A DNA stretch of 64,000 bases from Eledone cirrhosa. Lineage: Eukaryota. The first letter of the stretch is position 1, and the number at the start of each line of letters is the position of its first letter. The stretch is taken from the NCBI GenBank assembly GCA_964016885.1, contig OZ024752.1:40052001-40116000 (forward strand), written 5' to 3'. A program made the translations under genes and the position numbers. A model generated the notes under the pieces. The model was not told the origin of the DNA. It made no database searches and worked only from the letters and a program-made list of their open reading frames with translations. This document shows, in pieces, positions 1 through 64,000 of this stretch.

Positions 1-194
1 CTCATTTACAGTGAGTGCTGGGTGCTTTTTTTTCCGTGGCACCTCCACGACCACTTTGCAGTGGAATGATAGGGACCCCAGTCCCTATCATCTCATTTCT
101 ACAGCTGAGTAAACTGGAGCAATGTGAAATAAAGTGTCTTGCTCAAGGAAACAACACATCACCCGGTCTGAGAATTGAACTCACAACCTTTCGA

Positions 195-436
195 TTACAT
201 ATATATAATATATACATATATATAATATATACATATATATATATATACATATAATATATATATATACATATAATATATATATATATACATATATATAATA
301 TATACATATATATAATATATACATATAATATATATATATACATATATATACATATATATATACATATATATATACATATATATATACATATATATATACA
401 TATATATATACATGTATATAATATATATATATATAT

Positions 437-478
<42 letters not shown>

Positions 479-1265
479 CATATATATATACATATATATA
501 TAATATATATATACATATAATATATATATACATATATATAATATATATATACATATAATATATATATACATATATATAATATATATATACATATATATAA
601 TATATATATACATATATATAATATATATACATATATATAATATATATATACATATATATAATATATATATACATATATATAATATATATACATATATATA
701 ATATATATATACATATATATAATATATATATACATATATATAATATATATATATAATATATATATACATATATATAATATATATATATATATATACATAT
801 ATATAATATATATATACATATATATAATATATATATACATATATATAATATATATATACATATATATATACATATACATATATATATACATATATACATA
901 TATATACATATATATATACATATATATACATATATATATACATATATATACATAATATATATATACATATATATATACATACATACATATATACATATAT
1001 ATATACATACATATATACATATATATATATACATACATATATATATACATATATATATACATATATATATATACATATAATATATATATATATATACATA
1101 TAATATATATATATATACATATAATATATATATATATACATATAATATATATATATATACATATAATATATATATATATACATATAATATATATATATAT
1201 ACATATAATATATATATACATATAATATATATATATATACATATAATATATATATATATACATAT
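195..1265. repeat. Degenerate (TA)n / TACA / TAA microsatellite
   Basis: Direct inspection. Confidence 0.95.
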
Positions 1266-1266
1266 A

Positions 1267-1912
1267 ATACGATATTAAACAAATGGAAACTATATTTATA
1301 AAACCATATTTATTTTATTATACATATTTCAGGGATACCATATTAAAAATATGGCATGCCTTCTTCAGATAAAATACAATATATAAGCAGTTTTATAAAT
1401 AAATTTGACGTACCATAAAATATTTATCAACTTCCATTTAAAAAAGTTGGTTTGGTAGTGAAATGTTTGTAAATATTTAGTGTTAAGCACAGTTAGAAAG
1501 AAAGACGGAGAGAAGGAATAAATGTATGTAAAGAAAAACCGAGAGAGATATGGGAGAGAGAAATAGTGTTTTTCTTTACATACATTTATTCCTTCTCTCC
1601 TTCTTTCTTTCTAACACTAAATATTTACAAACATTTCACTACCAAACCAACTTTTTTAAATGGAAGTTGATCAATATTTTATGGTACGTCAAATTTATTT
1701 ATAAAACTGCTTATATATTGTATTTTATCTGAAGAAGGCATGCCATATTTTTAATATGGTATCCCTGAAATATGTATAATGAAATAAATATGGTTTTATA
1801 AATATAGTTTCCATTTGTTTAATATCGTATATCTACTCCAAAACTTGTTGAGTGTTTTATATCAGTTATAAAATATTTACTCGTAACCCAACAATTTTAA
1901 ATAAAACTTTTG
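1267..1912. mobile_element. Palindromic Penelope-like non-autonomous element in a TA tract
   Basis: Inverted arms of about 270 bp (1267-1539 / 1568-1830) plus unpaired tail; relatives at 53322-53750 and 61298-61465. Confidence 0.65.
1721..1786 (+). ncRNA. Minimal type I hammerhead ribozyme (mirror copy on minus strand 1311-1376)
   Basis: TATTTTAT-CTGAAGA-stem II AGGCATGCCATATT/AATATGGTATCCCT-GAAA-TATGTA-TA-ATGAAATA. Confidence 0.75.
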
Positions 1913-2118
1913 TATACATATAATATATATTTATATATATACATATATAATATATATAACCTATATCACCGTTTTACGTCCGTTCTTCCACACTAGCATG
2001 GGTTAGACGGGTTGTCCTGTTGTGGGCAGTGTCCGGTCGGCTGACCATGCCTTGCTCATATGGGAACTGATTCTGGCTTGATTTCTACAGCTGGATGCCC
2101 TTCCTAACACCAACCTCA

Positions 2119-2748
2119 TTTACAGTGAGGACTGGCTGCTTTTTTCCATGGCGCCTACACGTCCACTTTACAGTGGGCTGGGTGCTTTTTTCCATGGCGC
2201 CTACATGTCCACTTTACAGTGAGGACTGGCTGCTTTTTTCCATGGCACCTACATGTCCACTTTACAGTGAGGACTGGCTGCTTTTTTTCATGGCGCTTAC
2301 ACGTCCACTTTACAGTGAGGACTGGCTGCTTTTTTCCATGGCGCCTACAAGTCCACTTTACAGTGAGGACTGGCTGCTTTTTTTCATGGCGCCTACACGT
2401 CCACTTTACAGTGAGGACTGGCTGCTTTTTTCCATGGCGCCTACACGTCCACTTTACAGTGAGGACTGGCTGCTTTTTTCCATGGCACCTACACGTCCAC
2501 TTTACAGTGAGGACTGGCTGCTTTTTTCCATGGCGTCTACACGTCCACTTTACAGTGAGGACTGGCTGCTTTTTTCCATGGCGCCTACAAGTCCACTTTA
2601 CAGTGAGGACTGGGTGCTTTTTTTTCATGGCGCCTACACGTCCACTTTACAGTGAGGACTGGCTGCTTTTTTCCATGGCGCCTACATGTCCACTTTACAG
2701 TGAGGACTGGGTGCTTTTTTCCATGGCGCCTACACGTCCACTTTGCAG
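2119..2748. repeat. 48-bp minisatellite, about 13 copies, derived from the RTE 3' UTR unit
   Basis: GTCCACTTTACAGTGAGGACTGGCTGCTTTTTTCCATGGCGCCTACAC. Confidence 0.92.
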
Positions 2749-3094
2749 TGGAAGTGAGCACTTTGCAGTGTGTAAATCATTATTTTGTTTTGTTTTATTT
2801 GTCATCATTTACCCTTTGTATTTTTTTTACCGTATTTACCAGCTTTTTGCAAAGTGTCAGTCGTTTATCTCATGTCACACAATGCTTTGTATTAAGTGCA
2901 CTACTAGAAAATTTAAAACATGAATGTATAGTTATGATCATTAAACACACCTCACAATCAAATATTTATAGATTTTTTTAAAAACAAATATATCGAGAAA
3001 AACAAATGAGAATTTTTGTTGTAAAAGAACAGGATTTATTGAAAGGCTTAAGCACAGATATGCAGGTGTTATTGAAAATAAGGCAGTCTTTCTC

Positions 3095-3147
<53 letters not shown>

Positions 3148-4318
3148 TATTGGTATGCTACAAAGACTTCAGAATGTTAAAAACTTAAAGTATCTTCAAG
3201 TTTCACATAAGTCCACAATGTAGAAAAAAAAAAAACAATAATAAGCAACAAAATAAAACAAGATATCTGTATCAATACTATTTCCTTCCAACACACAAAG
3301 TTTACTTTATATTAAATTTGTTGTTTTTATTTTATTTTCATTTCCAACATATCCTGTCCCTACAAGCTAATCGTTTAACATGTACTCAATAACCTATCCC
3401 AACAAGCTAACTGTTTAGGATGCAATTGCTTAAGATTCACATTAGTCGTGCTTACTTATTTAAAACAATTATGAAAATAGTGTCAAACGTGAAAACTGAA
3501 CAAAAAAAAAATTGATATGAAACTTAGTTACAGCAAATATGTCATGACATTTGTAAATAAATATCATTGCATAATCAAGTGGCAATAACATAATAAAAAT
3601 GAGCCTACCACAAACAGCAAAACTTGGACAAAACAGTTACCAGTGGCTCCCTTCCAGCAAACATCTCTTATCCATTGACCCTTGAGCCAGAAATTACTCA
3701 CATTCTTTAAATAAACTTCTTGACTACCTTAACAAAACGTTACCACTTTAAAAGCTATTTACTTGGTTTTAGCTACTTTTGTTCCTGGTAGTGACCACAT
3801 CAGTAGCAATACTGACACACAATTCTTTTGCTTATATTTATACAAAGTGGCAAAAATGACTGTGTTTCTTCAGCAGGTTATTAAAAGGGAAAGAAACAAA
3901 GACATCATGCCACCAAATATTTTAAATATTCACCAAGTTAGATTTTTGCATAAATGTTAACAGATGAGTGGGTAAATTTTGCTCAAATGTCTCACTTTAA
4001 ATTAACAGTCCCATGCAATGCTTGGAGCAAAACTGACAAAAGCATTGCTTGGAACAGTTCGAATACAAGCAAAAGAATAGTGTTTATAAAACAATCTGCC
4101 TTTTTCTTTTCAGAAAGCAACTTTGTCCTTTTAGTGGTAGCAGAGGTTAACTTAGTGATAATATTTGAAAATAAATTATTAGAGCAATGATATTTGTATT
4201 ATTAATTATAATTAATACTATAGAAAATTAAAGCTATATCATTATGAACTTAAGTTTATTTTAATTAACGGAACTCATAACAATAATCACCTTTTTAAAA
4301 AGTGAGCATTAGCAATTT

Positions 4319-4472
4319 TAAAATACACAGATGTTCGCAAATATTGCAGGTGTATAAAAATACACAGATGTTTGCAAATATTGCAGGTGTATAAAAATAC
4401 ACAGATGTTCACAAATATTGCAGGTGTGTAAAAATACACAGAAGTTCACAAATATTGCAGGTGTGTAAAAAT
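4319..4472. repeat. 37-bp tandem repeat x4 downstream of the OGDH stop
   Basis: AAAAATACACAGATGTTCGCAAATATTGCAGGTGTAT. Confidence 0.9.
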
Positions 4473-5591
4473 GTCATGTCAGATATGAAACCAAAGTTAG
4501 TTAATTCTTAATCCTCATAATCAATTAAAACCAACAATTATAAGTAAGGCACAAGAATGATCTTTGTCAATAAATCAAACAGAGCCACAAACTATTAGAA
4601 ACGTGACAACAAAAAGATCAATTCTTGGGAATTTAATTGTAAATTTATGATAGAAATATTACAACTTAGCCATATTCAACTAAAAAATTATGATAAAAGT
4701 TAACTAAAAATAGAATCAACAAAAAAATACGTAATCAAAATATGAGGAATTGATAAAAAACAGTATTGATACAGAAATCAACCTTGAAAAGAAAAAAAAA
4801 TTTTGTTTACTTATATCTTATAATTTATCAGTTAAAATTTACTATAATTTTTACTAATTTATTCCTGGTTAAACAACTCTAATAAATGAAGGTGTTTCTG
4901 TGTTTTATTCCTACATACTGAAAACATTTATACTATGTAGTTTAAATTGTACAAAAACAACATATTATTCTGAAAATCTATAAAACTAGTCAGAACTAAA
5001 AAAAATCTATCTATTCAGAACTAAAAAAAAAAAATAACAAAAGGAAATTTTCTTCTAAGTATTTTTTTTTTCCTTTTCGCACAATTCAAACCGAGTGAAA
5101 TAAATAGAAAAACATTTTTAAAAAAAGACATCAATAAGAAATTTTATAGAAAAACTAGGGGGGTGGGTGTCAGGGAAATAAAGTAATCTAAAGATTTGGC
5201 TATCTCTGAACTAAAATATAGGATAAATATTTGGGTATCTCTAAATAAGTAATGATACAACATTAGAGACAGAACTGAAAGTTCAGATTGTAATAGATAA
5301 GACTTATTTAAATATCTATTTTGTATGAATGAAACTAATAAGAAATATTTCGATTTTTGTAAAGGAGCCAATATGTTAAATTTTCCATTGTAGTAGTGTC
5401 AGAAGAATAGTATTATTGTTACCATCTTTATATTTTATTAAATTGTAATATTACTTTGATAATAGTAAAGGAGAGCAACAGTTCCTTCCATTCACTCCCC
5501 CTCTCTCTCTCTCACACACACACACAGACACAGACACACACACACAGACACACACCAGCATACAGGGGAAACTATTTGACAAGAGAATTTA

Positions 5592-5691
5592 TTATATTGA
5601 CATGGCTTCCTTTAAAAACTGTCCCAGTTCCATGGTATGCATATGTTTGTTACCAGTTGCAGCAGCCGCAGAAGGATAGCGCCCTACATAT
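5592..5691 (-). CDS. OGDH: OGDH terminal coding exon [15 protein letters not shown]...EAMSI*
   Basis: tttttacAG acceptor, TAA at 5594-5592. Confidence 0.93.
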
Positions 5692-6688
5692 CTGTAAAAA
5701 GAAAAAAAAAGGGAATTGAGATGAGTAGATTACAGCCAGTAGCTAATTTTCTCAACACAGTAAAAGGATAGTTTGAAAGAAATAAAATAGAAGTACCATT
5801 AAGGTTTTGTGTATGTACGTATCTGTTTGCGTGTATGTATTTATTTGTTTCTATTACTTCTGTATTGTATTTATTTACTTTGTTCTTAACTCTGTAGCGG
5901 AGATTCATTTGGTCTCCTAGTTAGAATTTTAGTCTACGACTTCTGCTATACCCTTTACGTTGTCTTTGCATGCTATTGTTCTCCACGCTCCACATATGAC
6001 TTATTATCTTCGTTTTTTCGTTCATTGCCAGAGAACGTCTATGCACCACCTAAGAGAACATTAGTCTACAACCTCTTTTATACCTAAACGTGGTTCTGCG
6101 CGTAATTGTTTTTCACCGCTCCTATTAATGACGTATTATTCGTTTTTTCCGTTCTTTGCCAGCGAACATTTCCATGAACCAAAGTATCGTCTTCCCGTCT
6201 TCCTCCGGTTGCAACGTTTTTTGAAATATCCAGTTCTGCGTTTACAGATTGACTTTGTTAGTTTCAGTAGATCCCATTAAGGGTGAAAGCAGCGATTCTT
6301 TGCTTAAAATTTAATCTGTTATTTTAATAAATATTTTCCTTATCGAGCCCTCTTTGGATTTTAGTCTTCAATTTTATTATTATTACTATATATATATATG
6401 TATATATATATATATGTGTGTGTGTACAATATTTTATTACGTAATGCATGCGATTGAACATAGAATTTGCAGTCAGCGCATGTAGACAGATTTTGTACAA
6501 AAACATATGTTAAGGAATGAACTCTCAATAAATTTCTCCTTCTGATCCCTGACTGAATCTCCTTTGACTGTACATAAGCAGGATACAAACACCTCAGCCT
6601 GCTTGAGAGGTCAGTAACCATGCTTCAGTACTGACTTGGTCTATGTAGACATGCCCAATCCTTCTTAGCTGGGAAAGTGGACGTTAAA

Positions 6689-6744
<56 letters not shown>

Positions 6745-9700
6745 ATATAGAAGCACCATGTAAGAAATTATGGTTCAATAATTGTTGAAAACAATTTAAA
6801 ACCCAGACTCCAGTTGGATATCAAACAATCTTTTTACCTAATAACTATTGTAGGACACCTTGGGCGAATTGTGAGTGAATTTGATAGACAAAACTGCAGG
6901 AAGTCTGGATTTGTCCTGTCTATTCTTGAACTCTGTGTGTGTGTATACATATATACATACATAGAGTTTCTCAGATCTTTGAGAATATTTGCATGAATTT
7001 AATGAAAGTCGCATAAGTCATGAAAGGAAAGCTTTATTTGAGAAAGAAATTGGCACGAATAATATTGAGAATCTTCTTGGTGCATCTACTCAATTAATCC
7101 ACCATTAGCATCAATGACTGATTCAATATGATATTGATCATTCAAGATATTGATCAACCTAAAGATTAAGTTTGAAACTGAAATCAAAGGATTTCATTTT
7201 TTTGATAAAATAGATAAGTTGGAAGTTTTTAACCCAAACAGTATAAAAATACAATATTAATAATACTTACTGTACTTCATTTCGACTATTCATTTTCTTC
7301 AGAACAGTACGGAAGCGAGGCTCAGCATAGCCCCATGCTCCCATATTCTTGTGTTCTTCTTGACACCAGACAACTTTGGCTCGAGGGTATTGTGCAATTT
7401 CTTCTTTTACCAAATCAAATGGAAACGGAGAAATCTGAAGAAAAACAAAAACTCAATACAACCAGAATGTTTTTCTTTGAGAAGCCATTTCCTAACATGA
7501 TATACAATTTCTCTATAAATTTTGTAAGATTTAAAACGAAAATGTGATGTTTTTCGAAAAATTGACAAAATAACTTCAAATTTCAATTGAAGCATAACCT
7601 TTCTTATAGCCATTTTTCTTATGTGTTTCAATTAATTTTGAAAACAATTCAAACTTTGGAGGGATTTAGTAAAATAATTTTGTCATTATTAAGCCAATGT
7701 TCTTACTCCCAGGTCTCAAATAATGGGGGGGGGGGGTTTCTAGATTGTCTCCATTGATTTTTTTTTTAAGAACCAGAATTAGTTGTTTAGTTTGCATATT
7801 GAAACTCCAACCCATCCTATTTATTTTATAACGTATGGGATTTCTAGTAATGTACTTCTTGTAATGTATAATGTTATTTTAATGTTTAAAGAAAATTGTC
7901 GTATGGAAAGCTACCACTTAAAATAAAATTTCGCCGGAGACAGATTAACAAAATTTGATAAGCGTGCGGGGTAAAAGGGGGTCTGAAAAATTAATAAGTG
8001 GGGGACAATTATTTTGGACCTGGGAGTACATGAAATTATGAAGGAGGGTTTATCCCAAACCAGAAGCAGTCTCAGGCAAGTTAACATGGAAAGGGTTGAA
8101 AATAAAGTAAAAGAAAAGGGAGAAGAAATGAGTAAACAAACCTGTTCTACTCTGGCAATTGCAATTTTATCCACCAGTTTCAACTTCTCCCGTTCTTTTA
8201 ATAGTTCGTAGTAGACTTTGCCACTACAAAAAATAAGTTTCTTTACATCACGAGCATTGTTCACAGCAAGTCCATCTTCTTTAATGATACGCTGGAATGC
8301 TGTGTTGTCGGTCATCAGGTCAAAGCTAGATCGGGCTTCAGGTAGACGTAATAAACTCTTTGGAGTCATGATAATAAGCTAGAAAGGTAAGTGAAATCAT
8401 ATCAAAAACAACTGAGTTCTTCAGAATTTAGACAATGCCACCATTCTCAACAACTTGGAAATAAACTTAACCCTTTAGTATTTACATTACTCTATATATA
8501 CTATTGTATTTTTATGGTAAAGGCTTTATCTTAAATAATTGTTTCTATTTTAGGCACAAGGCCAGCAATTACCCAGTACATTACTGGTACTTTATTTTAA
8601 ATAATTATCTCACATACTATCAAATTTACGAGATTATGATATTATTTGTTTTGAGAATACCTTAAATCAGTATGAGTGGCTGGTTACAGCCGGTTTGAGC
8701 AGAAAGAGGTAAGAGAATTCTGGCTGGATACGGCCGGTTAAAATGCTAAAGGGTTAAACATTGTATATCAACATCATTTACATTACATTATTCATCATCA
8801 TTTACATTATTCTATATTTACTATTGTATTTTCACCATAAATACTTTATCTCACATAATACCGAATCAATGAGAATTTGATATTATTTATTTTAACAACA
8901 ATACCTTAACGTAAGTATGAGCGGACAGGTACAGCCAGTTTGAACAGAAAGAGGTGAGAGAGTTCTAGACGGCTACGGCCAGTTTAAATGCTAAAAAGTT
9001 AAGCGGACTCAGATGCCTTTGATAACAGTCTTTCAAAAGACAGCCAACTGAACCTATACCAAATGCTGAATTCAATAGGTTTCCAAGAGACGGCAACCTG
9101 AATAGATCAGCTTTTTGTCCTAGAAATTTTTTTTCTTTCTGCAACTGCTCACTCTTCTCCTCTATCTTTTTAGTTCTTTAATTTCACATTCTAATTTCTG
9201 ATGAAGGACTGGTATCCAAAACGTCAAGATTCTTTTCCTACTATATCAAGTGTAAAACTAATATATTTCTTCATTGTACTGTGTCATTTGCTTTGTTATT
9301 TCTGTTTACATTTTGCAGACTCATACTATCCCTCTTAAGATTATTGCCCCAAATTAGGTAAACAAAAATTTGAAAAGAAAAAAAATGTATAAAAAATCTT
9401 ACAGGTTTCCGAAAAGGAAGAGCAATTTGTCTTCTCAGTACATGGAATAAGTTGGCAGGTGTGGTACAATAACAAACAAACCAGTTGATCTCATGTAGTT
9501 GTTGCATTTCAAAACTTGAACTTTCAGGCTGTAAATATTACCAGAAATTATTTCTATTAGACATGATGACTAATATGTTCTAATACAAACAAAATGTTGA
9601 TTCAGGTCAATACTTCAACCTCCTAATGAATGTTTTGTATTAGTTTACACTTACATAAGACAAGGATTCAGTGGGAATGAGATGGAACAGATTAGATTAA

Positions 9701-10625
9701 CCCATGTTGATACTGTCCTGAAACAGACCCTGGTTTTATGATACAGAACTGATAGTTTTAAAGTGTTTATATTTATCTAAAAAGCTTCCACCAGCAAATT
9801 GGAAGACTTGTTAGAATGTCAGATAGAATTCAAAATAGGAATTGGAATCATATTCAGTTTAGTTAATTGAAATATATGAGTCTAAGGTAGCAGTTGCCAA
9901 CCGGTGGTCCAAGAGAAAATGTTGGTGGCCCACAGAAATGTATATATCTTTTATGTATATATCTTTTATGTATATATCTTTTATGTATATATCTTTTTCT
10001 TTTAATTTATATTAGTGGCCTGCGGGATTTAAAATTATGAGTTTAGTGGTCTATCAGGTCTGAAAGGTTGGCGACCACTGGTCTAAAGAACAAAACATTA
10101 GCTTGAGAGAGAGGGGGTGGGGTCTACTCTGAAGACTTGCTGTTCAGCTCTCCTGAGAGTTTCTTACCACTATCACTGGAATGCAAATACTGGTGAAAAA
10201 AATTTCAACCTACAAGTAGTATTTTAAAGAATCACTATCAAATAAAGTGATTGACTTACAGGATAAAATTCAGGATCATCATTTGACATTTGCAAAAACC
10301 TTTCCAGACGAGCACTTGAATGTTCAGGGCCCTGAAGATAAGAATATAAAAAGATGAAAATATGTTTCAAAAGAGTATGCTAATGAAGAATAAAATAGGT
10401 TTTAAAAATATCACCTTAACAAGTCAATGTCATGTAACTAATAATTGCTTATTTGAAGCAGAAATAAGTTATTTGATAAAATACAATTCCTTTCTAAATG
10501 TCAATAGAGTCAATATAAATAATTCCTGATATTATCTCAATTCCTCCTCACTTGTTATAAGCATTGGTTGAGTATATTACCATATATATTCAAATATAAG
10601 CTGAGGAATATGTGAGGAAAAAAGG

Positions 10626-10660
<35 letters not shown>

Positions 10661-12185
10661 ATGGTAAAATGGTGAAGGGGTTAGCTTATATACATTATCT
10701 AAACAATGTGTTGATTACCTGCCTCAACTTATAAAATGAGGCTTGGATTTTTGCCCATTTCTCAAACTTAAAATAAGGTGGGAGGTTGGCTTATATTCAA
10801 GTATATGCAATATATCTGACGGCTTATAACATAACCATCATATTTCAACTATAAAAGGTTGCTGACTCTCTACAAGGAATAAGTGTGATATATAAGTACT
10901 ACTCATATATAAGGGAAATATCAGCTATTATAACGAAAGTTCTAGATTCCATTAAAAAAAAAAAAAAAATCACACATTCATAAAATTACCGTATATACTC
11001 ATGTAAACGTCAAATCTTTTAGACGATTTTGTAACAGTGATATTTCGACATACAGGATGATACCTTGATCCACAAATTTTGACCTGTTATCTGAAATACT
11101 TGGGCTGACATATGAGGTCTATGGTAAATTCCAGATTTTTTTTACCATAAATAGGGAGTCAACTTTTACATGAGTATATATGGTATATATTTATTGTTAA
11201 AGAGGAGGAGATAAAAGTGATACATACCATTCCTTCATAACCATGTGGCAAAAGCATTACTAAACCACTTTGTCGCACCCATTTTGCTTGACCACTTGAA
11301 ATGAATTGATCAATAATACACTGGGCAGTATTGTGAAAGTCTCCAAATTGAGCTTCCCAAATAACTAAAGAATTTGGGTTTGTCATTGAGTATCCAAGTT
11401 CAAAACCTGTTTAGAATTAAAGAAACAAGAATTAAAATTTTAAATTGTATTCTCACTATTATAATTTCTGGAGTAAAATATAAGTAATAAAATAATAGAA
11501 AATCATGAAAAACATCTAAAAAGAAAACTTTCTAAACATAAAATATGAATTATTTCCTGCCAGACCAAATGAAAATGATATTTAAATAAAAATATCTATT
11601 TATTTTTGCAATGATAGAGAGCTTTTTCCTTCGCATGGACATTATATTTATATATATATATCATCATCATCATCATCACCATTTTACGTCCGTTCTTCCA
11701 CGCTAGCATGGGTTAGACGGGTTGTCCTGTTGTGAGCAGTGTCTGGTCGGCTGACCATGCCTTGCTCATACAGGAACTGATTTGGCTTGATTTCTACAGC
11801 TGGATGCCCTTCCTAACACCAACCTCATTTACAGTAAGTGCTGGGTGCTTTTTCGTGGCGCCTACACGTCCACTTTACAGTGTGGGCTGGGTGCTTTTTT
11901 GCCGTGGCATCTCCACGACCACTTTACAGTGTGGGCTGGGTGCTTTTTTGCCGTAGAACCTCCACGACCACCTTGCAGTGGGGGGTGTGGGGGCATATTG
12001 TCTATATGCTTCAGCTTGTACCCATGGGAGGTCGGGTACTCTGTATTACTGCGGGACGCCAGAGGTCACGGTCGTGTGTCATCGCCTTTGAGCGGTGTAA
12101 TTGGGTAAGGTCGGCTTTTATCACCTCATCCCAGGTCACCCCACTCCGCGGTTTCCATCGACTTCTAGTGCTCTGCACCTTTTTT

Positions 12186-12246
<61 letters not shown>

Positions 12247-12861
12247 TGTAAGAAGAGACGAACACAGATATATAGCTATATATGTTCACCTTCTGGCAGT
12301 CTCTGTCCCTTGTGATTTGAACACATATCTGTGTTCGTCTCTCCTTACAGTATTATAGGGCTTTGAAAAATTTTCCTCCTTGAGATATTTTAATTATAGA
12401 GGGCTTTTGTGAGTTTTTAACTCAATATATACTTTATATGTATATATATATATATATGTAGGAGGTGAGTTTTATTGTAGTACAATAAAGCAATGCAGAT
12501 ATCGGATAAGAAGCACTCTACAGTTTGTACGACTGGAGTATACATAATATATAAGATCAAAAGATGGTTAAAAGAGTTCCATGTATTTTATTATGCGCAT
12601 TTCAAAAACAAATATCATCATGCAATAATATTTGTGTTTTCATCAGATAAAATAGGAAGACATGATATGAAGGTTAAAAAACACTTGTGAATAGTGCAGT
12701 TTTATGTTGATTTAAAACTGCACTATTCACAAGTGTTTTTTAACCTTCATATCATGTCTTCCTATTTTATCTGATGAAAACACAAATGTTATTGCATGAT
12801 GATATTTGTTTTTGAAATGCGCATAATAAAATACATGGAACTCTTTTAACCATCTTTTGAT

Positions 12862-12904
<43 letters not shown>

Positions 12905-15044
12905 TTTCAATCAACAAAATTTCACCCAGTATTGGTTTTTGAGTCCAAGGCAGATGCCGCAAAATGCTACTGATGTAAAACTTAAAACCGTTTAGTTGCA
13001 AAGCAACTTCTTAATTATATGGCCATGACTATGTAATTGAAAAGCCCTAAAACGCAGAACAGGAGATTGATAACCAGGAAAATCCATCTAATATTAAAAT
13101 ACTTTGTTTAAAGAACAGTGTTTTTTTTTTATTTTTTAAAAGGAGAAAAAAAAAAAAAATTGATTCTTTATAAAGACAGTAAATTTCTAATCCTGAAATA
13201 AGATACACTGCTGATAAACAACTAAATATATATACTTTTCCACTGATTAATAATCAAAGGATATGATAAAGACAAAAATATATATAATAAACTCACCAAG
13301 AACACCAAATTCTGAGAGTGAACTGTTGCATACAGTGTATTGGGCTTGGTCAGGGTACAGGTGGTTTAGACTGAGAAATGTTTTCTTATCTATATTTTGG
13401 TGATGTAAAACATGGTGGCGATGACTAAAAGAAAATCGAAATATACATATTAAGCATTTTACAAAGTTTTTTTTTTTAAATCACATCATATATGTGATAT
13501 AGATACATCATCATCTTACATCCACTTTCCATACTGACATCAGATGGACTTAAATTTAATCGGTATTAAAACTAATATAAATAAGATCCAGATACGTGAG
13601 GAACTGCATTGGATTTTCCCATATTCAATACAGCCTAGCATAATTGTTTCTGTGTCGCTATCCACCTCCTCATGCTACTCATTAGATATCATGTGACATC
13701 CATCAGAAAACAAATCAATAAGGAACAAAATAACTAAAATTCTTTAATTTAAAATTATTTCCTAATGAGTAAAATGATCAACTGTTCTAGCATTCGCTGC
13801 AAAAATTTTGTTCACAAAATACAAATTTTACTCTTAACGTCCCGTAATGATTTAGAAAATATCTAAAAACAAGTTTGGTAATTCATATATTTACAATATC
13901 TTAACTAGAGGACAGATTGTTATGAAAATTTACAGTATCAGATTAAAAGACTTTAGTTTATAATGTAATGCAGCTGTTGTGCTATTTTGTACTTTTCAAA
14001 AATGTCTTGCTAATGTAATTTCATGTGATACAAAACATTAAGAGTTAAAGTTAGATATGTACCTAATTTCAGAGAAATAACATTAACTAAGATAAAAATT
14101 TGTGGTTTTGAAGTTAGTAGTCCAACAGATAGGCAAGAATTGGTAGAGTCATTAGCACGTCGGATAGAAGGCTTTGCAGCATTCGTTTCAGCTCCCTGAG
14201 TTCAAATCCTGCCTTTCATCCATTCGAGGTCAATAAAAAAAGTACCAGTCTAGTACTGGGGTTGATTCTTCCTCTATATCTCTCACTTCCAGTCTCTCAC
14301 TCTATCTTTCCGTGGAAGAAATCTGCTGTATTCAGACAAAGACAGGAGATGGGCTCTGCCAGGTTTAAAAATTCCCCAGAAATGTTGTATGTCAACACGG
14401 TGTCCCTACGATTCCCTCAGGAGTTATGGGACCATGTGAGCATACAGTCCAACAGCTTAGCTCAGGCACACAGCACAAATTTACATTCTACAAAACATTT
14501 TGTTCAAAGATATGCCACAAGAACAGAAGAGCTTACCTAAAAGTACCACGTTCTACATCTTGTCCACTTAAACGTACATGAATACCATCTTTCAAAAGAG
14601 AACCAAATGCTAATGCTTCACCCAAAGCCCAATCTGCAACACGACCTTTGACCATAACTTCATGTGATTTCAATATACGTTTTACACCTGTTATAAAATA
14701 TCAAATCATGACATTTGAATTTTAAATATTTTTTTTAATACAATTAGAAAGCTTTTCTTTTGATTTTTCAACTTTTGGATGAAAAGAAAAATGTTTTAAT
14801 TCTTCTGCAAGCTTGTAATAGCTTAGAATTATATGATGACTTAAAATTTCTCAATCCATATCTTAATGTTTACATTAACATGAATGGTGTGTGCATGAAT
14901 GGTGTGTGCATGAATGGTGAATACATTTGTGTGTATGCATTGCACAGAGAGAGAGGTGAGGAGAGAGCCAAAGGTTTCTGAATAGATGAAGGTAAAAAAA
15001 AGTGCTGGTTGGAGTTTGAAACCTTAAGTGGCATGCATTTGAGT

Positions 15045-15097
<53 letters not shown>

Positions 15098-15098
15098 A

Positions 15099-15131
<33 letters not shown>

Positions 15132-18100
15132 AAGAGAGAAAGAGAAAGAGAGAGAGAGAGAAAGAGAGAGTTAGTTCCACAACAAATTAACATAAACCAT
15201 ACTTGAGAACACGCATTTCACCCAAGGATTCTTCAACTCGTGAATGGTTATGGATAACCATACACGAGTTGAAGAATCCTTCAGATGAAACAAGTGTTCT
15301 TAAATATGGTTTGTTAATTTGTTGTGGCACTAACTCATTCTTTGGACCGAGTCTCTACCAACTTTGGATATAACCTCCATGTCTTTCACTACTATATATT
15401 ATGTTGTACGGGCCATTACAAGGCCAACAAGTTAGGCTCAATCTACTGAAACTGAAAGCAGTAAGAATATAATACATAAAAAGTTAAGCTTCTGACAGGA
15501 TCAGCTGGAGGGAGTATTTGAGGGTTCTGCCCCCACGACCCTCTCAGGAATAAGTGGGTGAAGAAGAAAAGCTTACCTCTGTGTAACTCAAAATCTTCAG
15601 GTGGCAAACTGAAACTCATTCCAATGTGTTGTAACGTTTCTTCATCAATACCAGTCAGAGGAGATTTCATAGGATCTCTACCTTCAAAGAATCCACTCCA
15701 AGGAGAATCCAACCAATCCCGGTTACGTACAGCTGTTTCCTTCTTCGAGGCTAAGTGGGCTTCTTCACAGATCTTATCATATTTAGCTACTTCATCCTTA
15801 GTAAACAAAAAAAAATGATACTCAATCAAATCTGTATCAAACTGAAGTTCACAATTACATGCTTCCCGAAATACGCCAAAACTACACCTGACGTACCCCT
15901 TCCATACACATGCACACACGTGTATCATGACTCATGCACTGTTCATTTTCCTGATGTTTGTACATTACCCTATGTACTATACATACACTTTTTGATGAGT
16001 TGTAGTGCACCTGAGCACTGTACACAATATTTCATTATTATTATTATTATATACATGATATGAGAGATGACATAGGACTGAGTTGACTGGCAATGTGCCA
16101 TAATACAAAAAACTAACGAAATATGCCTGCCTCATTTCTTTCCAATCTCCGTAAGTCCCCCATACACTACCATGTAGCACTGCTGTTCACACACAAGCAT
16201 CAAACAATTTGCCTTTCCCTGAGGAAGAAACCCTTTCTAGCGCCTTTAACTTTTTCCAGCCCTATATTTCTTTCCTCTATATTGCTTTCTCACTTCCTCT
16301 CTCTCCCCTTCTACCCTTCTCTGGAAGAAATCTGATAAGTTTGGACCTGGAGAGGGGATGGGCGCTGCCAGATTTTAAAATGCCCAAGAAATGCCATATG
16401 CCACCATGGCGACCCTACAACTCCATCAGGAGTTGCAGGATCAAAGATAGAAGGATAGAATGTCCCTTGTAGAATCAGACCATTCTAAAACATTGTCAGT
16501 TAAATCTATAGGAGACTGTTTTAGGGGCTCAGTCAGTTTCCATTTTTTTTTTAAACTGGCCTTTTAACCTCCCTCCTCCCTTTTCTCTCCACTGTAACCT
16601 TCTGAACTAGATTAAAACTCATCAAAGCTGACTGACAGATTCAAATATATATATATATGACATTTTCACCAATATCCTCTAAACTCTATCAAATAAGAGC
16701 TTATGCTTTACTGGCTAAATATTGAGGAATTTTCAATTGAACACATTGTCTTGTTTCCTACAATGATGTTTTCATCAGAAAAGTAAGTCTTTAAAATTTT
16801 GAAAAAGTTTTCATCTAATAAAAGAAAAAAATGGAAACCCTGTTTTATTTCAATTAGAGGAAGTGAAACTGGTAACTAAAAGAGGAGTTATTTCCCTTGT
16901 ATAGATAAGAAGGAATTTACGCATTAATAAACAAATAAAACAACATGCAATTTTAAAAAGCTTTTCAATGTCTTTTGGCTCAATGTGACACCAAAACATT
17001 TAAAGAGTTAATTGGCAAACAATAGCTTTTGGTACAACACTCTTCATAGAATCTGTTACAAGTATACAGAAAAAAAAAAAGAAACCTTATATGAAAGTGA
17101 CATTACTACATACCTCATATTCCTGTTGAGACACAATTCCTGAATGAATCAATCTCTCAGCATAGGAGGCTAATACTGTTGGCTGTTTGGCAATTTTTTT
17201 ATACATAAGAGGTTGAGTGAACATAGGTTCGTCAATTTCATTGTGTCCACTTCGCCTGTAGCACACCTGTAAAACATACATATATGATCTACTATCACAT
17301 TTGCAGTTGTTATTTTCTAGATTAATATATACAGAGAGGTAATGCATGTAGAAAGAAACTATTTAGTGGAAGAAAGTTTGTTGTATTTTATTCTTCAATG
17401 ATTATATGTAAGTTTAAAACTGGTAACAGTTTTAAAAATATAAAATGAATATCAGAATGGTAAGCTACTTAAAGTAGGGTTACAAATAAAAAAAATTTAG
17501 CATACAGCATATCCCACACTTCTTCATTTTAAAATATTGACACAAATTTAAATCTGTGTATTACTATTTTAACACTTGAAGATCAGTTCCAGTTTTTCAG
17601 ATCAGGAGAAGAAACACACAAAAAAAAAAGCTTTGCAAAGAATATATCTGTATGACTTAACTAAGCTAAAATAAAAATAAAAAAAGGATTACAAAATATT
17701 GCATATCATTTCATTTTATGTCTGCTTCTCCCTGCTTGCAAGGGTGGGACGGGAACTGATTCTGGCTTGATTTCTACAGCTGGATGCCCTTCCTGACACC
17801 AACCTCATTTACAGTGAGTGCTGGGTGCCCTTCCTAACACCAACCTCATTTACAGTGAGTGCTGGGTGCTTTTTTGCCGTGGCACCTCCACGACCACTTT
17901 ACAGTGGAATGATAGGGACCCCAGTCCCTATCATCTCATTTCTACAGCTGAGTAAACTGGAGCAATGTGAAATAAAGTGTCTTGCTCAAGGACACAACAC
18001 ATCACCCGGTCTGAGAATTGAACTCTCAACCTTTCGATTGCAAGGCCAATGCTCTAACCACTAAGCCATGTACCTCCATATACACATTGAAAACACGGAA

Positions 18101-21100
18101 TTTACCAGATCAATCACAACGTCTTTGTTGAAGCGATGTCGCCATTCAGAGGCTACTTTGCAAACATATATCACAGCTTCGGGATGGTCGGCATTCACAT
18201 GAAATATTGGAGCATTGATTACTCGAGCCACATCAGTCGGGTAAGGTGATGACCGCGATACACGAGGATCAGTTGTAAAACCAATCTGAAGGAAAACAGA
18301 ACAAAGAAAAATTACCCCTTTAGCATTCACATTACTCTATATATACTATTGTATTTTCATGGTAAAGGCTTTACCTCACATAATATCTCACATAACATTT
18401 ACATTACTCTATATATACTATTATATTTTCATGGTAAAGGCTTTACCTCACATAATATCTCGCATAACATTCACATTACTCTATATATACTATTATATTT
18501 TCATGGTAAAGGCTTTACCTCACATAATATTTACATTACTCTATATATACTATTGTATTTTCATGGTAAAGGCTTTACCTCACATAATTATCTCACATAA
18601 CATTTACATTACTCTATATATACTATTATATTTTCATGGTAAAGGCTTTACCTCACATAATTATCTCACATAACATTTACATTACTCTATATATACTATT
18701 ATATTTCCATGGTAAAGGCTTTACCTCACATAACATTCACATTACTCTATATATACTATTATATTTCCATGGTAAAGGCTTTACCTCACATAACATTCAC
18801 ATTACTCTATATATACTATTATATTTTCATGGTAAAGGCTTTACCTCACATAATATCTCACATAACATTCACATTACTCTATATATACTATTATATTTTC
18901 ATGGTAAAGGCTTTACCTCACATAATTATCTCACATAATATTCACATTACTCTATATATACTATTATATTTTCATGGTAAAGGCTTTACCTCACATAATA
19001 TCTCACATAACATTCACATTACTCTATATATACTATTATATTTCCATGGTAAAGGCTTTACCTCACATAATATCTCACATAACATTCACATTACTCTATA
19101 TATACTATTATATTTCCATGGTAAAGGCTTTACCTCACATAATATCTCACATAACATTCACATTACTCTATATATACTATTATATTTCCATGGTAAAGGC
19201 TTTCCCTCACATAATTATCTCACATAATATTCACATTACTCTATATATACTATTATATTTCCATGGTAAAGGCTTTCCCTCACATAATTATCTCATATAA
19301 TATTGAATCTATGAGATTTTGAAAGTATTCATTTTGAGAACAATACCTTAACATCAGTTTGAGTGACCAGTTACAGCCAGTTTCAACAGAAAAAGGTAGA
19401 GAATTCTGGCCGGTTTTGGCCGGTTTGAACATTAAAGGGTTAAGTTAAAATCTATTCAAAGCCAAAGGTTCATCAGGCCAGTGTTTATCATAGGATTATC
19501 TATCTTTCACACACACACACACACACACACTCTTTCTCTCTCGCTGTAACTAACGTGTTGACAGACTTGCATTACATAAAGTCTTTTTTTTTTAAGTGTT
19601 ATCACTTCCATCCTGACATCACAACTTTTCCCTTCTCCCCTTTTTCCTCTCCTACATATATGTTGTCACAGACAGACAGGCAGAGAACAGCTCTTTACTC
19701 CTTCCTTTTTCCTCTCCTACATATATGTTGCAACAGACAGACAGACAGAGAACAGCTCTTTACTCCTTCCTTTTTCCTCTCCTACATATATGTTGTGACA
19801 GACAGACAGAGAACAGCTCTTTACTCCTTCCTTTTTCCTCTCCTACATATATGTTGTGACAGACAGACAGACAGACAGACAGAGAACAGCTCTTTACTCC
19901 TTCCTTTTTCCTCTCCTAGATATATGTTGTGACAGACAGACAGACAGAGAACAGCTCTTTACTCCTTCCTTTTTCCTCTCCTACATATATGTTGTGACAG
20001 AGACAGAGAACAGCTCTTTACTCCTTCCTTTTTCCTCTCCTACATATATGTTGTGACAGACAGACAGGCAGAGAACAGCTCTTTACTCCTTCCTTTTTCC
20101 TCTCCTACATATATGTTGACAGACAGACAGGCAGAGAACAGCTCTTTACTCCTTCCTTTTTCCTCTCCTACATATATGTTGACAGACAGACAGACAGACA
20201 ACAGCTCTTTACTCCTTCCTTTTTCCTCTCCTACATATATGTTGTGACAGACAGACAGACAGAACAGCTTCTCTTTTATAATACAGATTAATCTCTATTG
20301 GAAATTACAATATAGTAGAACGTTGATGAGTTACCTGATTGTTAACAACTATGTGAATAGTACCATGGGTTGTATACATTGGTAGATCACTGAGATGAAA
20401 TGTTTCATAGACTACTCCTTGGCCAGCAAAGGCAGCATCTCCATGGAGCAGTACACTCATCACCTTAAAATAACAACAAAGTAAGAATAAAACATGGAAA
20501 ATAATTTGACAAAAACACATCACAGTAATAAACCATTTTGAAATCTACTATCACCTATCTCGTCAAACTTATACCAACATTTTTTCATTTTACGTCCGCT
20601 TTTTCCCTGTTTGCAAGGGTGGGACGGGAACTGATTCTGGCTTGATTTCTACAGATGGATGCCCTTCCTAACACCAACCTCATTTACAGTGAGTGCTGGG
20701 TGCTTTTTTGCTGTGGCACCTCCACGACCACTTTGCAGTGGAATGATAGGGACCCAGTCCTATCATCTCATTTCTACAGCTGAGTAAACTGGAGCAATGT
20801 GAAATAAAGTGTCTTGCTCAAGGAAACAACATCACCCAGTCTGAGAATTGAACTTACAACCTTTCGATTGCAAGGCCAATGCTCTAACCACTAAGTCATG
20901 TGCCTCCATGGACATAAAATAATGTAAGGTGGTCATGCTGATGACAAAAATGAGAAAGTACCCAGTCCTACCTGTAAGGTGATCGTGCTGTACAGTAACA
21001 CAGAATTATTGTCAGAAGAGAGAAATAAATATGCCAAAAATGTATAAAATATCATCCCAATGGAAAATGTTACAGAATCACTGAAGAAATTAAAGCATTT

Positions 21101-24100
21101 TACATGTACAATTGTAACGAGAATATACTCAGTACCAACATTTAATAGGAAAATTATATTTACAGCTCACACCTATGTAGTTTTACCTGGCCTTCTATGA
21201 ACTATTGTGAATCTTACACCCTAACCACTAGGCCACTTATTGAGTACCATGTATTTGGCCCAGATAAAATATTTTCAAAATAATTTGGAACACTTAAGGG
21301 AATTTTGTTTTTCACTTTTCTTACTAATACATTAATTCTTAACATCATTTAAGTATTTAGCAGAAAATATCTAAAAAAGAGTTCAAATATTTATAGTATC
21401 TTTATTAGAGGACAAATTGTGAACATTTCCAGAATTAAAGTAGAGGCTTTAATTTATAATGTGATGCAGTCATAATGTTGTTTTGTACTTTTCAAGAAAG
21501 TCTTGCTAATTCAGTTTCATGTGGTACAGGACATTTAAGAGTTAAGAAATCCTCCCTCAAGAATGACCCCCAGTTATGATAAACTCATTGATATATGACA
21601 GAGGTTCTCAAACTTTAGGACCACTGCCCCCCATCACAACCACATAATACCCTCAGCACCCCAACCTTATTTCCAGAGAGACCTGCCTACACACAAATTG
21701 TAAATAATATATAATAAATAAAATCATTAATTTATATATACAAATATAGTTTAAATATATTTGTATATAATATGTATCATTTGATGTTTAATATACTATT
21801 ATACCATCTCTACTGCCCGCCAGGGGTGGCAACATCCACCATGCAGAGTAACTAAGGTAGAGATCAAAACCAGTTACAACAATCTTACTGGGATACAGGA
21901 CTTAATCTCACCAAATCGTTTATGGTTTCGAATTAACATAATAGAAGATAGAAACAAAATTACTCTAGTAAATGTCAAAAATAAATAATTTGTTCATACT
22001 CTTTTGCCATCTTTATCTCCTTGATAATATTGTTCAGCTTTTGTTTTCCCCTGAACCACAGGATTGACTGCTTCAAGATGTGAGGGGTTTGCAACAACAG
22101 ACAACTTTATGTTCTTGTTAGTTAGTCTGTTCAAGCGTTCGTGACACATGCCTAAGTGATATTTCACATCACCAGATCCCTCATCAGAAGGTTCCAGTTT
22201 AGAATCAAACTGGCAAATAATTTGTTCCAGAGGTTTTCGGCAAACATTTGCAAGCACATTCAAGCGTCCCCTGAAAGTGAAATGCAAAAAAAACAAAAAA
22301 ACAACATTGGATTAAAAACATTCAGACAATTTATAAGTGTTAACCCTTTAGCATTTACATTATTCTATCTATACTAGTAGGGCGGTAGATTGGCAGTATC
22401 GGTAGAGGGTCGGACGCCATGCTTTCCAGCATAGTTACGTCCCTTTACGATCTGAGTTCAAATCCCGCTGAGGTTGACTTTGCCTTTCATCCTTACGGGG
22501 TCGATAAAATAAAGTACCAGTAATGCACTGGGTAATTGCTGGCCTTGTGCCTAAAGTAGAAACAATTATTCTATATATACTATTGTGTTTTCACTGTCAA
22601 GGCTTTACCTCACATAATTATCTCACAGGCTAGTGCTTATCCTGGTTTTCATGGTTTTAAGCAACTGAGAGTACAAGACTTTCCCCTGGACAGGATGCCA
22701 GTCCATCACAGAGTTAAACCACCAGCTATTGCTGGTACTCATTTTCAGCTGGAGCAACATGAAATGAAGTGTTTTGATTAAGAACACAACACACAACCCA
22801 GTCCAGGTATCAAACCCATGACATTCTATTTTTAGAGCTTATGATGTTGCAAAAGGAAATATATTATAGATTTTAACTCTAGCATTTACATTACACTATA
22901 TTTACTATTATAAAAGTAAAGACTTTACCTTACGTAATTATTTCACATAATATTGAATCTGAGATTTTGATATTATCTATTTTGAGAACAATACCCTAAC
23001 ATAAGTATGAGTGGCCAGTTACAGCCAGTTTGAACAGAAAGAGGTGAGAGAATTCTGGCCACATACAGCCAGTTTAAATGCTAAAGGGTTAAAGGATTAA
23101 AGTTGCTAACCTGTGAGGCATGCCAATAACAAAGCTATCAACACCAAGTGAACTGCAAGAATCAATGACAGCCTTCATAGCTGGAATCAGAACTTCACAG
23201 CCTTCAATCCCAAAACGCTTCTCAGATGACCATTTTCGTGCAAGAAAATCTTCAAATCTAAAATGCAAAAATCACAGAGAGCAACCATTAAAAAATAATA
23301 AATAAAAGACTGATACTACATATCTTATGCAATGCTTCATATTAACTATGAGTATCTTGAAAACAAATTCTAAACCAAAACAATATGTGAAACATTCTGT
23401 TACGATATAATTACAACTATTACTAATTATATTGTTGTCGTCGTTATGTTGTACATGGAGAACATTGGGAAGTTCTTAATATATTCCATTGACAGTTGAT
23501 TGACAAGATCCCAGACTTCATTCGCTTAACGAATGTGGTGGGAGCTCGTCAAATCGGACCGAGGAAACAATGTGGTCTTTCCAATTGTTAATACTATCTG
23601 TCAGTCACAACTCCAGGTAGAAGGAGCAACGTGAAATAAACTGTCTTTCTCAAGGACATAACGACATCGCCCAGTCCGGGAATCAAAATCACAACCTCAC
23701 GATTATGAATCCAATTCCCTAACCACTCAGCCACGTGCCTTCACTAAAAATAGCCTAGTTTTATTAAGCGTTACTTACAGCTAATCCTCTTCAAAGAAAG
23801 CCAAAAATCCCTAGGGCGCCACCTCCTTTTTTTCAAAGTCATTTTTCCCGAGAAAGGTGCAGGGAAAATATATGTGAGAAAGTAATTCTAGTGAGTTGAT
23901 GTTTTGGGGGAGGATGAATTAGCTGCAGTGATCAGCGTGTATGGAGGGAGGGAGGGGGGGGGGGGGGGGGGGGGGTATGGATGACATGAGTAATGGCTAC
24001 CTTAAGTGGTGGTGGTGTTGGTGGTGATATGCAATGAGCTACTTTTAAGAAACAGAGACTGCTGTAGTAACGATATACTAAACAAAATGAGGAGACTGTT

Positions 24101-27100
24101 GATCTGTATGCCAGAAGTGACAGTAAACAAATCATTTGTATAGTGAAACAGACCAGATTTGATACAGAGAACTCCATTAATGTATGCTGCAATGGTGAAA
24201 CCTAACAATGGTCGAAGCTGATAGGTAGGCAGCTTAACTAGGAGATTCTCATACCACACGATGGTCAGCTAAAGAGTTCATAGGCTGACTATATAGAAGT
24301 AATGCTAGAGCAGTGAAATCTTGCATGCTTTAATTTCAACTCTTCTTAATAACTGCATTGTTTCTTTCCCAATAACATCAGCACCTGAACAAGAATATTG
24401 CAATGGAACAATTGTAGTATAACCAAACTGTTACAAAGTGCCATCAAATTTCAATGATCAGAGCGAGTAAACCTAAAATGGACAATATAAAATTGAATGA
24501 TAATTTCTCAATAACAATGTTTGAAGCCAAAAAATTGGATTCATCTTGTCAAGCAAAAACTATCACACTCTGTAAAGATAGGATTTACCAAACTCACCGT
24601 GTTGATCGGATAAGTCTTGCTAGTATAAGCCTCTTCTCCTCAGCATCAAATTGCATGATGTTGGGTACCTCAAATTTGCGACGAATCCAATCGGTCTGCT
24701 CAAGGTTGTTGATAAACATAAACTCAATACCTATCTGTCGGCAGTAAATTTCCTGAGGGATAAATAGTTTAACATTCTAGGCATTGAACAGTTAGTTTTA
24801 AAATATTGCTTCTATTAATTACATTAATGAAAACTGTAAAAAGCAAATACAATTCAAATACAATGGAAATTGTATACTAGAAAACAAAAAATGCAAATAC
24901 AAAAACAATTCCATCCAATATACATTGTGCAATTAATTGGAATGCTATCCGGAGATATACATACCTCTAGTCTCTTAATGATTTCACGTAATGGAAGCTC
25001 AGATTGATCTCCGCCAATATATGTGGTATGTGGAAGTCTAAAGATTTTATCAAGATCAGGCTCATCTAACAGAAAGATAGTTGCAAACTATTATCAATAC
25101 AGGCATTATGCTATTGAAAACATTAATCCACTTATATTTTAATGCAATAAAAAATATCTAAAGTAAAAAGCAAGGCAACTAAAATATATTTGTTAAAAGA
25201 GGTAATGTGAGAGAATAATACGTAGGGAAACAAAGAATCTCTCACCAAATTTATTAAATTTTGAACAACAAAATTTTGTTTTATCACAAGGATCAAATTT
25301 TTTAAAAATTAAATTGCAAATAAAATAAATAAAATCTACTACTATACATAAACATTAAAAGCAAGAAAATAGAAATATAATTCAAGTTATACAAAGCACA
25401 GGTTAAATTATAAAACAATACATGGCAGATTTTATCACAAGGTTGGTATAATTATAATTATACAACCAGGGCAATATATTGAGACAATAGTATAAAACTA
25501 ATAGAAATATAGAAATTGCTATCAATAAATCTCAAAATATATGAGAGAAAGGATTTGTTTTTTTTTCTGATTTCATGAGAAACTAGAAATATATCTAAAA
25601 CTTAATTTCCAACTTTGATTTGAAATTACCGCATTACTTATGTAACAAAAGAAAGCATACAACATTAATTCTTCATAATTTATAAGATTTCTATTCTTTT
25701 AAAAAAAATGGAGGGGAAATCTACTTTAAAATACTTTAATAAAGATTTAGAAATGATTTCAGAGAATCAACGAAGAAAAAAAAAGGATTGGCACAAAACT
25801 ATATATTTTAATCTAAACCTACATAAATTTCTGTGAGAAATGTTGATTTTTTTTTTCAATATTTATAATAATAATAATGAAATTATTGTGTACAGTGCTC
25901 AGGTGCACTACAAACCCTTTTTTTTTTTTAGTTTTTAACTGTATTTAATGACATTAACAAACTCATTTGCATTCTTAATACTTTACCTGAGACAACAAAA
26001 TACATTTTGATTCTTTTCATTTTCTTGAGAGAATTGAAGACACAAAGCAAATTTATAATACAATTTCTAACATGAAACCAGTAAAGATCAAACAGTTTAG
26101 TTATTGGCATCAGGAATTCTTTAAAAAAATATATCTTTACACATGGTGATAGAATAGAATACACCTGTTCCTTTTTATAGATGAAATCAGTAAAAACTAT
26201 TCCATTAAAGCAAGAATGGAGCAGAGTAATATATCAACTATTTACTTAACTTTATTTTGTCACTCTATGCATGTATACATGTACATCCATACACATGTGA
26301 ATGTATATATACACACACACACGCATATATATATAGATATATATATATATATATGATTGAAAATAGTGTAAATGAAGGAAAAAATTGCAAAATAAAAAAC
26401 ATTGTTTTGAATATCAGACCTTTTCTATAAAAACCAAAGAGCTAGAAAAATAGTAAAATGGATAAGACTGCCAGTTTAGAACAAGTTCAAATTTGCTGCA
26501 GGTTTTTTACATCATTTATGAAGATAACACACTACCTATATGTTACCTAGTTACTGGGAAAAAGTAGCACCCAGATCTACTGGTAGCCTTTTTATAGTTT
26601 ATGTCTACCTAGAGAAGACAATAAGAAACCACTCTAATAAACCCATCTTATATTTTGTAAATGCTTCATCTGAAGAATCAGCAAGAGTTAATTTAAAATA
26701 TATATTATATTCATGTTGTTAATCTAGAAAAGTAAATTAAGAATTTTCTTTTTTAAATTCATATTCTAAAATATATAACTTTATCAAACATTAGCCTAAC
26801 ATGATAGTATAAGATAATATTTAAACATTATAACAGAATGTGCTAATCCTTGTAAAATAAATTGACCATAAAATAAATTACCTATTTCGAAATGCCAAAA
26901 CCAGTTCCGGTTCTATGAAACAAATTGCCCATTTTAAACAATTCCTATTTAAATCGAAATCTTCCAACATAATTTTATATAAGAATCTTACATTCAGTTA
27001 TCTTAGTATTGAAATATTAAATAATTTCAATAACTTCTTTAAAATTTTTCATTAATTAAATCATTAGAAATACAGTCACGAAAGGGTTAACAAATGATGA

Positions 27101-30100
27101 CAATATATCTATAGGTTTTAAATTGTTAAACAGCTAAAACAAAAACAAAAGTGCAGCTGAAAATATATTTTGAAGTGGTGCACGAAACTAACAATCTGGA
27201 ATAATTTTTGAATTTCCAAAACAAAAAGATACATTAGCTGATATTTAAACAACAAACATTATATCCATCCAGCATGCAATAGATCAATTAAACAAAATTT
27301 AAAGATAAAAATTATAAGAAAGAAAGACATTATTTTTAAAACTATATAAAGCCAATTCTACATCAACAGTCAGTATATGCTACACTACTTGAGGGATATA
27401 TACACAAGGATAAAACTGTTTGAAATCAAACTTTCTTTCAATGAAATATACACAATATATAGTAAATGACCGATATGTTTTTTAAAAGCTGGTACAATGA
27501 GGTAGAAAATACAAAGGGCAAATGACGGTAAATGAAACAAAACAAAAAGTAATGTTTTACCCAGTGTATTACAGCATGGTATTTCAGAGCTATTACCTTC
27601 TTTTCAGATGTGGAGTTGAAACAGTCCAAGATAAAACAAACAAACGATTTGAGTTTCAATAGATTTTCACTGTTTTTGTTTTGTTTCATTTACCATTATT
27701 GGCCCTTCGTATTTTTTGCCGCATTATACCGGCTTTAAAAATAAATTATTGGTTCTTTATTACATATCTCACAATGCTTCATATTAACTATACTAACAGA
27801 ATTAGCCAGTTTTGTTTGTTGTTTTTTAAATAGAGACTTGCCAAATTCATTCACCCAACCAAAATTATCCTGAATGTAAATGATGCAATAGCAAAAAGGA
27901 AAACAAGTACAACAAAACAAAAGTTCTAAGTATTTAGTAATGTTGTCAAATTACATGTGAAATTCAATCAAACAGTTTCATTAATTGCAAACTAACTACA
28001 TTTAGTGACTATAACTATAAGCTATATTTCTGTCTGTGAGTAGATTAAATAGCATTCTATCTCTATTCAAACGGGATTTTAAAACCGGTCAGGTAGAGCC
28101 ATTTTTCTGTCCACAGAGAGAAAGAAAAAAATACATGTGTTTACAACTGATGTTTTGCAGTTTACTGTGCACAGCACTACAGTTATAGCAGAAAATCTTA
28201 AGTGGTTCAAAGCGTTACTAAAGCACCAAATATTGCAAAATTTTCAAATTCGAGAATATATTGTTAATGGAATTTAAAAAAAAAAAAATATGAATGTTTT
28301 TATATTTGAATCTATATTAGCATGGACAGGATGACATTTCAAGATCAGATTTTTGTGGAGGTTATTTAGACAAATATTTCACACCTAATATCCTAATTGT
28401 TAATATAAAAAAAAACAGCAAAGCAGGAGAGATACTTATTTACACAAATTAATGAAATGGAAACATCCGATAATCTTTAAGGGTCATCTCTAAAAATATG
28501 TTAATGCAGTGTTTCTATATTAAGTCATCGTGTGAATGTGGAGAACCAGTCCCTTTCCAATTGTTGATGACAATTGGAAATTACAGGTGAGAGAAGCAAT
28601 TGAAACTAAATGACTCAACTAGAAATTGAAGCTCCATTAAACATTTTTGCTTGCTGGGAGCTTACCACCAGTATATGCAATACACTAGATTAACTTAGAT
28701 ACAAGAGGGTGTTGAAAAGTTCTCAGCTTAACCCATTAGCATTTAAACTAGCCATATCCAGCCAGAATTCTCTAACCTCTTTCTGTTCAAACCAGCTGCT
28801 CATACTTATGTTAAGGTATTGTTATCAAAATAAATGATATCAAAATTTCGTAGATTCGATATTATATGAGATAAAGCCTTTACCATGAAAATATAATAGT
28901 AAATATAGAGTAATATAAATGCTAAAGTCTTAAACAATTCCCCAAAACCTTTCAGTACCCGCTTGTACATACAAGAGGGTGCAGGAAATGAAGCTGGAAA
29001 GTGGGTCAAGAACTTTTCAGTGTCCTTTCATAAACTAATACCAATACTGCACGCTTAATACTTATATGCCTTGCTTATAAAAACAACTTTGTGAATTTTC
29101 AGCAACCTGATTATAGATGATATTTGTGACTGTGATATTAAGGAGCTGACCTACTGTTAATATCATAAGAGATTCAAATTTTAACACATTTTGCCGCATT
29201 TTAGACAATGAAATTCACAGAATTGTATAACTGTCTTTTGTCAAAGGCCTTTAATTACAATGTTTATTTCTCTATAATGCATTATACATTAAACTGCTTA
29301 TCTCAGCCTGCCTTACTGACATTAGATACTTCCAAGTTGAAGAAAGTTCACATTTTGATAAAAACCTACTTGCCTAAAGCTACATTTCCAAACACCACCC
29401 TACCCATTACAGCATTGCAAATTTAACAAAACTATTTTATATAACTATACATTTTAACATTATACACCATAACCACTAGCTGAGGAGTTTTTAGAGATAA
29501 CTATCTCACGCCCATTTTAATAAAATTAGGAATCAACAAAATATTCAGTTATCAGTAATATAAACACTTCATTTAATATTTTCAGATTTGTTGAAAAATT
29601 TTACATTACATTTCTAATATCAGTGCATAGATGCTGGATATTAGCTCAGTTACGAAACCACCCAAAACTGTTCATGGTATAAGTTACCAAAACACCCGAG
29701 ACTACTTAAATTTAACCTATTCATACTTAATCCTTTAGCATTTACATTACTCTATATTTATTATAATTTCATAATATCGAATCTATGAGATTTTGATGTT
29801 ATTTATTTTGAGAACAATACCTTCACATCAGTATGAGCAGCCGGTTACAGCCAGATTGAACAGAAAGAGGTGACAGAATTCTGGCCGGTTACAGCCAGTT
29901 TAAATGCTAATGGGTTAAATCAACATACCAATGTAAAATGATGTTACTAAATTAGTGATACTTTTACTATTTTACTAAGGTTTCATTTTATGTTCTCAGA
30001 GTTTTACGAGGAGGAGTGGGTATTTTATCCAAGTCCTTTATTCTCTTTATATCTAGAATGTCCCAGACATTTTAAAACATCATATAATATCATATAAGTC

Positions 30101-33100
30101 TCAGCTTTAGTAATAACAATTCTGAATTTGAATGAGTTTTTTTTTATGCAGCAAATACAAATGGTACAAGTAAAACATGTGATGGGCTTTGAACTGAATA
30201 TTTCAATTTCTGACATTGTAAACACATCGGACAACAACAGCGAAAATGAGATTTTTCAGAAAGAGAATGGAGGAAACACTTCAGAAATATTTATCTACCA
30301 AAATTCCAGGTAAACACCAAATCCATTTACTCTTTTACCTCTTCCAGATATCTAGCTGGGGCCATTTATTTATTTTATTCCACTATTTATTTACTTTATT
30401 CTTCTTAAATATGCCAATAATAATAATAATGACACATACTAATTGTTATGAAAAATGCAAACAAAGGGGAAAATATGTAGAAACTAAATGAAATGAAGGC
30501 AATTTTACTATATAATTTTTGTCATATATATAATATTGAGCATTTAGGGAGTTATATAATTGTTTCTACTTTTGGCACAATTATCAGCAATTATCCCTGT
30601 TCATTACTGGTGCTTTATTCTATCAATCCTGTAAGGATAAAAGGCAAAGTTAACCTCGACGGGATTTGAACTCAGAACGTAAAGGGCCATAACTATGCTG
30701 CAAAGCATGGCGTCTGACCCTCTACCAATACTGCCAACTGATTAATATATTTTAAAATTTAAATAACATTTCACTGATTTTTTTACTTGTATTTCGAGTA
30801 GTTTCAAGCCAAAGATGTTGTAATAGAATTGTTTAACTCCACTTTAATATATTACCAAATTCCCACTTATTTTTTGTAGAATTTAATTCAAATACATTCG
30901 AGTTAGAAGTATAGTAAATGAAAGGGTTAAATATTGAGCAAGGGAAGCATTAGTTAGATCACTAAGTTCAACTAAGGGTTCTGTTAAATGTACAGAAGAA
31001 AGATTACTCTCAATTCACATATGACAGAAACCAATGACCAACAGATGATTTTGATACTCTGATGTTATTTTTACTGTTACTCATGGTCTATACTCCTTCA
31101 AGCTGGCCAATCTCATACCACTTTCACCTCAGTTATTTCTCCTCCTCTCTTCACCCATATTATTGTCCACTTTACCAGGCCCTACTTCACTCAATCACCA
31201 CCCTACCACCACCACCAAAATAAAATACAATCCTTTTGAAATTTTCTTCTTTCTCCTTACAATAATCCAAAAGAACATTAACCCCCACAATTTCACTGGT
31301 CTCAGAGGGCCTGACAGACATAGGGACACAACCACTTCCTCCAGATCAAAACAATAACATAAAAAAATTAACTAACAGCCAGAAACCCTCAAATATGTCA
31401 ACTAAGCTGTCCAAAGCTCATAATAGTTGGCTGTTTAGATTCAAAGTTTCTCTTCTCCATTCTTTTTCTCTTCAATCTTTATCACGATAAAAAAAAAAGT
31501 ACAAACTAATGAAAGCTTTATCAGAAAAAAAAACATTTGTGATTTGATTGTAAAAGACATTTTACTTATAATAAAAAAAAATTTTAAATATATATATTTA
31601 AATGCTACACTCTTAAACAAAAAGACAAGCAGGCCATCAATGGAATTGTAAAAAGAAAAAAAAACCTAGACCAGATAATCAAAAAGAAATATTAGCTAAC
31701 TTACTAAAGTTGTTTTCTTAAATGGGTCAACAACTTTAATTTTTAACTCACATTTGTAATGCAGACTAATAGCTTGAGGACAGAAATCACACATGATCTC
31801 AAGTAGTTGCATATATAATGTGGCTTACATGAACATCCATTAAAAGTAAGAATGTTACTTAAGCATATACTGAAGTCATGAGTTTTCCTAAGATTGCAAC
31901 TTTAATTTTAATACAATTTCATTTTGTTTAGGTTGTCAAATAGTATTCCAATTAAAATTGTTGTTCAACCCCTGGTTAGCCCTGATTAAACAGTGACAAA
32001 AGTCTTACAATAACTTAACTTTATTTTACATGAAAATGCAACAATTCTAAAAGGCGACATACTAGTGGCGTTACTTGCAACACACAGGAAACATTGTATT
32101 AAAACAACGAAGGTAAATTTAGCAAGAAAAATAAATACATAATAATATAAACATTGATACGGAATAGTTATGAACAACTCAAAACGAACTCAGTGTGTAA
32201 AGGAAGCAACATGCTACAATAATTGCACTAACATGCTCTAAAAATATACTCCGATTCTCACTTTCAAGAAACACCAAGACCAAGACTACTGTTCTAAAAA
32301 AAAACCATGCGTGAATATACACACGTGGTTGTGCATCTGTTTGTATAGGTTTGAAAAACTATTTGAAAACTTCTACATGAAATCATATCAAATTTATTCA
32401 TTGGCAAAAGCAATTACTAAATATGAAAAGCTCCTGAATTATGCAAATAATAATAATAATAAAAAGGTTAACATAGATAACTGTCCAGCTAAAGCTTAGA
32501 AAAACAAATTTAAATGTTTAATAGTCATTAACCCTTAACGTCCTGTACCACATCAAACCGTATTAGCAAGGCATTCTTGAAAAATACAAAACAGCTCTGA
32601 CTGCATCACATTAAAAATTAAAGTCTTTATTCTAATACTGCAAGTTTTTCACAATGATCTGTCCACTAGTAAAGATACTATAAATAGTTGAATTAATAAA
32701 CCTATTTTTAAAGATATTTTCTGCTAAATCATTACAGAATGTTAAGAGTTAAACTTCCATCAAAATTAAAACACACACTGAATCTTCATAGAGAGATGTA
32801 AATTAATTGAAAAACCCAAAATAATTTATTGATTCAAAATAATTAACCAAAGTACAGTTGCAAGACTTCAGCTATCTTGCTGCAACTGGATTTAAAAAAA
32901 GATTGTTACAAAAACTCAAAATGGCTGTGATAAGAATACAAATGTTGAGAAAACATTAAGATTTCATTAGGAAGAGGAGGAAGGGAGGAATTACTGAAAG
33001 ACTTAGTGTAACTGCTAAGTATTATGTATTTCAAAACGTCATTAACAGTTCCCAGACATACAAAATGCTCAACAATTAATGAAGTAGAATACTGTTTCCT

Positions 33101-36100
33101 GTGATGGCCTGAAACCTAGTAAATCTATTAATGCTAACATAGTAAACAGACTTTGACAAATATATTCACAATACTTTGCAAAGACTAAGAGAAAAGCAAT
33201 CAAAACGAATTGGTTAAAAAACGTTTATACAAGTTACACATTAGAAGATAAGTACAAAACCAACCAAAATTTTAAAAAATAAGGAACAGAGAAAAAGTAG
33301 AAAATGAGAAAACAGAATATCTTTTCATGAGCAAAAGAAGAGAATGAAACATTAAGACTTAGAAAACTGGTGACAACATTGACAAATAGAATTATACCAT
33401 TAGCAGCTTCAGACACCTAGCCTTACCAAGGTCGTAATGGTTGATTAAAATCTCGGACATAGATGAACCATCTGAGCGCTGATCTAAGCCAAGTGGATCA
33501 ACTGCAGCTAGCTCATGACCACGGATCTAGTGAGAGAGAAACCAAAAAGACACAAATTAGGAACTAATAGTGAATGAATTAAGGTACCAATCCAGATCCC
33601 TGAAAACACCATCAGATGCATAAAGAATTTCTTCAAATCGCTGAAAGAAAAAGAAATAATTAGTATTTATGCATCCCCAGGCCAATATATTATATATATA
33701 TATATACAAAGAAAAGATTTTAGCACTTATCTTTACATCTTTGATTAAAATATTTCCAATTTTTCTTTTCACAATCTTTAGTAAAAAATGAATTTAAAGT
33801 TTTTAATATATATATACATATATGTAGTCGATCTCTTGGATTTTTATGAGATGCTGAAATAAAGTTAATATAAAGTGTGCAGAGATGCTATAAAATAGCT
33901 TATAATGTCAGGTGAAGACCCTTAAAGGCAAAAAAAGAAGTTGCCATTGGCCACCATATATTTTTTATTTGAGTACATCTATTTTAATGAAACCAAAATT
34001 AAAAAGAAAATAATTCACGTCAGCATAAAAGCAATAGATTAATTCAACAATGTTTTCACTTTGAATGTTGTTATATATGCCAGGAAATGTTTCTGTACTG
34101 AATAAAATATTTAATAATTTACTGTTTTGACAACACCAATATTAATATTCAATTCTCAACCATTATCTATATTTGAAAATGTGAAATGACTAAGAACATA
34201 TTTTTCATCAAAATTGTTTTTAATAGGTACTAAAGTCTTTTAATTGGCCTTCATATTCCCTGAAATAAAGCCATTTCTTTTAATAGTTCACATTCCCTCA
34301 TTAGAATCTTTGTACTGTTTACTGCTGTAAAAAGTAACTCTTTAAAATGAAAATATAAACAAAAAATTTATAAGTCTTATGAAACCAGCCTACATTCTCA
34401 GTTATTTTAAAATTTAATTGAATTTAAGTATTTAAATTAGAAATATAATAACAAAAGGGATATTTCAGCATTTTTAGATATTTTGAATACTGATTTCAAG
34501 TTCTTAAGAAATATTTTGTGATTTAAATATATCAAAATATATCATTTAATGTTCATTTTCCTTACTAGCAAAACTGTACTTAATTGAGGCTACTGATCTC
34601 TCAGATGGGTTGGAGGTTACATCTCATAGATGTTCCAACACTTTACAGAGTGCACCATACATTTTATCCTGACACGAACACCTGGGGAGCTCGTCATGTC
34701 TAAGACCTGACTGAAAAATCCTTCAACCTTTTGTGTGAGAGGTATTCTACAGAGTGTTTATATTGTGTAGATTACAAACACTAGGGAAATTGTCATGCTT
34801 TTGATACAACTGAAGTCTCTGCAAGTATATATATATACACATCTAACCCATGCTAGCGTGGAAGATGGACGTTAAACGAAGATGATGATATATAAACACA
34901 CGTCATTTTACTTTTCATTTTTGCTATTTATATTCTTGCATCATTTTTTTTTTTTTTTGCCAGAGATGCTCTTCCTTTTATAATCATAATTTGTCATCAT
35001 TAGCAAGACTGTTCAGATCCATAATATTCACATTGTTTTGTAATAAAGCCTTTAGTTGCATGATCAGTGAGGAATTGCAAAACTTGGAGTAGCAACAGAA
35101 AGTAATGTCAACCTATATTATTTTAAAAGAGGCTAAATATTGGAAATACAATTTATAACCTGGCCAGGAAATTACATCCAGTGGGTCACCCAACGTGCAA
35201 TTGAAAATCCAAGAAGAAGAAAAATGCAAACTACTAATCAGTTCACTAGAACAGGGAAAAAAAAGAACATTTTTTGGTGACAAGACCACCAAGAGACCAG
35301 GTTGAGGAGGAGCACTCTTCTCTAAGAAACTTACACAACTGAATGCCAACATTGCTGCACTCAGTGAAACATGGCTCTTAGAAGGAAAACTTAAAGAAAC
35401 TGTCTCAGGTTATACATTCTTCTGGAAAGGGTATCAAGTAGAACAAGAAAGAATCCAAGAAGTTGGCTATGCTGTGAAAACCAACATCATTTCAGACCAT
35501 AAATTCACACCAACCACCATCAACCCATGAATCTCGGCATACCACTCCCTGAAGAAAATTTTATTACCTTTATTTCTTCTGCCTATGCCTAACCTCTTGG
35601 TATTAATGAAGATGAGAAAAATCAACTTTATCAACAGCTAACCAACGCCACTCTCAAAGAACCACCTAGAAACAAACTTCTACTCTTAAGAGATTTCAAC
35701 ACATGAATAGGGAAAGATAATTGCTTATGAGAAAATATCATTGGTAAAGATGTCAGGAACTGCGATCCAAATGGATTTATCCGCCTTAGTCTTTGCTCAG
35801 AACACTCCTAGTTAATTACCAATACACAGTTCCGACTTACCAATCACTTGAAGATCCCAGGGAGGTATTGTTGATCAAAACATTGGCACCTTCTGGACTA
35901 TGCCATCATCTGCCAAAAAGATTTTTTTTTTTAAATGTTCTTGTCACTAAAACAGCCCCCAGTTCTGATAACTGCTAGACAGATGACCATCTTATCTCAC
36001 AAATGAAAATTATCTTCTGTAGCAAACCCAGGCAGTAGAAATCACCTCTATCATGTAGAAAATTCAATATCACAAAATTTCAACATCTAGATATCTGAAC

Positions 36101-36734
36101 CAACTATGAAACAGCTATACAACAAACAAAAGGTCCTCTCCAAACACATCCATAACTGCATTCTGGAAGATACATAGTCACCAACCCAACAGATCATCAC
36201 TGAAACAGCTAAAAGTACCATCAGTTTCACCAAGAAGAAAAAGCAGAACAGGCTTGACATCAACATCAACTATGATAAAATCAACCAGCATAGTGACATA
36301 AAGGAAATAGCTCATATATTTCATGAACAAGACCTAGTTTTCTAACATGAAGGAATATTTTGCAACACAAATGTACTTCTGAGAAAGATGTGGGAGAACA
36401 AAACAGGATCAGCTCCTGAAGATTTTGGTAAATTGGCAAAGCAAGTCTTCAAGAACAAAGATCTGAACCAAAATACAAAATTGATAGTCAACCTACATTG
36501 GCATCAATCCATTACCAAAGTAATACACAGTTTCAAAACCTGAAGAAGAGGAGGAAAAACAATAAAAGACTCAACTTAATCAAGTACTACCTTGCCATCT
36601 ATATCACATGTTCCATGCAAAAATATATATATATATATATATAAAAAATTTGGGACCCCGACGGCTGAGCTCCAGCTGTTTCAACAGCTAGATCCGAAAT
36701 GTATATATGTGTGTGTGTATGTGTGTGTGTGTCT

Positions 36735-36765
<31 letters not shown>

Positions 36766-37227
36766 GTGCCGGTGATCAACATGATAAAGTAACCAGTACA
36801 CACAATAAAGTGGTTGGTGTTAGGAAGGGCATCCAGCCATAGAAAGTTTGTCTCAAAAGACATGACAACCTGTTCTGAGCACTCAAAAGAAAGTATGACC
36901 ATAGATAAGCGAGATGTAGAGCTCCCAACCTGTCTGGGAAGTCAGTAGCCCAGTTTCAGTACTGACTTGGTCTATGTAGATCAGTCCAACCCTTGCTAGC
37001 AGGGAAAGCAGAAATTTATTGATGATGATGATAATGATGATATATATTACAAGTGGTATCCTGAAGGGTATCGGGGAAATAACCACAGTTAAATAAAGTA
37101 CTCAATACATTAGTAGAGAATAAGCATATTTATTATGTAGACGTGTGACTTCTACAGGACTATAACTGTTTCATTTGTATGAAATCACCATTCATTAGAA
37201 CGAAACAGTTCCAATCCTTTATAAGTC

Positions 37228-37271
<44 letters not shown>

Positions 37272-40200
37272 ATTATTATTATTGTTGTTGATATTAAGAA
37301 CTATTAAGGGTAGAAATTATTTCTGTTTCTCTTATTTTACCCAGTATAAATTCATAAAACAATTTTTAAAATATTCATCAGCAATGTTTTTATTTAAAAT
37401 ATATTAGAGACCATTTCTTTTTTTACAGCAGTACCAGTTGGAGAATCCAATATGAACAATGTAAAGATCCATTGTGAACAATGTAAAAAAAAAAAAAAAG
37501 GCTATAGAGATAGCAATTATTACATATCCTGTAGTGATTCTCAATACATACCCAATCCATAGTTTGTCAGAATTAGCTCTGGTGGAGTCTCAGAATCTAA
37601 ATCTGCAGAATCAATTCCTAACGGATCCAATTTAGCTACATTATGACCACGAATCTGTTTGAAAGGGAAAGATAAAATGAACAGACATACAATTATATCT
37701 ATAGAATATAGTGTAATAGGGAACCAAGTATTCAGCTCTCACCCTTTCTTTTTTTAATGGATAAAGTATAAGCTATATAATTGTTTGTTGTTTTGTATTA
37801 AACAAAAACAATGTGTGGGTGCAATCATACAGATATATGAATAATACTATAATCAAGCTGTTAAGTTTGATAAACTATCTTATTTAAAATAATGTATTTA
37901 CAGTTTTCTGGTCTCTTTAAATGAAAGAAAAATAACCTGTATTATAAAAGGAATAATATATCCTTGAATAAAAGAAATATTAAAATATTTAGTGAATCTT
38001 AACTTTAGCAAAACACTTATAGCAGTTGTTCCCAATCTTTTGTGCACCATGCCCCACCTCAACATCTCAAACATTTTTATGCCCCACTTTGATATAAAAA
38101 CAGCAATGAACAGCTACAAAGTGTAAACAAATTGGCATATGGGTGATGCCGAGGCACAATAACGTGTGGAGGAGGTGAGACAGGAGTTTCTGACCATAAT
38201 TTGCCTTGGTGTAAAAATATTAGGGTAAAATCTGAAGTGTGCTCTCATTAACATCATTTTCAAAGAGCACCCCACAGGGGGAGCAATCACTTGGCTTACA
38301 GAGTAAACATTTTGTGGAAGCACAAATCATTTTTTTTTTTTTAAACTAAACAAGACTCCAGACCTCATTCGCTTTACCGAGTAGGGAGCAACTCGTCAGA
38401 TTGGACCAAGGAAACAATGTTTCCATTGGTCTTTCCAAGTGCTAATACTGTCTACAGGGTTCCTGGTAGAAGGAGCAGCATGAAATAAAGTGTCACATCA
38501 CCCAGTCCGGGAATCAAACTCACAACCTCACATTTGTGAATCCAACACCCTAACCACAGTTAAATATGTATCTATGAAATATATGATCAATGGATGATTG
38601 GCTTCATAGACTTTGATATAGGCCAGTGTAAGAAATACTCAGTGATTTCTTTTTTTATCGCTCAGCTTAGGAAGGGATGGGCAGGTCCCATAACTCTTTT
38701 TGTGGGCTTCAAAGTCTGATGTGAGGAAGAAGAGATATCCTCAAACCATATACCTGGCTCTGAATGTTTGTAACACAAGGGCAAGGTGCTGATGTTAAAC
38801 TGGGTGACAGATTACCAAGTGGGCCATGGTAGAACTTGTGAGTGCAAAGCTCTACAACAAATACTGCAAGGCATCACACCCAAAACTAATAATTCTGCAA
38901 ATCTAGCACCTTTGACTGCTACTTTATTCACGCTGGAAGGATAAAAGGAAAATTTGAAAACTCACTAGAAAAAAGGAATTATTTCACACACTGATAAATA
39001 CTAAAAGGAGGACTGCAGTATATTTTTTTTTTTATATAACTTTAAAACAAAATCTACTTGAAAATCCCATCAAATATTAAATCACAATTAAAATTATATC
39101 TCCAGAAAATGTATTTAAAAATCTTTTCCACCACTTTCTACTCTATGTAACAGGAATTATGACTACAAAGTATATATTTGAAAATGATATTAAATATCTT
39201 CAACCATTTAAATTGAAAGAGTTCTTCAACAGAAACTTGGCCTATTATATTACAGGTATGACATTCAATCAATAGAAAATTTCAATAAATAATATCCAAT
39301 AAAAGAAGTTATCATTCATGCAGCTTTTCTTCGGTGTCTACATGAATTTTGTTTCATCATGGTGAGAACATAGGAAAATAGCATATGTGGAAACTTTAAA
39401 ACTAGATGAAATATTTTTTTTAAATAAGTAACATCTAAATCTGGTGATGAATTAAGTTTTAAAAAATACTCATATTTCAATACCACTTCGAATTGAGAGA
39501 TCACAGCTCTGATATTACAGACATGTGATTAGAATGTCACAGGAAAGAATCGCTGGACAGATTTTACAAAGCAAAACCAGCCAGCAGGAAGGGCCAGGGG
39601 TAGACCCTGAGCAAGATGGTTGGATAACATACATGAGCTCGGCTAGTCTCGCTTGAGAATCCAACTGGATCGATTCAAGACCGTTGTTTCTGATGACAGG
39701 ACCTGCTGGAAGGAGTGTTTAAGGACTGTCCCCCCCCCCCACACACACACACACAACCCTCTTAGGAATAAGTGGGTGTCAAAGAAGAAGATATATTCAT
39801 ATCACAATGGTAATGACAATTGTTCCACCACCACCACCACCACCACCACCACAACCACCACCACAAACAATTGATTGCAAAACAAACATAACATTGCTTC
39901 ATCAGCAACTGTGTCACTAGAAACTAATATTAAATTTTAAATGGAGACAAAAAAACAGCAAATAGAGACACACTCTAATAACAATACGATACACACACAC
40001 ACACACACACACATACACATAGCAAATAAATGATTTTATCATGCTCAACAAATTTTCAAAAGCAAAACAAATCAATAAATTAACTGTTAGCCTGCTATTA
40101 ATGGAAAATACAAATAAACACTGTGCTACCACAGAAGATATTCCCATCGTTATAATGATAAATTTCTTGATTAAATACAGGGTGTTGCAAAAACATTGAC

Positions 40201-43200
40201 ATCATTTCGTAGTCTAATAACATAGCCAATTCTCGCTCAAATGATCTCAAAGTTTAACAAAATGTATAAAAACTAACCAAGTTTAATGTCAAATGATTTC
40301 TTTTTTTTTTTTCAGGTTGAAGAATGTTGTTCACTAGAAATGAAAAGGTGATAGAATATGCTCAAACACAGTCAATGATGTCAGTTTTTATACATCCTAA
40401 TGATACTGTGCATGATATTGTACTTTTAATAAGTTTCATCATACAAGAGCAACCATATATGCTTGACAATAATAGTGGCTGGAAAATGTCAGGTGAGGTC
40501 AATTGGAAGACTTTTGTGAAAAATTAAAAGAAGAAAATAAACATAAGTTGCATGTAATTTTGGTTATCGAGTGCTTAGCAGGCTAACAATTAAGAAATTT
40601 TACTGACAGCAACAAACAATACAATCAATTCATCCATTGACACAATTTTTCTGATTCTTTGTAGATTCTGAAACAAAAACAGATGAATATTGGGAAGGTT
40701 TCTTTCATATAACAAAACTCAACTTTTCTTTTCAGACTTTCTGGGACCAATGAGATTGGCATGACTGATGTTCTTGAACATTTATAAACTAATATGGGAA
40801 GGGAGAACATTTTAGAGGGGTGATGTTCTGACAATGAAAGACAGAGAAGTGCTTTGTACAAGGGCTCAGAGCAGAGTAAGGTGGGTGGTGAGACTGGGAG
40901 AGATAAGTGATTTAAGTAAGCTTCAGTGTAAGCGGCATAAAACCATCCTGTTCCAAGGGACAGTAGCGGTAGAAAACAGAGAAAACCTGGTGAGAACTGA
41001 TCTCAAATCGATGTGACTCACAGAAGAGATGATGTGCTGAAAAGGACCTGTCCAACCCATGCAAGCATGGAAAAGCAAACGAAAAACAATGATGTTAACA
41101 GGATAATTATAAAAAGGAAATATTACACACACACACAAAATATTCTTGTCAAATTTAGATTCCTCTTATATAATAAAGCTACAGGTTAACAGCTATCATA
41201 AATAACTTTTCATATTTCAGATAACATGGCTATTAATAAATCAACTACAGACAGCTCAATGATGTTTGTTCTTCAAAGACATGAAAGTACTTGAGCAAAA
41301 CCCAAGTATTATATGAAATGAGATGTCTCCCATACCTATCTTTTTATAGCCTATTTTAGCTGTGAGGTACATAATTTATGTTCAGTTTCATTGCTATATA
41401 TGATAGATTTTTGAAGTTTAGACATCATGGCGCTGATGAAAACTGTTTTTGGCAGTATCGGTAGGGGATCGAACGCCATGCTTTGCAGCATAGAGTTACA
41501 GTCCTTTGCGGTTTGAGTTCAAATCTCGTCGAGGTTAATTTTGCCTTTCATTCTTATGGGGGTCGATAAAATAGAGTACCAGTAATGCACTGGGGTAATT
41601 GCTGGCCTTGTGCCAAAAGTAGAAACAATTATTATTATTACTAAGGGCAGTGGATTGGTAGTATCAGTAGATCGTCAGATATGCTTTACAGCATAGAGTT
41701 ACATCCCTTTACATCCTGAGTTCAAATCCTGCTGAGGTTCGCTTTACCCTTTCATTCTTATAGGATCAATAAAATAAAATACCAGTAATGCACTGAGGTC
41801 AATTTAATTGACTTCCCCCTCACCCAAAATTGTGGGCCATGAGCCTAAATCAGAAACCATTGTTATTGGCAGGGTCATTGTAGTGAAATCAATATTATGG
41901 TTGCCTAGCAATGAATAAATTCCAGGTTCAAGTCTTGCAAGAGGATTTGTTGATCGATTCTGTCTCAGATTGCTGCTTATCATATATAATGCCATCTTAT
42001 ATAACATGGAGGCACATGGCTTAGTGGTTAGAGCATTGGCCTTGCAATCGAAAGGTTGTGAGTTCAATTCTCAGACCGGGTGATGTGTTGTTTCCTTGAG
42101 CAAAACACTTTATTTCACATTGCTCCAGTTTACTCAGCTGTAGAAATGAGATGATAGGGACTGGGATCCCTATCATTCCACTGCAAAGTGGTCGTGGAGG
42201 TGCCACGGCAAAAAAGCACCCAGCACTCACTGTAAATGAGGTTGGTGTTAGGAAGGGCATCCAGCTGTAGAAATCAAGCCAGCATCAGTTCCCGTCCCAC
42301 CCTTGCCAGCAGGGAAAAGTGGACGTAAAATGAAATGATAACACATGTATAACCTATTTGGATGTTTGTTTGTTTTAAGCTGATGAATTGGGTGAATTAT
42401 CAGAGCAGCCCTTGCTCTGGCTGAGTTCAAATCCTGTCATGGGTGACCTGTGTGTTGCATCCTTCCTTCAGTAGGTTGCCAAAGCACTGAATTATTTGTG
42501 CAGTGGCCTGCATGATTATCAGTAGTTTACTGAATAGAATTTAATTACAAAAATGACATGCAACAAGCTAAATGTCAAATAAATAAAACTGACAGTCATT
42601 GGTTTGAAAATTCTGTTGAACTTAAAATAACCAAGCAACACACACACACTGGGACTTAATTACTGATGTCTCACTAATTAGCTTCAAATGATTACTTTCT
42701 TAATACTTATTTTACCAGGCCATATGATACTTTCAAGCCACTTAGCTTTGTCTAAGCATATAAACATTATGAGCATAAACAATTAATTTATATTAAAATT
42801 GTTACTGAATGACTTTTGTTAAGTAAATATTAATTCTAATATCTTCTAATATATTCTACACCCTAAATAATTACAACAATAATATAAAAGAGTTAATAAA
42901 CAAAAATAAATTTAGTTCTAATATTCATTCTTTTATCTTTTTAGAGATTGTATTTTCCCCCAAGTTGGCATATGCTGGATGAGTTTGAAAATCAGAACTT
43001 CTACCGGTATATATAAAACAGACTTCCTGATAAGTACTCTTCCTAACACAAACTAATATATCAGATTAAATAAAGTAATAATTATTAATTACTTGTGTTG
43101 ACAACAACAATTACACTACAACCAATGTAATAATACTCTTGTGGGATAGTTAAACAATAACATTTAAAAAAAGGGTCAATTCTAAAGTTAAAATAAATAA

Positions 43201-46200
43201 ATAGCATAGTCAAGAAACATTCAAGGCAGTACTAGATAAGTCAATATTGTAAAGAAAATTTGAAATTTCGTAAACGAGAGTAAACAAAACAATTGCAGAA
43301 ATCCATCTATGTTTGAGTAGTGTAACACGATATAATAGGGCAAAACTAGATTTTCTTTTCTATTTTTTGCAACTAGATTTTTCAAAGCCCCCAGTCCACA
43401 CTGTAAAATGGGTCATGATAGTGACACAACAAAAAGCATCCAGCCCACACTGTAAAGTGGTTATGTAGGTGTCCCTACAAAAAGCACCCAGCCCACACTG
43501 TAAAGTGGTCATATAGGTGTCACTACAAAAAGCACCCAGTCCACACTGAAAATGTGGTTGGCATTAGGAAGCACATCCAGCTGTAGAAACCAAGCCCAAA
43601 TCAGTTCTTTATAAACAAGACATGGTCACCTGATCAGACATTTCTCACAACAGGACAACTCGTCTAACCTATGCTAGTGTGGAAAAATGGACATTAAACA
43701 GTGATAAACAGTAAAATGAACTACACTGAAATATTACTTTTAATTGATGTCTTCTCTTTGTTACTATTATTTCTTTCAACCATTATATACCTTCTTTTTG
43801 TTGGTATGACAAGGAGAAAAAGCATTTCCTAGAGTGAGATGATTGCAATTGGTGCAGTAAATGTGAAGTTGAAAAGTTCCATGTGTATTTATTTAAGGAA
43901 CAATTGAAAAGAAAGACACATTATGCTTAGTTCAGAAACCAGACAGCAAACATAATATAACTATTGAGAAGCAGGCAGGTGGGATAATATGGAGATGAAA
44001 TGCTTCTAGCAAGTATTGAATTACAATTTTGGGTTATAAAGCCATATAGAATCATTGGGAAAAGGAATTTCAACAACTAGTTATTTTTTTCTTAATGTTT
44101 AAGAAAAATTGTGCTGAGTATAGAGCAAAATTTTAGCTTTCACTGGTTGAGAAATCTAATAAATAGTTGATGGAAGACACAGGAAAATGTAATTTCATAA
44201 CCACAAAAGAAAATTAAGTAAATTGAAGAGATTTTTCTTAATATTTAAGAAACATTACCGATATCTCTTTTTAATGACATTTAAACAGATTACATAGAAA
44301 AGATAGGAGTATTGATACATTGAAAAAATATATTCCATGAAAAATTAAATGCATAAATATTTGCAGTCATTTTCAAATATCACAAAGGCAAAACCAATAT
44401 ATGGTTTTTAGGAGTTTAGCTAAAACACTTAAGCTTCTACAAATCATAACCAAATTAGTTTAAACACAGAAGAAAATATTTCAGATACAATGCATGATGA
44501 TATCTTCTTGATTGTCTTTCACACAATCTCTCTCTCGCTGTATTTCTCCCTCAACATTTTGTAGGGGGAAAATAATTTTGGTTTATGAACATTTCAGTTG
44601 CCAAACAGCCTTCAGAAACAAATTAAGTTCATGAACTGAGGTTCCACTGTAAATCTAAGATGATGAGTACCTTCAAATTTTGACATTAACCCTTTAGCAT
44701 TTACATTACTCTATATTTACTATTGTATTTTCACAATAAAGACTTTATCTCTCATAATATCGAATCTATGAAGTTTTGATACTATTTATTTTGAGAACAA
44801 TACCTTAATGTCAGGAACAGAAAGAGGAGAGAGAATTCTGGCCAGATATGGTTGGTTTAAATGCTAAAGGGTTAAAGAATTCATGGTGTCTGAAAACCTC
44901 TCTCAATATATAGCTCATCAAAATTCAGAGCCCTCTCTGTAACACTTCTGTTAGAATGCTTCATGCTTCTTCAGAGACCCAATAAAACATTTACCTGCAT
45001 TAGTTGTAACTATTGCAAAACCATGCATCAAAACCATACAAAAATTGCATCACTTTTCAATTTCCATTCAGATAATATTTTCCTGGCTTTTATTTGACAT
45101 TCCTACAATCAGAACTATTTTACAATTCCAGTAAACAATTTATGGAAAGTATATTCATTAACCCTCTCAGACCGGGCCCCCCCCCCCCCTCTCTCAAACT
45201 TTACACCTGGACTCCTGAGCAAAAAATAAATAAATACACAGCTCAATAGTAATGATTGCAAACAAACTAATGGACAGAATCAACACAAGGCACAGTAAAT
45301 GTGTCTACCCACCCTCCATCTAGATTTACATCTCCACACCGCCCCCATCAGTATCTGCTGTGCGAGGGTCACACTGAATTTGTTTACCTGAATTGCTACT
45401 TTCCTCACCACTTTCACAAGTTTCATTGTCCAAATCACTCATGTTGTCTACATAACGGTAAACTTGTTGAAATTCTTGCTTATTTTCGGCCATAGAATAA
45501 ATATCATCATTAATTCCCTCAAGTTTAGGCCTTGTTTGTTTACCAGACAAAGTGTTGGGTTCATCACACTCGTTTCATTGCAAGAAGATCCATTTTCTTT
45601 TTCAATTAAAAACAAAGTAAATATAGGGGACGCCATTAACAATGAGTTGTAAACACATGACTACAAAGCAGCAACATGATTGGTTGTCTATTTTTAGTAT
45701 TTTATCTTTTTCTACATGTGTTCTTCATTAGAGCTTTAATGGGAATCCAGTAGAGATTATGTTTAGGCTATTACTGATATAGCGGGAACATAGCACAACA
45801 GTGTTAAGGGAGAAAGAAAACTTAAACCCACCCATAGCTAGCAATTTTTTTAAGACAGAACAGAAATTGTCAATGTAAGATATAGAAACCGCAACAATAA
45901 AACTTTGAGGCTAAACCTTTGATCAAGATCATTCATTAACATCAATATTCAAATATATATTATACAGCTAATAAAATAGAAAAAAAATGTTTAATCTATG
46001 TTGGTGAATTAAAGACAGTTTCTAGAAGTAACTGAAAAATAAATGGTTAGTTTTAATTATTAAGTTCCTAAGTATATAAGCAAAAACAATTATTTTAAAA
46101 TCAAATAAAAAATAATTCACTCCAAGAAGAAAATAGCAATCATCACCTGTTACTAAATAAACAGAAAAGAATGCAATTGCCTTAAATTTCAAACATAGCA

Positions 46201-49200
46201 TTGGATAAAAATGTATCACAATAATAGAGAAACATTTGAGATGTTCATTTTACAATTTTATAATACTGATTTAAACCAAAATATGTATCATACATAGATG
46301 CTAACAGAGAACGTTATGGAATTTTTACAAATTAAAAACTTTAGAAAAATGTGAATTATACAAAATATTATTAATATAAATTATCTTCTTATAATGATTA
46401 AGATTATAGATTTTTTTAATTAATGAACAAAGAAATAAATATTTCTCAATTAATGAAAGAACATTAATATATTCTACCTACTGAAATAGAAGCATAAATG
46501 ACATTCTAAAAGTTACCAATTCATTAATTTCCACAATATTCTCTATATAAAACATGACACACTGTATCTATTCTACATTATTTAAGAGCAAAAAAAAAAA
46601 AAAAAAATATCTAAACCTTTATCTCACCTGATACGACCGGATAATCGACTGCACAGAGAGATGATGTTCAATGATCTTCTGGCTGGGCATAGCTGGAGCG
46701 GGCACCATCTCAGTACTGGTGGGAACTGGAGCTCCACCTAATGTAGGTGGGCGCATGTAGGCAGAACTAACTCCCCGTGCTGTATTTCGAAAATACACAT
46801 CCCAAGACTAGAAAAGTAAAAAAAAAAACAGTGGGGGGGTGTGAGAGCATGGTGGGATATAAAATGAATTGAAGTAAGGTGGTAGCATAATGGAAGAGAA
46901 GAGAGTAATGACAAAAGTGACAGAGTTTGATGGATGAGGTAGCTATGTATCATATTCATCGTCGTTTAACGTCCATTCTATATAATAATAATTGTTTCTA
47001 CTTTTGGCACAAGGCCAACAATTATCCCACTGTATTACTGGTACTTTATTTTATCGACCCCGTAAGGATGAAAGGCAACGTTAACCTCGGCGGGATTTGA
47101 ACTCAGACCATAAAGGGCCGTAACTCTTTGCTGCAAAGCATGGCATCCAACCCTTTACCGATAGTGCCAATCCACCGAATAATAATTGTTTCTACTTTTG
47201 GCACAAGGCCATCAATTACCCAGTACATTACTGGTACTTTATTTTATCGACCCCGTTAATGAAATTATATATACAACAAAATACTTAAATTATTTTATTT
47301 TAAAAAAACCTTAAAGTTATAACTACAGAAAATCGTAGAGTATATATAGCTGTTCTTAAAATAAAGATTTATGAACAAACATGACAAATTATAAAAGAAT
47401 AATAATATCAATCAGATGCAGGATAGTCTAGGCTAACCCCAAATGTTGGGGTAAATACATTTTGCATCCAAACATAACCACTTCATATATATTTTAAACT
47501 TAATTCCCTAAAATATATTACTGGCATTTTCCCCCTTGCCATCAGAAGACAAAAAGAAAACCTGCTTGCGTCCTATCCACCAAAAGTATGAATATGACAA
47601 AAAAATATATTGTTTACACAAGCCATGAATAAATCATCATCACCGTTTTACGTCCGTTCTTCTACGTTAGCATGAGTTAGACGGGTTGTCCTGTTGTGGG
47701 CAGTGTCTGGTCGGCTGACCATGCCTTGCTCATACAGGAACTGATTTGGCTTGATTTCTACAGCTGGATGCCCTTCCTAACACCAACCTCATTTACAGTG
47801 AGTGCTGGGTGCTTTTTCGTGGCACCTACATGTCCACTTTACAGTGTGGGCTGGGTGCTTTTTTGCCGTGGCACCTCCACGACCACCTTGCGGTGGGGGG
47901 TGTGGGGGCATATTGTCTATATGCTTCAGCTTGTACCCATGGGAGGTCGGGAACTCTGTATTACTCCGTGACGCCAGAGGTGTAATTGAGTAAGGTCGGC
48001 TTTTATCACCTCATCCCAGGTCATCTTGGGTCTCCCCACTCCGCGTATAGTTGTATATTAACTTTTAACCCAAACCTTTTTTTCTTCAAAATAACAGTGT
48101 GTCTTATATTCCGAAAAATATGGTACATGAGAATTTAGACTATTAGTACTGAAGAAATTGTTCTGAAAAACATCCAAAAGAGAAAAAAAAGAGTCTATTC
48201 TACACAAATTTTAATGATTTTGTTATCAATTCCACTTTCTAGAACAAATATATTTGTGTTGATATATTAGAAATATGACAATAATAATTGCATTGAATAA
48301 AAAAAAAATATTATTGATAATTGTTTGTAGTCTCTTTAATTAGCAGTTGTATTTAATTTGAAAGATGTTAAAATAACAGAAATAGAATGCCAAGGAGAAA
48401 CTATGAATTACATACACACACATACACAATGCTGGGCACTGCAGGGGTCGAAATGTTTTGATTAGAATCCATACGTGTGAGGAGCAGATCAATATTGGGG
48501 TTAGGTCTATCACATTGATAAAGACCTCGAGCTAATCATCTGTGGAACATATGAGGTGTTATCAAATCATTTCTGAACTAGTTCTGTAGCACACCAACAG
48601 ATGGTAACACAAAAATGTATCATACTTAGAAATAAAGTATGGGTTTGCATCATAAAAGGCATCTGGCCATGGAATAATGCCTTAGGTCTTATCCAAACCA
48701 TTCTATAATGGAAATCATCATTTTTTAACCTCTATTTTCACACAGACACACACATACACTTACCAATGATCGTGTGTGTGTGTGTATATATATATATATA
48801 TTTATAGTTAACCTACAGTCAGTAGGCCCCTCCAAACCAAACATACACCTCAACCCACTACCCCTACTCCATCCTCCCACTCCCGCCAACACCACCCTTG
48901 CTCTATAAAGTTATGTTGGTACCACAACATCCAGTCCAAACTAATGAGATCATGTAGGTGTCACGACAAAAAAAACAGTCTACACTGTAATGTGGTCGTG
49001 TAGGTAACAAGGTAAAAAGCTCCCAGTCCACACTGTACATGTGGTTGGTGTTAGGAAGGGCATCCAGCCGTAGAAAACCTCCCAGATAGTCCTATACGAG
49101 CGAGACACAGTCACCCGATCAATCTTGCCTCAAATGGGACAACTCCCGTCTAATCCATGTTAGCGTGGAAGATAGACGTTAAACGATGATGATTATATAT

Positions 49201-52200
49201 ATATATATATATATAATCATCATCGTTTAACATCTATCTTCCACGCTATATAAGGCGTGTGGCTGAGTGGTTAGAGAACTGGATTCGCAATCGTGAGGTT
49301 GTGAGTTCGATTCCTGGACCGGGCGATGCGTTATGTCCTTGAGCAAGACACTTTATTTCACGTTGCTCCTTCTACCTGGAGTTGCGACCGATAGATAGTA
49401 TTAGCAATTGGAAAGACCAATGGAAACACTGTTTCCTCGGTCCGATTTGACGAAAGTCGATCGACTGTCGATATATATATATATATATAAATCCTTTCCT
49501 TTTAAAAGTATATAGAAGTTATTTACAACTTTTACTCCCTATGTGACTTAATCAGCAATGTATAGAGGGGGGGGGGGGACATGCCCATATGAGCTATGCA
49601 TCACATCTACTTATACCACATACATCCAAACATCTTTCTATGCCACCATTCACCACTCCCCCTTCCTCTTCAAGACCCCTTCTCATCTATCATGCTCTCC
49701 TGCCACCCACTACTCGTTCCCTCACCAGCAATATGCAGCTATTTCTTCCATCATACACTTACTCCTTTCTGTCATTACTGCCACCCCCTCTATTACTCGT
49801 CACTCACTCTCTCTTCCATTACGCTCCCTTTGCAACTACCTTACACTATTTCATTCAGTTTATTCCACCATGCTCTCACACCTGCTGCTTCTCTCATATT
49901 TTCTTCTAATCACCACCACCCTCGTCATGCACAGAGAAAACATTGCATGTTGAGTACCCCTTCAGTCTTGCAAAATTCAATGCAAACTCACTAGTGGTGG
50001 CACCTCGATAAAATACACCCAGTACACTCTGTAAAGTGGTAGTGGCAGTGTCACAAAATACACCCAGAACACTCTGTAAAGTGGTAGTGGCAGTGTCACA
50101 ACAAAACACCCAGCACACTCTGTAAAGTGGTAGTGCTGGCACCATGACAAAATACACCCAGCACACTCTGTAAAGTGGTAGTGGCAGTGTCACAAAATAC
50201 ACCCAGCACACACTGTAAAGCAGCAGTGCCAACATCACAACAAAACACACCCAGTACACATTGTAAAGTGGTAGTGCTGGCACCATGACAAAATACACCC
50301 AGCACACTCTGTAAAGCAGCAGTGCCAACATCACAACAAAACACACCCAGTACACATTGTAAAGTGGTAGTACTGGCACCATGACAAAATACACCCAGCA
50401 CACTCTGTAAAGCAGCAGTGCCAACATCACAACAAAACACACCCAGTACACATTGTAAAGTGGTAGTGCTGGCACCATGACAAAATACACCCAGCACACT
50501 CTGTAAAGCAGCAGTGCCAACATCACAACAAAACACACCCAGTACACATTGTAAAGTGGCAGTGCTGGCACCATGACAAAAAGCATCTTAGACACTCTCT
50601 AAAGTGGTTGGCATGAGAAAAGGCATCTAGCTACAAAAGCCATGTCAAAAATGGAATGCACGAGCAAAATATGGTTCTCCAACTTCTCATGTTTCAGACA
50701 ATGATGAACTGTCTAACCTATACAAACATAAAAAAAAAACAGGTATAAAATGCTGATGAGTACACTACCATTATGCCAACAAACCCACCCTGCTTTTTCC
50801 GTTTTGGCGTAATGGTAGTGTACTATGAGAGGTGTGGGTTCAACTCCCATGTCAGCTGATATCCATCTCTTTTCCATTCAGTGGGTTTAGACACCAGACA
50901 TGGAGCCACATGGCTTAGTGGTTAGAGCATTGGCCTTGCAATCGAAAGGTTGTGAGTTTAATTCTCAGACCGGGTGATGTGTTGTTTCCTTGAGCAAGAC
51001 ACTTTATTTCACATTGCTCCAGTTTACTCAGCTGTTAAAATGAGATGATAGGGACAGGGGTCCCTATCATTCCACTGCAAAGTGGTCGTGGAGGTGCCAC
51101 GGCAAAAAAGCACCCAGCACTCACTGTAAATGAGGTTGGTGTTAGGAAGGGCATCCAGCTGTAGAAATCAAGCCAGAACCAGTTCCCGTCCCACCCTTGC
51201 AAGCAGGGAAAAGCGGACGTAAAATGAAATGATGATGATGATGATGATGATGACTATTTAATCATTGTTACACCATAGTCTCTATTTCTATTCTAAACTT
51301 CATTCCCCACATTCCAAACAAAAAAAAAAATATGGTTGAAAGTGAAAGCAGTCAAACGTGAAGGTCATTAAGTGTATAGTGGCTTTATATAAACATACTG
51401 TTTACATTTGAAAGCATTATTTCACTTCCTGCAAAATTTAGTTTTTCCGTTTTCATTCATGATAATGTAATTAAAAATGGAAACCAAAATATATTCATAC
51501 ACTTTAAATGCAGATGAAATATGTATGTATACATGTGTGCATTTAAGTAAAAAAACCCCACTAAAGTTCATATCCCTATTCAATCTCATTATTGTGGATT
51601 GGCAGTATCGGTAGAGGGTTGGACGCCATGCTTTCCAGTATAGTTACGTCCCTTTATGGTCTGAGTTCAAATCCCGCCGAGGTTGACTTTGCCTTTCATC
51701 CTTACGGGGTCGATAAAATAAAGTACCAGTAATGCTCTGGGTAATTGCTGGCCTTGTGCCTAAAGTAGAAACAATTATTTTCTTTAACATTGTTACCAAT
51801 CCAACCCAAAACCAGCTCTGGTTCTATAAAATAAAGTATGCCATTTTAAAGGTTTCCAATTTATATTAAAATCTTCCAACATAATTTTATATAAAAATCT
51901 TACATTAAGTTATATCTTAGTAATGAAATAATTGTTTCTACTTTTGGCACAAGGCCAGCAATTATCCCAGTGTATTACTGGTACTTTATTTTATCGACCC
52001 CGACCCCCGTAAGGATGAAAGGCAAAGTTAACCTCGGCGAGATTTGAACTCAGTACGTAAAGGGACGTAACTGTGCTGCAAAGCATGGAGTCCGACCCTC
52101 TACCAATAATGAAATAATTGTTTCTACGTTAGGCACAAGGCCAGCAATTACCCAGTGCATTACTAGTACTTTATTTTATCGACCCCGTAAGGATGAAAGG

Positions 52201-53750
52201 CAAAGTTAAGCTCGGCGGGATTTGAACTCAATAATGAAATAAAGAATAATGTTAATAAATCCCTTAAAATTCTTCATTAATTAATTGACGTAGAGGGCGG
52301 TGGATTGGCAGTAACGGTAGAGAGTCGGACGCCATGCTTTCCAGCATAGTTACGTCCCTTTACGATCTGAGTTCTAATCCCGCCGAGGTTGACTTTGCCT
52401 TTCATCCTTACGGGGTCGATAAAATAAAGTACCAGTAATGCTCTGGGTAATTGCTGGCCTTGTGCCTGAAGTAGAAACAATTAATTAATTGAAGTAGAGT
52501 GTATTTCATTAGAAATGGGTTCATGTTTCCTTATCTACCACACCTTCCAATCCTAGCCCAAACATCACCTTGCAAATAACAATAACTCTTACATATTACC
52601 TATTCACACACCCACAACACAAGCCATGACACTGATTTGGTCACATACACACACAGGTATATACACCACTCCTACAAACAAATCAGTTGCTTTAAAAGAG
52701 GATTACATCCATGTTTAGGCACCATTTTGATTCAGTCAATCAAATTAACTTATTTTCTTGAAATCTGGTACTTAATTTTATCCATCTCTATTTTGTCAAA
52801 CTGGTAAATTATGGGGGGAGACACACGATGTGTGTGTTTGGTCCCACAACAACAAACGCTCAGTCTACACTGTAAAGTGGTCATGTAAGTATCGCGACAA
52901 AAAACACCAAGCCCACACTGTCAAGTGGTCATCTTGGTGCCACAATAAAAAACATCCAGTACACACTAAATGTAGTTGGCGTCCAGCTGTAGAAACCAAG
53001 CCAAAATCAGTCCTGTATGGGTAAGATGCGGTCATCTGATCTGGCTTGTCTTACAATAGGACAACTCGTCTAACCAATACTAGTGTAGAAAATGGACGTT
53101 AAACAGATTTTTTATATATATATATAACGAAGGAAATGTGGTAAGGAACCAGGTGGACCATAACGCACCAAAGTACTCAATACTTAGGGTAGTAGAGTGG
53201 GTAATAGGAACGAGTAGGACCCCGACGGCTGAGCTCAAGCCGTTTCGACGGCTAATTCAGGACTAGAATTAGCCGTCGAAACGGCTTGAGCTCCTACTCG
53301 TTCCTATATATATATATATATATGATATTAAATAAATGGAAACTATATTTATAAAACCATATTTATTTCGTTATATATATTTCAGGGATATCATATTAAC
53401 AATATGTTATGCCTTCTTCAGACAAAATACAATATAAACAGTCTTATAAATAAATAGATACGACATACCTTTCAATCACCTTGTATTTGGGAGGTTGATA
53501 CAAGGTGATTGAAAGGTATGTTGTATCTATTTATTTATAAGACTGTTTATATTGTATTTTGTCTGAAGAAGGCATAACATATTGTTAATATGATATCCCT
53601 GAAATATATATAACAAAATAAATATGGTTTTATAAATATAGTTTCTATTTATTTAATATCATAAATATACTCCAAATACTTGTTGAGTGCTTTTATATCA
53701 GTTATAAATATTTACTCGTTGTTAACCCAACAATTTAAATATAACTTTCC

Positions 53751-53805
<55 letters not shown>

Positions 53806-56800
53806 TATGACAGACTACTGCAGTCTCTGTCTAGCAAGCTCTACCCACAAAACATTGGTCAACCCAAAGCTTGTAGGTGTTACACAATGCGACTGAACCC
53901 AGAAAGACAGAGTTGTGAACCTAACACCATACAGCCATCCACCACCTGATGAAACTAGATATTACATAAAATTTTGTGTAGGAAATGTAAACTGAGTACA
54001 CAAGAGATGTAGTAAGATCTTGGATAGGACAAAGAATGTAGACTTTGAATGTGGTAAATGCACAGGCAAACTAAGCAGTAAGAGTACACGTGAAACAGGT
54101 TCCACCAAATGCTTAGATGGCCCCCTAAAACTAGTTGACAGCTCCTGCTACTTGGGTGACCTAATTAGCAGTGGAAGATGATGTTCTGAAAATACAGTAG
54201 CTAAAGTAAAAACTAGATGGAAAAAACTTCAAAGAACTACTATCTTTGCTAGTTAAAGTGAAAGGCAGGTTGTATGATGCCTGTGTGCAAATTGCAAAGT
54301 TGCACGGAAGTGAGATTTGAGGCTTCAGTGCAAAGGCTATGCAAAGAAATAAAACAATGTAACATACTCTAATGGTTGTGTAATAGAATGTCCACCACCT
54401 TTTCCTCCCACCCTGAGTTGCTAGCTGCCACTCTCTCTTCAAGACAACTTCCACATACTCTTGTTCCCTCACTGAGTAATTAGACTCCCAGCAAGCAATA
54501 AATAGTTGCCACTGCACCCTCTACAGTGCCACCTCCATCATTATTCTGTACCCCACCCTGCCAATTCTATCACTGCCTTTGTCCAGTTGAGGACACTATC
54601 GCCCTAGTGTTGGTGTCACAATAAAATGCACCCAGCATGCCCTGTAAGTAGTATAGGTGCTACAATAAAAAGCACCAGTCCACTCTGTAAATTAGTAGTA
54701 CTGGTATCATGATAAAATGCACCCTGTCCCAAAAATAACTTCATTCTCTTGAATTACCGAAAGAATAAGTTTCGTTTTGACCACTTCTAGCTTAAATGCA
54801 TTTTTTATTTTTTTTATTTTTGTAATATACGTACTTTTAAAACGGTATTTTTATACATGAAGTGCAAAGTATATATTGTTTTGAGTATGAAAAATTCATC
54901 TCAAGTGCAAACTTTCGTTTTCTACACCACCATAAATATGTTTACATTTGTATATACAAGCTTGGAAACAAAATATACTTAATGTTTCATGCATATGTAA
55001 AAATAATTTCTTCAAAAAGCGAGTGTATTATGAATGAAGGAAAAAAAAAAAAAAAAAAAAAATCACTTATAAACACTGAAACGAAATTTATTGAAGAAAA
55101 CCAAGTTATTCTTTTGCTTTCCTCAACTACATACGTATTCGACAACATTGTCACACACATACACATATATATATATATAAACAATGTATGTGTTTGTATG
55201 TTTGAATATATAAGTAGATTTTCAGCCACGCCATCACCCGAGGCAACGCTGCCAGTGCGTTGGCTTGCCTAAAAAAATCATTAGAGAGGTTGCCCAGTAC
55301 TCCTCGCGACGCTGCTGTCTTTTGCTCTGGTGTTGGCTCCGTTGTTCACCCCTTCCTTTACATTTTCTTTAATATTGTAACATTAAAAGAATATATCTTT
55401 CATTGTATCATCCTTTATAGTGTTACCGAAGCATTTATAATGTTATTTATGTATATATTTAAAACATATTTGTAATGTTATTTATGTATATATTTAAAAC
55501 ATATTTGTTATGTTATTTATGTATATATTTAAAACATATTTATGTATATATTTAAAACATATTTGTTATGTTATGTATATATTTAAAACAAATTTGTTGT
55601 TATGTTATGTATATATTTAAAACATATTTATGTATATATTTAAAACATATTTGTTATGTTATGTATATATTTAAAACATATTTGTTATGTTATTTATGTA
55701 TATATTTAAAACATATTTGTTATGTTATTTATGTATATATTTAAAACATATTTATGTATATATTTAAAACATGTTATGTTATTTATGTATATATTTAAAA
55801 CAAATTTATGTATATATTTAAAACATATGTTATGTTATTTATGTATATATTTAAAACATATTTGTTACGTTATTTATGTATATATTTAAAACATATTTGT
55901 TATGTTATTATTCTACTGTAAATTTATTTATATGCTCTGCTTATATTTTCATTCTGAATGAATTGCAAACGATTTGTTTAGTTTAAAAGTAGATTTTTAT
56001 TATTTATGTGCAGGTGTGTGAAGGCTTAAAATAGGAGCTAATTTCTTCACTGAGAATAATCATATTTGACAAGCAGAGATATCTAACTCTTCATTTACTG
56101 AAACCGAAAAGAGCCGGTGCTTGATAGAATTGGCTCCGTTTCAAATTCAGCTTCAAACCTTCTCAAGGTTATAACAACGAAACAGACGTAAGTGTTTGCT
56201 GAAGGTAAGTAGGTAGCAAGAATCTTCAAGGTCAAAAGGCAATAACCGAAGCCAAAAGAGTAAGGATCTTTATAGTACATAACAAAATGGTTATTACGTC
56301 AATACGAGTAAGGCTGTTCACAATAAAATCAAGTTGGAAACAATGTAAACACTGAGATTTCTTCTAGAACTGTGTATATATATATATATAAGTTTTAATA
56401 TACTCTGCAATGTATTGAGTACCTTACTTACTGTGGTTACCTCCGACTCAACCCGGAATAACGTATATATATATAGATATAGATATATATATATATAGAT
56501 ATAGATATATATATATATAGATAGATATAGATATAGATATATATCTATATATATATATATATATATATAGATATAGATATATATAGGAACGAGTAGGACC
56601 CCGACGGCTGAGCTCAAGCCGTTTCGACGGCGTCCAGAATTAGCCGTCGAAACGGCTTGAGCTCAGCCGTCGGGGTCGTCCTACTCGTTCCTATTACCCA
56701 CTCTACTACCCTAAGTATTGAGTACTTTGGTGCGTTATGGTCCATCTGGTTCCTTACCACATTTCCTTCGTTATATATATATATATATATACATTAAAAT

Positions 56801-57723
56801 AACAGATTAAAGTTTAAGCAAAGAATCGCTGCTCTACTGTTCTTATATATTTGATATATATTTATCCTTATCGAGCCCTCTTTGGATTTTAGTCTTCAAA
56901 TTTATTATTATTACTATATATATATACATATATATATATATAATACATATATATATACATACATACATACTGTCCGCCGGCGAAACAATTGTAACACAAT
57001 AAATTGAGTTCTGGTGCATCACTGATTTTTCGTTTTATATTATATCATACTCTGCTCTGTAAGACTATAGGGTGCTCAACCGGCATACGGTCTATGGAAG
57101 CATCTTAGCTACCATCAGACACACACACATATATATATAAATACATATATATTATTTTATATAGAAATTACTTCTACAGGACAAGAACTGTTTCATTCGC
57201 AGGGAAATCATCCTGGTGATTTCGTACGAATGAAACAGCTCTAGTCCTGGAGAAGTAATTTCTATATAAAAATGTTAAAAATGCCTATACTCTACCTATG
57301 TATTGAGTACCTTTTTTTAAATGTCATGTTCCCTCCCTCCCCTCTGACAACTCGGTAACATACATACATACATACATAGTGTGTGTGTGCTAGACAAAAG
57401 AAATTAATACGTAGTAAATGATGCTTCATTTTTAAATATGGTACCACTCCGAATACAACCAAATATAAATCAGAGGTTGAAATAAAGGTTATAAAGGTTG
57501 TTATATTTTAGAGTGGTTTCATATATATATATATATATATATATACACTTTATATAGGTATATATCTATCTATGTATGTATGTGTATATATATATATATA
57601 TATACCCACACTCTTTATATAAGGTATGCATGTTTAATACATGTAAAAGCCAACAGTTCAACTGAAATCACTTCTATGCCCTTGTGTGTGTGTGTATATA
57701 TATTATATATATATATATATGTG

Positions 57724-57757
<34 letters not shown>

Positions 57758-58112
57758 GCTGTAGCACTAAGACAGCATTTAGGGGCATAATAGGGGGCAC
57801 ATGAAAGCATATACTGTATGTTTATATACCATAAACATGGTAGCCTTGTTATCAACGAAAAAAAAAATTTTTCCCCCATTTTTCTCCGTCAACACGTCAC
57901 AGGATGTCAATAACAGTCGAGAATACATGTTTATATCTATCTATATACATGTATATACTTCTATTACTACGTATATATATATATATATATATACATGTAT
58001 ATACTTCTATTACTGCATGTATATATATATATATATCTATATACATGTATATACTTCTATAACTACGTGTGTATATATATATACATGTACATGTATATAC
58101 TTCTATTACTAC

Positions 58113-58150
<38 letters not shown>

Positions 58151-58167
58151 ATACTTCTATTACTACA

Positions 58168-58212
<45 letters not shown>

Positions 58213-58253
58213 ATACTTCTATTACTACATGTATATACTTTTATTACTACATG

Positions 58254-58284
<31 letters not shown>

Positions 58285-58319
58285 ATACTTCTATTACTAC
58301 ATGTATATACTTTTATTAC

Positions 58320-58364
<45 letters not shown>

Positions 58365-58549
58365 ACACTTCTATTACATGTATATATATATATCTATATC
58401 CATGTATATACTTCTATTACATGTATATATATATATCTATATACATGTATATACTTCTATTACATGTATATATATATATCTATATACATGTATATACTTC
58501 TATTACATGTATATATATATATCTATATACATGTATATACTTCTATTAC

Positions 58550-58588
<39 letters not shown>

Positions 58589-59108
58589 ATACTTCTATTA
58601 CATGTATATATATATACATGTATATACTTCTATTACTACACATATATATATATCTTTATACATGTATGTCATCATCATCACCGTTTTACGTCCGTTCTTC
58701 CACGCTAGCATGGGTTAGACGGGTTGTCCTGCTGTGGGCAGTGTCTGGTCGGCTGACCATACAGGAACTTATTCTGGCTTGATTTCTAAAGCTGGATGCC
58801 CTTCCTAACACCAACCTCATTTACTGTGAGGGCTGGGTGCTTTTTCGTGGCACCTACATGTCCACTTTACAGTGTGGGCTGGGTGCTTTTTTGCCGTGGC
58901 ACCTCCATGACCACCTTACAGTGGGTGGGTGTGGGGGCATATTGTCTATATGCTTCAGCTTGTATAAAGATATATATATCTTTATACATGTATGTGTTTA
59001 TTTATATATATATATCTTTATACATGTATGTGTTTATATATATATATATATCTTTATACATGTATGTGTTTATATATATATATATATATATCTTTATACA
59101 TGCATGTG

Positions 59109-59140
<32 letters not shown>

Positions 59141-61463
59141 AACACATACATGTATAAAGATATATATATATAATCTTTATACATGTGTTTATATATATAT
59201 ATATCTTTATACATGTATGTGTTTATATATATATATATCTTTATAAATGTATGTGTTTATATATATATATCTTTATACATGTAGGTTTATATATATATAT
59301 ATCTTTATACATGTAGGTTTATATATATATATATCTTTATAAATGTATGTGTTTATATATATATATATCTTTATAAATGTATGTGTTTATATATATATAT
59401 CTTTATAAATGTATGTGTTTATATATATATATATCTTTATAAATGTATGTGTTTATATATATATATATCTTTATAAATGTATGTGTTTATATATATATCT
59501 TTATAAATGTATGTGTTTATATATATATATATATATCTTTATAAATGTATGTGTTTATATATATATATATATCTTTATACATGTATGTGTTTATATATAT
59601 ATATATATATCTTTATAAATGTATGTGTTTATATATATATATCTTTATAAATGTATGTGTTTATATATATATATCTTTATACATGTATGTGTTTATATAT
59701 ACATATATGTGTGTGTGTGTGTGTGTGTACCTACATGTATATGAATGAGATTATTAGATGAACATTAAAACGTAGGTCTTCCAAAAACCCTTAAAACACA
59801 TTTTCATTCGAAGTTTGGGACATACGTTTGTCCCATCCATATATATTTATAATTTTCCTAAATAATTAATTATTGCTAGGAAACTTATAAATATATATTT
59901 ATATATATATGTCTATATTTTTTATTCTGTAAGCATATTATATTATATTATTATATTCATAAAAAAGTAATAATTGTTTCTACTTTGTGGCACAAGGTCA
60001 ACAATTAACCTCAGTGCATTACTGGTACTTTATTTATCGACCCCGTAAGGATGAAAGGCAAAGTAATAATTGTTTCTACTTTAGGCACAAGGCCAGCAAT
60101 GACCCCAGTGCATTACTGGTACTTTATTTTATCGACCCCCGTAAGGATGAAAGGCAAAAATCAACCTCGGCGGGATTTGAACTCAGATCGTAAAGGGACG
60201 TAACTCTATGCTGGAAAGCATGGCGTCCGACCTTCTACCGATACTGCCAATTTAAAGTAATAATGCTGATTTTTTTTTGGGGGGGGGGGGGGATAAAATA
60301 TTTATACATATAATTGTTTCTACTTTAGGCACAAGGCCAGCAATTAAATCCAGTGTATTACTGGTACGTTAATTTATACATTATATAATGTTTGTAACAT
60401 CTTCTCATTAACTTCCCACGTGTTATGTAAGACGATTGCTTTCAAACGATTGCTCTCGAACATTTAACGAAGCAAGGTGGGGCTTATATAATAACATATT
60501 TTTTTTAAAAACTCTTTATAGATGTCAAGAGTATTTGAATAATTTATAATTGTGGGTTTTTTCCTGATGAGCAATTGGGAATTACGAGCTAACTACAAAA
60601 AAAGTGAAGTTATTTATTAGATAAATGTAAAATAGACCTTGATAGCAAGAACGACAACTCTTGAATCACAAAAAAAGAAATGTGACATTGTTACAATTTG
60701 ATTATTTTATATAAGTATTATTTAGACGCTTCTGGATAAAATATTATTTATATTTAACTATTTATAAGAGATTAGAAACATTCAAAACTAAATTAATTTG
60801 AAAAAAAAACAAAAAAAAAAACACAGGTGGTAATTAAATTAAAACAAAATCTTAGAAGATAATTTAAGAATTTTGCTTAAGGAACCAGTAACGCTAATCA
60901 CTTTATAGGTTTCCCTTTAATGGGTTTTTCCATTTTTAATTATTTCAAATGTACATCATGCACGAATGAACACTTGTCTATTAACATTAGTAAAATTAAT
61001 TAATTATTTAATTAATTAATTTGAAAAAAAAAACAAAAAAAAAAAACAATGCCTGTGTATTACATATCAATGTTGGCAAGCTAATGATACAGTTCTTCAA
61101 CAATGTTTACAGGGAAGAAAAGTACCAGTAATACACTGAGTAATTTTGCTGGCCTTGTGCCTAACATAGAAACAATTATTTCATAAGATACACATACACA
61201 CACAGTAGCATGGTAGCTTACTAACAAGTTTTTTCTGTTACATAATGAAGGGTGTGTGTATGTGCGTATATATATACATATATAGATATATATATATACG
61301 ATATTAACAAATGGAAAGTATATTTATAAAACCATATTTATTTCATTATACATATTTCAAGGATACCAAAAGTTAAATTATGGTATGCCTTCATCAGACA
61401 AAAACAAAATATACCAGTTTTATAAATAAACATTGACGTACCCTTTCAACTTGGTATAATGAA

Positions 61464-61500
<37 letters not shown>

Positions 61501-61670
61501 TATATAAACTAATATATATGATGAAACACAAATACCAACATATCTGTATTTATTTGCAATATATATACAGATATGTTGGTATTTGTGTTTCATCATATAT
61601 ATTAGTTTATACACGGCTCAGAAATATTTCTTTCTTTGAGCTAATTTCATTGTAAAAGAATTCATTACAC

Positions 61671-61731
<61 letters not shown>

Positions 61732-62100
61732 AAATAGAATGAAAACGAAATTTCATTTCTCAATGTTAGTACGGCACTTACTTAAATGTAAGTATGTGTG
61801 TATACGTACATACATATATGTATACAGACGTACAGTAGCATGCATATATATATATATATATATACAGCTAAACTGATACGTGCATATATGTATGTGTACC
61901 TGTATGTATATATATATATATATATATATATGCATGCTACTGTACGTCTGTATACATATATGTATGTACGTATACACACATACTTACATATATATATATA
62001 TATATATATGCATGCTACTGTACGTCTGTATACATATATGTATGTACGTATACACACATACTTACATATATATATATATATGTACGTATACACACATACT

Positions 62101-62159
<59 letters not shown>

Positions 62160-62744
62160 GTATACACACATACTTACATATATATATATACGTATACACA
62201 CATACTTACATATATATATATATATACGTATACACACATACTTATATATATATATGTATATACGTATACACACATACTTACATATATATATATATATACA
62301 CACATATTAATATCAGATAACAGAAGCATCGTAAATTCCTCTTGCTTTGCTGGGTTGTTTGTTTGTTTTTTTTTTCCACCAACATATCATATTACTTTCA
62401 GTATTGTATAAAGAAAAAGAAAAACTACTATACCTGACTCAGACACGATTGATTATGTAACATACATAATACATAATACATAACATTGAAAATACTCACA
62501 AAATACTCACCTTATGAACACTGTTCGGATCTTTTTGCCAAGCAGAATACATTTCTTCCAGGTAAGAAGACGAACTTCCATTGAGGAAGGGTTCTGCAGC
62601 TGCTTGGGTACCATAGTTAATCCGATTTGATTTTGGGATGGAATTTGAAGTCTTGGATTGGTGGTTGTGGAGAGTAGTCCATGCCTGCCGCTGGTGCGTG
62701 ACACGCACAGGGAATTTGAAAAACGTTCTGCTTATGCGGTACAT
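5592..62744 (-). CDS. OGDH: 2-oxoglutarate dehydrogenase E1 (mitochondrial), full spliced CDS span; 19 coding exons per isoform, about 1009 aa
   Basis: Manual exon chain with GT-AG borders and matching phases sums to 3030 nt. Contains [22 protein letters not shown] (ThDP-binding), [49 protein letters not shown] and PSAAAATG. Confidence 0.97.
7271..7434 (-). CDS. OGDH: OGDH exon ISPFPFDLV...[12 protein letters not shown]...NEV
   Basis: 164 nt, donor GTAAGT. Confidence 0.94.
8142..8378 (-). CDS. OGDH: OGDH exon [13 protein letters not shown]...CSGKVYYEL...RVEQ
   Basis: 237 nt. Confidence 0.95.
9403..9528 (-). CDS. OGDH: OGDH exon [16 protein letters not shown]...[11 protein letters not shown]
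   Basis: 126 nt. Confidence 0.95.
9888..10080. mobile_element. hAT (Charlie-like) MITE
   Basis: TIR TAGCAGTTGCCAACC / GGTTGGCGACCACTG; 8-bp TSD GTCTAAGG / GTCTAAAG. Confidence 0.7.
10260..10331 (-). CDS. OGDH: OGDH exon [24 protein letters not shown]
   Basis: 72 nt, donor GTAAGT. Confidence 0.95.
10989..11183. mobile_element. Tc1/mariner-superfamily MITE; older relative near 10578-10811
   Basis: TA-CCGTATATACTCATGTAA...TTACATGAGTATATATGG-TA. Confidence 0.7.
11228..11406 (-). CDS. OGDH: OGDH exon GFELGYS...WEAQFGDF...LLPHGYEGM
   Basis: 179 nt. Confidence 0.96.
11661..12180 (-). mobile_element. RTE-clade LINE 3' end; related ends near 1966, 43385, 47635, 48955, 49990, 52850, 58670
   Basis: Translates to [10 protein letters not shown]...THDRDLWR (RTE ORF C-terminus), then a 47-48-bp repeated UTR unit and (GAT)n tail. 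Confidence 0.75.
12547..12870. mobile_element. Near-perfect hairpin (arms about 158 bp, 8-nt loop 12705-12712) with hammerheads, in (TA)n
   Basis: Arms are reverse complements with one mismatch seen. Confidence 0.75.
12763..12833 (+). ncRNA. Minimal type I hammerhead ribozyme (mirror copy on minus strand 12584-12654)
   Basis: TATTTTAT-CTGATGA-16-bp stem II-GAAA-palindromic TGCGCA-TA-ATAAAATA; 8-bp perfect stem I. Confidence 0.8.
13297..13424 (-). CDS. OGDH: OGDH exon [10 protein letters not shown]...[10 protein letters not shown]
   Basis: 128 nt. Confidence 0.95.
13829..14047. mobile_element. TTAA-type MITE family B; copies near 21332-21545 and 32528-32752 (reversed)
   Basis: CTCTTAAC...TTAAGAG-TTAA ends and shared interior. 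Confidence 0.65.
14537..14687 (-). CDS. OGDH: OGDH exon [12 protein letters not shown]...[12 protein letters not shown]
   Basis: 151 nt, phase 1 to 2. Confidence 0.95.
15168..15336. repeat. Imperfect inverted repeat next to (GA)n, with degenerate hammerhead core
   Basis: Arms around loop TGGA; GAG-TTGAAGA-ATCC-TT-GGGT-GAAA on the minus arm. Confidence 0.55.
15577..15796 (-). CDS. OGDH: OGDH exon DEVAKY...[10 protein letters not shown]...FELHR
   Basis: 220 nt, donor GTAAGC. Confidence 0.94.
17114..17266 (-). CDS. OGDH: OGDH exon [19 protein letters not shown]...EYE
   Basis: 153 nt. Confidence 0.95.
18106..18285 (-). CDS. OGDH: OGDH exon IGFTTDPR...KDVVIDL
   Basis: 180 nt. Confidence 0.95.
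18320..19298. repeat. 62-73-bp tandem array inside MITE family A
   Basis: Repeated CATTACTCTATATATACTATT...GGTAAAGGCTTTACCTCACATAA. Confidence 0.92.
19640..20268. repeat. ~60-bp minisatellite with variable (GACA)n
   Basis: GAGAACAGCTCTTTACTCCTTCCTTTTTCCTCTCCTACATATATGTTGT. Confidence 0.9.
20335..20463 (-). CDS. OGDH: OGDH exon with ThDP-binding motif [10 protein letters not shown]...VNNQ
   Basis: 129 nt, phase 0-0. Confidence 0.96.
22000..22270 (-). CDS. OGDH: OGDH exon [13 protein letters not shown]...[10 protein letters not shown]...NPSHLEAV...GKR
   Basis: 271 nt, donor GTATGA. Confidence 0.95.
23111..23257 (-). CDS. OGDH: OGDH exon [21 protein letters not shown]...GMPHR
   Basis: 147 nt, phase 2-2. 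Confidence 0.95.
24598..24752 (-). CDS. OGDH: OGDH exon [14 protein letters not shown]...LARLIRST
   Basis: 155 nt, donor GTGAGT. Confidence 0.94.
24965..25065 (-). CDS. OGDH: OGDH exon [12 protein letters not shown]...LREIIKRLE
   Basis: AG/GT borders, 101 nt, phase 1 to 0. Confidence 0.93.
26878..27090. mobile_element. TTAA-type MITE family C; SINE-interrupted relative near 51784-52522
   Basis: Ends GAAAGGG-TTAA; shared ATCTTCCAACATAATTTTATAT interior. Confidence 0.5.
27694..27732 (-). CDS. OGDH: Candidate 39-nt cassette microexon (A)[12 protein letters not shown]
   Basis: tttatttttaaAG acceptor, G|GTAAAT donor, phase 1-1, no stop, CpG-containing island in an AT-rich intron. Confidence 0.5.
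28700..29031. mobile_element. Mariner-like MITE interrupted by a family A MITE
   Basis: TA-CAAGAGGGTGTTGAAAAGTTC...GAACTTTTCAGTGTCCTTTCA-TA. Confidence 0.5.
33427..33526 (-). CDS. OGDH: OGDH alternative exon B: [33 protein letters not shown]
   Basis: ttctctctcactAG acceptor, G|GTAAGG donor, 100 nt, phase 0 to 1; paralogous to exon A. Confidence 0.88.
35200..36550 (+). mobile_element. Degraded RTE-type LINE, AP-endonuclease region
   Basis: Fragments [35 protein letters not shown] with stops and frameshifts. Confidence 0.75.
37552..37654 (-). CDS. OGDH: OGDH alternative exon A: [34 protein letters not shown]
   Basis: aaacAG acceptor, G|GTATGT donor, 103 nt, phase 0 to 1; resembles the DADLD-bearing exon of vertebrate OGDH. 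Confidence 0.92.
39530..39790 (+). mobile_element. LINE 3' fragment; same tail at 15495-15570
   Basis: RWLDNIHEL...[10 protein letters not shown] and tail AGGAATAAGTGGGTG..AAGAAGAA. Confidence 0.55.
40176..40420 (+). mobile_element. Tc1/mariner 5' end with transposase N-terminal remnant
   Basis: TA-CAGGGTG terminus followed by [17 protein letters not shown]. Confidence 0.45.
42007..42340 (+). mobile_element. tRNA-derived SINE family 1 with RTE-type tail; copies at 50901-51252(+), 17705-18078(-), 20585-20908(-), 1-195(-, partial)
   Basis: A box TGGCTTAGTGG, B-box-like GAGTTCAATTCT, central CCTTGAGCAAGACACTTTA, tail GGACGTAAAATG(ATG)n; copies near-identical. Confidence 0.85.
44690..44871. mobile_element. 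TTAA-flanked piggyBac-type MITE family A; copies at 8471-8753, ~8775-9000, 18316-19439, 22344-23088, 28732-28929, 29731-29914
   Basis: TTAA-CCCTTTAGCATTT...AAATGCTAAAGGG-TTAA. Confidence 0.85.
46628..46807 (-). CDS. OGDH: OGDH exon SWDVYFRN...[13 protein letters not shown] (frame not in ORF track)
   Basis: ttttctAG acceptor, CAG|GTGAGA donor, 180 nt. Confidence 0.93.
49253..49453 (+). mobile_element. tRNA-derived SINE family 3; older minus copies near 23500-23740 and 38360-38540
   Basis: TGGCTGAGTGG A box, GTTCGATTCC B box, shared central domain. Confidence 0.75.
49993..50610. repeat. 47-48-bp array with alternating dimer structure, RTE UTR-derived
   Basis: Alternating TGGTAGTGCTGGCACCATG and CAGCAGTGCCAACATC units. 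Confidence 0.88.
52296..52482 (+). mobile_element. tRNA-derived SINE family 2; copies near 14130, 22380, 30557, 41451, 41644, 46985, 51593, 51927, 52113, 59968-60250, 61100
   Basis: GTTCAAATCC-type B box, TCATCCTTACGGGGTCGATAAAATAAAGTACC core, AGAAACAATTATT tail; this copy has a ~19-bp target duplication TTAATTAATTGA(C/A)GTAGAG. Confidence 0.85.
53126..53305 (-). mobile_element. Second TA-inserted hairpin element; inverted near-identical copy at 56583-56772, fragment near 36652-36700
   Basis: Shared GAAACGGCTTGAGCTCAGCCGTC and GTATTGAGTAC tail. Confidence 0.6.
53322..53750. mobile_element. Palindromic Penelope-like element, relative of the 1267 copy
   Basis: Arms of about 165 bp, same unpaired tail (CTCCAAA..TTGTTGAGTG..ATATCAGTTATA), TA flanks. 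Confidence 0.65.
53555..53620 (+). ncRNA. Minimal type I hammerhead ribozyme (mirror copy on minus strand 53364-53429)
   Basis: TATTTTGT-CTGAAGA-stem II-GAAA-TATATA-TA-ACAAAATA; compensatory stem I change relative to the 1311/1721 copies. Confidence 0.78.
53960..54380 (+). mobile_element. Degraded RTE-type LINE reverse transcriptase C-terminal fragment
   Basis: [17 protein letters not shown]...TRWKK..ELL motif with stops. Confidence 0.65.
55438..55908. repeat. AT-rich ~35-bp minisatellite
   Basis: TGTTATTTATGTATATATTTAAAACATATT units. Confidence 0.88.
57935..59730. repeat. Compound TA-derived minisatellites flanking an RTE 3' end; similar tract at 61790-62300
   Basis: CATGTATATACTTCTATTAC(TA)n and CTTTATA(C/A)ATGTATGTGTT(TA)n units. 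Confidence 0.9.
61339..61404 (-). ncRNA. Hammerhead ribozyme, same family, single copy
   Basis: Minus strand: TTTTTGT-CTGATGA-AGGCATACCA..TGGTATCCTT-GAAA-TATGTA-TA-ATGAAATA; stem I relies on G-U pairs. Confidence 0.62.
62511..62744 (-). CDS. OGDH: OGDH coding exon 1: Arg/Ser-rich transit peptide, MYRISRTFF...[29 protein letters not shown]
   Basis: ATG at 62744, donor AAG|GTGAGT, 234 nt, phase 0. Confidence 0.93.
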
Positions 62745-63393
62745 GGTTAAAACGTTCGTTTGATATGAAAATGTCTTATGTTGTGAAAGAGCCGAGGATT
62801 TAAACGACGATCCAGTGTGGCCTTTTCCGTAGCCACTATCGTTGTTGGATTACTTCGTCGGAAGTTAACAAGATAGGTGTTGGGTAGTAAAATATCAACA
62901 ATATTCACAGGTAACGAATTTGCTAAATGATTCGTCGTGCTGATTTCGGTACCAACAACTGTTATCTTTTGTGGAGGATTTTTTTTTTTTTTTTATCTTC
63001 TTTAACCTTGACAGTTTTTTGTTAGAGGCATTGTCAACACGCAAGGTTTAAATCGTTTGCAAAATAACTGGCTTTTTAGCCAGTTACTCAAAGTCGTTTA
63101 AAACTTTAAATGTGATATAAGGATATTAAATATATTTTAAAAACAATCAAACACGAGAGAAATTTTAGGATCCTCCAATGCTTTTTGGCTTAAATGAGTG
63201 AAATATGGCGACGTCGAAAGCCAAAATAGTCTGAAATAAATAAGATTTAGAAATCAAATAGTTACTGGAAAAATTAACAGAAAATTTTAAACTAACAGAT
63301 AATTCGAAAGAAAAGAATCTCAAAATTAATTTAACATATAATATATAAATATATAGATAATGAAAGTTGTATTATAATTTAAATCTAACTTAC

Positions 63394-63546
63394 CTCAGAT
63401 CTCCTCAAGCGCGGTCATTTACACTACCGTCGTCAGCTACACTCTGCCTGATGACGTCATAGCTCTCTAACAGACGCTCTGATTGGTCAACTTAGTGGTG
63501 GTAGTTAAACACGCAGTGAAGACAACTTCCTTCATAATCATATTGG
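63394..63546 (-). promoter_or_regulatory. Putative OGDH promoter and short non-coding first exon
   Basis: Palindromic CRE TGACGTCA 63452-63459, CCAAT boxes (minus) at 63482-63486 and 63542-63546, consensus donor GAG|GTAAGT at 63393, CpG-rich patch. Confidence 0.6.
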
Positions 63547-63821
63547 CTTGAACTTTTCCGAAAATGTTTTACTAACTTCTTTCTTCTTCTTCATCTTTGC
63601 ACTTTTAAAACGAATACGTTACAAACTGTTTGTTTCGTTGTTGATTTTTTTTAGTTCTCTTTTTTTTCATTTATATTATATTAAAACTACAGTTGATTTT
63701 TTTAAATATATATATATATATATATATTAAAACATGTATATATTTATTTTTATATTCAAATTAAATATGATGATGAAATATTTGCTTTAAATTCAATTTT
63801 CAATTTTTCTAGTTTAGATTT

Positions 63822-63898
63822 TTTTTAAAGAAGTCTAAACACAAATAAATATTTTAGATGAGATTGTTATACACAGGTGATGCTTATTTTTTAAAAAA

Positions 63899-63930
<32 letters not shown>

Positions 63931-64000
63931 AAATAAGCATCACCTGTGTGTATAACAATCTCGTCTAAAATTTTTGTTTGTGTTTAGACTTCTTAAAAAA
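63822..64000. repeat. Inverted repeat with ~70-bp arms around a TA/T core; a smaller one at 61503-61611
   Basis: AAGAAGTCTAAACACAAA...CAGGTGATGCTTATTT / AAATAAGCATCACCTG...TTTGTGTTTAGACTTCTT. Confidence 0.75.

Follow-up and report, generated by a model that had tools for sequence, protein, structure and literature searches.

Described Penelope-like elements related to the locus

Penelope-like elements (PLEs) of the Hydra clade carry a C-terminal endonuclease (EN+), target (TA)n, possess hammerhead ribozymes and occur with inverted truncated copies whose tail is often present at one end only; Hydra-1_Obim and Penelope-13_HM are listed there, and Penelope-13_HM has a hammerhead on both strands by way of an inverted copy, according to the available part of the source (PMC8557442). 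The minimal hammerheads of metazoan PLEs form opposite-strand pairs about 100-700 bp apart and show low dimer activity in vitro (PMC4209133, as far as its available text goes). For Poseidon PAc of Anolis, the available text of PMC11167929 describes in vitro that both strands are cut and extended, that two reverse transcriptase (RT) starts bound the tail, and that uncut RNA is the main template; the hammerhead is active only with protein and is dispensable for insertion. The origin of the inverted arms and one-sided tails, as well as the role of the hammerhead, are called open in the available parts of both sources (PMC8557442, PMC11167929). Publications therefore already cover Hydra-clade elements and their hammerheads, insertion into (TA)n, tails on one side only and opposite-strand hammerheads in inverted copies. 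What is added here is a count of how the two kinds of 3' end, A and B, are paired; our literature search, which covered mainly openly accessible papers, returned no such count and no proposal of two-ended priming for PLEs.

Organization of the hairpin at 1267-1912

The window is the whole 64,000-nt stretch of Eledone cirrhosa DNA analysed here. Its hairpin at 1267-1912 contains an inverted repeat with arms at 1267-1485 and 1612-1830 (99% identity in the window); by arm alignment the full extents are 1267-1566 and 1567-1832, with a 10-nt deletion and four substitutions between them. The left arm (1267-1566, minus strand) corresponds to the 3' pseudo-LTR of a larger parent element, copied in inverted orientation and 5'-truncated; it ends at site B within the TA array, has no tail and is 95.7% identical to 7699-7996 of the longer genomic copy L033. 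The right arm (1567-1912, plus strand) is a sense, 5'-truncated copy of the same pseudo-LTR that carries the 10-nt deletion near 1610, ends at site A and includes the tail; it is 93.9% identical to L033 7722-8081 (another comparison with L033 gave 98%) and 88-95% identical to the pseudo-LTRs of copies with an intact ORF. Both arms align colinearly with the parent 3' end, in L033 as well as in the intact-ORF copies. Site B (1828-1832, plus strand) is a TATAT stretch at which tail-less copies pass into (TA)n, and is likely an RT start site. Between sites B and A lies the unpaired tail (1833-1912, plus strand), which in the parent leads towards the ATG and measures 88 nt between anchors there and 85 nt at the window locus. 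The original prediction of a palindromic element thus stands for the inverted repeat and falls for the symmetry. Degenerate (TA)n flanks the insertion on the left (200-1266) and on the right (1913-1960), and 72 of 78 ends in related copies have TA-rich flanks, in keeping with the predicted insertion into (TA)n.

The locus is colinear with the parent, its family has two fixed 3' ends that are paired one A with one B, and the flanks are TA repeats. We conclude that 1267-1912 very probably consists of two 5'-truncated, head-to-head copies from an autonomous PLE of the Hydra clade, both taken from its 3' pseudo-LTR, a judgement that covers the best explanation jointly: the identity of the parent, the truncated head-to-head arms and their origin from two cDNAs. 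An artefact of assembly or reads would fit the low-complexity flanks, as would a motif arising by chance in AT-rich DNA, and contigs from three related sequencing runs of one sample cover both arms with none over 1555-1599, which is uninformative for a repeat; this explanation is extremely improbable against the deletion and substitutions that distinguish the arms, the tail on one arm only, the same plan at dozens of other loci, and the near absence of hammerhead motifs from shuffled sequence (given below).

MITEs and fold-back DNA elements have a fixed length and symmetric terminal inverted repeats. This class was rejected, as the arm lengths and junctions vary here and the tail is one-sided. 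A retrozyme array was rejected as well: metazoan non-LTR retrozymes (10.64898/2026.07.22.740005; see also PMC7229834) resemble the locus in their type I hammerhead, non-coding copy and link to PLEs, but they are head-to-tail tandem monomers, whereas the arms here are head-to-head truncated ends colinear with a coding element.

The autonomous parent element

Longer copies of the arm extend into coding sequence. Copy L033 consists of a hammerhead with tail, a broken ORF, a 3' UTR of ~1.5 kb, a second hammerhead with tail, and (TA)n. A genomic search with the L033 protein gave 25,960 candidates, 129 of which were scored, and an intact ORF of 737-742 aa is present in 19 of the 20 regions fetched around long frames. 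The parent plan is a pseudo-LTR, a 740-aa ORF, a 3' UTR of about 1.5 kb and a further pseudo-LTR, in a unit of about 3.8 kb; of the 19 intact copies, 12 have a sense hammerhead 236-237 nt ahead of the ATG and 14 have one 3.5-3.7 kb beyond it. A partial-tandem pseudo-LTR, an inverted 5'-truncated copy and the tail are all found in L091, L033, L090 and others. For the youngest subfamily no intact ORF was found, the best intact copy being 94.7% identical, and the window gave no tblastn match to the parent protein.

The model of the parent protein has a pLDDT of 89, and its best Foldseek match is telomerase RT (E 1.5e-9; structural Z 16.1). The modelled C-terminal domain aligns best with I-TevI (Z 9.0, rmsd 2.1, 88 aligned), followed by T4 EndoII and UvrC, its Foldseek match being weak (E 0.15), and the endonuclease residues Y, Y, G, R, H, E and N are invariant in 18 rows. 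The ORF is accordingly predicted, from these structural models, to encode a telomerase-like RT joined to a GIY-YIG nuclease. Pfam searches with ORF pieces, intact ORFs and 15 homologues returned nothing meaningful, the PDB sequence search gave no match, and a profile reached retron RT only at E 0.018. The earlier expectation that a genome-wide copy search would reveal a parent with a Penelope RT and a GIY-YIG endonuclease is thereby borne out by the intact ORFs, with both folds predicted.

The parent has RWR, DKT and CxCX5C as its linker and RT motifs, followed by the C-terminal EN; among 88 aligned homologues RW[KR] occurs in 78, DK[TS] in 87, DKG in 1 and CxCX5C in 73. The EN lacks CCHH: one non-conserved C lies between the two tyrosines, CDLC precedes E702 and CRH follows N714. 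By these motifs, rather than by a tree with named Hydra sequences, the parent appears to belong to the Hydra clade; among named homologues, an unannotated protein of Argonauta hians (39%) comes closest. As in the Hydra clade described in the available part of PMC8557442, a single ORF combines RT and C-terminal GIY-YIG domains with RWK-type, DKT and CxCX5C motifs, CCHH is absent while CxxC and CxH stand beside E and N, the targets are (TA)n, and a canonical pseudo-LTR hammerhead and an inverted 5'-truncated copy are present. Unlike the elements of that account, the unit is ~3.8 kb rather than generally <3 kb, the tail 88 nt rather than 30-40, and the first motif RWR rather than RWK (PMC8557442). 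The hammerhead also differs from those described for the clade, in the part of the account available, by its longer stem II (13 bp with a C-pyrimidine mismatch) and by a stem III that is an even 8-nt palindrome, and by eye it is unlike the one listed for Hydra-1_oBim. We therefore describe the element as a new Hydra-clade member, young and abundant, in which both the unit and the tail are longer and the ends follow a measured rule. Other, diverged Hydra-like frames with RT and endonuclease lie near TA arrays at L034:3040-5272 and L040:4645-6400.

Hammerhead motifs in the window and the genome

In both arms the type I scan finds an 8-bp stem I, CUGAAGA, a 31-nt stem II, GAAA, a 6-nt insert, UA and stem I'. 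Type I motifs occur seven times in the window, whereas 100 block-wise dinucleotide shuffles contain 0.02 on average and never more than 1. The right-arm hammerhead (1721-1786, plus strand; C3 at 1729, H17 at 1778, predicted cut after 1778) is supported by the scan, conservation, covariation and folding; it is built from stem I (1721-1728/1779-1786), the core (1729-1735), stem II with a C-C mismatch (1736-1766), GAAA (1767-1770) and a self-complementary stem III (1770-1777). The left-arm hammerhead (1311-1376, minus strand; C3 at 1368, H17 at 1319) was found by the motif scan. The prediction of a hammerhead in each arm of the hairpin is therefore correct, with H17 at the predicted 1778 in the right arm, and the scan and the alignment of relatives agree with a minimal type I ribozyme with self-complementary stem III. 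The proposed hammerhead search succeeded with our own type I scan and drew a blank with Rfam, where none of the 149 matches at E<=1 is a hammerhead family and hairpin microRNA look-alikes stay below threshold. The core CUGANGA / GAAA / UH is complete together with stems I and II, and the missing Rfam match is a matter of model coverage.

Two details of the original prediction require qualification. Only the left arm has the perfect stem I TATTTTAT/ATAAAATA; a U-G wobble is present in the right arm and is the norm for the family, and at this position the scan hits have G in 66 cases and A in 2, the first-listed A hit being the window locus itself. The right arm of the copy at 53322 does have the compensatory change claimed for it, from A-U to G-C, but among 26 aligned relatives only 3 have G-C at that position and 7 have G-U.

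The copy at 53322-53750 is a second two-armed insertion, from a sister subfamily, with the B arm on the left, the tailed arm on the right and hammerheads at 53421 (-) and 53563 (+); it is 95-98.6% identical to the pseudo-LTRs of several intact-ORF copies. The scan adds two loci to those noted before: 61291, a single truncated arm of a third subfamily (61296-61442, minus strand) that ends at site B and has its hammerhead C3 at 61397, and 12547, a two-armed, diverged family C (12456-12865) with a different stem II, a stem III AUGCGCAU and the tail on the left. In the genome, the exact 42-nt core plus stem II is present in 632 copies (control, 0), and the right arm as query yielded 1,323 candidates, of which 40 were scored, at 98-100%. 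The same TA arrays also harbour unrelated families of type I hammerheads, whose stem III inserts are different and likewise self-complementary (L009:638-757, L023:1853-1968, L034:5237-5376, L083:1014-1114, L110:865-965, L119:200-338 and others); altogether 74 variants were counted in 219 hits from 132 loci plus the window. With the minimal PLE hammerheads, as given in the available text of PMC4209133, the ribozyme shares the type I form, a long stem II, a palindromic stem III, a proposed dimer and many variants per genome; it differs in having a stem I of 8 bp plus closing helix instead of 4-5 bp, and a stem III insert of 6 nt where theirs is absent or 2 nt.

Conservation and predicted folding of the hammerhead

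The set for conservation analysis was collected by BLAST rather than by motif and contains 106 distinct homologues, or 25 after thinning at 95%. Excess conservation of the core and covariation of the stems across copies had been put forward as the sign of a genuine ribozyme, and both are present: in the 25 representatives variation is 0.004 in the 11 core columns against 0.088 in the flanks, 0.124 in stems and loops and 0.48 at N7 (core constraint p 0.0003; p 0.003 with all 106), and stem II shows double changes at all 11 pairs among 26 hand-picked relatives. Stem I is 98.6% paired in the same relatives, a percentage that, like the other paired percentages, is partly circular because the 26 rows are mostly scan hits required to pair; it has a double change at only one of its eight pairs. 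Stem III is self-complementary in all 26 aligned relatives, and the covariation score was reached by none of 500 shuffles. Within stem II, the C of a C-C or C-U mismatch (window 1739/1763) is invariant in 26/26 while neighbouring pairs covary, so that a tertiary contact is possible. From these patterns of variation we conclude that selection acts on the hammerhead in the parent.

In the isolated arm stem II is predicted to form, with stem I in its active register 3% of the time; the active fold lies 2 kcal/mol above the monomer minimum, and the stem III duplex is weak (-2.2 kcal/mol, predicted). RNA read through the whole element is predicted to fold into a hairpin of -399 kcal/mol, in which the probability of stem I is about 1e-56 on either strand, and opening this hairpin into the hammerhead fold would cost 87 kcal/mol. 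A full-hairpin transcript is thus predicted to bury both ribozymes and to escape cleavage after 1778, and in these models the hammerhead of 1267-1912 is a passenger in a truncated pair. In the parent, tandem transcripts are its likely substrate, which it would cut as a dimer or with the help of protein.

It had been proposed that the locus belongs to a non-autonomous system encoding a hammerhead on both strands. Neither part is upheld: both arms are the colinear, truncated 3' end of the parent with 5' starts that vary between copies, and each arm carries the ribozyme on the element sense strand only, its presence on both strands of the DNA being a by-product of inversion. A dedicated palindrome that moves as a unit with a working hammerhead on each strand would account for the abundance of short palindromes, many of them alike in length (46 of the first 100 listed exact matches sit in head-to-head pairs), and finds a parallel in family C, with its apparently fixed 5' start and no RT piece in 20 loci. 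However, in longer copies the arms continue into the parent's 3' UTR and ORF, and the predicted cost of opening the hairpin is at odds with working ribozymes. Copies differ from one another in their junction sequences, so that the palindromes arose independently rather than by copying of one master, and we consider this explanation very improbable for 1267-1912.

Family C and other repeats in the window

Family C (12456-12865 and L093-L112) has a stem III duplex predicted at -10.5 kcal/mol. Its ends, found with a tail-free query and read by eye, are A+B in 13 of 14 pairs and A+A in one (L099); the long arm starts at about the same base at its 5' end in the loci viewed, and tblastn with the parent protein found no RT piece in 20 loci. 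Family C may be a true short non-autonomous element that uses the Hydra enzyme.

Several other repeats were observed in the window. A GC-richer, two-armed, TA-flanked family at 53127-53305 and 56583-56771 (with a piece at 36653-36690) has matches in 35 of 202 loci and is negative in the type I scan. A small near-perfect hairpin in TA repeat (61516-61598) has an arm that starts like the family C core and stem II, and has no further match among the loci compared. An 84-nt near-perfect hairpin around a TA run (49163-49246) has matches in 16 loci and a microRNA look-alike match below threshold. A dispersed 260-nt repeat (17820-18079, 42006-42265, 50900-51159, 1-199 and 20656-20909; 95-97%) with a weak tRNA-like match is probably a SINE. 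Tandem arrays have units of 48 nt (2079-2817, 50127-50654, 43377-43598), 72 nt (18311-19296) and 65 nt (19603-20324); the 48-nt arrays come after the head of a common dispersed repeat.

Pairing of the ends A and B

Copies of the element have one of two 3' ends: B lies about 50 nt beyond the cut site, and A follows 88 nt later. In the parent both sites carry a few bases of AU repeat. All 30 loci found with a tailed query end at A, 29 then passing into TA repeat and one running into the ORF. Head-to-head junctions were found 72 times (33 unresolved), and all 39 with both ends visible are A+B, although B+B could not appear for many of these pairs because they were found with tail-containing queries. 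A blind set was accordingly assembled from the first 100 of the 632 exact matches, its pairs picked by the hammerhead match alone and irrespective of ends; 23 pairs were obtained and 2 previously viewed ones omitted. Scripted typing gave 17 A+B, 2 A+? and 2 B+B, and when these last four were read by eye, three proved to be A+B and one a true B+B, so that 20 of 21 blind pairs are A+B (binomial 1e-5). The exception is L183, a B+B pair that has a TA run in the middle.

Within one insertion, both arms mostly carry the same subfamily variants, as would be expected if the cDNA of the same parent snapped back and copied itself, with an endonuclease or repair trimming one end at B. The 5' starts pile up at P3520-3559 (60/160), where a local inverted repeat lies about 120-150 nt before the cut site, in line with such a fold-back; the arms are within 8 nt of each other in 8 of 39 pairs, and in Craig et al. 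(PMC8557442) the tail is attributed to resolution by the endonuclease. The relative lengths of the arms point the other way, as the tail-less arm is the longer one upstream in 20 of the 39 pairs (the tailed arm in 11), reaching 2.6 kb against 0.9 kb in L031. A tailed arm is not copyable from a tail-less one, nor a long arm from a short one, and fold-back is therefore excluded for pairs with a longer tail-less arm; RT starts at both ends of the tail in vitro also speak against it (PMC11167929, available text). As an explanation of 1267-1912 we regard self-copying as improbable and prefer two separately primed cDNAs. In a further pair, L009 (C8:45819020-45822245), the two arms disagree at 16 of 118 positions, and one of them is identical to the family.

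None of 160 5' starts falls within 3 nt of the hammerhead cut, in a set of loci mostly chosen with hammerhead-spanning queries and with only 33 starts at P3600 or later; the copies therefore give no sign of cut RNA as the template. Single-sequence folds of four tail regions showed hairpins before the end sites no better than those of shuffles (z +0.73 to -0.55), and short motifs in the tail regions are common to different families.

A proposed mechanism of two-ended priming

We propose that the nuclease nicks the (TA)n target and that the freed DNA ends pair with the 2-7 nt of AU repeat at sites A and B of the RNA. Two cDNAs would then be primed from both ends of one cut, as suggested by the one-A-one-B pairing, one at A and the other at B; both would stop early and be joined head to head. 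The priming order is read from finished insertions, from which an origin of the inverted arms in two cDNAs is likely, and the A/B rule itself probably reflects two-ended priming. The model fits what the available text of PMC11167929 gives for Poseidon PAc, namely two internal starts at the bounds of the tail, extension of both strands and a predicted dimer. PAc is of a different clade, however, and its ATG lies inside the hammerhead, whereas the hammerhead here precedes the ATG by 236 nt; its starts are non-homologous to the target, whereas A and B match (TA)n; and no strand difference is reported in that text, whereas the two ends of an insertion here use different sites.

A stronger version, in which Hydra-clade integration is obligately two-ended, with an enzyme dimer engaging A and B and stem III holding two template RNAs together, is a tentative idea and rather unlikely to be correct. 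The RNA-pairing role of stem III, akin to a retroviral dimer signal, is a guess: the two arms copy the same stretch, stem III is invariably self-complementary and no copy starts at the cut, but the duplex is weak and it is the catalytic core that is conserved.

As a ribozyme discovery the locus is ordinary. Its value lies in the element as a test system: the family is young and has intact ORFs, its insertions number in the hundreds and are nearly identical, and the pairing of one A with one B is strict.

Follow-up and report, generated by a model that had tools for sequence, protein, structure and literature searches.

OGDH locus and a pair of alternative exons

The window, that is, the whole 64,000-nucleotide stretch of DNA analysed here, contains on its minus strand the whole coding span of OGDH (2-oxoglutarate dehydrogenase E1), at 5595-62744, with residues 1-1009 covered by 19 tblastn segments for each isoform. 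A constitutive upstream exon of 180 nt (46628-46807), ending in phase 0, and a constitutive downstream exon of 101 nt (24965-25065), starting in phase 1, enclose two alternative exons on the same strand. Exon A (37552-37654), the upstream alternative, has 103 nt and 34 codons, and exon B (33427-33526), the downstream alternative, has 100 nt and 33 codons; both run from phase 0 to phase 1 and are flanked by AG and GT, and exon B is without a DxDxD motif. The positions, sizes, phases and peptides of this paralogous pair are as a preliminary description of the DNA gave them. The two exons are tandem homologues with equal phases, placed where YQ is joined to xRGH, and they are identical at 14 of 33 residues (42%), B being shorter by one codon. 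When 6,731 AG-anchored 99-nt stretches from the two strands were scored against exon A, exon B reached 73 and the best stretch clear of both exons 29, and no third copy of the exon was found.

The reading frame allows just a single exon of the pair to be used at a time. The upstream exon (46807-46628) followed by A and the downstream exon (25065-24965) gives an open frame, as does the same arrangement with B in place of A. Joining A to B produces D-P-W-S-stop, the stop beginning at nt 12 of exon B, and skipping both shifts the frame to a stop at nt 97 of the downstream exon; inclusion of both or neither thus gives a premature stop, which in each case lies far upstream of the later exon junctions. 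The immediate stop on double inclusion and the frame shift on double skipping had both been claimed beforehand, and both claims hold.

Isoforms in related species

The 33 residues of exon B are identical in XP_014777606.1 (isoform X2 of Octopus bimaculoides) and XP_029636246.1 (isoform X2 of O. sinensis), alongside which stand the A-type X1 isoforms XP_014777605.1 and XP_029636245.1, respectively. The suggestion in the preliminary description that exon B is easily missed by annotation is therefore contradicted, since RefSeq holds both isoforms in both species. Exon A matches the Octopus X1 isoforms at 33 of 34 residues and the same pair is present there, the window, as assembled, differing by an Asp at exon A codon 15 where all nine of the other cephalopod A-type proteins have Ala. 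Both single-inclusion forms are thus seen in relatives, in the X1 and X2 models of the two Octopus species and in Logan contigs.

That exon B is a decayed and rarely used duplicate lacking function is a reading we consider highly improbable. Its strong divergence from exon A and its missing codon would fit such decay, but neither its splice sites nor its frame are disrupted, the isoform has been annotated twice and the exon is identical in three octopod sequences. In a distant cephalopod-like Logan protein, known from a transcript contig, 31 of its 33 residues (94%) are retained, more than the average for the protein, whose identity to its Octopus counterpart is 87.8% over the full length. This conservation argues strongly against loss of function. 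Use of exon B is itself read from the RefSeq models of relatives and from the Logan contigs.

Of 20 invertebrate clusters, 16 show two alternative forms of the segment (10/10 in one set and 6/10 in another), among them cephalopods, gastropods, bivalves, a nemertean, starfish, a crinoid and a sea cucumber; the four clusters with one form have only one or two members each. Isoform pairs from the same species differ solely inside the segment in 13 of the 18 compared, the other five being from Lineus and having a further indel. A metagenome scan for genomic copies yielded two short contigs, each with one copy and with a flank too short to reveal a pair or its order.

The exon pair is already known, both from RefSeq of close relatives and from a bilaterian catalogue, that of Martinez Gomez et al. 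2021 (PMC8373072), where, in the text available, OGDH tandem-exon substitution is event 149, is dated to Bilateria and is exemplified by the Pacific oyster, a mollusc with homologous exons equivalent to this pair; on exon order, the mechanism of exclusion and Ca2+ motifs in invertebrates that text is silent. Its value for annotation is accordingly small. The available part of PMC7969005 describes the limpet Lottia as having DADLD without the duplication; this statement may reflect incomplete annotation, since both exon forms were found in the related limpet Patella.

We think it probable that A and B form a tandem-duplicated exon pair in the octopod OGDH gene, where the frame survives only single inclusion and the two resulting E1 subunits diverge over a segment of ~34 residues and likely in their allosteric tuning. 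This last point rests on the position of the segment, which in humans forms the Ca2+ pocket. The literature searched contained no measured functional difference between invertebrate OGDH isoforms.

How the exons may be kept apart

The preliminary description placed the pair at the position of the mutually exclusive exons of mammalian OGDH, and this is borne out: A and B are homologous exons in the same gene and at the same junction as vertebrate 4a (LS1) and 4b (S1, DADLD), with the same phases 0 to 1, and in both systems double inclusion is out of frame. The introns are very different. In human the 4a-4b intron measures 122 nt and its branch points lie 25-41 nt away from the donor, whereas the octopus A-B intron (33527-37551, minus strand) is a GT-AG intron of 4,025 nt with 202 AG dinucleotides and an AG-free zone of 35 nt. 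A motif scan predicts an ordinary branch point, CTAAT, at 33556-33560 on the minus strand, ~30 nt 5' of the exon B acceptor, and the YTRAY branch motif is absent from the first 100 nt of the intron. At sequence level the octopus intron thus has neither the short length with distant branch points nor the long AG-free zone of the vertebrate type. An incompatibility of U2 and U12 splice sites was also considered and rejected, as none of the three donors (GTGAGA, GTATGT and GTAAGG) has the U12 consensus.

Since the A-B intron is without signs of a distant-branch-point lock, decay of frameshifted transcripts likely enforces the exclusion. Nonsense-mediated decay would then remove the double-inclusion and double-skip transcripts, in place of the vertebrate block by a distant branch point, and splicing regulators would probably set the choice of exon. 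The Littorina model XP_070186852.1 begins with M-V-L ahead of a B-type exon, and M-V-L is one of only 32 tripeptides possible from the joined end of an A-type exon, which suggests that double inclusion does occur in a mollusc and is not sterically barred. Conserved RNA pairing may also enforce the exclusion; in a look for docking-site and selector pairing among 203 inverted repeats, the 25 of greatest length were mostly AT microsatellites, and none of these lay over an exon or splice site. A long-intron, decay-dependent ancestral state has been postulated in PMC7969005, as far as its accessible text goes, and the 4-kb A-B intron would be a natural example of it.

Ancestry of the pair

The octopus and vertebrate pairs both keep xADLD in one copy and have lost it in the other, and the exon of the motif type is 103 nt in octopus and in human, human 4a being 91 nt. 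The motif is SADLD in octopus as opposed to DADLD in vertebrates, so that the octopus pair has a partner exon without the site and no exon with the full DADLD (DxDxD) site. The order is reversed as well, with the motif copy upstream in octopus and downstream in vertebrates (human 4a is at 44647444 and 4b at 44647657; the same motif-less-first order is found in four vertebrate tandem models). The extra insert of vertebrates, exon 5, is absent from all the cephalopod proteins examined.

The preliminary description had left ancestry and convergence side by side. An independent duplication of the cephalopod or molluscan pair, separate from that of vertebrate 4a/4b, would account for the reversed exon order and the different intron architecture, and the diverged copies share little across phyla (mean BLOSUM scores of 51-63 among 4a, echinoderm B and mollusc B). 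A comparable event, ACOX1, had three origins according to the part of PMC8373072 available. Against this, a pair at the same junction is found in molluscs, a nemertean, echinoderms and vertebrates, and apparently in arthropods too (P0170; Drosophila row in Fig. S17), and reversed order is also expected if the motif was present in both ancestral copies and was then lost from different ones. The H..HY signature common to mollusc B and the insect copies points to an old split. A literature search on the exons of Drosophila Nc73EF gave nothing relevant.

The exon tree (51 rows × 34 columns, two flatworm rows being dropped before the AU tests) leaves 29 of its 48 inner branches open, and its long branches meet. 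With 34 columns, the AU tests reject none of the groupings, whether cephalopod-specific (p = 0.295), vertebrate-specific (p = 0.465) or B with 4b (p = 0.429), so that lineage-specific clades, as convergence would give, stand unrejected. In the same tree the grouping of A with 4b has a support of 34/0. Mean scores against human 4b come to 97 in mollusc A and to 90 in gapless gastropod B, and the idea that position makes mollusc B the equivalent of human 4b finds neither support nor rejection. Taking both sides together, we regard convergence as rather unlikely, and the pair would most likely derive from one old bilaterian duplication.

The acidic loop and Ca2+

Codons 15-22 of exon A (37589-37612, minus strand) read D-S-A-D-L-D-S-E. 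In a gapless alignment to 7WGR the SADLD motif aligns with human DADLD, the preceding Asp falling at the position of human L153 and not at D154. The loop S-x-D-x-D-x-E thus lies at the positions of D154, D156, D158 and S160, which are the human pocket residues in the available part of PMC10827220, with Ser at codon 16 in place of D154. This Ser is present in the window and in all nine other cephalopod A-type proteins examined. In molluscan A-type rows, the D156 position is Asp in 14/14, the D158 position is Asp in 13/14, the S160 position is acidic in 12/14 and the full DxDxD is present in five of the 14. The D154 position varies freely among invertebrate A rows (S, A, H, N, C and D). An ancestral acidic loop would have been retained in isoform A and replaced in isoform B.

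The preliminary description proposed a probable Ca2+-sensitivity switch. In a true on/off switch of the mammalian kind, isoform A would bind Ca2+ through Ser16, Asp18, Asp20 and Glu22, perhaps helped by the extra Asp15 of this species, and B would not. We consider this possible but doubtful. The largely kept acidic positions in molluscan A rows, the rows with full DxDxD and the lack of the motif in exon B speak for it, but the freedom of the D154 position to vary does not, and neither does insect flight-muscle OGDH, which McCormack and Denton are said to have reported as Ca2+-insensitive in 1981. A literature search for Ca2+ data on cephalopod or mollusc OGDH found nothing relevant. At the D154 position, the change D>A abolishes the response to Ca2+, and what D>S does there is given as unknown (PMC7969005, available text); the position before the site is described as hydrophobic in the accessible part of PMC9177970, whereas here it is Asp. 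Judged from sequence, Ca2+ as the signal in the octopod exon pair is unproven.

A wider proposal would join these points: a single bilaterian duplication would have given two motif-bearing copies and a working Ca2+ switch before chordates, the motif being kept upstream in molluscs and downstream in vertebrates; molluscs having one exon with full DxDxD and a partner without the motif (Patella, Gigantopelta, Haliotis and Sinanodonta) would be Ca2+-switchable, and cephalopods would be so through S-x-D-x-D-x-E without a branch-point lock. As a whole this seems to us improbable. Should molluscan isoforms be Ca2+-switchable, exon-based calcium control of the Krebs cycle would be older than chordates. 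The remaining value of the octopus pair is as test material for the effect of D>S, and the switch itself is better tested on those orthologues from limpet, abalone and mussel that have full DxDxD than on octopus. The constitutive downstream exon (25065-24965) bears EPDLD, which corresponds to 'site 2' in human, given as ESDLD in the available text of PMC7969005.

An alternative exon pair in the octopod OGDH gene

On its minus strand the window contains one gene for OGDH (2-oxoglutarate dehydrogenase E1), with a coding span of 62744–5595. Octopus E1 proteins align to it by tblastn in 19 segments of 79–100% identity, the lower values arising where segments extend into introns, which makes it an octopod gene. 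Between an upstream exon (46807–46628, minus) and a downstream exon (25065–24965, minus) lie exon A (37654–37552, minus, 103 nt) and exon B (33526–33427, minus, 100 nt), both with AG/GT borders and running from phase 0 to phase 1; the intron following exon B occupies 33426–25066. The frame stays open with either exon alone. When the two are joined, a stop is reached at nt 12 within exon B; when both are skipped, one is reached in the downstream exon at nt 97. Reading of frame and borders thus confirms the pair as placed in the preliminary description, including its dependence on single inclusion. In a scan of the window's 6,731 AG-anchored stretches against exon A, exon B scores 73 and the best unrelated stretch 29; no third copy was found among them. 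The pair is real, conserved and mutually exclusive, and swaps the same OGDH segment as the vertebrate exons 4a and 4b.

A search with exon B identified one protein among seven candidates, O. bimaculoides isoform X2 (XP_014777606.1), which is 100% identical over the exon. Cluster look-ups recovered the X1 isoform that pairs with it, together with both isoforms (X1 and X2) from O. sinensis/vulgaris; within each pair the differences are confined to residues 143–171. Both forms are also present in a more distant cephalopod-like cluster of Logan transcript contigs (exon B 31/33 identical, whole protein 87.8% identical). Exon B is thus both conserved in relatives and annotated there, and the earlier expectation that annotation would easily miss it does not hold for Octopus.

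Distribution among animals

Two alternative segment forms were found in all 10 clusters of a first set and in 6 of 10 in a second, one cluster being counted on 15 of its 25 members. Among molluscs, both occur in cephalopods, Haliotis, Gigantopelta, Patella, Biomphalaria, Physella, Babylonia, Littorina, Batillaria and unionid mussels; elsewhere, in Lineus, three starfish, a crinoid and a sea cucumber. The second form was not found in 4 of the 20 clusters, each of one or two members and two of them insects. A diverged form is seen in an arthropod-like protein (P0170) and in the Drosophila row of Fig. S17 (PMC7969005, as excerpted), and two named insects have an SADLD form. The accessible part of a published catalogue lists an OGDH event with Bilateria as last common ancestor and Pacific oyster as example (Martinez Gomez et al. 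2021, PMC8373072). The pair, already annotated in relatives and already catalogued, is not new.

In Bradybaena similaris the B-type (P0011) and A-type (P0013) segments lie in two separate gene models whose contigs differ in length, which may reflect partitioning between gene duplicates or annotation choice. In a metagenome OGDH fragment (L002, 700–950), the same phase-0 junction is interrupted by a short intron; an SADLD segment follows, with no intron after it, implying a single unduplicated copy in that organism. Some isoforms of Lineus (P0153, P0157, P0158) and Orussus (P0171) have 14–21 additional residues immediately behind the alternative exon, where vertebrates have the neuron-specific exon 5; the cephalopod proteins examined showed no such insert.

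The calcium site

Alignment of exon A with human E1 (7WGR and 8I0K) needs no gaps. The human Ca2+ pocket residues D154, D156, D158 and S160 (PMC10827220, in the part available) fall at exon positions 16, 18, 20 and 22 counted on the human sequence, where exon A has S, D, D and E; exon B has no DxDxD-type motif in the segment alignment. The leading Asp of the "DSADLD" in the preliminary description is position 15, equivalent to human L153, which is described as hydrophobic within the site (PMC9177970, excerpt). The codon here (37612–37610, minus) is GAT, for Asp, where 9/9 other cephalopod A-type proteins have Ala; either the species has changed, gaining a carboxylate beside the motif, or the assembly is in error. 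Kralovicova et al. 2021 (PMC7969005, accessible text) report loss of Ca2+ sensitivity when the first motif position is changed from D to A, and give the effect of D>S as unknown.

Judged from sequence, it is possible but doubtful that this octopod has a Ca2+ switch like the mammalian one. Some form of cation site would suit the molluscan A rows, in which the D156 position is Asp in 14/14, the D158 position Asp in 13/14 and the S160 position acidic in 12/14, with full DxDxD in five of the 14 and exact DADLD in three. Against it, position 16 varies freely among invertebrates, and McCormack and Denton (1981) reportedly found the insect muscle enzyme insensitive. Denton and co-workers are said to have placed the origin of Ca2+ sensitivity with the chordates. 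As relayed second-hand in part of PMC7969005, the proposal of Denton et al. 2016 makes the duplication older than the Ca2+ site.

A full DxDxD exon accompanies a partner lacking it in Patella (P0149/P0010), Gigantopelta (P0140/P0005), Haliotis (P0135/P0136) and Sinanodonta (P0164/P0049). Patella thus carries both exons, in contrast to the limpet Lottia, which the available text of PMC7969005 describes as having DADLD without duplication. A search of the freely readable literature text found no paper testing whether SADLD or molluscan DxDxD exons confer Ca2+ activation.

Ancestry and exon order

The motif-less exon comes first in vertebrates (4a ahead of 4b), whereas in the window the motif-type exon does. 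The vertebrate order is also seen in four tandem gene models (P0025, P0037, P0043, P0057), which run 4a and 4b together, are probably annotation errors and are useful for exon order only. The segment tree (51 segments, 34 columns) resolved little, and AU tests, run on 49 rows after the removal of two from flatworms, rejected none of the cephalopod-specific, vertebrate-specific and B=4b groupings; support for A=4b was 34/0. Gastropod B copies often keep DL (three GDLD, and SADLE in Patella) and have an H..HY signature in common with the SADLD copies of insects. These patterns fit, without proving, one old duplication in which both copies started with the motif and its loss differed by lineage. 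We consider a single origin of the pair probable, mainly because of the taxonomic spread and the published dating.

Mutual exclusion

Vertebrates have a short intron between 4a and 4b (122 nt in human, from the published coordinates available), and their branch points 25–41 nt from the donor prevent double inclusion. The A–B intron in the window measures 4,025 nt and contains 202 AG dinucleotides, with an AG-free zone of 35 nt; a motif scan found no branch motif in its first 100 nt, and an ordinary CTAAT, the predicted branch motif, lies ~30 nt before exon B. At the sequence level, then, the distant-branch-point lock is absent. The octopod pair departs from the vertebrate Ca2+ switch in three defining features: motif, order and branch-point lock.

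All donors are of the ordinary GT kind. Most of the longest inverted repeats are microsatellites, and none of the longest touches a splice site. One inverted repeat (37146–37228; 38-nt arms, 76% complementary, 7-nt loop) lies within the intron, ~320 nt downstream of exon A. Exon choice would be regulated, with nonsense-mediated decay of wrong products as a likely backup because both stop upstream of many later junctions; the same arrangement is suggested for the ancestral long-intron state in the accessible text of PMC7969005. An out-of-frame ATG near the end of exon A (37560–37558, minus), in frame with exon B on double inclusion, would yield a protein without targeting peptide. The Littorina model (P0192) has an M-V-L start immediately ahead of its B-type exon, which fits an A-to-B joined transcript read from such an ATG; this one model would imply that double inclusion leaks through and that exon A also precedes exon B in a gastropod.

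Repeats

Tandem repeats and a dispersed repeat family occupy 2071–2920, 19444–20294 and 49909–50598, with many dispersed copies (e.g. 11717–12105, 17771–18061, 42024–42284 and 47681–48010). They are probably mobile-element remnants, and the long open frames to which they give rise in the introns and the flank are spurious.
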